Shown here in pieces: positions 1 through 64,000 of a DNA stretch of 64,000 nucleotides (within the stretch, counting starts at the first letter, position 1; each line of letters opens with the position of its first letter). The notes beneath the pieces were generated by a model that made no database searches, was not told the DNA's origin, and saw nothing but the letters and a program-made list of their open reading frames with translations. The position numbers were made by a program, and so were the translations under genes. This stretch comes from Mytilus trossulus (taxonomy: Eukaryota): positions 46,252,001 to 46,316,000 of the forward strand of contig NC_086381.1 in assembly GCF_036588685.1 (NCBI RefSeq), read 5' to 3'.

Positions 1-96
1 AAAAGAATAAAGGAAAATAAGCAAAAGTACAAAAGTATTATTAATAAAGAACAAGGTCCAAAAATGAATGAATACAGAAACAAAAGAACTTCCCAT
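1..96 (-). CDS. Probable first coding segment of an unidentified gene running off the left edge (hydrophobic signal-peptide/TM-like N-terminus)
   Basis: Acceptor ttcttaacAG|GT gives an exon start at 130. ATG at 96 opens a frame that stays open to base 1: MGSSFVSVFIHFWTLFFINNTFVLLLIFLYSF. No homology recognised. Confidence 0.4.
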   Translation of the reverse strand, partial: MGSSFVSVFIHFWTLFFINNTFVLLLIFLYSF

Positions 97-296
97 CCAA
101 ACCCTCGTTTATATCCTGGTCAGAAAATACCTGTTAAGAATACATGTAAATAATTACATTGCCTAATCTTACGTTCTCAATTAATTGTAATAGCAGAGTA
201 AACTGAAATCTTTTAGAAAAAGTTCTAAAATTGTTCAATACTTGTGGTTGCTTGTAAAAGCTCATCTGAATCACTTACGGTTTCCAGACCAAAATC

Positions 297-522
297 AAAT
301 AAAATTGAGAATGGAAATGGGGAATGTGTCAAAGAGACAACAACCCAACCATAGAAAAAAACAACAGCAGAAGTTCACCAACAGGTCTTCAATGTAGCGA
401 GAATTCCCACACCCGGAGGCGTCCTTCAGCTGGCCCCTAAAAAAATAAATACTTAGGTTCAGTGATAATGAACGCCATACTTATTTCCAAATTGTACACA
501 AGAAACTAAAATTAAAATGATA
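297..522 (+). repeat. High-copy interspersed repeat family A (SINE-like); other copies ~6788-7080, ~14870-14950, ~15745-15917, ~51670-51836 (reverse)
   Basis: Shared AATTGAGAATGGAAATGGGGAATGTGTCAAAGAGAC...CAGCTGGCCCC...AGTTCAGTGATAATG sequence. Confidence 0.75.
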
Positions 523-2687
523 AAATCAAACACTATCTACAGATAATAAGTTTTGATATAAATTGAAATTGTTTAATATTCCTTACACCTGTACACTCTA
601 ATCTTGAAAATTTATGCAGCACAAAATAGGCTCAAGAATGCATAGCACACATTAAACAAACACAGCATATCTGTTATGTACAAACAGAAGCTTAAATGTA
701 AATATCATCAATATTAAATGTTTCGTTTACATGGTATAATTTATGAAGTCAACTTAGCATATATGGCTTATGAACATGGTAATTAAATTTCAATTTTTGA
801 GGAGGAAAAACCTGTTTTCTTTGGTTTACTGTGAGTATTAAATTAAGCTGCTCACTAAGAAGTTTAAAATTATTAAAAAGTTATTACCAGTATACTTTAA
901 TGTTAATTATCATACTATCCAGAAATGCCAAAAATCTCCTTAATTTCTTAAAGTCATTTTGTGTCACTTCATACTTGCAGATGCTGTTTTATTTAATTTA
1001 CGATTATATAAACAATTCTGGTTTTGGTTTTATGAAAGCAAGGCCACCTGTTTAGATACTAAAAGGAAAATGAACTGACAAGAAAATGACAAAAAGATAA
1101 AACTATAAAAGGACAAGCTATAGCATACAAAACAAAATTTAGGTGGGGGGTGATCCTGTATGCTGATGAGGGAATTCGAAGGTAACAGCATATCCTGCTC
1201 CATTTATAATTTGCCCAATACATATCAACAAAAAAATAGCAGTTAAGACAAAAAGTTGCACTTGAACAATTTTGAATTTGATAACCAATATTAGATATAT
1301 GAGAACTTTTAACAAATTAATTGTTTATAATAGATGTATGAAGATGTTGTATGAGTGCCAATGAGACAACTTTCCATCCTTGTCAGAATTTATAAAACAT
1401 GTAAAAGTTAACCATTATAGGTCAAGGTGCAGTCTTCAACAAAGAGCCTTGGCTCATACCAAACAGCCCCTAAAGGGCCCCAACAAATTCTAGTGTAAAA
1501 CCATTCAAACAGGAAAACCAATTTAATTGTCTAATCTATATATAAAAACAAGAAAAAAACCACTTATGAACGCAATCAACAAAGGTAGTAGTTTCTTTAT
1601 GGTCATTCTTTTTTCATTTTGTAACTTTAATATAGAGGCGATTGACCTTTTTTAAACTGTGACAACCAGCATTTTTTTATTTGTCCTCTATGAACTGTTT
1701 ATCTCACCTACCTACATCCAAGGGTTTATTCTTTAAGTGTCCAATATATCTAATATTTCCTACATGTAGGTACTTAAAATTTTTCTAGTGTCACTCTAAA
1801 TTTGACAATAAGTAAAATGAAAAAACATCAAAAATAATCTCAATAATTTGAAATTGAACCTAATCTTTTAAGAGACGATGTTTAAATAATCTAGGGTTTG
1901 ATGTCACCTTAATTGCTGACAAAAAGTCAAATAAATTTAACTTAACACTTTCTCAAATAACTTCTTATTCATATTCATAGTCTTTGTTTTTTAGTAGACA
2001 TCCTTGAATACAATGTATAAAGTTTAAAAACACTTGAATGTTAATATTTATGCCCTTTTTTACATTTACTTTCGTGGGTACCAATTTTCATGGATTGAGG
2101 AAAACTTGGACATCCCAATTAGGGACCTCCCAGGATATTTAATTTTGTGATTTTGGAAAAGTCTACATATATTCCTTAAACTTTATGTGTAAATTGTTGA
2201 ACATTTTAGTTCATGGTTCTCCTGAACCTATGAAATCCTTGAAAATTGGTATCCTACAAATATCTTTGAATCCCAACATTACAATATAATATAGGAAGGT
2301 AAAACAAATGTTCGTCCTGATATAGATAGGTTACGTCTCTGTAAAAGTTCATTCACCTCAAACTAAAGTGAAGTCAAATTATAGTGTTATAAACATTATT
2401 AAGTAATCCTATAGTCTATAAAAGCTAGTAAACATTCTAAAATAAAACTTTATAAAGTTTGACTGGTCCTTGAACTATGAAAAACAAATATTTCAAAATT
2501 TGTAACAATAAAAAATTACGACAACAAAAATTTTCTCTAAAAAATATACTGGCGTGGGTCATTGAACCAAGGATGCAAAAAATTATTCGTCCTTGATTGA
2601 AACACAAAAAATTATATTAACTTTTTAGGAGTACAGTTTGAAAGAGAATCACTGTCACAGACTCCAGGCATCAATAATTATTGTCGA

Positions 2688-2784
2688 CAGGGGCGGATCC
2701 AGCCATTTTAAAAAAGGGGTTTCTAACCCAGGACAAAGGGGGGGTCCAACCCCCGCCCAGAACCCCCCTTCTGGATCCGCGCCT
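2688..2784. mobile_element. Short TIR MITE (CAGGGGCGGATCC termini); copies at ~32234-32360 and ~36690-36834
   Basis: Terminal inverted repeats and 5-bp flanking duplications (gtcga/gtcta, atgtg/atgtg, caaca/cagca). Confidence 0.7.
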
Positions 2785-3577
2785 GGTCTAGCTAGGAAAT
2801 TGTCTTTTCTAAGCTCTGATGGACCATCAAAGGTTTTTAATAAATAATTCAAACAGATCTTGATCTTTGCTTAAAAGGGCAAAATTGATATGTACCGAAT
2901 CTGATGTTCAGGTCAGTCCAAACAGGGGGAGTTAGTAAATCCCTTAAGTATGAGGTCAACTCCTTACGGGAAGAAGAAGAAACACAGTCTTTGATATGAG
3001 TGTTTGAGCATAAGTATTGCAATAAGAATATATCAAATATAAATACATGTATGACTGTATTTAGCTTTTCCTAAAATCACAATAAATATACTCCCATTTG
3101 TGTTCATTTTTCAAAATATGCAATAATAAATGCAAACATTTTTTTACCAATTTACAGTATTAATCATAACATGCATAGATTAGACCGTTGGTTTTCCCTT
3201 TTGAATGGTTTTACTCTAGTAATTTTGGGGCCCTTTATAGCTTGTTGTTCGGTGTGAGCCAAGGCTCTGTGTTGAAGGCCGTATTTTAACCTATAATGGT
3301 TTACTTTTTAAATTGTTATCTGGATGGAGAGTTGTCTCATCGGCACTCACACCACATCTTCCTATATCTAATAACTTACTTGTGAGGCAAAAAGTTTTCA
3401 ATTTTTTTTTTCAATTTTCAAAATATGCAATAATAAATGCATACATTTTTTTTTACCAATTTACAGTATTGATAATAACATGTATAACTTACAAGGTAAA
3501 ATGTTTTCAAACTTTTTTTTTCTTAAATTATACAAACCAAAAAAAAGGAAAAGCGGTAAAATGAAAATCTATGTTAC

Positions 3578-3748
3578 CTTGATTTAATTGCAAATTGTTA
3601 TACAGGTAATCTCCGTATCAATCGGATGAATTACATGCATGTGATGTCTGCTTTTCCATGTGCTGTCCTAAACTCCTAAACTCTCCGTGTGATGGCGATA
3701 GTTAGTCATGTCCCTGAATAATTACCGAATTGTCCTCCACTTAAACTT
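3578..3748 (-). other. Putative non-coding 5' UTR exon of the left-edge gene
   Basis: 171-nt, relatively GC/CpG-richer island bounded by caatttcAG| and AAG|GTAAC on the minus strand. All three frames contain stops. Confidence 0.4.
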
Positions 3749-4783
3749 CTGAAATTGTGTGTGTAAATATATTTAAACAGTGAGACAGAAAATGACATAA
3801 TAATACTAAGTTATCAATAGTACTATTTTATGTTGTAACCACTCACCCTGAAAGACTACGGTATATGATTTAAATGGACTATAGTGAGAAAAAGAGAGGG
3901 ATTTGAATATCTGGTTTCTGAGACTATAAACTGTAATATACATTATTTATGGAATGCAGAAAACAACACTAAATTATTCATCAGTAATATGAAATTAAAA
4001 TATTATATTTCTCACTTTTGGCCTTACTTTATTTAAGAAACGTAATACAATATAAACCAATAAGCTTAAAGAATACATATATTATAATTTTAGCCTTAGA
4101 ACAGTATGAGGTCAATACAAGGTTAAATTGACCTAAGAGAAGCATATTGATTGAGGACTAAGCCTGAGGTCAATATGCTTCTTTAAGTTGATAAAACATC
4201 ATATTGACATCAACAACAGGCTGTTATTATTATGTAATTTAAATCAACAAGTATTGCATGAACATTATTAAATTAGGGATTTATAGAAGCATATTGATTG
4301 AGGACAAAGTTGGAAGTAAATATACTTCTCTAAGGTTATTAAATTAACATCATATTGACCTCAACAACAGGCTTTTGTTGTTATATAATTAATCAACAAC
4401 TGTTGCATGAACATTGGTAAATAGCAGATTTCTAGAATTTATTTCTAGTAACATGCTGTGTGTGTTGTGGAATATGCTGTTTTTGACCTCCAAAAATCTG
4501 AACACAACCTTGAACAGTATTGGCCATGTTGGAGTGAAAACTGAGTTAATACAATGTACAAATGTACATGTGATCAAATTTTAAAGAATTACAAATCCTT
4601 AAAAATATTTAATTAAATAATATTTTCTATTTCTCTCTTTTAACCGGGAGTTGTGTAAGAAATGTCACAAATATAGGAAGATGTGGTATGAATGCCAATG
4701 AGACAACTCTCTGGAGTCTTGGCTCACACCAAACAGTAAGCTATAAAGGACCCCATACTCTAACATATAGTACATTTGTTTAT

Positions 4784-5167
4784 AGTATAACTAATCGCCG
4801 TATTTGAATATCAAAAATAAGACAACGCATGACCGAACGACGCATGGATTAAATGAGTGCGCAGCACGAGTTTAATCCATAGCGGCGTTCGGTCACAAGT
4901 TGTCTTATTTTTTATATTCAAATACGGCGATTAGTTATACTTTTTATTACATTGTCAAATTGCTTTTATTTATGGAATTAATGTAGAAAATGTAAGGAAC
5001 TATATGGTTTTCCTACGCATGTTTTGTTTCGACGTCATCGACGTCTTGACAACGCCTATTGTTGTATGACGTCAGAGAGTGAAATAACCACGTTTATTTC
5101 ACATGTGAAATTATCGGATTTATCTAACTGGGAAATCAATGTAATTCATTGCAACCAATGTAATAAA
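4784..5167. mobile_element. Foldback/palindromic non-autonomous element
   Basis: Near-perfect hairpin 4784-4941, followed by a second inverted pair TTTATTACATTG (4943-4954) / CAATGTAATAAA (5156-5167). Confidence 0.7.
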
Positions 5168-8100
5168 TATATATAAAGGGTATATGTAAATGAGACTCAG
5201 AGTGTAAATCCAATTTCTTCTAATTTTGACACTTAAAATGGATATAAAGGTTGGGTAACATTTACTTCTTGACATTTTGCTTCGTATTACGGTGCAAAGC
5301 TAAGATTAGTTTCATTTGATATTCATGCCATCTTGAAATTGTTACAGTAAATATCACAGTTCTGATTTAATTGTTGCCTAATATGAATTGATGTGGCTAT
5401 GCTTCTTTGGAGTTAAATAAGATATAGCATTGGGAACAGACCCTGGAAAGTAGAAGATATTAAATATGGAGGATAGCATGGTTAAAGTATATGATTGCAA
5501 TTTAAGATATCAAATTCTCATCAATAATTAATGCACCATGCTGACGTAAGCTATTAGACTGAGATATCGATGCACTCTGTACCTTTAAAGAAAGGTTAAA
5601 CATGTATCCAAATTAATTTTGTTAAATCAGAAACATGCTGAAAGAAATTTCACTTTAGTAGATAAGATAGATAAGATAATTTTTATTAACCAATCATGGT
5701 GCCCAAAATTTGAGCTATACAATCAAATGAATGAATTACAAAATAAAGCACAGAAAATGATAAGAATGATTAAAGTACATTTAGACAACAAAAAAACAAA
5801 AAAAAACACAAGAATACACATTTACACTAATTAACCTGATATAAACCAAGTTATTGACAAAACATAGTTGTTATGGGTGCCACTGTGACCTGGAGAAATT
5901 ACATAATTCCTCCTATAGTACTAGGTCTATGGGAGACAACTCCTGGTCAATTTTATTTCCTATATATAATATTTTCTATAATTTTCTTTCGTTCTTCAAA
6001 AAGGGAGTGCAATAAATTAGATAAGTTTGAAGTTACAAACAAATCTTCAGATGAAAGAATCCAAACAAAATTCATTTCATCAGATAGATTGTATGTTATC
6101 TGTAACAAAATGATATTATGACAAAAGAAGTGTGTACTAAGTTGTGGATTCAGGGCCATAGAGGATAAAACAGTCTATGTATTTTGCTTCAAATCATAAA
6201 AAAAAACAACACTTTGCCTCCCAACGTTCAGAGGTATTTTTACTATTTTGGACAATAACACCCTCCTTCCCTTTCTCATATCCTCCCCAGCTTCTGTTCA
6301 GTAAAGTATTCAGGTGGATGACATAGTAGTTAATGGGACTCTATTTCACGAGGTTCTGTGAAATATGCAACAGATAATAAATACTGGAACATACTATCCG
6401 CACAACACAGATAAATTTTCACTCCTCTGGAAAAATCTACCTGTGAAATAACATGTCTGGAAAAAAATTACTGGGACAAAGTATCCCCAGGATAGAATTT
6501 CACAGAGGAAGAAATAAACTGATACACATGCATACATTTGTATAAATAATCATTGGAAGCTAGTTGCTAGTATCTAGATAAATCATCATGAATCCAAAAT
6601 GACTAGTAATTACCATGATTACAAATTAAGATTTTAATGCTGTGCCTTCCAGAAAAAAAAACCAGAAAACAACTACAGTAACCATGGTAACTGTATATTC
6701 ATTATTATTCCTTCGATATCGATTTATGTGGATTTCATGCATGGATACCTGGGAACCATAAATTCTTATGTGCAATTTTCATTAAGAATAAAATTAAGAA
6801 TGGAAATGGGGAACGTGTCAAAGAGATAACAACCCCACTATAAAGCAGACAACAACAGAAGGTCACCAACAGGTCTTCAATGCAGCGAGAAATTCCTGCA
6901 CCTAGAGGCGTCTTTCAGCTAGACCCTTAACAAATATATATACTAGTTCAGTGATAATGAATGCCATACCAAACTCCAAATTGTACACAAGAAACTAAAA
7001 TTAAAAATAATACAAGACTAACACAGGCCAGAGGCTCCTGAATTGGGACAGGGGCAAAAATGCGGCGGTGTTAAACATGTTGCAGACATTGGCAAAACCA
7101 CGAAACCAAATTAATATCCATGAAATTGCAATTGTTCCTGAATCCATGAAAACTGGTACCCATGAAAATAAATGAATCCACAGTATTTTGAGTGAATAAT
7201 GAATTGGCTTGAACATGCTTTATGTTATTTCTAATACAAAAAAAGGATCTCTTGAATAAATAATTGCTCTTTTAAAATGGTATTCCATTCACACTGGAAA
7301 GCTATAAAGCTATATATATGTTACAGTAAATAGGTGAAATTAGGAATTACATGTAAACCCTGATGCACTTAGAAAATACAAGTAATTCCTGAAATGGCCC
7401 AGTTATTACCATGATTACCAGTAATTACTAATTTTAAAATGATTTTTTACTCCTATTTACTAACTAATAAAACAATGCTGTAATATGGTCAGCTGATCAA
7501 AAGTCAGGGTAATACTTATATTAAACTATAGAAGATCTGTGAGTGAGCACTCTTAAAAAGTGATTAGACTAAAATGTACCTTTTTGTTATATGATCATTA
7601 GCTACAAGATATATAAAAAATCATTTGTTTTTGTTAAATCATTAATGAAAATGATATAGTGAAATTATAATTCACTTTTAGCAGTCAATCTGGATCTATT
7701 TTACTAAAATAAGCTGAGAAACTGAGTTGTACATGTTGTATGTGTATTTTCAAATTCAGTCAGTCAGTATACTAATTTTATTCTTTCTAAATATGTGCAC
7801 TTTCATTTGATTTATAATTTTTTTTCAAGTTTCATCTTATTTGCATTTTTTTAATGTATTTTCAACTGATAAATACAAATTCAAAAATTAATTGTCTCTT
7901 CACTTAGTTCCCAAAATCCGCAAATTATTAATAATTTCTAAGTTTTTTTTCACATTTTATTCTTGATCTGAAGACATTTTTTTCACCAGATGCAGGAATA
8001 TCTAGCCTATGAATGTCAATTTGGCTACTTGTCCAAATTTTAGTGTTCATGCAGACAATACCTGGCTGTCTGTCTCTGGAAATGATCTAAGTAAAGTTCT

Positions 8101-8410
8101 GCACAGTCTCAAGAATTCTCAAGTTCCAAATAAAAAGTAAAATATTATAGATTTTTATTTTTAACAAATGACAAACACATGTAACTCCAGAGTAGATTTT
8201 AAGAATAAAAAGTAAACATTAACTCATGAATTGAAAGTATCTATAATAACACATTAATGTTACTTTTCTCTAAATAACTTATTAAAGTTATATACATGTA
8301 CCCTTGATTGATATCTACCTTTTTTAGGGGGATATCAATATCCCATTTCCCATTAAGCTTTTGTTCAAATATCCCGTATCTCTGCTAAAACTATTCTGAA
8401 ATATCAGTAT

Positions 8411-8580
8411 GAGGGAGGGAAGGAGGGGTCCTGATCCTGAAATTCTGAGCTTAAAAAACACAAAATCCTGAGGTCCGGAAATTCGAAAAAAGAATTCCCT
8501 GATCCCAAAAGGTTCAATCCCCAAATCCTGAGCTTAAAAACACCCGATCCCAGAGTCCCGATAAAGGTCCTATCCCCCTC
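8411..8580. mobile_element. MITE (GAGGG...CCCTC); related copy ~58165-58342
   Basis: Flanked by a cagtat direct repeat. The second copy is flanked by atcttcaaa and shares the internal GATCCCGAAATCC-type repeats. Confidence 0.65.
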
Positions 8581-9024
8581 CAGTATATGTATACATGGTA
8601 TATTTTATAAATGTATAATGCATACTGTAAATTTTCAACAATATATCTTTTTTTGATAGATTTTTTAGATTTCTTTATATATAAATTTGACTTTCGTGTT
8701 TGAATAAAGATTATTTTTTAAGATAAATCCTTTAAAACGCTTAACCACTAAACATTTAGTATCGTTTTGTCTAAAATTTTCATATTTTATTCGATCAATA
8801 CTTATGCAACTGGTGAGTCGAAATTCCCTCAACAAGGCAGAATAATGTCATGTTAAAACAACATAAAATTCCTTATTTAGAACGATTATACCTCTCTAAT
8901 AATGCAGAAGTTTAATTATTCCTATCGTATGCTCAAATAAACAAAAGGTCGGTTTACGATGAGATAAAAACTGCATCCCGGCACACACATGGTTGTACTG
9001 AAAACACAACGCTTTAAAACTTAC

Positions 9025-9235
9025 TCTAAATGTTGATTTTCATTCTTTTGAACTTCATAATATTAATGTTATAGTAGGACAACAACACTTTGATGAAGAA
9101 GTCCGCTTATTTACTCTGCAACCGTAGCTGCACCAGTCAATAAATTTTACACACAATATTTACAAAACGAATTTGGTGGAGCTCGTATACCCAAATCAGT
9201 TTTTCTGTGTGAAGTGTATTTTTTTGTTCAGTGAT
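9025..9235. promoter_or_regulatory. Candidate bidirectional promoter / divergent first exons (left-edge gene vs renalase-like gene)
   Basis: Minus-strand donor AGA|GTAAGT at 9024 and plus-strand donor GAT|GTAAGG at 9236 face away from each other across a short CpG-containing unique region. Confidence 0.3.
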
Positions 9236-10063
9236 GTAAGGATTTATTTAAATGTAAAATAAAAACTCTAAAAAACCTATCTCACCATTAATTAAAATGT
9301 TGATTTTAAAGGCTTCAAACGGGTGTGAATGGTCAAAACATTAATTTTTTTACCATCAATCTCAAAACATTATCTCCTTCAATACATCATTTGGCAAGAA
9401 TTTTTACTGTTATTTTTCATGAAGGTACCCGCATAACCACCCTCAGTCATTAATGCTGCATTTGGACAATGCATTATTGACAAATATTTCCTGAGACCAG
9501 TCCCAGTTTTGATTTTCTCGGTTTTTTTTTATATATTAGATCGTTGTTTTTCCCATTTGAATGGTTTTATACACATTTTGGTGGCCATTTAAAGCTTGCT
9601 GTTCGTTGTTAGCCAAGGCTCTGTGTTGGAGAAAACAGGGACGAAAGATACCATAGAGAAATCTCATAATTTAAAAAAAAAACTTACAACGCCATGGCTA
9701 AAAACAAAAAAGACAAACAATAGTACACATGACACAACATAGAAAACTAAAGAATACGCAACATGAACCCCACCAAAACTGGGGGTGATCTCAGGTGCGG
9801 CGGAAGGGTTGACTGTACTTAGACCTATATATATATATTGTTTTTTTTACTTTTGCAAATTGTTACTTGGATTAGAGAGTTTTCTCATTGGCATATTGAT
9901 AATAACTCTTTCAAACTTCTAAAACAAGTTATGAGTATGTGTATATGATTAAAATAAAAGAAACATTTTGAAATTCCAGATAGATATTTTCCAGTTTGAA
10001 GACAGCTGATCAAGGATATGTATATGCATATGAAGAAACCAAAAGAAGCTAATTGAAGACAAC

Positions 10064-12865
10064 ATGGAGAGATCTGTAGCAATAATTGGTGGAGGTATTT
10101 CTGGGCTGGTTTGTGCTGCTAGACTTAAGCAACTTAATATGAACAACGTTACAGTTTTTGATACAGGTATTCATAAAAATTAAATAAAGAATATTGTTAT
10201 CTCCCTTGAAAAAAATGTAATATGATAACTGTGTGAGATTTATAAAATAAATGTTTATATTTTACAACTATATAATTATTTCTTTTAACTAAAATATAAC
10301 CTTAAAAGTCAAACTAAACAAAACGCCTACATGATTTTTAAAACTGTACAGTGTAAAATATATACATAATGAAATCTAAAGAAAAAAAAATTCAAAAGTG
10401 AAAATGAAATTAATTCAAATGAAATCAATTTTAAATGATGAGCTTAAGGAGGCTCGCGGGTATAAGATTTTCCGAAAAAAAATAAACTTTAATTTTTCAT
10501 TTCAAATTTTATTCCCTTCCTTAAGTAGTTGTTACTTTATCATATGATCCAAAATTCCGAAAAATCAATTCGTGTTGGCCCCAGGTGATTTTCAAAGTGT
10601 TGATATCACTGAAAAAGCTCCAAATTATCTCCCTTTGGTGCAAAAATGCCATTTTTTGGTATTAAAATTAAAATATCTTTGTTAACTCATCGGTGACCTA
10701 TATTTTTTATTGTTGTTTTTCGAATAAGCTGTACATGAACTAAATAATTGTAAAATTTAAGCGATTTCTGTAATTTAGTTCTTTTTTTATTTCGATATTA
10801 CCGATATTTCTCCTATTAGTTCAACAGAAATAAAGGACATTAACAAAAATGTATGCTTCTTTCGAAGGCAGATAGTGAGCGTAAATAAACGGTGACCCCA
10901 TTTCTTTATTTAATTTTTCTATTAAGAATAAGTTAAAGTTCGTTTATAGAAAAATATAGGTATATCCTATATTAAATAAAAAAAATGATTTAGACCCGCG
11001 AGCCCCCTTAAGGTAAAAAAATTCTTAGAAAAGAATCTGATATAAGTAAACTTTTAATTTTCCTAGCCTTTAATTAAGTCATGTAAGTGGTAAGAAGATT
11101 TATTCACTAAAGAAAATTCATTATAGAACTAGAGTTTTTATTGGTGCAGCAATGCCAAGAGAAATAAAAGTTTTATTCTACTGCCTATAAATGTACTTTT
11201 TCCTACTCTATGAAAATAGAAAATTATTTAAGGAGTACTCAATATTTCAAGAGGAATATGATGCTTCACCAATCAAACATTGGTTTATCTAGATATTAGA
11301 AGATGTATGAATATATATACATGCAGTGGAATTATATTGCATAATGAAAAATGATAGAAAATTTACCAACCTTCTTCATGTCATTGAGAACAAAAATGAA
11401 TGAGATACTCAGACATGTAAGAATTGTTTAAAAAAATGTATTTTTTATCATCCATAGGTAAACATGGCCCTGGCGGAAGATGTTCCAGTCGTACAGTCAA
11501 TGTAGATGGAAATTTACATACATTTGACCATTCAGCTCAGTATTTTACTGTCTCAGATCAACGATTTGCTAAAATAGTCTCATTTCTTCATAAACAAGGG
11601 GCTGTGAAAATATGGAATGGTAAAATTGGACACTTAAAAGAAGGGAAGTTTACTCAGGATGACCAGCTGACTCAAGCTTTTATAGGCTCTGATGGAATGG
11701 TGTCTATTCCAAAATGTCTAGCTGGTCTAGTTCAAGTAAAAGGACCAGCATGGATAGCAAACGTTGAATGGGAGTCATCACTTGGAAAATGGAAGGTTGA
11801 CAAATATGGCTACTTTAATTATTTGGTGATTGCTCATAACGGGAAATGTGCAGATAATTTAATGTCAAATGCAGGTGCACCAAACATCCATCGTCTATTA
11901 CAAGTTAGGTTTAGTGATACTTTGAATATGAGAGAAAACAAAATGCAACTGTGTTCAATATGGGCACTACTTGTGGCATTTCCTTCCTCACTTAAACTAC
12001 AATATGTTGCTGCACATGTTGAAGACAGTCAGATCTCCTGGATAGCAAACAACACTTCCAAAATGGAGGTCAGGGCAACTTTAAGTAAATCAGTTGAATG
12101 TTGGACAATTTTTAGTACCAAATCTTTTGCATCTGCCAATAAAGTTCCACAAGAACATATTCCACCAGCAAAAGCCAAAGATATAACTAACACTCTTCTC
12201 TCTGCTTTTAGTAGAGTCACAAAAATTCATAAGCAATTACCTCCCCCTTGTTTTACAAGGGTACAGTTATGGGGTGCAGCTGTTCCCCTGAATGTTCTAC
12301 AGAATAAGGATGAGTGTGTATTTGATGGACAACATAACATAGGAATATGTGGTGACTGGTTAGTTAGTCCTTGCATACAGGGAGCTGCTATTAGTGGATT
12401 GGCTTTGGCAGAAAAGATACAAAATAATTGCTCAGGTAAATTAAGATGTACAATTCAAAATATGTTTCATTTTACAATTTATCAGTACACAAGTACATAA
12501 TATAAAAAAGAAGATGTGGTACTGTTGCCAATGAGACACCTATCCACAAATGACCAAAATGACACAGACATTAACAACTATAGGTCACTGTACGGCCTTT
12601 AACAATGAGCAAAGCCCATACCTCATAGTCAGCTATAAAGATAATAGCCAGTTTTAAGTTGGCATCACTACATTGAATAATAAGTATCTTATTTATTATC
12701 ATGATTATGGAAAACATATTAATAAAAATGTGTATTAAATATAAGTGTATGTAAAATCAAACAAATTTTATTCAGATAAAAAAACCTGTTTGGTTTTTTA
12801 TACGACCGCAAATTTTGAAAAAATTTTCGTCGTATATTGCTATCACGTTGGCGTCGTCGTCGTCG

Positions 12866-12912
<47 letters not shown>

Positions 12913-15561
12913 CGAATACTTTTAGTTTTCGCACTCTAACTTTAGTAAAAGTGAATAGAAATCTAGGAAATTTTAACACAAGGTTTATGACCATAAAAGG
13001 AAGGCTGGTATTGATTTTGGGAGTTTTGGTCCCAACATTTTAGGAATTAGGGGCCAAAAAGGGCCCAAATAAGCATTTTCTTGGTTTTCGCACTATAATT
13101 TTAGTTTAAGTTAATAGAAATCTATGAAATTTTGATACAAGGTTTATAACCACAAAAGGAAGGTTGGTATTGATTTTGGGAGTTTTTGTTTCAACAGTTT
13201 AGGAATTAGGGGCCAAAAAAGGGCCCAAATAAGCATTATTCTTGGTTTTCGCACAATAACTTTAGTTAAAGTAAATAGAAATCAATGAAATTTAAACACA
13301 ATGTTTATGACCACAAAAGGAAGGTTGGTATTGATTTTGGAGGTTTTGGTCCCAACAGTTTAGGAATTAGGGGCCAAAAAGGGACCCAAATAAGCATTTT
13401 TCTTGGTTTTCGCACCATAGTGTTAGTATAAGTAAATAGAAATCTATGAAATTTAAACACAAGGTTAATGACTATTAAAGGAAGGTTGGTATTGATTTTG
13501 GGAGTTTTGGTCCCAACAGTTAAGGAAAAAGGGGCCCAAAGGGTCCAAAATTAAATTTTGTTTGATCTCATCAAAATTGAATAATTGGGGTTCTTTAATA
13601 TGCTGAATCTAACTGTGTATGTAGATTCTTAATTTTTGGTCCTGTTTTCAAATTGGTCTACATTAAGGTCCAAAGGGTCCAAAATTAAACTTAGTTTGAT
13701 TTTAACAAAAATTGAAACCTTTGGGTTCTTTGATATGCTGAATCTAAAAATGTACTTAGATTTTTGATTATTGGCCCAGTTTTCAAGTTGGCCCAAATCG
13801 AGGTCCAAAATTAAACATTGTTTGATTTCATCAAAAATTGAATAATTGGGGTTCTTTGATATGCCAAATCTAACTGTGTATGTAGATTCTTAATTTTTGG
13901 TCCAGTTTTAAAATTGGTCTAAATTAAAGTGCAAAGGGTCCAAAAGTAAACTAAGTTTGATTTTAACAAAAATTAAATTCTTGGGCCTCTTTGATATGCT
14001 GAATCTAAACATGTACTTAGATTTTTGATTATGGGCCCACTTTTCAAGTTGGTCCAAATCAGGATCTAAAATTATTATATTAAGTATTGTGCAATAGCAA
14101 GTCTTTTCAATTGCACAGTATTGTGCAATGGCAAGAAATATCTAATTTCACAATATTGTGAAATAGCAAATTTTTTTTTAATTAAGAGTTATCTTTCTTT
14201 GTCCAGTATAGTAAGCAAGAAATATCTGCAATATTTTTTTTTAATTGGAGTTATCTTTCTTTGTCCAGAATCAACTTAAATCTTTGTTATATACAATATA
14301 CAATGTATATTCACTTTTTACTACCAACTGATAAATTTAAATAATCTTTACCATTCAGTGATAACAAGCAGTTTTTTTACATCTTAATATTTTATGATGT
14401 ATTTAAATGAGTAGTAATTGTTGCAAACTCCATTAGAATATTTTAATTGAAATTTTTTTGGAATAAGGGAAAGGGGGATGTGAATAAAAAATTGGGTTCA
14501 ATTTTTCTCATTTGAAATTTCATAAATAAAAAGAAAATTTCTTCAAACATTTTTTTGAGAGGATTAATATTCAACAGCATAGTGAATTGCTCTAGGAGAA
14601 AACAAAAATTTTAAGTTCATTTGAATACATTCATTCTGTGTCAGAAACCTAAGCTGTGTCAACAATTTAATCACAATCCAAATTTAGAGCGGAATCCAGC
14701 TTGAATGTTGTGTCCATACTTGCCCCAACCGTTCAGGGTTCAACCTCTGCGGTCGTATAAAGCTACGCCCTGCGGAGCATCTGGTTTTACTGTTGAAATA
14801 AAAACCATTGATTCATTTTTAAAATGTACAAACTACAAAACAAAATGTTCATTAAAATCAACTACATTAAATTGAAAAAGGGACATTGAGAATGTGTCAT
14901 GCAACCTGACCAAAGAGCAGAAAACAGCAAAAGGCCACCAATGGGTCTTATCTGATTGAAGATTAAAAAAAACAAACTATAATTTAAACATACAAAGAAA
15001 TTGGTATTTGATTCTATGTATATCATAAAAGGAAATTCTTGTTAAAAAAACTATTTCAACATTAATTCATGGTTTAGAGTGAATGATAATCATAAAACAA
15101 ATACAGTCAAACCTGTATATATATGAAGGTCACCCTCTAGACCCGAAAAAAATTACCTCATATCAAAAAAGGTCGTATTTGATTTGAGGTTCCAGAAACA
15201 AAAGGATTGTTACAGCTGAAAAAGGAGAGGTTAGGTTGACAGCAAAGTCTTCACTTTTACAGTTGCCTTTATTACAGGTTTAACTGCATAGGTACATGTC
15301 CCGAATGCATTTACAGAGATTGTTACAAGGGAGATAATTCATGATTTTATTTTAAACTATCATAGACGGTCTTATCTTCATCATTCATTACTTAGTGAAT
15401 AAAATATTTTTTTTCTTTTGGTATATTTCAAAGTCTCTTTGTTACCTTTTGTAGGTTCTACAAGAAATAGTACAGATTTACTGCCAAGATTCAAGCCAGC
15501 AGAATCAAAAACAATAGGAGCTTTTCCTTCTAATCCAGGAATGATATTTAACCCAAAATAA
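10064..15561 (+). CDS. Renalase-like FAD/NAD(P)-binding oxidoreductase, 395 aa; exons 10064-10166, 11458-12435, 15455-15561
   Basis: Exon 1 MERSVAIIGGGISGLVCAARL..VTVFDTG carries the Rossmann GxGxxG. It splices in phase 1 to GKHGPGGRCSSR..FDHSAQYFTV..VIAHNGKCA..QLWGAAVP..GICGDWL..AAISGLALA, then in phase 1 to a terminal exon ending IGAFPSNPGMIFNPK*. All introns are GT-AG; total 1188 nt in frame. Confidence 0.9.
10448..11007. mobile_element. TTAA-flanked non-autonomous DNA transposon (Kolobok-like) in renalase-like intron; partial relative at ~50627-50745
   Basis: TTAA at 10444-10447 and 11008-11011; 14-bp TIR GGAGGCTCGCGGGT / ACCCGCGAGCCCCC. Confidence 0.8.
12795..14786 (+). mobile_element. 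Helentron-associated (HINE/DINE-like) element with (GTC)n microsatellite and internal satellite arrays
   Basis: Subterminal inverted repeat TTTATACGACCGCA / TGCGGTCGTATAAA, ~(GTC)20, four ~160-bp units containing GGGCCC-type sites, short 3' hairpin, T-rich insertion site. Confidence 0.8.
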
Positions 15562-17021
15562 ATAACTTATTTCTCAGGCCATATTTGTTGCTTTTAATAT
15601 AGTTTCTCAAATTATATTTCCTGAAGTCTTTAGTTTTATGTATGCAAGCTAATTTTTTTTTTTTTTTTTTTTTAATTTAAAATAACATATGAAACTCAAA
15701 CTTAAAATGTCCATTTATTATCAATAAGGACAAGGATGGCTACATCACCAGGTCACCATATAACCCTCAACGTTGAGCAAAACCACATCAGAACAGCTGG
15801 CCCTTATATAAAAACGTGTACTAGTTCAGTGAAAATGGACGTCATTCTAAACTCCAAAAACTAAAATTAAAAAGAAATAAAAGACTAACAAAGTCCAGAG
15901 GCTCCTGACTTGGGACATATTTACCATAAACATGTGAATTCCATAAAAAAAATCAGAAACCCTGAAAAATCAGTACATGCACAGCAAAAAAAAAGCATAC
16001 AAAAAACAATGGAATAGCCCTTTTGATTGCTGTTCTTCATCTCAAGGTCATTGTAAGGCTTTCAACATTGAGCAAAAAAAAAAACTCACCTCCCTTCAAG
16101 TGTGAATAATATGATTTATTCATATAGGCTTCTGTTTCATAAAAGTTTGAAGCAAAGTGTGACTTGTTGTATTGTCTAGCTAGCAAACAAATGTAGCAGG
16201 AACTCTAATGATGCATCATGCAGTGTGATTTGATCTTTAAATAAAGCTAAAGGTAGATACATGTAGCATGTGACAATAGTCACAATATGCAAGTTAGAGG
16301 GATTACTATCCAGTAATTATGATTTCATGAACTTTAATATAGGTTAACTACATTTTGGTGTAAAATTTACATATCCTACTGTTAGGTTTCATCTAACCTC
16401 CCCTTCATTTTCATGATTCACTTTTTATGATTTGGTTTATTTGCCAGTTTCTATAAGGAGTAGGGCCCCTTATTTTAGTGTAAGTGATAAGTGAACGCTG
16501 TATAGTCTGTCTAATAGGTATCATCTGACTTTGACCCACTTTCATGGCTAATAAGTTAAGAATGTTTTCATGGCTTTGTCATATGCTAAAAGCAATAGGT
16601 CAACTATATTGGGTGAATGAAATGATTTGAAGGAATACATGTCTGTCTGGCTGGTTTCATCCACCTTTGACCTCATTTTCATTGTTGAGACACAAGTCAT
16701 TGTTAGATTTCCTTGGATTTTGTCTGTTCTTCAGATTCTACAAGCAATTGGTCTGTTATGTTTGGTTTATGAAATGCTTGTGTGATGTACATGTTGTCTG
16801 GCAGAGTTTATTTGACCTTATTTTTATGGTTCATTGGTCAAATGTTGAACTTTTATACCCACTTTGTGTGTGGTGCATAACTTTGGTTCTGCAACACATG
16901 AGCTATCCAGACTTGCACATTGCAAAAGGTCAAGTTTTTTCTTTACTGTGAATGACGTCTTTACACTAAATCCTTTGGATGTGGGGTGTGTAAGTTATGA
17001 TAATTTAGTCTTAGTTGCATG

Positions 17022-18116
17022 ATTTTTGTTGATCCTGCAACTTTTGTTGCAGAAACCTCGACATAGGGATAGTGATCCAGCGGCGGCTACCGCGGCGGTG
17101 TTAGCTAACTTCTTAAAAGGTTTATATTTTAGAAGGTGAAAGACCTGGATGCTTCATACTTTGTATATAAATGCCTCATGTTAAGAAGTTTCCGTCAGTC
17201 ACATGTCCAATGTCCTTGACCTCATTTTCATGTTTCAGTGACCACTTGAAAAAAAAGTTCAGAATTTTAGTAATGTTGAATTTTCTGTTATTATAAGTAA
17301 TAAGATAACTATATTTGGTATTTGCATACCTTGCAAGGACCTCATGCCTGTCAGACAGTTTCACTTGACCTCGACCTCATTTCATGGATCAGTGAACAAG
17401 GTTAAGTTTTGGTGGTCAAGTCCATATCTCAGATACTATAAGCAATAGGGCTAGTATATTTGGTGTATGGAAGTACTGTAAGGTGTACATGTCCAACTGG
17501 CAGGTGTCATCTGACCTTGACCTCATTTACATGGTTCAGTGGTTATAGTTAAGTTTTTGTGTTTTGGTCTGTTTTCTCATACTTTATGCAATAGGTCTAC
17601 TATATTTGTTGTATGGAATGATTGTTAGGTGTACATGTCTAGCGGCAGATGTCATCCTACCTTGACCTCATTTTCATGGTTCAGTGGTCAAAGTTCAGTT
17701 TTTAAGTTTTGGTCTAATATGTTTATCTAATATTATATGCCAAAGGTCAACTATATTTGGTGTATGAAAATATATTATGATCTATATGTCAGTCCCGCAG
17801 GTTTTATTTGACCATGACCTCAATTTCAAGGTTCATTGCACAGTGTTAAGTTTTTGTGTTTTGGTCTATTTTTCTTAAACTATAAGTAATAGGTCAACTA
17901 TATTTGTTGTATGGAAGCATTGTTAGCTGTACATGTCTGCCTGGTATGGTTCATCCAACCTTGACATCATTTTCATGGTTCGTTGGTCTTTGTTTAGCTG
18001 TCTTGGTTAATGTTAAGTTTATGTGAAAGTTGTAATAAAGCTTTATATTTAGGTCTACCAACATAATATCAATGATAAGTAAAGAAGGCGAGACATTTCA
18101 GTGTGTGCACTCTTGT
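17022..18116 (+). mobile_element. HINE-like element with ~147-bp internal tandem units; degenerate units also at ~16330-16850
   Basis: Repeated GACCTTGACCTCATTTTCATGGTTCA units, 5' hairpin TGCAAC..GTTGCA, 3' end GTGTGCACTCTTGTT. Confidence 0.7.
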
Positions 18117-21100
18117 TTTTTTATTAGTTTATAGTGGCTTTGAACTTGCTTCCATTAACTGTGAGTACTCTCAGATCAGTACTTAGTGTATTTTCGTTGG
18201 GATATAGAAGTACCCAGCACCAACTCGGTGTTTTTGTTCTATGGATTTCTTTTTATCCATCTGATGAGTTAAGCCTTTGAAACTGATTTTTATAGTTTGT
18301 TCTTATACTATACTGTTACACCATTTTCCCACTTTAGAGGAGGGTTGAGATCCCGCTTACCTGTTTAACCCTGCACATTCTGTATGAATATGCTTGTCCC
18401 AAGTCGGAAACCTGTATTTCAGCAGTTGTGGTTGGTTGATGTGTGACATATTTGTTTTTCGCTCATTTCTAGTACATTAGTTAGGCCTTTAGTTTTCTCA
18501 TTTTAAATGTTTTACATTTGTCATTTGTGGATTTGATAGCGGACTATGTGGTACATGTATTGACTTTGCTCATTGTTGAAAACCGTACAGTGATCATAAA
18601 TTGTTGATTTCTGTGTCATTAGGTTCCTCATGGAGAGTTGAGTCATAATCTCATTGGCAATCGTACCATATCTTATTTTTTATATTGGTATGCAGTTGCA
18701 TTATGGGCTGGGAGGGATTTGTGTCTTGTATCAATGTTAGATCACCTTGACCTTGACTTTGAACTTTGACAGTTAATATTGTCCAATTCGTATCTGTTGC
18801 ATGACGTTTGTTCCTGAGCACTTTGTATGCAGTTGCATTATGGGATGGGGATATATGTCATATAACACATTTTGAATTTGACCCCCAGTATAGTAAAATA
18901 TTATCCAGCGCATGTCGGGTGCATACATTTTTAACTAAATGCTTCCACAATTGTCCCCCTTGACAATAAATAATAAACTATAACTTCAATGTATTCAATA
19001 TTTTTATATTATTATTTATATAAATATGCACAAAATAAATATCAAATGTGAAGACACTTTGTATAAAAAGAATACTTAAATAACATTTGTTGAATTATAA
19101 CATGTTAAAAACACATTCAAGAGTGGTAAAATCACATTGTCTTTTATCATGGTTTCTTCTGTAAACTGGTTAAAGGATATTCATAATTAATCATATAATG
19201 ATTTTTGATTCATCTGCTCACCCTTGGTCTTATTCCACTGTTAAATCGATGATTAATAAAGTAATGTTAGACTTTGTAGACAAGATTGCTTGGGGTAAAC
19301 AAACATTTGTATCAAAGGGTACAAAGCTTGAATTTTCAAGAGCTGTCATTTAACCAAAGTGTATGTTATTAATTTTGGATCATAGAATGTTACATGTAAG
19401 ATCTACTGAAGAAATAACATGTCAGTGGTGTTAATCCTCATGATAAAAAATAGTAACTTAATAAATAAATATCCCCCCCAAAAATCTGGACCTTAACATT
19501 TACAGTTATCCTTCCACTAAAAATTTTAAAGTTTTTAATGTAAGCTGTCTAAAGACTTTTTTCATGTTTTAGTAATTATTTAGCAGGGGACATAACTCAC
19601 AAGATTAGACAAAGCCTGATAATGATTTCCTAACAAAGAAAATGTCATTCACTACATGATTAGGAAAGATAAGTAGGAAATTAATAAACCTATACATATA
19701 AGACACAATATTGCAATACATATACAGGTATATTGCATTAGATCTAAATCAGCAGTAAACTTGTTTGTGCCAAGAGTTACTTCCCATGTTAAAATTGTAT
19801 AAGGGAGACAACTTCTGTTATCAAGAGATTACTGACAATACTATTGCCACACTATTTTGAATTTCATGACAATTGTATTATTTATAAACCAATACTGCTG
19901 TTAGGTAAAATTACATGGGAAGAAAAGTTCACTTATATTTAATTCTTGTGATAGAAACATGGTTATATAAAAAAAGAAGAAAAAAACAAACAAAATACCA
20001 ACAAACTTGAGCAGCAGTAACAAAAAGGAATTCATTAACAAGAAGAAATCGAACAAACACTAATTAAACAAAATTTAAATATGGTTTAACAGTTTAGAAA
20101 CATGAAAAAGATTAACATGATTTAATACTAAATAACAAGATATGGATTTCATGATCAGAGTAAACAATTTTTTATACAAATATTTTATTGCATTTCCTTT
20201 ATATATATGTGATTATACAACTAAAAAAGTTGACATTTTTCATCTTTTTAGTATATTTGATCATCTTTCCTTAACAATAGAAAGACTGAGCACACAAACA
20301 CAGATACAAATTATGCATATTTTCAATGGGAGATAACCCTAGCTTTTAAAGATAGAAATATTGCAGACCTCAGTCAGAAAATTCAATAAAAACTATTTTC
20401 AAAAATATATAAATAAAGAAAACATAACAAAAATGTCAGATTCTTTCAGGTGTTTTTATTCATATAAGAATATCAGCTGTATTGTATGCAAATATATTAC
20501 GGACTGTATAATGAATATGTAAAGAATGAATATGCATGAGGTGAAATTTAAATAATGAACTTTAATAATTTTGTGTCATGGATGGATACCCCATATACTT
20601 TGTTTTCTATTTTAAAAATTTAAATGAAATTAATGCTTATATTCAACAGGAAATACTTATCCTTTCATCGCAAATCTATATATTAATTTTAGTAGTCATT
20701 TTTATGATATGAATATGGTTTTGTAAGACTTATATTAGCTACTTTACATAATGAAAGATTGTCTTTGGTTCAAATTTGTCTATCAACTAATAAATGGATC
20801 TGGGTAAAAAAATAAATAAAGAATATTAAACCTATAGTTACTAGCTAAGAGACCTCTAATAACTGGTTTTTGACCACTAACATACAACAATACTTTCAAT
20901 TTTATGAACAATGAGAACAAACTACAAATTCTATAGATTTTGGAATTGCAAACCGAGCGAATAATCGCTAAATGGGTATGCCTATGAATTACTATAGGAT
21001 ACATACATTCAATGTCTAAATAAATGCAGTCATAAACATATCTCATTTCAAGACCTGCTTGAAGTTCCAGGTGCTAAATATTTAAGAAGTGATAGTATAA

Positions 21101-22274
21101 GACCTAATGCCCAAAAATACAATGTTTAATGATCTACATCCGAAAAAATGAGACTCAAAACTAACTTATATGTCCTATAACTAAAAATTCTAATTTGGGT
21201 GATATGAAAAAAGTGGTGGCCCATGTATCTGTCCTTTTTTTTAAACTGGCAGATTGTGATTCAAAATTTATGTGATGGAACTAAACTTGTAGGACTCACT
21301 CATAGATGAATTATATTCTATGTGGTAAAAATGAATTATGATAACATTTTTCAAAAGTTGTTTCTTAGGAAACAGCATCAAACTGCCCTATTAACACAAT
21401 ATTAAGGATATATCTATCAGGAAGCTGTAATCATCAGGAAAATGTTACTTTTTGAGGAAAAAAATGGAATTTAATTTTTATATGCAGAAAATCATGCTAA
21501 GCATGTAAGTGAAAAGACTTTGACTTTATAAACATTTATAATTGTATTCAAACTGTCTGTGATATAAAGTATGAACTGTGTCAATCTTTAATATACAATG
21601 AGAGGAGACAGCAAATTTTAGAACTCATATGACAATTAGGGTTTTTATTTACTGTGAAATTATGATTGAATTTTATGGTTAATTGGGGCCTAAAAAGTTT
21701 TTACTGGACAACCAATACAATTTATTTTTTTAACCTAACATTCCTAACAAAAAGTGAACAAAAATTTATTTTCAATTAAACACATTTTTTCTCTCCATTT
21801 TTTTTAATGAATTTCTATCAAACTTAACTACAAACCGGTACAACTTTCCATTTAAGTCAACACCAAGAAAACATTTTGTTGTAAAACATTATATAGGATT
21901 TTTACAGCAAATATAATTGCAGAAGATTTGTCATTTGTCATATCATTGGTAAACAATTTAGACCATGTCAATCAGTTACTGACTCCAATGATACAAGTTG
22001 ATATGCCATCTTTATATTAAACACAACTTAAATTTACCCTTTCAAAATGACATTAACACTAACTCATGGTTCTGTTTAAGTATACTTTATACTCCAGACC
22101 AATAAAAGTTGAAGTCTCCAATTATTGGTTCATATTTATAAAAGATGATTGCCAACTATCCTCCAATTCAAAGACAACCAGAATTGACCCCAATTGTCAT
22201 GCTATTGAACACAAAAAATATAACTAACAGAGGTAAAATCAAATTAGCCATATAAATACTGGTCCATAATACAC

Positions 22275-25200
22275 TTATTTATGTTTCTTTGTTTCAACAT
22301 GTCCATTGATGGTTGATTTGTCATTAGATATATGACCATTGGCCTTGGAAGATTTAACTGTTCCATTTGATTCTTTCTTGGAGGCCTGAAAAATAAAATA
22401 CAAAAAAGTTTAAGACAAAATTGAATTAAAATGTGAAGATAACGATTAATGAAAAATATCATTTTTGTGTTTACATAATTTACCTTCATTAAGTTTCAGA
22501 AATGATTCAACAGATTACATGCAATAACACTTTTAAAAAAAAACATTTACATAGGAATCATGTTGATTGTGAGATAGGATACAATACAATGTACTACCTT
22601 CTTAATAAATCAGGAATTTGTCCATGGAACGCAGATGATGCCCGGCTTGCATGTAATGTTTTAAAGGGACACAACTTAAGAACTGTTAAAGTGATACTGC
22701 CCAAATTTGTACTTGATCTGTGTTTCGTTGTAATAAGCATTGTGTATATGTTTCATAACATTTAGTTGAGGCAAACTTAAGTTATAGAATGGATATAAAA
22801 ATTCCTCAACAATCAGTAAATGGGGGATAACTCTACAACAATAAAAGTGATGCCACTAATATTTTAACTTTATCTGTGTTTTGTGGTAATAAGCAATTGT
22901 GTATATGACATTTGGTTGAGGCAACTGAATTTAGAAACCAATTTTTCGGTACCAACAGACATACAGAAAGAGAAGGGTAAAACTTAATGCCCCCTCTGCT
23001 ACGGCTGGGGCAAAAAAATGGTCTGATTCACAAAAACCACGACACAAAAACTACACCTAGTTTTTGGTGGGGATTGTGTTGCTCAAACTTAATCTTTCTA
23101 TGTTATTTTGTGTACTATTTTTGTCTCTTGGTCTTTTTTTCTCTTTTAGTCATGGTGTTGAACTTTTTGTTGTTGACTTAGTAAAAAAAAAATGATGAAG
23201 AATTTCTTTCCTTGTATTAAATATCTCTTTCTCAAAATCTATCCCCATATATATTTTCTTTTTTAAAATACAAAATATAAATGGAAATATAATCAGGAAT
23301 TCTTGTTCAATCAAAAATGTAAACAAAAACAAAAACTTTACCTTTCTTCTTACTGATTTGATATATGCATGGAAATAAAAGTTGAGAAACAGGCACAGAA
23401 TGGTGAAGGCATAGAAAACAAGTGCCCACTGCATCCACATTGGAAATTCACATTGTCTGACCAGTGACTGGGCAGCATGGGCAATTCCTACCACAAATTG
23501 GATCTAAATTAAAGAAAACAATAATAAATACAAATAATATTATTACCTTTGACCTTGCTGGCCTCTTTATATATGTCTGGATATAAAAGTTGAGGAACAG
23601 TGCTATTATAGTTGCACCATAACAAAAGCCTGCATACTGCATCCATTTTGGGAAGTCACAATCGAAGTAAAGACTTTGAAGAGTGTAAATCATGCCTACA
23701 TAGAATTGGGTCTAGAAAGAGAAACATAATAATATGTACTTTACAATTGGAGCATTTTTTTTCATGCTTCATGCAAATTATTTCAGAATGTTCATGCTTC
23801 GTACAAAATTTTATAGAGATGCAACTATTTTCCACCTCATGCAGAACATGTTTAAAGATAAAGCTGCAATAGTTTTAGTTCAAGTAAATTTTCTAAGATT
23901 TTGATTTCAAATTATTTTTAAAAATTCCAATTAAACTTAATTATTTGAAAGCAACTCATTAGATCTTTACAACATTTTTCAATGGTAAAATTTATTTTCA
24001 ACAAATAGTTCTATTTTATCTATCAATTTTATATTGCAAAATGATAGATGAGTTAGTCAATGAATACTGTTACATGTGCAGACACAATGTATGTCTTGAG
24101 TGAAAATATTGGGATGTTGAGTAAGAGTGCATGCCAATAAGAAATTATATGGAGACGGATTAATAAAAGTTTTATTCAAACTTTTTTCTGAATCCCATAT
24201 TTGAACTTTATGTAACATTGTAATATTTATCTTGTAATATTTCATTAACAAATACTGTTTAAATTAAGAAGTTACATATTTGATCTTAATTTTAGAATGC
24301 TAGAAATTGTTCAAATAAATAAACCTAATTATTTTCACAGAAAAAAAATCTACATTCTTCATGAATCTATTAAAAAGCTTTGCCAACTTTGTGAATCAAT
24401 TTTCTTTTATTATACTTAATCTTAGTTGACCTTCAAGTCTGCAATAAGTTTAAACCAAAATAAAAAGTAACTACAAGTCAAATTAATTGTAAGTTTTGAA
24501 ACATTTCTTAATTCTCATTCTTAATCTGCAACTCTTTTGATATTAAATCTTATCTTACAAATAAAAGTCATGAACATTTCTGTATTACTCATGATCAATT
24601 TTAAGCATTAGATTTTTTATGAAAAGAGTTGCTCAACTCTTCAAAATTTTAAAAATAAATACTCTTTAGAATCTTTCAAAAGACATTCACTAAAAGCCAG
24701 TGTAAAGATAAACATTTTATCACCTAATCAGGTTAAAATAATTTAGGATCAAATCTAATTTTGTTCTGAGTACAACACCTACAAAAGCTAGTATGTCAAC
24801 ATTTTGCTATTTTGCATTGTACATGTATTTGTTAAAGGTGTTGGTGCAGAAAGATAGACACATACTGAATGTATAAAGATTATATGACAATAGAGGCATC
24901 TTCTTGTTATAGTATGTCTACATGTAAGAAGGCAATATAAAATTTCTGCATACATATTAAGTTTATAAAATAGAAAAAGTTCTATGGAGTCAAGCTTAGT
25001 TCAGACATATCAAAGAATATTTTGGTTTTTTTTACAATCTCTGTAGGACAGGTTTTTTTTTTGTGAATATAAATTTTTGTACTAAACTTTTTTTTTGTGA
25101 ATATTTCTTAGAAATATGAAGAAAGTTTTTTTTTTACAAAATATATGCATCTTAAAAGTATATATAAATAAGTGTTTGCAAATCTATAAATTCATAACGT

Positions 25201-28200
25201 GTCATTCATTGTGTCAAAAACTGCAAATGAAATGGAATAAAGTTAAAATGGGATCACTAAAAAAAATGTTTTTATTCATAAAATAGTGAAGGCAAATTTA
25301 AAAATTCTAACATTTTACAAGTACAAAAATATATATTTGTATATGTGGGAAACACAGTTACAAAGAGCACAAATTTCAGAAACCTACCAATTGCATCATT
25401 GTTAAATATCTTTTCCACCATAAATATTTCTGCATATGTGGCCCAAGGGCAGATAATCCATAATAACCATACATAAGAACATGAATGAAAGAGTTGATCA
25501 TTGCACCAAAGAAAGCTGAAATGAAAGAGAGTAAAATAGATAAATAAGGTGTTTTTTCATGGATATATGGAAGCCTTTTTAAAATATAAATCAATGAAAA
25601 CTATTTTCATGAAATATATATTACATTTTTTTTAAGAGGTTCTGTGCAAAAGTTTGTGTTTTAATGAGGTTGTAAAATAGAAAAGTGTACATGTTTAACA
25701 AGACTTTTCACCAAAGCAGACAAAATATCATCTTCAACATTTCAATTTGCCTAATATCAATTTCTATCAGGCTTTCCACTTTCAGTTGTGAAAGTTGACA
25801 TGATGATGTTAAAGATAAAAATAATGCGATTTCACATGGTGATAAATTTGCATTAGCCTGAAAGCTAACCTTTTCACATCTACATTTAGCTAGTATTTAA
25901 CATAAAACTATTTTCCATTCAGGTATTGTTTACATTTTTATCTTGTAACACTTATAATTAAAGAATACTGTAGATTTCTTATTTCATAGCTACCATTTTT
26001 TGTGGATTGAGGAAAACTTGCATTTTTCGTAGATATTTGATTTCATGTTTTTTTCAAAGTCTGCATGCAAGACTTAAGTGAATTTTTTATTCGTTTCACC
26101 TGTAACAACGAAATCCATGTAATTAGTATCCCATGAATAATAATGAATCCACAGTACCTTAAAACACATGTTATACTTACATTGTCCACCAGCTACCCAT
26201 TTAACTCCAATCCACCATAGGGGAAACATAGAAGCATGATGATATACATGTAAGAAACTAACTTGGTTATTTTTCTTACGTAATACAAAAAATATTGTAT
26301 CTAACATTTCTAAACACTTAGAGAAATAAAACCACCATAATGCCTTGGCTATCTGAAATGAAGAAAAAAGATAAACATTAAAATTTTACTTCTGGTATGG
26401 CTGTAACCAAAAACATAATGGCTGTAATTAAAAACTGTAACCAAAAACATGAGTGCTACTACAACTAATGTGGGTTTTTTTGGCTAAATCTACATTGTCT
26501 GTAAAAGACATCAAAAAGACACATCAAATGATGTTACGTATGCATTTTACAAATTTCATGGTTATATAAATAATAACTTGCTAATTGACATTATGCACTT
26601 TATTAGGACTGATTTTATAAAGAAAAGTTCTCACACAGTACAATTCATCATTGTCAAACTACTAAAAAATATGGAATCATTCAGTTTAAAAGTACCCAAG
26701 TAAATATGGCTGAATTATTTAACAGATGAACTGATAAACAGATGGAAAATGTAAACTAAATGGATAGCTCCTATTCTTATAGAGTTGAATAAAACATAAT
26801 GCATATGTTCCATTTACACTTTTTGTGGTCGTCATCAATGATTTAAAGTTGTTTATGCATTACATTTTTTTATAATTTAATTTTGGATATAACACATCTT
26901 CTGATTGACTGACGTTGTATTGTTTTTCAGCTCATAGACATAATTTTCATGATTTACTCAGGTTTAAAATGGAATTTAGAGTTAAATTATTAGAAATGAC
27001 TGTAATATTTTTTCTGTCTATTCAAATAACATAAAAAAAATATTACAGCCATTCCTTAAATATAAAATTAAATGTGTATAAACTTACTTGTAATTCATTT
27101 TCATCATCTGTGTAAACAACTGTTTGACATGAATAGTTATACCCTGCTTTTGTTGTGTAATAAATAACCTGGAAAAAAATCAAAATACATTTAAATAGAG
27201 CCAATTCAGTATAAATACAAATAAATCTATAGTTTATAATAGCAAAGTTTGTCAGTAGAAAAGTATTTACATACATATTGTAATCTTTAAAAAGAAACAA
27301 ATATATATATAACAATAAACAATTGTTTATAAAATTTTATAAATCATTCTTAACTTTCTCTTGCTTAGCTCAGATATATCCAGACATAAGGTTTAAGCTC
27401 TATGAAATTATATAATTGTTTAAATTTATAAACCAATTTTTCAAGACGTTTCGCCCAATGGCCTTCTTCAGTTCTTTATTATCTATGATATTGCCAGGCA
27501 TCGAAGAAAAAACATGCTTTAAATGTACCATGACTGTACATATGTAAGGTAGTGTTATTATTTTGAAATGAGAAAACCCTCAGACCGACTTTCAGTGCTA
27601 TTGGATTGGCTTGCAAAAGGGAAAAAATAACAGCAGAGTTTTGATTGGTTATAACATGATTTTAGATATTTATCTTATTCTTTTTAATTCATTCAGCTCA
27701 TAATTACCATCTCTGTATTTTTTAAAGGACTTACCTGAGTAAATATATGTAAATTTAATATCACAAGAGCTATGTTGTAGTAAAATAAAAAATTTCCTAA
27801 TTTCACTGGTTCTCGTTTTTCCATAAATTTCATTCCAGCTAAAACTATTATGATATATGCTATTGTTGTTACTAATGTAGGAACAATGCTTTGCATCAAG
27901 AACCAGTCTTTTACTCTAGGATCTGCAATAGATAGAAAACAAATAATAATTAATTCAGTGATATTTATTGTACAAAATTGAATAAAAACTGTAAAATTAA
28001 AAAAAAACTAAATCAATTAATGCTGCAGATAACAACCTAAGTTTTTGGGTGTGTTAATGTGTATGTTGCACTTAATTAGTGGCAAAGAAACTGATCGGCA
28101 TTATGGCCATCAATTTATAAATCTATAAGATTTAAATATCTATGACCATTATATTAAAAAATATTATAACATAGTAAAATCAATAGAAAGTGGTGTAATT

Positions 28201-29969
28201 GCAGATGTGTCAGTTATCAACAAAGGACCATTAAAAAGATCAAATATGAAGACATTTTATTTATTATGTTTATACAGATATCAATGTGCAGGACAATTAT
28301 ATATATAAGTACCTACAGCCAACCTTTAATATACATGCTTACAGATTAGACAGTGTTTTCCCTAATGACTAGGTTTTACACTTGTCATTTTTGGGGCCTT
28401 TTATCTTGCTGTTGGTGTGAGTCAAGACTCTGTATTAAAGACCATACTCTGACCTATGATGGTTTACTTTTACAAATTGTGACTTGAATAAATAGTGGTC
28501 TCATTGGCGCTCATACCACATATTTTTATATTTTTATATATATTAATAATGGGCAATTCTTTTAAATTTTGATCTTTGAATTAAAAGATCCATGTATGGC
28601 AAGCTAGACTAATTATTGATATTTTGTATGAATCATTTATTTGTCAAGTTTCAATGTTTGTTTGTTAAATGTTATCAAGCCTTCAGGGTATATATTATTG
28701 AGCAATTCAAATACCACCATTCAATTCATTAATATTGGAGGATTTTTCCCAATCATCTATGCAATGGGGACAATGTTGAGGCGTATTGTGTGTACAGTTA
28801 GCTGTCTTGTCTAATGTTAATAACTGTATGTTAGTTGTCTGTTGTTTATTATTGTTGCTTTTTGGCTCATTTCCAGATAAATCTTAACTTTTAACTTTTC
28901 ATCATAGTAATCTTAAATATAAGCTTCAGATTTCCAACTGACCAAATTACAATCACAAATAATCACACTTTCTTAATTAGATTACACCATGTTTGTGTTG
29001 CAACAAAACTTAGATTTGAACAAAGATTAAATTTAAAAGGCCATACAAAAAAAGTTTTTTTTGTGTACATAATGTATGTCCATATTAAAAAGCCCATAGT
29101 ACATACACCATGAAGATTTAGCAGACAGTGTATAGAATATCTGACAGTTCACCCACATCTAGTCTAACTTATCTTAACAACAATTCTTTAACAAGTCAAA
29201 TTTTAACCTAAGTTTTTCTTTTACTTTATTTGGCCTTGTGCGTAAAGACAGGAAATAAACTGAATATTACAAAATGTTAAGAGGAAGACATATGGATAAG
29301 TTTTGGGTATTCCATTTCCTTCTTTATTATCAGTAGTGTACTTGTAAATAACCAAAAACAATTAAAATACTTCACATATCAGTGATTTAAACTTTGATAT
29401 ACAAATATGTATCATGTCTGGAGTGTTTAAATGTATTATATCTTAGATAAAGGGCATTTCGCAATTTTTGAAATGCAAATACTGTTAAAGAGAACAAATG
29501 AAAAATAACACTTTATGGTTTAAATTTCTAGCTAGAGGAGGACAATTTTCTCTCTTATTACTCAAATTTACAAATAGTTTAGAAATGAGAAACAAATTAT
29601 GTTTATGCATTCAATAGCCATCTGGTATAAACATGACAAATCAATTTTAATTAATTAATGAATGATAGAAGCATTTATGGAAATAAATTATTCATGGTGA
29701 GATAAAAAAGAAAAAGAAAATATGTTATTATACATATCAAAAATTTATACACAAATAATGTTCCTGGATAAGTATAGAATGAACAGTCAAATAAAAATTG
29801 AGTTTCAATTTCGGTCAGCACAATATGTTATGCATGACATTGCATTATCAAATTTGATCACATGATTTTGTAAATACAGAAACAAGAAAAATCAAGCCTT
29901 ACCTGATATTGACAGAGCCCAGTCATAAAATTCTGATACTTCATAATATTTGTCCTTTATTATATCCAT
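22275..29969 (-). CDS. ELOVL4: Very-long-chain fatty acid elongase ELOVL4; exons 29969-29903, 27922-27735, 27168-27088, 26352-26181, 25515-25388, then either 23711-23547 or 23503-23342, then 22385-22275 (303 or 302 aa)
   Basis: Motifs [39 protein letters not shown] (HxxHH catalytic box), [33 protein letters not shown]-terminal KKHK* di-lysine ER-retrieval signal. All splice phases are consistent. Confidence 0.93.
22608..23018 (-). mobile_element. HINE-like element in the last ELOVL4 intron
   Basis: Two degenerate internal units, GACA-rich tract and terminal TGCCCC..GGGGCA hairpin. Similar elements at ~53082-53402, ~54336-54588 and ~54881-55080. Confidence 0.6.
23342..23503 (-). CDS. ELOVL4: ELOVL4 alternative exon 6b (TM6-TM7 variant B, 54 aa)
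   Basis: aatttAG|ATC...AAG|GTAAAG; [54 protein letters not shown]; phase 0/0. Confidence 0.88.
23547..23711 (-). CDS. ELOVL4: ELOVL4 alternative exon 6a (TM6-TM7 variant A, 55 aa)
   Basis: ttctAG|ACC...AAG|GTAATA; [55 protein letters not shown]; phase 0/0. Confidence 0.88.
25966..26156. mobile_element. TA-flanked MITE (TACTGTGGATTCATT...AATGAATCCACAGTA); copies ~2063-2270, ~6690-7185 (interrupted), ~40820-41037, ~50124-50260
   Basis: Terminal inverted repeats with TA ends and a shared internal TGGATTGAGGAAAACTTG. Confidence 0.65.
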
Positions 29970-32660
29970 GTCTATTTATTTAAAATCTGAAATAAAAACA
30001 ATTAATTTATACATTGCAAAAAGACACCAGTTACTATATACATGTAGTTCAATTTTAAATAACAAAACTATACTTCACCACATTTCTATTTATCTCACTT
30101 TTAAAATAAGTGACACTGGAGGCCAATTACTTAAAATATTTATATCTAACCATGCTAACTGTATTTTTGGAAATATCTGCCTCTAACATATACACACATT
30201 GGTCATTCTTTCTTTACCATGTTTACGTTCAACTATCATCAGCACTTTGTACGTAAGGAACAGAATTTCATTTTTACCTCAAATCATTACATATTCAATC
30301 ATATTTAGCACAATGTCAATGTGATGCACAAAATATTTTTTTGTTATAATCTTTTGAAAAAAATCCAATTTAAAAGGCATTCATATATATTCACTGTAAA
30401 ATGTTCTACTTGCCCTAGAATTTGACAGCTCTTTGTAATCGTATACAAGTATTAGATAAACACAATTAATAATAAATATGAATGGATTCCCACTTTTTAC
30501 AACCCATCATCGATTACCATGGCATGAGTATAAATATATTCAGTTTAAATTACCTTTTCTGATCAAATATAGGTCTTTCCAGTCCTGTGCATCTAGGCTA
30601 ATTAATTCAATATATATAGCTGATCTTTTATTACTTAAAAAAAACAAAAATCAATCACAGTTTAAAACTGTAGAACGAGTTGACACAAGCGAAACCCTGT
30701 TTTGATGTGTTGTAGCAACAGCTAGAATTGTCTTGATTTAGCAATTAGTCTGTTTGGGTTATTTAAATCCCAATTCAATGAGGTGCTTAACTGACAGAAA
30801 GGATTAATCTTGTACTATTTAATAGACCTTTACACATGTAGACAATAGTGATCTTGACCTTGTCATTAATGAAATTAAATACCATATTGATTATGTAATT
30901 GTTGTAGGACAAAAATTAAAAACAAATTTGCAAGATTGTACATTTTGTCACTTTTTTATATTAAATTTGTTTAAAACTTATTTTATTTTTTATAATCATT
31001 TGATTTAATTGATTTACAGATATTTACATGATTTCAGGTGACAACATATGAATAATAAATGTAATTTTACAATTTCTTTAATGGATTATTGTATACATGT
31101 ACAATTTGTACTACATGTAGTAGTTTATTAGGTTATAAACCTTTTGACTTTTACATGTATACCCAACATCTTCTTTATAATGTGTATTCATGAATTTAAA
31201 GGTATAGATATACACATGATACATGTATAGATTTAAAAATAAAGAATAAAAACTAAAAAAAATATATACCATACCAATTAAGAGAACCAAAACTGATAAA
31301 ATGTCCTTGTTCAACTTTGTATTCATAAATTAAAAACCTGAGCTTTTACCCAATATTTATTGACTAATATAAACTTTTTTTCAGGTACAAAATATTTGTA
31401 AGACATTAAGTAATTAAAACATGCATATGGATGCAACCTTTTAAGTCAATAATGTAACCTACACCATTTAAACATTTATATCAAATTTTATGCATATCTT
31501 GATAATGCTACAAAGCAGTGCACTGAGACTTGTAGAATAAAAACTGAGAAAATAGGACAACAAACTGTTGAAGTAATGAGGTTTTTAAATTATTGCATTC
31601 GAGCCTGCATGACAGCATGTATATATAAAAACATCATGGATACCTACATGTAGATTCAAATTATCTATGCCAGACTCACATATATTGTCTGCAAAAGACT
31701 CACCAGTGGCACTAGAATTAAAATTTATCTAAAAAGGCCAAATAAAGTCAAGGAGCATTGAGAACCCAAATTTCTAAAGCCTTGCCAAATTCAGCCAAGA
31801 TAGTCTAGTTCTTGGTGTTGAAAATTCTTAGTTATTTCGAAAAATTCAAAGTTCTGAAAACTGTGAGTTAATTTGTAATTTTGACCAAATTAAATGATAT
31901 AACTCATGATCCTGTCATCACAGAAGTGTTGATTATTGGGCTGGTGACATGTATCTCAGAATTGGGTACCAGGGTAGTGTTGGCATGATAAGCATGTTGC
32001 CTGTTGGATTATGAGTGACAAAGAAAAGTATAACATATATTCTATTAGTCAAAACACTTGACAAATAATTTCAGTTCATTCTGTCAGTAATGATAAAGAG
32101 CTCTTGAGTGTTATAAATAAACATCTGATATCTCATGGGACTATTTGATTACAAAATGTATATATATACATCATGTACATGTACATGATTGTTTATCTTT
32201 ACTCTGTCCTAACATGATTTACACTATGATGTGCAGGGGCGGATCCAGCCATTTTAAAAAGGGGGGAGGGGGGGTTACCAACCCAGGACAAAAAAAAGGG
32301 GGGGGGTCCAATTATATGTCCCCATTCAAATGTATTGATCCCCCCCTGGATCTGCCAATGATGTGGCTAAAATGAAATTGGATACCCTGCATTTATCATG
32401 CATTTCAATAGCATATCAATCATCAAATCACAGACCAACCCCTCCTTAGTAATGAAAAACTATCATTCAGGATTGAACATTTTGTGTAAAAGGTATAATT
32501 TCAAGTTTATAAATAAAGACATTAACTTGAGATTTTCTACACAAAATTTTCAATCTAAAACAGATTAAAGTTTATTCAAAGCATGTTTAACACTTGAAAA
32601 ATACTTTTAATTGAGAAATGAAGAGATGTGTACATGTAGATAAAAGCTCATATGATCATC

Positions 32661-32999
32661 TAGGCCAAAATTTAAAATATGTTTGTTTCCCCTCCCCCAC
32701 CCGGGTGAAAAAATATTTTCCAAAAAAAAATCAAAATTTTTTTTTTTCCAGAAAATAATTTGTTTCCATTTTTGGAAAGTGCTTGAAAGCAGAAGGATTG
32801 ATAATCTAAATAGATACACTCAAATTGTGCACAAACAACTGATAAGTGACCTGGACTGGTCAAGTCAAGCCATTCATGTGACCATGCTATGACAATCACA
32901 TCCAGTTAAAAAAAAAAAAAAAGAACCTGCATTCCTAGTCTGTTTACAAAGGGTAGACCCGGGGGAGGGGAAACAGACATTCTTTTAAATGTGGCCCTA
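32661..32999. mobile_element. TIR MITE (TAGGCC...GGCCTA)
   Basis: ~30-bp imperfect terminal inverted repeats. Confidence 0.6.
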
Positions 33000-33157
33000 T
33001 TGATCTATTCAAACAGTTACCATTTTCTACCCTAAGAATATTTAGACTTCCACAGCTGTATTAGGCAATTTTTTTTAAGGAAATCCAGTCCTCAAATCTC
33101 TTATATTTTGTACCTTTAATAACTATTTGTTCCTCATTCAAGCTTTTGCTGTTTAAC

Positions 33158-33309
33158 CAGTCTGCACCAAAAACTTTTTCAATTACTAGTCCGAAGCAAA
33201 TATTCTGACATTTTTCTTATTGGTCCAAACAAAATTTTGCAAAAACTCACTAGTCCGGATCAAATTTTACTAGTCTGGGGCATCGGACTAGTGGCTCACC
33301 GTGCAGACT
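33158..33309. mobile_element. MITE with CAGTCTGCAC TIR; second copy 43798-43945
   Basis: TIRs plus 6-bp flanking duplications (tttaac/tttaac; tgcatt/ggcatt) and internal ACTAGTCCG repeats. Confidence 0.7.
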
Positions 33310-33817
33310 GTTTAACTGCTGAGTCTTAAGAAGATAAAACACCAATATAACATATACACATGTATTCATAAACTCAAACTTACAAGCAGTTAACTTATTT
33401 AGATACATGTATATATACATTTTAAATGTACATGTAAGAAGATGCATGCTAAGATTGTAAAGCATACATGTCATGTATGTATTAATTAATTTCTATATTA
33501 TTTCAAGACAATCTTTCTATTACATTATCAATAATTTTAAAATTTGGCTTTAACACGAGAACAATTTGGTATGCTCTCTCCAAAATTGTTCCAAAAATAT
33601 ATTGTTGGCAAAAAACAATAATTGAGAATAAACATTTATAAAAGTCATGAACATGATGAATGTAGACCATACTAAATCTATGAACCAGCATTCTGTTAAA
33701 ATATCAATGAAATAAAGCTTGAAGAAATTAAATTATCATTATAATAAACAAGTCTTTATATGGTTAGTGATAGCCAAACTTTACACAGTCAATGTTAGAG
33801 TAACACGGTCTGTATCA

Positions 33818-33912
33818 TAGTCCGAGATTACTCCGACATCCAACAATTGTTTTGCTGTGGGCCCAGCTTGTCAGGCAAAACAGCTGTTGGATGTCAGAGT
33901 AATCTCGGACTA
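33818..33912. mobile_element. 95-bp hairpin MITE
   Basis: Near-perfect palindrome TAGTCCGAGATTACTC...GAGTAATCTCGGACTA flanked by tctgtatca/tctgtgtca. Confidence 0.8.
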
Positions 33913-34450
33913 TCTGTGTCACAGTGTTATTATACTTCCTGGTCCCAATTGGATGAATTGCAGGGCTTAATTATTTGGATTAGGTTAGTAAGTATAATAT
34001 TTTTCCATTAAAAATAATCTCACAACTATCAGAAAAGATGGCATCGGCTAGTCATCACTGATACCATCCTTCCTTGGTATCTTTAACTGTTGATCATATC
34101 AATACTAACAGGTCAGAAAAGCCTTTATATGTTTAGGAACAAATTAATAGGTAACTTTTTCACCTTGCACCCAATTTAGTACAAAGTTCATTCCTTAAAT
34201 AAACAAAACATTAAATCTGTTGATTCAATTAAAATTACTAATTATAGGTACTTTATAAAGAAAACTCAGTTTGCTTAATTAGCAATCATGTTTTTAATCG
34301 ATATTAATTGTGATTATAAGTCACTGAAGTGATCAAACGTGCAGACGCCAGATTCCGGGTGTTGCACCACGGGGGATGGCCAGAGCATATGAAATATTTC
34401 TCGAATTGGTATAGAATGAAAAACTATATGTAAAATAAAAGAAAATGTAC

Positions 34451-34723
34451 CTTCTCTGTTGTAAACAATTGTCAGGAAACCGGGTAACAAGCATGGACTT
34501 ACTGCATGTGTTGCTATAAACAACTAGAAACAAATATACCGGTGAAAGCACCTGCTAGCCAATGAAATCCCCGTTTGCTTAATTATCTTACAAAAATCTT
34601 GCAAGTCAACGTTTCTGATTGGTCAAAATCAATGAAAGTAAATTTAGATTTGTTGAGGATCTCCGGAATAAATCTAATGCAGAGTTTACCAGTTGCTAGA
34701 GAAACAGATTTATTCACCTTCTG
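34451..34723. promoter_or_regulatory. Candidate bidirectional promoter shared by the two ELOVL genes
   Basis: Minus-strand donors at 34502 (GCA|GTAAGT) and 34450 (AAG|GTACAT); plus-strand donor at 34724 (CTG|GTAAGA). CCAAT at 34559-34563 and ATTGG at 34618-34622 lie between them, with local CpG enrichment. Confidence 0.5.
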
Positions 34724-35050
34724 GTAAGAACTGTTTGTGTCATCAATTTAATTATGTGCATTCTCAATACATTGCTACAATTAACAATACTTTATACTTA
34801 TTATTCTAAACAATTAATAACATGTTTGTATGTCTCCACACTTCTGAAAACACTCTGTCTCTGGAAACAGTGGAATAATGGCAATAATCAGTCAGCAAAA
34901 TTATTGGTTTACCATACTGAAAAAAAAATGCAAATATTAACACTTTACTGTAGATCTTCCCACATAGCATTTTCATATATATCATCAGATTTTTTCAATT
35001 TATTTCATTCGATAGCATGGTTCAAACTGACCTTATATTATCTGCTCCGA

Positions 35051-35240
35051 ATACACTTTATATCGCTATTCCTGGCTGACCTGAGAATCTGTCCCGCTTG
35101 AAAAATTGACGTCATACAACAATCACTTTCAATTGTGGCATCAGATATTTTGTATTATGACGTCAAAATTGTTACGGCAACCTGTATACATGTATATGAT
35201 GTCCAGTTATTCATGGTGTACAAATAGCAATAACGTTTAT
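35051..35240. mobile_element. MITE carrying TGACGTCA motifs; second copy ~60935-61099
   Basis: ATACACCTTATC...GATAAGGTGTAT termini (clearest in the second copy) and a shared internal sequence. Confidence 0.65.
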
Positions 35241-35384
35241 AGCCTTTTGCCATCAAGCAACAATCAATTTTTAATTATGGCATAATTTTTTTATGTCAAA
35301 GTTTACCGGAACTTGTTGATTTTATGTAATGGCAGACAAATCCATCCAAGATTCATCAAAATATCCTTGTCATGATTCCTCAGA

Positions 35385-35602
35385 GGTGGTCTCATTGGGG
35401 GGTTCCGATCCCGGATCCCGCTTAGTGTTTTGTCAGATTCCCGTATCCTGCTTACACTATGTACGTAAGCAATTCTCATTTTTTTGCCATTTCCCGGGTC
35501 CCGCAAGACCTCATTTCCCGTTTTCACGACACAATAATTTGAGTTTCACGCTTACGAAAAATCGGCAATCCCGCGTCATGCTTAGACCCCAATGAGACCC
35601 AC
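35385..35602. mobile_element. MITE (GGTCTCATTGGGG...CCCAATGAGACCC); second copy ~61887-62113
   Basis: TIRs, short flanking direct repeats (ctcagag; aatgaa), two similar copies. Confidence 0.75.
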
Positions 35603-35936
35603 CTCAGAGGGCTGAAATAATATCATGAGTTACCATTATTTTGATTTGAAACTTGATTTGTCAAAGTCATTCGATTTTTTTTTTTATCATCATAAAGGAA
35701 ATGTACATTTTATTGTCATGCGCTTATAAGAATGATAGTTAAATACATTTTGCCAAAATTCACAACAAGGATTTCCTGTGTTATTGGTTATATGCAGTTA
35801 ATAAAGGTTTCATTTGGAATTTGAATCAATTAATGTCAGATTAGATGTATTGTTTAGTTTTAAGTTGTTATTCAAAATTTTGTAATTATTGTAAAATTTA
35901 TATTTTTCAATTTTAGATCAATCACCAGTACCGACC

Positions 35937-38900
35937 ATGGGACTGTCATCGTTCATTGATGATTATGATGAAGTTTGGAAGATTAAAATGGGAGGTATGT
36001 CTGTATACAAGTTTTATTCTTACAGTACATGTATCATTAAAGAACAAAACAAAAACAATCCATGAAAACACAGAAATTATATTGAAGTTTGTTAATATAA
36101 TTTTACCTACAGGTATAAAGGAGAAAAGAAAAACACATTTTTTATTATTAACCAACCATTTAACTTCAAGGGGATGTTATGTTTTTTGTCTTTTTTGAGG
36201 CTATCAAGCAAATTAATTTTTCAAATTTTAACCCTATCAGATGTTCAGAATATTTTATTTTGTCATCTGCTTGACCACACACTTTTTTCCCATCAAATTG
36301 GGGTTCAGAATATTTAGAAAAAAATACCCTCTTTTTTTAAGTTAAATGGTTGTTCCCTATAGTGTATAACATTAACAGGGATAATTGAGAGAAAAACGGA
36401 GAAATTCTATATTTTTAGTGATTATATTTTATAGTAAAATAGTAAAGTTCTAAAGAAAAGGACTGCTGCTCTATTTTTTATGGCACATACAAGTAAAAAA
36501 TTTTTTTAGACATTTCATTTCAAATTTTATTTCATTGAATCAGAAGCACATTATAATTTTTAGTTGAAATGAGGAAAAATTACAACATATAATAATACAT
36601 TTTGTAAACCATCAAAGCACATGGTATTGAAGATGAAGGTGCATTCATGGTATTAATTAATGAGACAATACATTTTGTACATCACAACACAGGGGCAGAT
36701 CCAGTCATTTTAAAAAGGGGGGTTCCCAACCCAGGACAAAGGGGGTGTTCCAACTATATGTCCCCATTCAAATGCATTGATAGGCCAAAAAAGAGGGGCT
36801 CCAACCACCAGAACCCCCCTTGGATCTGCCAATGCAGCATAATGTTCAAAACTGATAAATAATACATTAAAAATAATTTATTTTAACTATAATTGTTAGT
36901 CCAATGTTACACTTACAATTTTTGACCCTATCAAATAATATATCATTGGTTGTGTTTTCAGACATAAGAACCCAAGATTGGTTCATGATGACATCACCTA
37001 TACCTACCATTTTTATCATCATGGGTTATCTGCTTTTTGTACATAAGGGACTTCGATGGATGAAAAAACGAGAGGCTTATGATTTAAAAAGAGTTCTACA
37101 AGTTTACAACTTTTGCTTGATATTGGTGAATGCCTATATTTGTTATGAGGTAAGTTTATAGACATGTGCCTTATTGAAAAGTGACTTTTGAATTTCACAA
37201 TATATAACTGTTTTCACCTTTGTATACCGTTGAATGATATCGATGAGTACCCGGTATAAATATTTGCAAACCAAGCATGACATGTAAATAATATGGAAAT
37301 AATCTGACAAATTCTAAATCAATTCATATTTATTTCAATGAACTTACATTGCTCTATCTGCATTGTCAGAGGCAGGAGTGAGTCTTTATAACTTGAGATG
37401 TGGTAGATTGCCAATGAGACAACTATCCATCAGAGACCAAGACTCAACTAAATATCACTGTGTCTGTGGCACAGTATTAATCCTGTTGAGTCATTATTAA
37501 AATCCTCTTTGAGCACCAGCCAAGAAAGTAAAATGCTTTAAGACAACAGGTTCTTCAAGACAAAATTGTGCTTAAGTCTAATCTACTTCTTTTGTTTTTT
37601 TCTTTTTTCTGAAATGTTATGACGATGGCAGTAAATAAAAATAAAATCAAACCAATCTTTACTAAATTTGTGAAAGGGATTAAATATTGATATCATGAAT
37701 TCTGGTTGTTTGACCTTGTATGTATTTGTGTTTTAATTTTCAGTTTTTTGTATCAGCATGGACGAATCCCAAAGTAGATAAATTTTGTGCACCTGTTGAC
37801 AAGTCTAATGATCCTCTCTCTCTTAGGGTAAGTAACTGACAATTTTGTAGTCATGGTAAAGAAAAAGTATGGAATAACAAAAATGTCAATTGACTGATCA
37901 TTCAGAAGTATTTTTAATCTTTGTTCTTTCCACTGTACTTCTCTAAGTTTATGTTTTATCTAGTAATCTCTAAGTTTTAAATATTTTAATGTTACAGTTA
38001 GTGCATTATTCAGTGCAACTTTAATTTTGGCCAGATACTTTAGTGTTAATCTCTCCCATGTTTCCATTAAAATTTTAAAAGTGATGTATTCATAGCATTT
38101 TCCCTTCACATAGATATGACTATTAAAATGAAGGGTTAATAGAAAAAAGTAAGAATATTTTCGCCTCATGTAAATGTATTGGTTTTTTTTGTGTTTTTTA
38201 TTAATTTATAAGGGGAGACAATCTCAAGCAAAATTTATAAGATTTTATTGTTTGACAATATTCCAAAAAAGGGATTGGATAAATGCTCATCCTATATATA
38301 TAAATCCTTTCCCATAGAATGATATTTGACTTTTACATATAACGCTATTCATACATCATAAAGTCTCACATCTAGTAAGGGCAGGGAACTCTTTTGCAAC
38401 TAACAATACCTACATTATACTTCAAAAACATTTAGTATAGTTTGGTGAAGCAAAATTTATGAATAAGCAAGATTGCAGAAGTTGTACAATGAAATTGAGA
38501 TAAGCACACAAGTTGCATTTCTATATATATATATATTTTATACTATAGTAACCATAGTTCTTTTATCACTGATAGAATTATTGGACATTATTTTAAATCT
38601 TTTTTTCAGTTGGCCAATGCAGTATGGTGGTTTTACTTCTCAAAGATCATTGAGTTAATGGATACTGTGAGTATATTTATTGGTAAATAGGATAAGATAG
38701 GAATTATTTGTTCACATCAACTCTGGGTTTTATGATACATATTTAAAAAAATCTCTGAAATATAATTGGATCATTACACCTATAAAAATTAAATCAATTG
38801 GTTGGACTCATTATTGTTTTTATAGTCCAAAAATATTTTATAGGGTTTCAACTTTCAATAGCTGAATGCTTGTTGTACATAATTTAGTTTCATTTTCATC

Positions 38901-41900
38901 CTGCTAAATTTATTTATGTAGTATAGTTGAAGCTTGTTAACTGCTTCATTCATTTAAATTCTAGATATAGTTGTTATTACTGTTAATTTTTAACAAGAAT
39001 TTAGTTACCATAGTTACAGTGTTGTACATTTTACTCAATAGTCCATTTGCCAATTACCCATTCGATTCAATTGTTTAATATTTTTTAAACGAATTACTTC
39101 CCTTTGTGAATCCTAGACTGGTTCCATACCAGACAAATTTGGCTTTTGCCAATAAAAAGAATAGAAAAATTGAAAATGGTGTATCGGTGGTTCAACTAAT
39201 TTATCATGAAAAACAATTTCTGATGACAAAAGTATATTTAGCTTAACAAGAAGATGATGTAATTAAAAGATTTGAAAACCTTAAAGATTACTCACATTAT
39301 GCACAGGTAAATTTGCTCTTTCTGCTAGCTCCCCATTGTAAATAAAAATTAATGTTCCTCATAAGGGAGACAACTAAAAAGGGATCTCTGATAACAGGGT
39401 CAATTGACGGGAATTGGCAAATAGCCTATTGCAATGCAAGATTTAATAATGTTTGTGAATTAACAGTATCAAATATTCATTTGGTTATTGAAATTTTGAT
39501 TCTTAATAATAGTCCAGTCAAACTAAGATTTTAACCTCAAACTAATTGAAACAGGTTTTTTTAAAGTTCTAATCTATAGCATTATGCCCTTTATATACAC
39601 AGAAAAAAGTCCCATAAAATCTAACTTGAGGAAAACTCAAAATCAGCATTTTTAATTTCCTATGGAAATTCACATTGGAACGGGAGGTAACTCTTACAAA
39701 AATGAGTCTTTTTTGGTCAGTTTTTGTTGTTTTTCTTGAAATTTATGTAAAGTAAGATATTTTGATGGGGTTATAAGTTTGTATATCACTAAATAATATA
39801 ATCTTCTGCTCATGAAATGTACAAAACCGAAGTGGTATGGGTAGTTTTATCTTTTTAATGCATTTTTCTTCAAGAATTTGCAAATTTGAAGCTTTGTGAC
39901 CATTTTGAAAAAATTATGTGAAAATTTGATATTGTTTATAACTGTATATTATATGTTTTCAGCAACTTACTTATCTAAAGAAACTTTAAACCACAAAAAG
40001 AACAGTACATGCTTAATTATTTTGATTAAATTTGAGATTCCTTACCTTGACAGGTTGAAAAATTCAATAAATGGTCACCTAATGAATTACGAAATCTAGA
40101 TTATAGCTTGATAAAAGATATGGAAACACCTTTAGAGTTGTTTGTTATGCTCAAAAATCAAGAATCAATACGTTCTGATGAATAGAGGCGGTAAAGTTAT
40201 AATTTTGTATCAATTTTTATTGGTATTTCTGCCTTTTTTGCAAGAGTTATCTCCCTTTTCAATGCAAATCTCCATAGGAATTTTAAATGGTGATTTTTTT
40301 AAGTCTCCCTCCAGTTAGATTTTATGGGACTTTTTCTGTGTATATTTGGGGTATAATGCTACAGATTAAAACTTTAAAATCTTCTGTTGCATTACTTTCG
40401 GGTTAGGGTCAAATTTATGCTAGATTGACTGGACTAGAATACTTTTCCTAATTTAACTCTATTCCATTGTAGGTTTTCTTCATATTGAGAAAGAAGAATA
40501 CCCAGGTTACCTTTCTCCATGTTTATCATCACTCTACCATGCCAGCTATTTGGTGGATTGGAGTTTTCTTTGCACCTGGTGGAGAAGGTAGGTTAAAGTT
40601 GATACATCCATATATTAAAATTTAAGATGTGATAAAGTTTTCCATGGAAGACATTTGCCACAGCTCTTCCTTGCATTAATCAATATATAAGTATCAAAAC
40701 ATTATAATTTCTATATTTTGGTGACAGAGAGGTACTAAAATCTGTTTTCTACTTGGTGAAAAATAGAAATAAAATGCTGCAACCCATATCACAAAAAATC
40801 CTACAAGAAAAAACCTCACAATTCATGAACATTTCAGGATACTGTGGGTTCATTAATTATCATGGTTACCATTTTTGGTTGATTAAGGAAAACTTGCATG
40901 CTCTTGAACATTTAAATTGTGTTTTTTCTAAGGTCTGCATACAAGCGTATAGAAAGATTGTCATTTGTGGAACAGTTAATTTTGTGACCTGTTTCCTTGA
41001 AATCCACGAAGATAACTAGTAATAATGAGTCTACAGTAGCTTATGATCAACTTTTTGTAAAAAAAAAATCCTGAATTTTATCACCTAATCAATTAAAACA
41101 AATTTTCAATTGAATTGAGGATGAACCAGTTAGGCTTATTTAACCAATTAATATTTCACCAGCGAAATAAAATGCATGGCAAATGTATACAAAACAAAAC
41201 ATTTTTTTTTTAGTTAATCAGAACTATAGTCAAATGTAATTATTGCAACATCAAAGGTTTTGTATAAATAAAAACTTTTTAAGTTTTGATAGCATGATTA
41301 GTATGAAACATTTTCTAACATTGCAGTTATCAATTTTGCATTCTTGTCAATTGATAAACAATCACAATAATAAGTGAACACAATAAATTCTTAATCTATA
41401 TAAAAAAGAAAATGTGGTATGATTGCCAATGAGACAATTATCCACAAAAGAGCAAAATGACACAGACATCAACAACTATAGGCCACCGTTTTGCCTCCAA
41501 CAATGAGCAAAGCCCATACCACATAGTCAGCTATAAAAGGCCCGGATAAGACAATGTATAACAATTGAAACAAGAAAACTAACGGCCTTATTTATGTAAA
41601 AAAATGATCGAAAAACAAATATGTAACACATAAACAAACGACAACCACTGAATAACAGGCTCCTGACTTGGGACAGGCAAATACATAAAAAATGTGGCGG
41701 GGTTAAACATGTAAGTACATCTTAACATTTTAACTTATATTATTACTTGTATATTTTTTTATTTTAGCTTACCTGTGTGCCAGTATCAACAGTTTTATCC
41801 ACATTCTGATGTACAGTTACTATTTCCTGTCATCGCTAGGACCACACATGCAGAAATATCTCTGGTGGAAGAAATACATGACCACTCTTCAACTGGTATG

Positions 41901-42578
41901 TTTTTGCAGTCACCAAAAAATAACATTTAGACAAATTTTTTTAAAGTTACAAATATATATTTTATTATTTACCTGATTAAATCTAGATTTGAAAAATTGA
42001 TTCTTATTATAAATGAAGGAAACAGGATAGTTATAAATACAGCAAGAACACATTGTCCTTTGAAGAAAACAGGAGAGAAAATGAAAATCGTTTTTAGATT
42101 TGAGTAGTTATTAAGAATATTAAATGATTTTAAATTCATTGTGAAAAGATTTTTGAAATAAGACTTCTGGAGCCATAGGCTCAACTCTTATTCCATTCAT
42201 TGTAGAAATAGTTACCTGTCAGAACAGTTAATCCCAAGATAGACTCTGAGTTCTACAAAGAGTCAAGGTTTTTTCTTTTTTTTCATCTATTATCAGCTTT
42301 AAATGATCTTCTGAATAATTGCCTTATTAATATGTTTTTATTATCCAACATTTCAGGTACAATTCTGGTGGATAATGTTCCATACAATCTATGCTATTCA
42401 TCTAAACTGTGGCTTCCCAAACAAGTTCAATTGGGCCTTGGTGGTGTACGATTTATCACATATCGTACTGTTTACAAACTTTTACTACCAGACCTACACT
42501 AAGAAGGAAAGAAGACTCAAGTTAGAACAACAGATGCTGGCCAAAGTGGAGGAGATCAAGGGCAATAAAATAAACTAA
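35937..42578 (+). CDS. Second fatty acid elongase, ELOVL4/7/8-like, 283 aa; exons 35937-35994, 36962-37149, 37744-37827, 38610-38666, 40473-40587, 41768-41895, 42357-42578
   Basis: Kozak-like accATGG. Motifs [74 protein letters not shown]. All introns GT-AG; 852 nt in frame. Exact subfamily not assignable by eye. Confidence 0.92.
39510..40436. mobile_element. Long-TIR foldback DNA transposon remnant in an intron of the plus-strand ELOVL
   Basis: TAGTCCAGTCA...TGACTGGACTA termini with ~190-bp imperfect inverted arms (e.g. CACAGAAAAAAGTCCCATAAAATCTAAC vs GTTAGATTTTATGGGACTTTTTCTGTG). Confidence 0.8.
41399..41711 (+). repeat. High-copy interspersed repeat family B (SINE-like); other copies ~1332-1583, 3177-3370, 4672-4752, 9536-9895 (interrupted), 12501-12639, 18120-18686, 28347-28536, 59400-59843
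   Basis: Shared AAGATGTGGTATGATTGCCAATGAGACAAC end motif, found in both orientations. Confidence 0.75.
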
Positions 42579-42619
42579 AGAGTTGATTAAAAGTTTGAAT
42601 TGAAAAGATCACTAACAAA

Positions 42620-43193
42620 GGAGTATGTTCAGTAAGGGCCATATTTGGATCCAAATATTAAGTCTATTGATACAAAATTAAAAATATTTCAAGTGGATGA
42701 AAATACATGTTAAAATGTTAAATAGAACTATTTTTGGTCATGCTTTATGTGTAAAGTATTGAAAAGAAAACTCCAAGTAGACTAAAAGTAGAGATTTTTA
42801 AGAAGTTGACAACATTGGCTGGATTTTAACTAAAATCATGTATAGGATACATGGAATACTGCATTTGGCACATAAAATGCTCAAATCAGAGTTGTACATG
42901 AATATATTAACTTATTTTCAAAATATCATTTTTGTTGACGTATGTGCTGTATGTTTCACTTCTTAAAAACCAACCTGTTGTTTTCATTGAATTTTTTAAA
43001 ATCTGAAATATTGTGCTCTAAGTGACATCATGATAAAAAAAAAAAACATATAGTAAATTTTCAAAAAAGAGACCTATTTCCTATGTATATTTTGTTATTA
43101 GAATGATATATTATTATAATGGTCAATAAATTCTTCTATTTGAAATTTAAGCTAAAAATAGGGGCCATATTGGGGCCATAACAAATCTACTCC
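42620..43193. mobile_element. Degenerate Kolobok-like TIR element just after the ELOVL stop codon
   Basis: GGAGTA...GGCC / GGCC...TACTCC termini, right flank TTAA. Related to the fragment at ~50470-50620. Confidence 0.55.
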
Positions 43194-45811
43194 TTAAGTA
43201 TAACAATTAAACAAGTAATAAATTGTATCACACTATATTATTTTTACATCATTTGAAAATTACATACATGCCAATAGATATGAAGGAATTAATGTGCTAT
43301 TTGATCTCTAGTTTAATATTTATCATATTCTATACGTTGATTATTCCTTTTTGAATAGGATTATAAAAAAAAATAATCAATGAACAATAAAATCTGTTAG
43401 TCTTATGTGACCATCTGAAGGATGTTTATAAGTAGGTTTATCAGATTTTTTTGGATTTGTATTAAAACAGCTAAAATAGTGGCTTGATCAAACTCCCTCC
43501 TTTGTCTTTCGTAATATCCTGCTATATCATTTATAACATTGCACTTAACATTTTCAATTAAATCATTAGAGAAATAGATTCTACCACTTCACCTTGGTGA
43601 TAATAATATTTATTTAATCATGATAATCATATTTTTAAATTTTAACTATCAAGCATGGATAAGTCTCATTATTAATTCTGCGGCGTAGTAGAATTTATAT
43701 TTATCATGTTACATGTATTACTTAATGTGATTTGTACTGTGCTATTTAAATAGTTGTTTTGTTAAAATTATTTTTCTTTGTTTAATTATGTTGCATTCAG
43801 TCTGTACCACCTGTAACTACTTGTCCAAAGACCAATATTCTGACGTTTTTCATATTGGTCCAAACAAAGTTTTGCAAAAGCTTACTAGTCCGAATAAAAA
43901 TTAACTAGCCGGAGGCATCGGACTAGTGGCTATCTGTGCAGACTGGGCATTTAACTTTCATGACATCATGACACTATTAATTTAAGTTTTACACTGTCAC
44001 TTGCATTTATATCATACCCCATGTCAATAATCTTTGTTTCTTATTGTATAGATGTTATAGATATCAGTGAACAGGGTGGCGTTAAGTATTTACGTGGGTG
44101 AAATTTTCATCGGGAAGCCGCACGTTAAGTCTACAAATTAGTGTCTTAAAACCTATTTTTTTATTGCATTTACTATTATTTTCTGAGAATTGTTTATATT
44201 TTTACTATTTGTCCAGAAATAGATCTCTCTCAAATAATTAGTGCATAATGTCCATAAGAAAGTAAATATATTTATAAATGGTTGGTAATTGTCTATTGAA
44301 TGAATGTCTATTGAATGAATTTAAATCAAAGATAATCATGTATGACTGTTTTGTAGGTACACTTTAAATTTTGTTCATGGGTTATTTAAATATCAACTAA
44401 AACACATTGATTGCAAACATATGCTTGCAGTTGAAACATTTAACAATAATCTGGTTTATTATTATATTATTAAATAACTACAAATTTCTATTAAAGATGG
44501 AAGCATATTACTGAATTATAGATTTGCATGATAAAACAAGTGGCAATGCTATTTTATTTGGTAGGCAATATTCTTGTTTACAATTTACATTTTGAATTGT
44601 TTATAGATTCTTATGCAGTTAGTAAATTTCATGACACTGTTCCAAGTGCTAAATTGGTTCATGCAGGAAAATTATTTTTTTATGTTTCATAATTTCCTTA
44701 CATGAAGTATCTAACACATAGCAATAACCATTTTTAGCTTGTGAAATTTTACCCTTTTCTTGATCTATAAACTGTTATAATATTTTGTTGTGTTTTGTTT
44801 GTATTATCTTAATTTCTAAATGATCTCTAACAAATATCTGTCTGTGATGTTTTGGAACATTTGTGTTATGCAATAGTTTATACTCCTATATTTCTTTCAA
44901 TGTTGAATGTAGTGTATATTGTGAAATATTCTCCAATTATCTCCCTTTTTTTAAATTGTCAAAGCAGATTCTTCATTAAAAAGAACTGATTTGTTGTGCA
45001 TTTTGTTTTGGTAACTGTTTATTTTAATTATTGATTTGAATTTCCTTTGACATTATTTTATTTACAAACACTCAGGTATTAAAACAAATCCTTTAAAGAC
45101 TAATATTGTGAAGATGTTATTTACAGAACATCTTTTTATCTATAAAGTGATATGAACAAAACCATTCGGTTGAAATAAAATTTATTCAATCATGTATGAA
45201 CCAGCTGGGAAAATTCTGAAAAAACCTGTGTCTTGACTTGGCAATTTTAAAAAATATTTATGTAAAGATTGACACTAAATAATCAATTTAGTCTAAATTA
45301 TGTGTCAAATTATGTTTAAATTAAAAAAAAATAAGCAAGAACCAGTTTGAATTTTACACTTGATCTGATAGCAAACACAACTATGCCATGGATTAAGAGC
45401 ATAATACAGAAACAAAGGAGATAATCCAGTTAAAGTAGCATTTTATTTCTTAACCTTTTGTTTGGAAAATCAGTCTTTTATAAACACTGTGACATATAAT
45501 ATTTTTGATACTCTTATTTTATGCAATAAGATTGTAGTTTTTGTTTGTTTTAATTTATTTTTTGAATTGATTGTTTATTTATATTTTTGTAATAATGTAA
45601 TAAATACATTAAAACATGTTTATTTTCTTTACAAGTCTTGAAAGTAAAATAACAAAAATATGGAACTCTGAGGAAAATTCTCCACGGAAAGTCCATAAAG
45701 GCAAATGGCAACCTCAAAAGTTCAAACACATAAATAAATGGATAACTGTCCTATTCCTGACTTGGTATAGGCATTTTCATACATGTATGTAGAAATGGTA
45801 GTTTAAGCCTG

Positions 45812-47443
45812 TTTTTAGCTCACCTGGCCGGAAGGGCCAAGTGAGCTTTTCTCATCACTTGGCGTCCGGCGTCGTCCGGCGTCGTCCTGCGTTAACTTTT
45901 ACAAAAATCTTCTCCTCTGAAACTACTAGGCCAAATTTAACCAAACTTGGCCACAATCATCATTGGGGTATCTAGTTTAAAAATTGTGTCCGGTGACCCC
46001 GCCAACTAACCAAGATGGCCGCCATGGCTATAAATAGAACATAGGGGTAAAATGCAGTTTTTGGCTTATAACTCAAAAACCAAAGCATTTAGGGCAAATC
46101 TGACATGGGGTAATATTGTTAATCAGGTAAAGATCTATTTGCCCTGAAATTTTCAGATGAATCTGACATTCCGTTGTTAGGTTGCTGCCCCTGAATTGGT
46201 AATTTTAAGGAAATTTTGTTGTTTTTGGTTATTATCTTGAATATTATTTTAGATAGAGATAAACTGTAAAAAGCAATAATGTTCAGCAAAGTAAGATCTA
46301 CAAATAAGTCAACATGACCAAAATGATCAGTTGACCACTTTAGGAGTTATTGCCCTTTATAGTCAATTTTTAACCATTTTTCGTAAATCTTAGTAATCTT
46401 TTAGAAAAATCTTCTCCTCTGAAACTGCTGGGCCAAATTATTTGAAACTTGGCCACAATCATCATTGGGGTATCTAGTTTAAAAATTGTGTCTGGTGACC
46501 CCGCCAACTAACCAAGATGACCGCCATGGCTATAAATAGTACATAGGGGTAAAATGCAGTTTTTGGCTTATAACTCAAAAACCAAAGCATTTAGAGCAAA
46601 TCTGACATGAGTAAAATTGTTAATCAGGCTAAGATCTATCTGCCCTGAAATTTTCAGATGAATTGGACAACCTGTTTTGGGGTTGCGGCTCCTGAATTGG
46701 TAATTTTAAGGAAATTTTGCTGTTTTTGGTTATTATATTAAATATTATTATAGATATAGGTAAACTGTAAACAGCAATAATGTTCAGCAAGGTCAGATTT
46801 ACAAATAAGTCAACATGACCAAAATGGTCAGTTGACCTCTTTAGGAGTTATTGCCCTTTAAAGTCAATTTTTAACCATTTTTCGTAAATTTTTAATCTCT
46901 TTACTAAAATCTTCTTCTCTGAAACTGCTGTGCCAAATTGATCCAAACTTGGCCGCAATCATCTTTGGGGTTTCTTGTTTAAAAAATGTGTCCGGTGACC
47001 TGGCCATCAAACCAAGATGGCCGCCACGGCTAAAAATAGAACATAGGGGTAAAATGCAGTTTTTGGCTTATAACTCAAAAACCAAATAATTTAGAGAAAA
47101 TCTGACATGAAGTAAAATTGTTAATCAGGTCAAGATCTATCTGCCCTGAAATTTTCAGATGAATTGGACAACCTGTTTTTGGGTTGCGGCCCCTGAATTG
47201 GTAATTTTAAGGAAATTTTGCTGTTTTTGGTTATTATATTGAATATTATTATAGATATAGGTAAACTGTAAACAGTAATAATGTTCAGCAAAGTAAGATC
47301 TACAAATAAGTCAACTTGAACGAAATGGTCAATTGACCCCTGTAGGAGTTATTGACCTTTGTAGTCAATTTTCAATCTGCTTCCTTTGTTTAATATTCAC
47401 ATAGACCAAGGTGAGCGACACAGGCTCTTTAGAGCCTCTAGTT
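45812..47443 (+). mobile_element. HINE-like element with three ~500-bp internal tandem units, nested in an older repeat (~45643-47620)
   Basis: subTIR GCTCACCT / AGGTGAGC, GTCCGGCGTC microsatellite, units starting AAAATCTTCTCCTCTGAAACT at ~45904, ~46406 and ~46906, 3' hairpin GGCTCT..AGAGCC. Confidence 0.8.
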
Positions 47444-48921
47444 TAGCTAGTTAACCCTCTCATTGGTATGACAGTTGCATGCAATTTCATTATATTGATA
47501 ACTATGTGTGAACAAAACTAAACAGACATAATAGGTAAAGAATGTCAAAAATAGGGTTACATCAGTCAACATTGTGTTATATAAAATCAATCAAATAAGT
47601 CAACAAAGAAAAACCAAAACAGCATATAGAAAAGGTAGTATACCATATCATCATCTGATGTGATGTACCTGTTTCTTTAATTATCATTTACATGCCTAAG
47701 TAGCAGAGTGCATTAATGGTGGCCATATAATGTTTCAATCATTTATGTTTTACTTTTCAGTCATGGTAATAAGTCTTAGAATAAAGCTGATTGTACAGAT
47801 ACAAAAATTTATTTGTCAGCGATTAATTCTGATTGGTCAGCTAAAAATTTCTCCTTTTTAAATAAATAGCCTTTTCTTCCAAAACTTTTGTATTGAGAAA
47901 CATTTGTCATTCATAACAAAAATATACAATTTTATAAAGTTGGGCCGTCTCAAATTTGCTCAAAGACCTTCTTTCACAGCACTTAAGTTCAAAATGAATC
48001 CTACAAAAATCACATTTCCTAAAATCAGGGTTGTAAACAAACTTTCACATGGGAGAGTTTTCAAATATTTCTTTTTTATGTAGATGTATGTAAACTGTTT
48101 CAAGTCAAAGCCTTCTTCTGCTGCTTTTTCATTCTTTACTTATACCCTGATGAGATGTTGATCAAACACTTATATATAAGCTAGAATTGATCTGGAGGTA
48201 AACTAGACATATATATTTCCTGATAATTGAGTGTCTTTATACAATGTTGAGCACAAAGCTGACCATTCTGAAAACGTAGTGAATTATATGACAGAATAGA
48301 TTATAAAAGATCTGTTATCACCGCCAAATTTCATTAATAACAAAAAAAAAACATTTGATACAAGAGATATTTACTGAAGAGGTCCCTGAAAATGGTGTTG
48401 AGTAACAAGTTTTTCAAATTGTAAAGATTGAAGGATTTGGTATGCATAGCTTCAATCCAACCATTTTATCTTAAATATCCTGTACCAAGTCAGGAATATG
48501 GCAGTTGTTATCTAAAAGTATGTTTTTATGTATGTTGCATTGTCATTTGTTTTTTTGTTGCACTTTATTGTTTTTATTGTTTTCTGTTATATTTGATGTG
48601 CTTACCTCAGTTTTAGTTTGTAACCCAACTGTTTTCCTCTTTATTAATTTATGACTTTTGAACAGTGGTATACTGCTGTTGCCTTTATTTAGAGTAAATG
48701 AGGCAACATCTGGTCTTCCCATATTTGTTGAAGATGTATGTAATGAAACACATTCAATTTAATCTATCTATAGTGAGCCATAATAACTATAAACAACACA
48801 AAAACAACTAAAGTTTAATTAAGCCATCAAAGACATACATAAATTAAAACTTTATAAATCTGTTTCTTAGCATTCCTTTTATCAATTTGAATCTAAATTG
48901 TTTAACTAAACCACAGTCCAC

Positions 48922-51900
48922 TTAGTATGAGGCTCCAGCTGGTCTTACTGTAGATTTTATGGACTCTGGAATCTTAAATTCACCAAGTGATGGAGCGTAA
49001 TAGTTTTCACGGACATATGGTGCTGTAATAAATGGGCACACTTTCTCAAATGAGTGTAGTTTGACATTAAGATCTTCTAATGTTGGGCATCCAGTCAATG
49101 TATCTGAAACATGCTCCTGAAAAATAAACAAATTAGGTAAATATATGATGAACTAAAGTCACATCAGATAGCTTTATGTCCAACAAGTTATTGTTTAATG
49201 CACATAAATTCTATCAATCAAAGTTCCTTTAAGTACTGAAGGGACGCAAAATTAAATATTGCATTTAATCAAAGCATTGGATGTAGTTGATTCAATTCAA
49301 TTACAATTCTGGATAAAGGAAGAAAACTTCTATTTTTAAAGATGACTAACAATGACAACTTTAATATTTTTAAACCAGATATTACATTCCTGGACCTTGC
49401 AAAAGTTATGTAATTTTCTTGACAATGTAACATTCATTTTGTAACTTCAATATCTGAGCATATATTTCATTGATAAGTGTCTGGAAATGTTCATGGATAG
49501 GATGTATAAAATGTTATGATCAATGCACTATATTTTGTGTATCTCAAAGGTAGTGATAAACTCTGGAAGACTTAGATATCAAGTCAGTATCATTTAGGGT
49601 TTTTGATTGCATTTCATGCAATCTTTACCCAAAATATGGACATAGTTTACAATTGACAACCAATCTAAGTTTAGTGCCAATATGATCAACTTTCTAATAA
49701 GAGTGATACATTTCCTTAAAAAAAAAAATCATTGCATTTACTTATGAGTAGAAAGAGATTTCTATACAGATTAGAATGTAATTTATGGAGACAGTAAACA
49801 CTAGTTCTCAACCAATGAAAACTGTTCATATCTCAGAACTGTTGTACTTTCTTTTCCTCAACAAAACTGTTTTTTATACTAGTTGAACCTTCTTTAAGTG
49901 CAATGTTTTCTGCTTTTTACCGGGTGATTTAATACTTTTTGTCATTTTTTGTTGGAATGCTAAAAAAATATAGACAAGCTTTCTATTGAAACAGGTGAAA
50001 AATGTGACAGTATTCCTGTCTGTGATTTATCACATTCCCTATGTAAGTTACATGTAGATAATTAAAACAACAGATATCTGCAGCCAGCTAACATACAGCA
50101 CCCTAAGACCTTAATATGCCACATACTGCAGATTCATTAATAATTTCTAAATACAAGTTTTCATGAGTAAAGGGGAACCATAAATTTTGGAAAGGCTTGT
50201 ATGCAGACTTATGCAAAACCATCAACAAATCTGTTTCCATGAATATGAATGAATACACAGAAAATACAGTAATCTTACCTTCTCAAGTCTGTCCAATACA
50301 AATCTTGGATATCCATGAGATAAAAACTGAACTTTGTCAAAGAAATGGGCTCTTGCTCTGAAAAAGTATTAGTAAATATTAAATTACTAAATGGGTATTC
50401 ACACAATGCATGTTGAAATTCTTTGTCACTTCAATAATATACATATTTAGGAAAGACTGTTCAAATTCAGAGTATTTCCGGTAAAGACCGATTTTGGCCT
50501 CAAATATCAAGTTCATATAACGAAAGATTTTAGACACTTTTAAAACACTTAAGTGTCTTTTTCAATTGATTCGATTAGTTTAAGTGAAAGATTTTATCAT
50601 TAAAAAACGCACCGATTTGACCTTAAGGTGGCTCACTAGTATAAGATTTTCAGAAAAAAAATAAACATTATTTTTTCATTACAAGTTTTATTTATTATCT
50701 TTAGTAGTTGTTACTTTATCATATGGTACAAAAAGATCATTCCAAAATGCTAGTTTCCCAGTTATAACTGGACATAACTCTAAAATGATAAGAGACTCAC
50801 TACCTTTTCAAACTCTGTCTAAGAGCTTTGGTTATTAGTATTGTGTATAAGTTTCATAAAATGTGTATGATACAAACTTTAGTAAGAGTGTGGAATAGAT
50901 AAAATGTGTATGATACAAACTTTAGTATGTGTGGAATAGATAAAATGTGTATGACACAAAATTTAGTAAGAGTGGAATAGATAAAATGTGTATGATGCAA
51001 ACTTTAGTAAGAGTGTGGAATAGATAAAATGTGTTTGATACAAACTTTAGTAAGAGTGTGGAATAGATAAAATATGTATGATACAAACTTTAGTAAGAGT
51101 GTGGAATAGATAAAATGTGTATGATACAAACTTTAGTAAGAGTTTGGAATAGATAAAATGTGTATGATACAAACTTTAGGTAAGAGTGTGGAATAGATAA
51201 ATTTACAATTTTTATTACTAAATATAATAAAATATAAGCATAAACATATTCAATAATCTTACTTAAAGTAGGGCCCAATTCCACATATATTTCCTGTTGG
51301 ATATCTGGCACATTTATAGATGAAATCTAGAATATCACATAAATAGTAACTGCCAGGCCTGAAATTAACAAAACAAACAAATACTTTTAAATTCTCATTA
51401 TATCATAAGCAGTCTACAAAATTAAACAAATATAATTTGATAAGCTTTCAATTGACATATGTTTCATGGGAAATACCTATATTTATCAATTACACTAACA
51501 GTCACATAACCTTTTTTGTAAATGTATTTACCAGAAATGATGTACGTAAAAATGAAATTCAATGAAAGTACAAAAAATGTACAAATGTATTTACAAAATA
51601 AATAATTTTTGCAATTGTTAGTCCTGTATGGTTTTAATTTGATTCATTTATACATGTGTTTTGGAGATTAGTGTGACATTCATTTTTGCTGAACATTAAG
51701 TATACATTGTTGTTTAGGGGCGAGCTGAAGCCCGCCTCCAGGTGCAGGATTTTGAAGGTGTTGAAGACCCTTGATGGTCTATGGCTGTTTTCTACTCTTG
51801 GTCAGTTGACACTATTCCTCTTCCCATTCTCACTTTTACTAGGATAAATCATGTATAAACCCCCCTTAAATGAATTGAACTTAACTGTGTTAGAACTTGG

Positions 51901-54900
51901 AATCAAAACACATGGTTAATTTAGTTTATATTTTCCCTATATATATTTTTTCATGTTCTTTTGAGTATGTTTTTTTTTACCCAAATAAGGAACCTTAATA
52001 GTAGTTGTCCAATGCCAGACATAGAATTCTGTTTTTTAAATGATTTTCATCATTTGGAGAATTTGGTGGTAATTGCAGATTTTTGATTGTTTTTGCTAAA
52101 GGAAAAAGGGACAATAATGACTTTATATGGCTCAAATATTACAGCAAATTTGACCGATAGGTCACTTGATCTAAAATACATCGCTGAAAAACTATGGTAA
52201 ATAGAGTTGAGAAAATACATTTTTGTTTTTATATTTGATGAAGTTTCAACCCATGGTGATAGTTGTATATAAAGCAAAATTTCATATTTTTTTTCCCCCA
52301 TAATATATGTAAAAAAAATTTCTTTAAAAATATGCAGTTACTTAGTTGAGCATGCTATTTCCATCTAGGAAAAAGGGATAGAAATCCTTCAAAACAGCAT
52401 TTTCTTCATTTTCAGGAGTTAGGTGCTATGATGAGGTAATTATAATTTTATAACATAAGCAAGTGATTAACTATGTTGACTGGTTCTATCAAATGCAAAC
52501 ATACATACAATTTTTACCCCATTTCTTACCCCACAAGTTCAAAGGTCTTTCCAGCTGCATCAGGATCATTCAATGCACTAATAACACCATCAGTAACATC
52601 AGTTACCTGTAATACAAGATTAAATAATAGTTTCAATGACCCTATAAACACATTATTTGTTAAAACAAGGGCTATTTCATTAAAATGTATGTGGGAGGGT
52701 AGGAAGGAAAGTTTCATTATTGAATTTGGGTCATGGGCCTTTTTTTAAAGTATGTGTCTATTACCATTGATTATGCAAAATTATCTAAAAATGGTTCTAG
52801 GGATATTTTGAAAGTCCCTTTCTACCCTCCCACATATATTTTTATGGAATAGCCCTAAGATAAATCAGGTATATACCCCCTCATAATACTTTGAACCTCA
52901 GGTCTTGATAGTGTGTTTATGTAGAATTTCATTCACGGCTTCAAAACTAAAATCAGTTTTACAGACATTTGTTTTAAATGTCATCAGTTTCAAATTCGAA
53001 TTCAAAATTGATGAAATATTACATTTGGAACTATTGTAAGAATTGCAGTATAACAAGCACAACCGTACATTATCAGATAATAACAAGAATGTGTCCATAG
53101 AGGCATAGACTAGAACATTGATGCCCCATCCGCTCTATCATTTTCTATGTTCGGTGGATCGTGAAAATGGGGATAAAACTCTAATTTGGCATTAAAATTA
53201 GACAGATCATATCATAGGGAACATGTGTAATTTATCAAACACTAACTCGACCAAAAACTTTAACCTGAAGCGGGACACACTAACTAACAGACGAATGAAC
53301 AGATGGACAAATGAACAGATGGACAAGAAAAGACAGACAAACCAACGAACAGATGAATGGACACAGACCAGAAAACATAATGCCCTTAAATGGGGTACAT
53401 AAAGTATACAAGTTTGAGCTTTCTAAAAAGCTATGGACTGCTTAGCTCTATCCTAATTTAATGTAATATGCATGCATGAGGTTGTTGATTTGGTATTGGA
53501 AATTTGGTATTTTAGATATTGATTGCTATATAAAAGATTTACTTTAAGAGTGGTGTTATACATCAATGCTTTTAATTTTTTTTAATTACTTGTGGAAAAT
53601 TCAAAACATTTACAAATAGACACGTCTCTTGATGAACACTCTAGATGTGTGCCTAGATTATCAGAAGTTATAAAATACAGATAATGCATTTTTGTAAACA
53701 TTGTTTAGCAAAGCAAATCATTCATATTGCAGATTAACAAAGCAAATAAACATGTATTAATAATTGATATTTCAATATTGACTTTATCTGTGAAATATAT
53801 GCTTAATAAAATGAACATGACCCATTTCCTTTCTCAATTTTATGAATTAATGACAGTTGATCAGAACTGAAATACACATAGTTAATTTTCCAGCATTTGA
53901 TGTCCTGAGACTAGAAAAGTCTGTTATCAATTATCTCATTTAAGCCAATAAATGTTGCTGTATCTTAGCCGCATCATAATGCAACCAATCAGAATCTATA
54001 TGTGATCAGTAATTAATTCACAATGGTGTGTATGTCGACTGAAACTAATAGCTCCGCACCGTGATGCGAAGCAAAAAACTACTTGTACAAGGCTTTGAAA
54101 CAAAGGATAGAAATGCTTGGCAAAGCATGAACAAATATGTAAACCCATTTTGAAGAAAACTTACATAGACTGGTTTTTTAATTGTCTTTTGTCCCTTCTG
54201 CCATAATGGAGTCTTAAAATTTACATATCTTCTCACTGAAAAATTATGATAAGAGGGTATATTTATTCTGCAAATAGCAACATTTATTAGACAAATTAAG
54301 TACATAAAATGTATAGCATATATATATGAATGATCAACAAGTAAAACTGCAAGTTACTGCTCTCTGATGATACCCCCACCAAAATATTTTGGTAAACAGG
54401 AAGTTGTTGAGGGATGAATCTGAAAACACATCACATGGTATAACTTACTAATATAAACCCTGAAACCAAATTTCAGAAATCCTTGTCCAATAATTCCTGA
54501 GAAAAATGACATGGAACAGACAGACTTACGGAAGGATGGACAGACAGAGGAAAACAGAATACCCCTCTTTTTTAAAGCGGGGATATAATTACAAGTATGT
54601 CTGATTTCCAGTAGAATAAGATGGTTGCCTTTACCTAATCATTTCATGTTTCTATCTGATTATTCAAATGTTTGCACTTGTCAAAATATAATTTCTTTAT
54701 AATTGGAAGTTGCGTAGGTACAGATATTATATAACAAATCAGAACAGTAAGAGGAAACCATGAATCCAATACTTGACATTATAAAAAAAAATATTCAAAA
54801 AAATTCTTTGATCAGAGCAAATGATGAAACCAAGAATTTAGGTACGCTATCAGACATAGCAACATTTTTTAAAACAAGTGAACAAGAACTACTGCTCACT

Positions 54901-57900
54901 AATTATCATACCCCAACCCCACTAAAAGTATGTGGTAAACAGGAAGTTGTTGAGTGATGAATCTGAAAACCCTATTGCTGACTCACATAAACCCTGAAAC
55001 TAAATTTCAGAAATCCTTGTAATGTAGTTCATGAGAAAGATGAGACAAACAATATTTAGGGGACAAATGAACAAACTGATGGATTCCATCAATCTCTGGT
55101 GCAGAGGTCACATATCTGTTCTGTTCAATACTTTGTAACACTACACTCAATATTAAGTAAAGTATTGCGGAGCATGTATAGAACGGATATGAACTCTGCG
55201 CCGGAGATTGGAATTCCATAGAACCTTTTTTTTCACTTAGAAGTAACTTGTTCTAAATTTAATAAATTGCACAGTTATCAATCCATTTTATCCAATGAAA
55301 ACAACTTACATCTACTAATGTAGTATCTTATAAATCTATCTTCATCACCAAATACGTCTGCTGGTCTGAATATGATGGCCTCTGGGAACTCTTCTCGTAC
55401 AGCTACTTCTCCTGCATACTGAAACATATAATTAGCTTTAAATAGAAATTAACAGTATTATTGCCCATATAGAAAGTCCATTTACCAATAAGCTTCTGCC
55501 AAGTTCTGGCAAAGTATTTTAAAATTCTATCAACATGATGAATTTATTGATGTCTTAAAAAGACTTGGACTCCTTACTGTCATGACTGTAGCTAAATGTA
55601 AACTTTAAAAAAAAGTTTTTTCTTCACTGAAATTTATACAAAAAAAATTAAAAAGAATATATTCCTAATTCTAACCTAGTGTCATAAGGCAGAATGTTTT
55701 GCTTCACCCAAAAATGCCACAGACTCAACGATAAAGGGTAGACAAAGGGCTAATGTACTGATTATATAAATAACCTTTGTATCTTACCTTACTTTTGAGG
55801 AAATCTGAGCCACCCTTTTTCAAACATTCTGGTGGGTTAGGACTTGCATTTAATGAGGAAAAATGTAGCAATTTTTTAACTCCAGCTTCTTTTGAATATT
55901 TTGCGATTTTCCTAGCAGTGACATTATGTACATCATCGTAATTAAAATTTCTGAAATGGAAAAAAAATCAATATCAACAAAAATACTTATAAAATACATC
56001 TTAAAAATGCGGAACAAAGTTTCAAAAATAAATCAAACACATGTTACTGCCAAGCAAGGAACACTTAACAGGCTTTTATTTCAACTTGGAATTATTTTTA
56101 ATTATAGAATTTGCATAATTTTTTGTGCTTGAAGTTTTTACTAAATTCCATGATTATTTCGTATTATAATGCTTTGAGCGATGCATAACACTTTCCATTC
56201 AACATATTTTGTATAGATAGTGTTGTGCGCCAAACACATGAAACAGTAATAGTCTATGTTTTTCAAAAATAAGTCAAACACCTTTTAATGGTGTACAATG
56301 AACATTTGCTATCATAAATGAACAGAATAATAAATACAATATTAAAATAGTCTCTGTTAAATGCATTTATATCTTTTTCGAACTAAGGGAGATTTAGAGC
56401 TTGATGTCATACCTTGTTTCAAATTCTCTTCCAATGAGGTTGACTACTGCAGTAGAGTATTTCAAAACTTTTCTAATGTCATCATCATTTCGCACATCAA
56501 TTTCCTGTCAAAAGTAACACAAATATGATAAAAAAACAAAGAGTAACCGAAGAATATTGTACCAATAACTTCCATGACCATTTGGTAAAATATTTAAAGC
56601 TTAAAATTCTAATGTTTAGTTTTTTCAAAAAGAATACTAAAGAAATAGTAAACCACTGTTTGTGAATTTTTTTTTATAAATGTTGAAAAGATGGATTCAT
56701 ATAATAGTTTGTATTTGAAGAAAATATATAATATCTTTTCACATCTGAAAATGTAGTCAAAATAATAAATGGGAGGATTTCTAATTACCTTACTGAAGAC
56801 CTTATACCTTGATGGTCTGATTTACAATCAATTTACAGAATAACAGATAGCTTGTGAAAACTCTTAGGAAGAACTCCACAGTAACTTTCAGAAAATTTGG
56901 ACCCCTGGGGTATCCTATAACTAGCTTAAAGTCCATTTCTGTGCATTTTTGCTTTTTATAGTAAATTGTATACTTCTCAATGCCAAATAATAATTTTAAC
57001 TACTGAGAAAATATTTCTTAAACCCCAAAATTTCTATAAATCCTGCTTACATGCATAATTAATTGTCCTAAATCTGCGGAAGGCTTCATACCCCAACATC
57101 TAGCATCATCTCCTCGCCATGGTAATATAATCTGACTTCCTGTCTTTCCTAAAATAAAATAAATATGTAAAGTCCAGGGTATAATTTGATAACAGTTTAA
57201 AAGTCCTGACTTCATGTTTTAGAATGAGAATCAAGAGATAAAGGTACTTAAGGTATTTAACAGATGGTAAAAATTGTGGCTTTTGTGGACAAATAGTAAA
57301 GCAAAACTAAAAATCAGAATAAAAGATTTAAGAAAACACAAATATAACATTTGATTTGATGACACAGTTTGACAATAGCATGACACAAAGGGATATTAAC
57401 CAGGTTTAATTCTCCTCTTTTGATCAAAGTTTTTTTCTGGTAAATAATGTAAATTTTGGCAAAATTAACATGAAATCTCTTTATTGTTTGACATCAAAGT
57501 CTGTGACAATATTGTTAATTTACTTGTTTGAATTGGGTTAGGATCAAGCTTTAGGTCACTGAGATAAAATAGAGAATGGAAATGGAAACCGAAAAGCAGA
57601 AAACAGGAAAAAAAGAGTACTCTTTTATCAATCCTTTGTGTGTTGTAAAATTTTGATATTTGTTTTGGTGCTTGATACTGATTTGATGAGTTTGTTCTTA
57701 CAAACGTTTGTTGTTCTGTTAGATCACTTTTCCTGGTAAGATAAGAGAGTTCTGAAAATAAGCAATGGTTGGTTGTAATTATGAGAACTATAACTGTTTT
57801 TTGTTGACTTTTCAAAGTTGTCTTTAAATCTATAACTTATGCCTCTGATTATTTACATATGTACTTCTGAACATATCCCATTTTTCTCCTCTTTCTTCTA

Positions 57901-60900
57901 CATGTTCTATAGATGTCTTTACCATATGGGTTTTGTCCATTGTTAAATGCAATACAGTGATCTTATTTGTAAAAGGGGAAATATGAAAATAAGGCAGACT
58001 ATTTTCTAGACACTTAATTATGTTAATATACAACCTTGTTCAAGGCTTGTAAGATTAAGAATTTTAAAACACTAAATGGTGCACCATGAACACATGATTC
58101 AATTGACACAACTTCATGTTTTAAACTGTTGAAGAGTTGCAAAAAGCTGACAGGTATCTTCAAAGGGGGAGGGGTCCTGATCCTGAAATCCTGGGCTTAA
58201 ATATATGATATCTAGAGGTCACGAATTTAAAGAAATTTAAATCTCAACATCCCGAAATTCAAAAAAAAAAGAATTCATGGATCCCGAAATCCTCAGCTTA
58301 AAAACACTCAATCCCAGAGTGCTGATAAAGGTCGGACCTCCCATCTTCAAAGCCTTAGTTCATAATTTAAACATAATGTCATATCCTATCTGATTATAAA
58401 ACATAATTATATAACTTTACCTAATCTATTCACTATAAATCTTCCTAAGAATCCAGTTGATCCAAAAACCGTAACTACTTCTCCACTGAAAGACGATCGG
58501 CCACCAGTTCCTCTCTTGTAGTTTTGTATAGTAACATCACTTCTATCTCTTTTCTGCACTGTATAGTAGCCAATACATCTTGGCAAGTCTTTCCCTACAA
58601 CATAATAAAAGAAAATGAAACCAAATTTCATAAATTTCATGTGTACTACGCTCTTTTCTGGATTAACCATAAGCTTCATTTGGAAAGCCAAATATTAGAA
58701 AGCCACTGATACATGTATATATATATAAGAACCAAAAATTTTCAAGATCTACATCTTAAGAAAACTTTACATTGAAAATTGATTATTAATACAAAGTCAC
58801 TGGACCATAACATAGAGAACAGTGTCTCAAAATTGCCATCAAACTGTAGATAATAATGTAACTTTATATAGAATATCAATGATCTATCAAAAGTAGTTCC
58901 TATCAAACTTAAATAAGCAGAAAACTTAACAATTATTGAAGCCATCATCACTAAAATTGCAGTCAGCATAAAAACAATCACTATCTCCTTCTTTCCATTG
59001 AGAAAATTATTTATCCCCCATAGTTCAAATGAAGTGATTGTAAGCAACTATCAGGCAACCATCCAATATGGTTATTGAATAAATATTTGTATGATAATAT
59101 ATATTTGGAATGTGTATTTTTTTTGTGACCTTCACTAATGTCAAATTGTTATTTTCTATTTTCTGTCATAAAAGATATACCAATCAAGTACCAAAGTCAA
59201 ATGAAAATATTCTAAAGTCAACCATGTGTGACATATAATTATAGAAATTCATTTGTACTGTTATACAGTAATGTCAGTAGATGCACATTGTTGTTAAGTA
59301 ATATTCCTTTTAAAAACAAACATTGACAAATTTATATCAAAAACAATTACTGCATTTACATGTAAATCGCATGTACCTGTATGTTTAGATTGAGTTTAGT
59401 AATTTCAATTGATATTTTACAGTGTGTCGTTCTATGTGGTAATGTTACACTTGTTTCAGGGTAGGGCAGCTGGTGTAGGGTGAAGGATAGCGTCTATTAA
59501 AAAGTTCAAACCAACTGCATTTGTTTGCACCTGTCCTAAGTCAGGAACATGATGTTCAGCATGTTCAGTAGTTATTTGTTGATGTGGTTATACATTGTAA
59601 GTGTTTCTCCTTTCTTGTTTTTATACAGATTATACCATTAGTTTTCATGTTTAATTGGTTTACACTACCAGTAGTCATTTTTGGGACCCTAAATACATGT
59701 AGCTTCATCTTACATGTAGGTAAGGTGTGAACCAAGGTTGTGTGTTCAAGGCTGTTCATAGACTTATAATGGTTTACTTTTACAAATTGTGACTTGGATG
59801 GAGAGTTGTCTCATTGTCACTTATACCACATTTTCTTACATCTAAGTAATACGATCATAACAATGCTTGATGGTGTACATGTAAACAAGCTGACTAATCA
59901 TCATTTAATTAAATCCTATAATTGATAATGAAATATGACAGAATTTTATAGAATTTGATAATTTCTCAATGGTGATCAAAAGTGTACAATACATTTTGTA
60001 CATTAAAACTAGACAGTTACTAGTATATATAAGGATGGTCATGGGGGTACCTTCATGAGGAATCACGGTAAAATTTCTTGCCAAATGACCTAAACAGTAC
60101 TGTTTGGTGCATCACGATAAAATGTGCACTTTCTTAAAGACAATAAAACAATCAAATAATTTGACCAATGACGTTAATTTTTCTTCGAAAACAAACGGTA
60201 ACAATAATTATTTGAGACTTCTGACGAATAATGGTAAGGATATTTTGACTAATCAATGTGACAATATGATAGGCGAAAAATATATATATAAATATATATA
60301 AAATATATTTATATTTATATTGATGATTATATATTCTTAAAATGTTTATTAAATTGAATAAAATAAATACAGGGGAATATCTATTAAGAAAATCATGACC
60401 TTGTAAAAGGTTGTTCAATTGACCGCTACTGCATATGAAATATTTACATGCAGATCATGAGGTGACATGTAACAATTAGTTAAACACTGGACATACGTGT
60501 ATTGCATACCATGTGGAGACATGTAGCAATAACAATTAGTTAAAACACTGGACATGCGTGTATTCTTTGATCATTAATTTCCAGGTTGGCCAAAACATGT
60601 CAATTAGAGTCAACTTAATAGATATTCATCCCTGTATCTTTTAATTTAAGACTATGATGGTCAAATTAATAGAAACCTTGACACTGTTTATATTCTGTAT
60701 ATATACTTGTGTATTTTACTGTATAGAGGAGACCGTCCGTTATGGACACTGGTCCAGACGGGCTGGAATAAACTACTATTCCAAATAACCATGTGTTGTG
60801 TTACATCAAGACAAAATTTTAATCAATTTGAAGCTAACGGCAGTCAAAATTTACCTTTTGACGCCTGACGGTAAAGGGCATTCCTGTCCTTCTATATGAA

Positions 60901-61463
60901 TGGTGAATTTCTATGAAATAAATCTCCGAAATCAATACACCTTATCCCTAATCCCGGCTAAGCTGGCCGCTTGAACTTTTGACGTCTACAACAATCACTT
61001 TTCCATTGTGGCGTCAGATATTTTGTTTTATGACGTCAAAATTTTACAGGAACCTGTGTGATATCCAGTAATGGCGGACAAATAGCGATAAGGTGTATAA
61101 CTATAATTTATCATGCATGAGCAAAAAAATACACACGAATGGGACAGCTCTAATTTTAATTAGGTGCCGATCTGTTATATTGCCGGAGTGTCTCTCTCAG
61201 GTGCCGAATTATCTGGGCCGAACTATCTATTTTTTTCAATATAAGTCTACATAATTTCAAATTTTCAAATTATGTACGAAGCCAGGCACCAGGGGCAGGG
61301 ATGGTTTACAAATGAACAAAGCCCATTGCCTTAATCTGTGAATGACTATGATACTGGTATATTTGTTTCTTTGCATTTTTTATGTCAGTGCAAAAGAAAT
61401 GTGTATTTTAAAGTGAATCTTACGGCCAAGACCAATGACCTGTCTCACGGTCAGAGTTGCCAT
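48922..61463 (-). CDS. NDUFA9: NADH dehydrogenase [ubiquinone] 1 alpha subcomplex subunit 9, mitochondrial, 397 aa; exons 61463-61424, 58594-58421, 57148-57051, 56504-56413, 55950-55788, 55418-55310, 54235-54165, 52606-52530, 51358-51263, 50357-50279, 49116-48922
   Basis: [89 protein letters not shown]. Eleven exons splice with consistent phases to 1194 nt. Exon 1 ([14 protein letters not shown]) resembles a mitochondrial presequence. Confidence 0.93.
50857..51200. repeat. 43-bp minisatellite, ~8 copies, in an NDUFA9 intron
   Basis: Unit TAAAATGTGTATGATACAAACTTTAGTAAGAGTGTGGAATAGA. Confidence 0.9.
52668..52856. mobile_element. TIR MITE upstream of the NDUFA9 exon 8 acceptor
   Basis: AGGGCTATTTCATTAAAATGTATGTGGGAGGGTAG / CTACCCTCCCACATATATTTTTATGGAATAGCCCT inverted pair. 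Confidence 0.7.
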
Positions 61464-62143
61464 TCTTGGTTGACAATGTAATGTAGAAGCTTTCTTTTGA
61501 GGATGACAAATTCGATCTTTTAAACACTTGAATGATCTTACTTTGATCTATATCAATAAACGCTTGAATCGATACTGCAATTTTCTTGATTTAAAACGTT
61601 TAGACGACATCATCTTTTAAAATTTTTACTTAAAAGAAAGGAAAAAAAATAAAAACAAGGAATTTTGAGACAAATTTCTTCAAGACAATAAGGCATTCCT
61701 GAGCAAATTATAAATTAACAAAGAGGTAACAAGATCTTCTTCATTAAGGATAGAGAGTACATCCAAATTTTGTTCTAACTCCAAAATGATCCAACATGAA
61801 CATGATGAAAAATCATTGTATTCTTCACTAAAAAACTGTTGTGCTGACATCAGTTGCAGAATGTCACAATTTAAATTTAAAATGAAGGGGGTCTCATTGG
61901 GGGTTCCGATCCCAGACCCCGCTTACTGTTTTGTCAGATTCCTGTATCCCAATTACACTATCATATGTACGTAAGCAATTGTCATTTTTTGTCCTTTCCT
62001 GGGTCCTGCAAGACCTCATTTCCTATTTTCACGCCACAATAATTTGTCTTTCACGTGTCACGCTTACAAAAAATTGGCAATCCAACATCACGCTTAGATC
62101 CCAATGAGACCCACAATGAATAGGGTGAACGGGTATGTAGTGA

Positions 62144-62236
62144 TAGTCCGATGTTTTGATAGTCTGACAGTTCGATGGTCCGACAGTTTGATGGTTGACA
62201 ATTCGATGGTCCGACTGTTTGATGTTCCGACAGTTT
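62144..62236. repeat. ~16-bp degenerate tandem repeat
   Basis: GTCCGACAGTTTGATG-like units. Confidence 0.6.
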
Positions 62237-63272
62237 AGTGGTATTTCTACTTCATATTTATGTGGGTTGGAAGTCATGTACCGGATTTGAGTACTGCGTA
62301 TATATGATGAATGACAAGGCCGTAACTAGGCATCTTATTTTAGTGAGGCAAACCAATTGAGCCGAGCGAAGCGAGGCGAAATTTTTTTTTGGAGGGTATG
62401 AAATGAATGGTGCAAAATCCTGCATTCTAGGCATTTTTAGAGAGTATGATAATGTTTTGAATTTGGACATTTTTTATATAAATTTTTCATATTTTAAAAC
62501 TTTAACTAACACCAAATGTTTTACAACTTTATTTAAATTTATATGTAAGATAATCATCCAAATATCCCATGATTTGAGTCTGTTGCCAGAATTAACATAG
62601 AACAAACATCGATTCAGTAGAGATGGCCAAATTTTTTTTATGGCTGGTTCAGTCAAATCGTTTCAGAATCATAATTTGCTCTGCTGATATTCATTTCACG
62701 ATGAACATGGAGCATGGCAAGACCGCACAATCTCTCGCCACTCATGCATCCAAGTTTGCAGTTGTTTCAGGCAGTCTGTGTTTCCAAAGGTAGCAGATTA
62801 TCAACACAATGATCAATGTATTCTTCCAATTCATTCTCCATCAGCGATTCGGTAGAAGCATCGGTAGTATCAGTTTTGTTTGCAAAAACGAATTATCACA
62901 ATCATACAGTCGCAGTCACAAAATATTAAACTCGCTTTTATGCTTACAAAGAGTAGACAAATTAGGGATAGAATGAGATAAGATACATGTATATGATTCT
63001 ATCTATAGAGTAAGTATATTATGATATGGGTACAGGGGAATTGGAATCAATGGAGGTTTCGACGTTTACATGTAGGTTCGTAATTTCAAATTAATTCTAG
63101 AAATAGTTGGTGGTATTTTATAAATTTCTATAAATTTGGGGGTGTCTGATTCCGAAACCCCGAATATAAAGAAACAAAATTCCGTAGACCCGAATAACTA
63201 AAGACAAAATCCTGAGTTAAAGGTTCTACCATTCCTCAATAATATCAAATTGGAATATGGGATATTTTTTCA

Positions 63273-64000
63273 TTTTTATACGACCGCAAATTTTGAAAAA
63301 ATTTTCGTCGTATATTGCTATCACGTTGGCGTCGTCGTCCGAATACTTTTAGTTTTCGCACTCTAACTTTAGTAAAAGTGAATAGAAATCTATGAAATTT
63401 TAACACAAGGTTTATGACCATAAAAGGAAGGCTGGTATTGATTTTGGGGATTTTGGTCCCAACATTTTAGGAATTAGGGGCCAAAAAGGGCCCAAATAAG
63501 CAATTTCTTGGTTTTCGCACTATAACTTTAGTTTAAGTTAATAGAAATCTATGAAATTTTGACACAAGGTTTATGACCACAAAAGAAAGGTTGGGATTGA
63601 TTTTGGGAGTTTTGGTTTCAACAGTTTAGGAATTAGGGGCCAAAAAAGGGCCCAAATAAGCATTATTCTTGGTTTTCGCACAATAACTTTAGTTAAAGTA
63701 AATAGAAATCAATGAAATTTAAACACAATGTTTATGGCCACAAAAGGAAGGTTGGTATTGATTTTGGGAGTTTTGGTCCCAACAGTTAAGGAAAAAGGGG
63801 CCCAAAGGGTCCAAAATTAAACTTTGTTTGATTTCATCAAAATTGAATAATTGGGGTTCTTTAATATGCCGAATCTAACTGTGTATGTAGGTTCTTAATT
63901 TTTGGTCCTGTTTTCAAATTGGTCTACATTAAGGTCCAAAGGGTCCAAAATTAAACTTAGTTTGATTTTAACAAAAATTGAAACCTTGGGGTTCTTTGAT
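63273..64000 (+). mobile_element. Second copy of the 12795-14786 HINE-like element (cut off by the window edge)
   Basis: Near-identical 5' end and arrays, but (GTC)3 and one fewer ~160-bp unit. Confidence 0.85.

Follow-up and report, generated by a model that had tools for sequence, protein, structure and literature searches.

Does a single elongase gene of the mussel Mytilus trossulus encode two enzymes, by splicing one or the other of two homologous neighbouring exons into its mRNA? A first-pass annotation, made from the letters of a 64,000-nucleotide stretch of genomic DNA (hereafter the window), had proposed as much, and left open whether such a switch would be wholly new or a conserved molluscan feature. 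The reading that we favour, and consider likely as a whole, is that the two exons (6a and 6b) arose by an ancient tandem duplication and are used in a mutually exclusive manner, probably for steric reasons, and that the two isoforms are predicted to differ in acyl preference.

Gene structure and family membership

The gene is an ELOVL4-like fatty-acid elongase of Mytilus, encoded on the minus strand of the window (Table 1). Every exon in the window is an exact substring of the M. trossulus RefSeq protein XP_063398062 (ELOVL4-like isoform X1), with the peptide of exon 1 matching residues 1-22, that of exon 2 matching from residue 24 and that of exon 7 from residue 268; of the two alternatives, 6a matches Mytilus isoform X1 at 100% identity, as 6b does the X2 isoforms of M. 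edulis and M. galloprovincialis. Exon 1 is further supported by the loose end of a cDNA contig at 27925 that matches 29906-29935, and by a GT donor after 29903. The flanking junctions at 25388 and 22385 had been placed correctly from the letters, as cDNA joints and a splice-site check agree on both. The remaining introns measure 566-1980 nt, the predicted proteins have 303 aa (6a form) and 302 aa (6b form), and their shared C-terminus, KKHK, is a KKxx-type motif, with the 3' UTR running on below 22275. The locus is single-copy in the 1.3-Gb assembly, in which 6a is the sole a-type exon.

Table 1. The ELOVL4-like gene in the window, in order of transcription (positions of the window)
Feature	Position	Strand	Length	Remarks
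Exon 1, coding part	29903..29969	-	67 nt	ATG at 29969; ends in phase 1
Exon 2	27735..27922	-	188 nt	TM1-TM2; cDNA joints and AG/GT
Exon 3	27088..27168	-	81 nt	joints 27166->27733 (cut +2) and 26352->27088 in 4/4 runs
Exon 4	26181..26352	-	172 nt	histidine box HVYHH, residues 147-151
Exon 5	25388..25515	-	128 nt	TM5 and start of TM6; ...MMQL, ends in phase 0
Exon 6a (a-type)	23547..23711	-	165 nt	55 aa, residues 213-267
Spacer 6a/6b	23504..23546	-	43 nt	GT...AG; 88% A+T
Exon 6b (b-type)	23342..23503	-	162 nt	54 aa; canonical ELOVL4-like version
Exon 7, coding part	22275..22385	-		36 aa and stop; joints 23546->22384 and 23341->22380

Membership of the ELO family is supported by matches to PF01151 in exon 5 (48 bits, Pfam positions 139-181), 6a (36.6 bits) and 6b (36.3 bits), all above the cut-off of 27, and the domain is present in all full-length relatives. 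Alignment columns H147, H150, H151, N177, H181, Q211 and Q214 are invariant and include the histidine box (HxxHH, on TM4); Q214 belongs to the QF with which both 6a and 6b begin. Models of the two isoforms (pLDDT 77.7 and 78.2) are predicted to adopt the full seven-helix ELOVL fold with its six-helix barrel, and for both the first structural match is ELOVL7 (6Y7F; E 3e-18 and 8e-19, target-normalised TM-score 0.89), to which the sequence match has an E of 3.8e-64. Cys99 in exon 3 aligns with C99 of ELOVL7 and is the disulfide partner of the exon-6 cysteine. Named vertebrate matches among the best 120 are all ELOVL4, and the RefSeq name is ELOVL4-like. According to PMC11286186, which cites Ran 2019, mollusc Elovl4 yielded PUFA up to C34 in yeast.

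Exons 6a and 6b exchange the TM6-TM7 segment

The two exons are intact, both in phase 0-0, and each has its own AG/GT (borders ttctag/ACC...AAG/gtaata for 6a and atttag/ATC...AAG/gtaaag for 6b), as the first-pass annotation had it; they are adjacent, similar in length, equal in phase and homologous, in the manner of a mutually exclusive pair. Their peptides have 28 identical residues in 55 aligned positions (about 52%) and their nucleotides 89 in 150, and a recount of the first 49 aligned residues returned the 26 identities counted earlier. This resemblance is not due to chance, since each peptide alone matches the same positions of the Pfam ELO profile (PF01151, 183-241) above the curated cut-off, with E values of 4.6e-9 and 5.7e-9. 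Common to both are QF, C-x-FP-x-WM and LFLNFY, and the peptides also bear out the differences first noticed, namely Tyr in 6a and His in 6b at exon position 9, and WALVFYA versus YAGFCYG. By residue number, 6a carries Tyr221, Gly240, Gly244 and Ile256-Gln257, and 6b His221, Leu240, Ala244 and Phe256-His257.

Alignment and models place the exchanged segment where it had been proposed to lie, in the TM6-TM7 region: the cassette encodes TM6 in its C-terminal two-thirds, TM7, and the luminal loop that bears the disulfide cysteine. The catalytic half is indeed common to both isoforms, which have TM1-5 in common; HVYHH is encoded in exon 4, outside the cassette.

Each transcript carries one of the two exons

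Evidence of splicing comes from contigs of four public runs (X1, X6, X8 and X15) whose type is recorded as 'RNA?'; they are cDNA, because six GT-AG introns are skipped in them. Exon 5 is a shared donor, joined to 6a (25388->23711) at depths of 647 in X1, 10.2 in X6, 3.5 in X8 and 0 in X15, and to 6b (25388->23503) at depths of 302, 12.5, 3.7 and 58, respectively. In X6 and X8 individual unitigs contain the exon-7 flank, either 6b or 6a, and the exon-5 flank in a single piece, and in X1 the depths of 6a and 6b sum to ~949, compared with 898 for the constitutive exons. The earlier proposal that both exons are used holds: each sits directly between exons 5 and 7 in cDNA contigs, and splicing of both is seen in three runs from three studies. 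The a:b ratio differs among samples, from ~2:1 down to b alone, in contig depth, which reflects expression poorly, and in samples that carry no tissue label; it is the one hint that the choice of exon may respond to tissue or temperature.

Among the joints listed (45 further joints lie outside this set, and contigs drop rare forms), none connects 6a with 6b, and none of those listed is the exon-skipping joint 25388->22385. Within these joints, and at the resolution of contigs, each mature mRNA holds one exon of the pair. Exons 6a and 6b are thus real mutually exclusive exons, exactly one per mRNA, while low-level mRNAs with both exons or with neither may occur, given that contigs drop rare forms. 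Models joining both exons have been annotated elsewhere (Crassostrea virginica X3, Nucella, Tegillarca and Biomphalaria pfeifferi X1), and these are either annotation artefacts or genuine cases of double inclusion in genes with a longer spacer.

A probable steric basis for exclusion

Exclusion is most likely steric, a reading suggested by a spacer of just 43 nt. The single yTnAy branch-point candidate at the usual distance lies 22 nt upstream of 6b, which leaves ~21 nt between it and the donor of 6a; with the branch site this close, the spacer would not be removable as an intron, and recognition of either exon would block the other. Nonsense-mediated decay cannot police double inclusion here, because the lengths of 6a and 6b are both multiples of three. 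Some animals do splice introns of 40-50 nt.

Alternatively, exclusion might be enforced by intronic RNA pairings that compete with one another (docking and selector sites) or by tissue-specific splicing factors, which we think unlikely. The varying a:b ratio does imply some regulation on top of any steric block, and an open-reading-frame fragment of a relative (P0006) suggests a longer spacer of ~64 nt (a rough estimate, by eye). However, an inverted-repeat scan of 22386-25387 for docking and selector pairs returned just A+T-rich, low-complexity pairs of 71-94% complementarity, with no arm adjoining both exons, and a second fragment with a gastropod-like b exon (P0003) implies a spacer of ~30 nt (by eye). 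Together with the 43-nt spacer and the closeness of the branch candidate to the 6a donor, these observations speak against this alternative. Exons 2 and 3 of alpha-tropomyosin are the classic example of mutually exclusive exons enforced sterically (Smith and Nadal-Ginard, 1989). The mussel exons resemble them in being adjacent, homologous and equal in phase, with the downstream branch site probably too near the upstream donor.

Conservation and age of the exon pair

That the pair might be a conserved molluscan feature is borne out by its presence across bivalves and gastropods: at least 10 species of the former and 6 of the latter have it, as does the annelid Owenia. In Sinonovacula, Dreissena, Saccostrea and Owenia the members of an isoform pair are identical outside ~residues 213-268, and a pectinid pair has one differing position there. 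It is accordingly very improbable that one exon is decaying or unused, or that the two forms stem from separate gene copies or from a fault of the assembly. In X15 6b alone was assembled, but both exons are spliced in the three other runs, both remain intact, with conservation that extends over classes and phyla, the mussel has a single genomic locus, and the flanks of isoform pairs are identical or nearly so in five species.

In a tree of the exons, a-type exons form one clade (support 100/98), as do mollusc b-type exons (95/87); an AU test that grouped all gastropod exons in a single clade gave p 0.067, which is not significant. Within molluscs, identity averages 62.8% for a against a and 71.2% for b against b, compared with 42-52% for a against b inside one species. 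Three positions are diagnostic of type, and all three are invariant across bivalves, gastropods and Owenia: at residue 221 (exon position 9) the a-type exons have Y (11/11) and the b-type exons H (11/11), at residue 240 (P+7) they have G/S (11/11) and L/V (11/11), respectively, and residue 244 is G in a and A in b. Region-restricted protein searches with a-type queries from Mytilus (8 candidates) and Pomacea (4 candidates) gave too few candidates to establish that cephalopods, chitons, brachiopods and other annelids lack the a-type exon; b-type forms alone were seen for these groups.

It is tempting to date the cassette switch to before the mollusc/annelid split (>500 million years), in which case many lophotrochozoans would have two acyl pockets per gene, and we put this at slightly short of an even chance. 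Tyr221 and Gly240 would have become fixed in one copy after duplication, with His221 and Leu240 retained in the other.

A predicted difference in acyl preference

The two isoforms are predicted from their residues to differ in acyl-chain preference, given Tyr221 and Gly240 in 6a and the alignment of residue 240 with I242 of human ELOVL7, a residue that lines the acyl pocket (preprint 10.1101/2020.11.11.378570). The 6b form is the canonical one (His221, Leu240) and the 6a form a specialised one, with Tyr221 and a small glycine at the pocket-aligned site.

A less favoured explanation, which we regard as improbable, is that the exons are exclusive while the isoforms are biochemically equivalent, the pair being kept for regulation or by neutral subfunctionalisation; isoform-specific stability, partners and localisation are among the regulatory reasons that could be named. 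Both isoform models fold identically, and those catalytic and CoA-contact positions of ELOVL7 that fall inside the cassette (the equivalents of Q214, C231 and F253) are kept in both, as equivalence would have it. On the other hand, the type-specific residues at 221, 240 and 244 are invariant in bivalves, gastropods and Owenia, one of them at the pocket-aligned site, and a mutation in the same segment of mammalian ELOVL4, W246G, selectively impairs synthesis of saturated, not polyunsaturated, very-long-chain products (PMC11489227). This tryptophan is that of FPxWM, inside the cassette (numbering checked). In yeast, a 'caliper' lysine on TM6 of Fen1/Sur4 reportedly determines chain length (Denic and Weissman, 2007). 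The yeast lysine and W246G both concern the TM6-loop-TM7 segment, and chain length or substrate class, but they are point differences between paralogues or in disease alleles, whereas in the mussel the segment is exchanged as a spliced cassette. The prediction that the isoforms differ in acyl preference remains the one we favour.

Known isoforms and related gene pairs

The option that the isoforms were wholly new is excluded. RefSeq lists isoforms X1 and X2, under the name 'very long chain fatty acid elongase 4-like', for M. trossulus, M. edulis, M. galloprovincialis and M. californianus, and likewise for oysters, Dreissena, Mya, Argopecten, Pomacea, Littorina and other molluscs; these entries describe the same two products, without a statement on exon architecture, age, spacer or diagnostic residues. 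X1 and X2 of Crassostrea gigas were listed by 2015 (PMC4550275), where each was handled as a sequence of its own ('C. gigas 6' and 'C. gigas 7') and no exon structure was given.

The mention in the first-pass annotation of Elovl4 a/b isoforms in a razor clam proved right, as QCF41171 and QCF41172 differ within residues 217-266 and nowhere else. Ran et al. (2019), whose study includes yeast assays of the clam isoforms, cloned these as Elovl4_a and Elovl4_b of Sinonovacula constricta. They represent the same family and the same cassette, with the letters inverted relative to ours: the variable part of Elovl4_a (QCF41171) is orthologous to 6b and is the His, b-type exon, and that of Elovl4_b (QCF41172) is orthologous to 6a and is the Tyr, a-type exon. 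In the open literature (Ran et al. 2019 falling outside this search) we found no paper that calls the exon pair mutually exclusive. The isoforms are thus already known at the level of annotation and cDNA, and the deep age and diagnostic residues are modest additions.

Teleosts (elovl4a/elovl4b) and Platynereis (EloB/EloC) also have two ELOVL4 enzymes, with partly different substrates and tissues (PMC11286186). Unlike these pairs, which are separate genes that arose by whole-genome or local duplication, the mussel has just one exon duplicated and the choice made by splicing. The clam 'Elovl4a/b' are accordingly not paralogues, unlike Elovl4a/b of fish.

Implications for elongase surveys

As food, bivalves are a major source of long-chain omega-3 fatty acids, and they also make unusual fatty acids. 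Their elongases are usually studied by counting genes, but a single gene here supplies two enzymes, so that surveys and expression studies (qPCR, gene-level RNA-seq) that are blind to the cassette merge two activities. The conserved Tyr/His and Gly/Leu pairs are natural experiments on substrate choice in ELOVL enzymes, and they lie in the same segment as the human ataxia mutation W246G, which alters substrate class.

In a scan of metagenome contigs, a mollusc-type a-b tandem was present at 0 of 47 loci. Exchange of TM6-TM7 exons may be a recurrent route to a wider elongase repertoire in animals; compare an unrelated metagenome contig (L010), on which three alternative terminal TM6-7 exons stand in tandem and carry Phe, Tyr or His where the mussel exons have Tyr or His.

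Gene structure and the exon pair

A gene model assembled from open reading frame pieces, splice sites and cDNA joints places an ELOVL4-like elongase on the minus strand, with two homologous exons, 6a and 6b, between exons 5 and 7. Its introns measure, in order, 1980, 566, 735, 665, 1676, 43 (the 6a-6b spacer) and 956 nt, and the coding sequence amounts to 303 residues with 6a or 302 with 6b. Testing the exon peptides one by one as exact, ordered substrings of database proteins, we found all seven exact in XP_063398062 (P0279), the M. trossulus 'very long chain fatty acid elongase 4-like isoform X1', and the 6b peptide, likewise from residue 213, in the X2 isoforms that M. edulis and M. galloprovincialis have.

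The first-pass annotation had noted an intact, homologous exon pair, and this is confirmed: its count of 26 identities in the first 49 residues was reproduced by alignment, the full peptides share 28 of 55 aligned residues, and QF, C-x-FP-x-WM and LFLNFY are retained in both. Each exon alone passes the curated cut-off of the Pfam ELO family (PF01151, positions 183-241; E 4.6e-9 for 6a and 5.7e-9 for 6b). Of the first 50 codons the two DNA sequences have 15 in common, while 11 differ synonymously and 24 encode different amino acids, a comparison that points to an old duplicate with its protein under selection. The 370-nt stretch holding both exons occurs once in the 1.3-Gb assembly, in which we found no further a-type exon, the type to which 6a belongs (next best was 6b at 52%, paralogues reaching at most 44%). 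The head-to-head neighbour of this gene is an ELO paralogue (window 29903-35994); its exon-6 equivalent (42360-42518, plus strand; genome assembly position G000:C9:46294360-46294518) is 38% identical to 6a, and no tandem exon pair was seen in it.

Features of the ELOVL4-like gene and related loci (window positions unless a locus or residue is named; residues numbered on the Mytilus protein, counts from 11 species per type)
Feature	Position	Strand	Details
Exon 1	29969-29903	minus	
Exon 2	27922-27735	minus	
Exon 3	27168-27088	minus	
Exon 4	26352-26181	minus	carries HVYHH
Exon 5	25515-25388	minus	
Exon 6a	23711-23547	minus	165 nt; open frame; pyrimidine tract and AG before, GT after; phase 0-0
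Exon 6b	23503-23342	minus	162 nt; open frame; pyrimidine tract and AG before, GT after; phase 0-0
Exon 7	22385-22275	minus	C-terminus KKHK, then stop
Joint, exon 5 to 6a	25388->23711		depth in runs X1 647, X6 10.2, X8 3.5, X15 0
Joint, exon 5 to 6b	25388->23503		depth in runs X1 302, X6 12.5, X8 3.7, X15 58
TM6-TM7 exons, three in tandem	L010:1457-1729, 3001-3162, 5259-5471		metagenome contig Ga0126339_10004307; animal; GC 35%
Additional segments listed beside them	L041:2-220, 2865-2978		metagenome contig locus
Type-specific residue	221		a-type Tyr, b-type His; 11/11 each
Type-specific residue	240		a-type Gly/Ser, b-type Leu/Val; 11/11 each
Type-specific residue	244		a-type Gly; b-type Ala (9) or Gly (2)
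Type-specific residues	256-257		a-type mostly Ile-Gln, b-type mostly Phe-His
Type-specific residue	229 (TM6 luminal end)		a-type acidic in 10/11, b-type mostly Arg/Lys/Gln

Transcripts carry one exon or the other

Contigs from four public runs (X1, X6, X8 and X15, from four studies) were placed on window 22100-28050. The run type is recorded merely as 'RNA?'; the contigs are spliced cDNA, because they skip six introns whose ends are CT..AC on the plus strand and thus GT..AG on the minus strand. Besides the joints from exon 5 to either alternative, joints from 6a (23546->22384) and from 6b (23341->22380) to exon 7 were found, and among the best 15 of 60 joints there was neither a 6a-to-6b nor an exon-5-to-exon-7 joint. 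Single unitigs in X6 (records 15 and 16) and X8 (records 21 and 22) run from 25-33 nt of exon 7 through the whole of 6b or 6a into 29 nt of exon 5, the bubble expected from mutually exclusive exons, which implies that these assemblies have no branch at the 6a 3' end. In run X1 the depths of 6a and 6b total ~949, compared with a depth of 898 in the constitutive exons, and a contig of X15 has the order exon 7-6b-5-4. The earlier structural interpretation, a mutually exclusive pair, is supported by transcripts as well as by deep conservation. The share of 6a is ~68% in X1, 45-49% in X6 and X8 and at most 5% in X15, which only suggests a regulated choice, contig depth being a rough measure.

Several minor features accompany these contigs. 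In X1, ACAG replaces the first four bases past the exon-7 acceptor (window 22381-22384), which divides the joints of 6a and 6b to exon 7 into two variants, and in three runs 23658 A>G in 6a is a synonymous change (TGT>TGC) at the conserved Cys230 codon. Dozens of unrelated contigs from all four runs are stacked on window 22697-22895, 26019-26156 and 26944-27023 (introns 6, 4 and 3). Their summed depth is very high, many of their ends are loose and their likeness is 90-95%; probably they stem from short interspersed repeats, copies of which are transcribed from other sites in the genome.

How exclusivity may be enforced

Nonsense-mediated decay is unable to select between the exons, because both are multiples of three and inclusion of both or neither stays in frame. 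The 43-nt spacer is 88% A+T and more than 13 times shorter than every other intron of the gene, and the sole yTnAy match at the usual distance from the 6b acceptor puts the A 22 nt upstream of 6b and ~21 nt from the 6a donor. Exons 2 and 3 of alpha-tropomyosin are a classic steric mutually exclusive pair, and the geometry here is like theirs; a spacer this short may exclude joint use of 6a and 6b, and enforcement is probably steric. No convincing docking/selector pairing was found around the two exons.

Some annotated models do unite both exons, a then b, in proteins of 328-412 residues: Crassostrea virginica isoform X3 (P0283, 348 aa), Nucella (P0160), Tegillarca (P0291/P0275), Biomphalaria pfeifferi X1 (P0163), Sinanodonta (P0156) and Elysia (P0162). 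A nine-helix protein would result, and these are likely gene-model artefacts; if real, exclusivity would not be absolute where the spacer is longer.

Conservation and age

A profile of both exons retrieved 571 relatives from 1.84 billion representative proteins, among them genomic ORF fragments in which one a-like exon and one b-like exon stand in tandem (P0001, P0003). A second profile search, of named proteins, showed 'ELOVL4-like' X1/X2 isoform pairs in many molluscs. Exon-6 equivalents excised from 66 named proteins place the a-type in 10 bivalve genera (Mytilus, Tegillarca, Crassostrea-like, Saccostrea, Pinctada, a pectinid, Sinanodonta, Dreissena, Sinonovacula and Mya), in 6 gastropods (Pomacea, Littorina, Nucella, Elysia, Biomphalaria and Lymnaea) and in the annelid Owenia fusiformis. 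The isoform pairs of Sinonovacula, Dreissena, Saccostrea and Owenia do not differ outside ~213-268 (in Owenia, by its own numbering, up to 287), and that of the pectinid differs there at just one position.

A maximum-likelihood tree built on 54 columns unites the 19 a-type exons in a single clade (support 100/98) and the mollusc b-type exons in a separate one (95/87). A constraint uniting both Owenia exons lowers the log-likelihood by 12.2 units (AU p = 0.013), and one uniting all gastropod exons lowers it by 27.8 (AU p = 0.067), figures to be read with the few columns, the long branch of the Owenia a exon and the definition of groups once the tree was known. Mollusc a-type exons are on average 62.8% identical to each other and b-type exons 71.2%, as against 42-52% for a with b inside one species; neither exon shows decay. 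The exon comparisons are evidence that the duplication is older than the bivalve-gastropod split, and it probably predates the mollusc-annelid split.

Single exons of echinoderms and vertebrates have His221 and Leu/Val240 as in the b-type, those of echinoderms also Gly244 and Ile256 as in the a-type, and both are roughly equidistant from the two types. Given this mixture, a and b both diverged from an intermediate ancestor, with the b-type remaining nearer the canonical form.

Position of the cassette in the enzyme

Isoform X1 aligns with human ELOVL7 (PDB 6Y7F) over residues 13-279 (E 3.8e-64) with almost equal numbering. In ELOVL7 the malonyl-carboxylate pocket is lined by Q211 and Q214, C231 forms a disulfide with C99, W158, G161, G170, F238 and I242 line the closed end of the acyl pocket, and F253 contacts cysteamine (structure preprint 10.1101/2020.11.11.378570). 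The segment encoded by 6a or 6b begins exactly at the equivalent of Q214-F215, retained in both, and both keep the C231 equivalent, whose partner Cys99 lies in exon 3, and the F238 equivalent, the Trp of FPxWM. Residue 240, the diagnostic Gly/Leu position, corresponds to I242, the register here being anchored by an invariant Tyr three residues later. AlphaFold2 models of an a isoform (P0279) and a b isoform (P0276) are of equal confidence (mean pLDDT 77.7 vs 78.2, pTM 0.75 vs 0.74); in each, TM6 spans 204-227 and TM7 starts at 234, and for both the top match is 6Y7F (TM-score 0.89 normalised to target).

The Trp of FPxWM is W246 of mammalian ELOVL4 (numbering checked), and the ataxia mutation W246G reportedly impairs very-long-chain saturated but not polyunsaturated synthesis (PMC11489227); one substitution in this part of the protein can therefore change the class of substrate. 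Leu240 to Gly together with His221 to Tyr would reshape the acyl pocket, and through it the a isoform would differ from b in chain-length or unsaturation preference. We infer on good grounds that the pair acts as the 'lipid switch' suggested in the first-pass annotation.

Relation to earlier descriptions

The isoforms themselves are already known, from annotation in M. trossulus itself and cDNAs in a clam; RefSeq has X1/X2 entries from four Mytilus species and from many further molluscs. In GenBank the razor clam (Ran et al. 2019) 'Elovl4_a' (QCF41171) is b-type and 'Elovl4_b' (QCF41172) a-type, so that the clam letters are inverted relative to ours, and Ruditapes 'elongase 4a' is b-type too. 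This is a naming trap (database proteins P0175, P0192 and P0172): Sinonovacula 'Elovl4_a' and Ruditapes '4a' hold the His-containing canonical exon, i.e. 6b. The clam forms are moreover splice isoforms, whereas fish elovl4a and elovl4b, with the same letters, are separate genes. For C. gigas, a 2015 table gives the pair as two sequences and shows no exon structure (PMC4550275). According to a 2024 paper (PMC11286186), invertebrates 'usually have one sole Elovl4', and mollusc Elovl4 in yeast yielded PUFA up to C34. In the open literature we did not find the pair described as mutually exclusive exons, dated or given diagnostic residues. Our addition is modest: the explicit exon architecture with its 43-nt spacer, evidence that the duplication is older than the bivalve-gastropod and, probably, the mollusc-annelid split, and the invariant Tyr/His and Gly/Leu pairs, one at a pocket-lining position.

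A similar arrangement occurs on the animal metagenome contig at L010, where each of three homologous TM6-TM7 exons in tandem reads into its own stop codon with no other ELO exon in between. The first two share the acceptor ...acacag/ATT CAG TTT (slash marking the boundary), the third has different upstream sequence, and all three look like alternative terminal exons. Their position 9 is Phe, Tyr and His in turn, echoing the Tyr/His swap of the mussel 6a and 6b.
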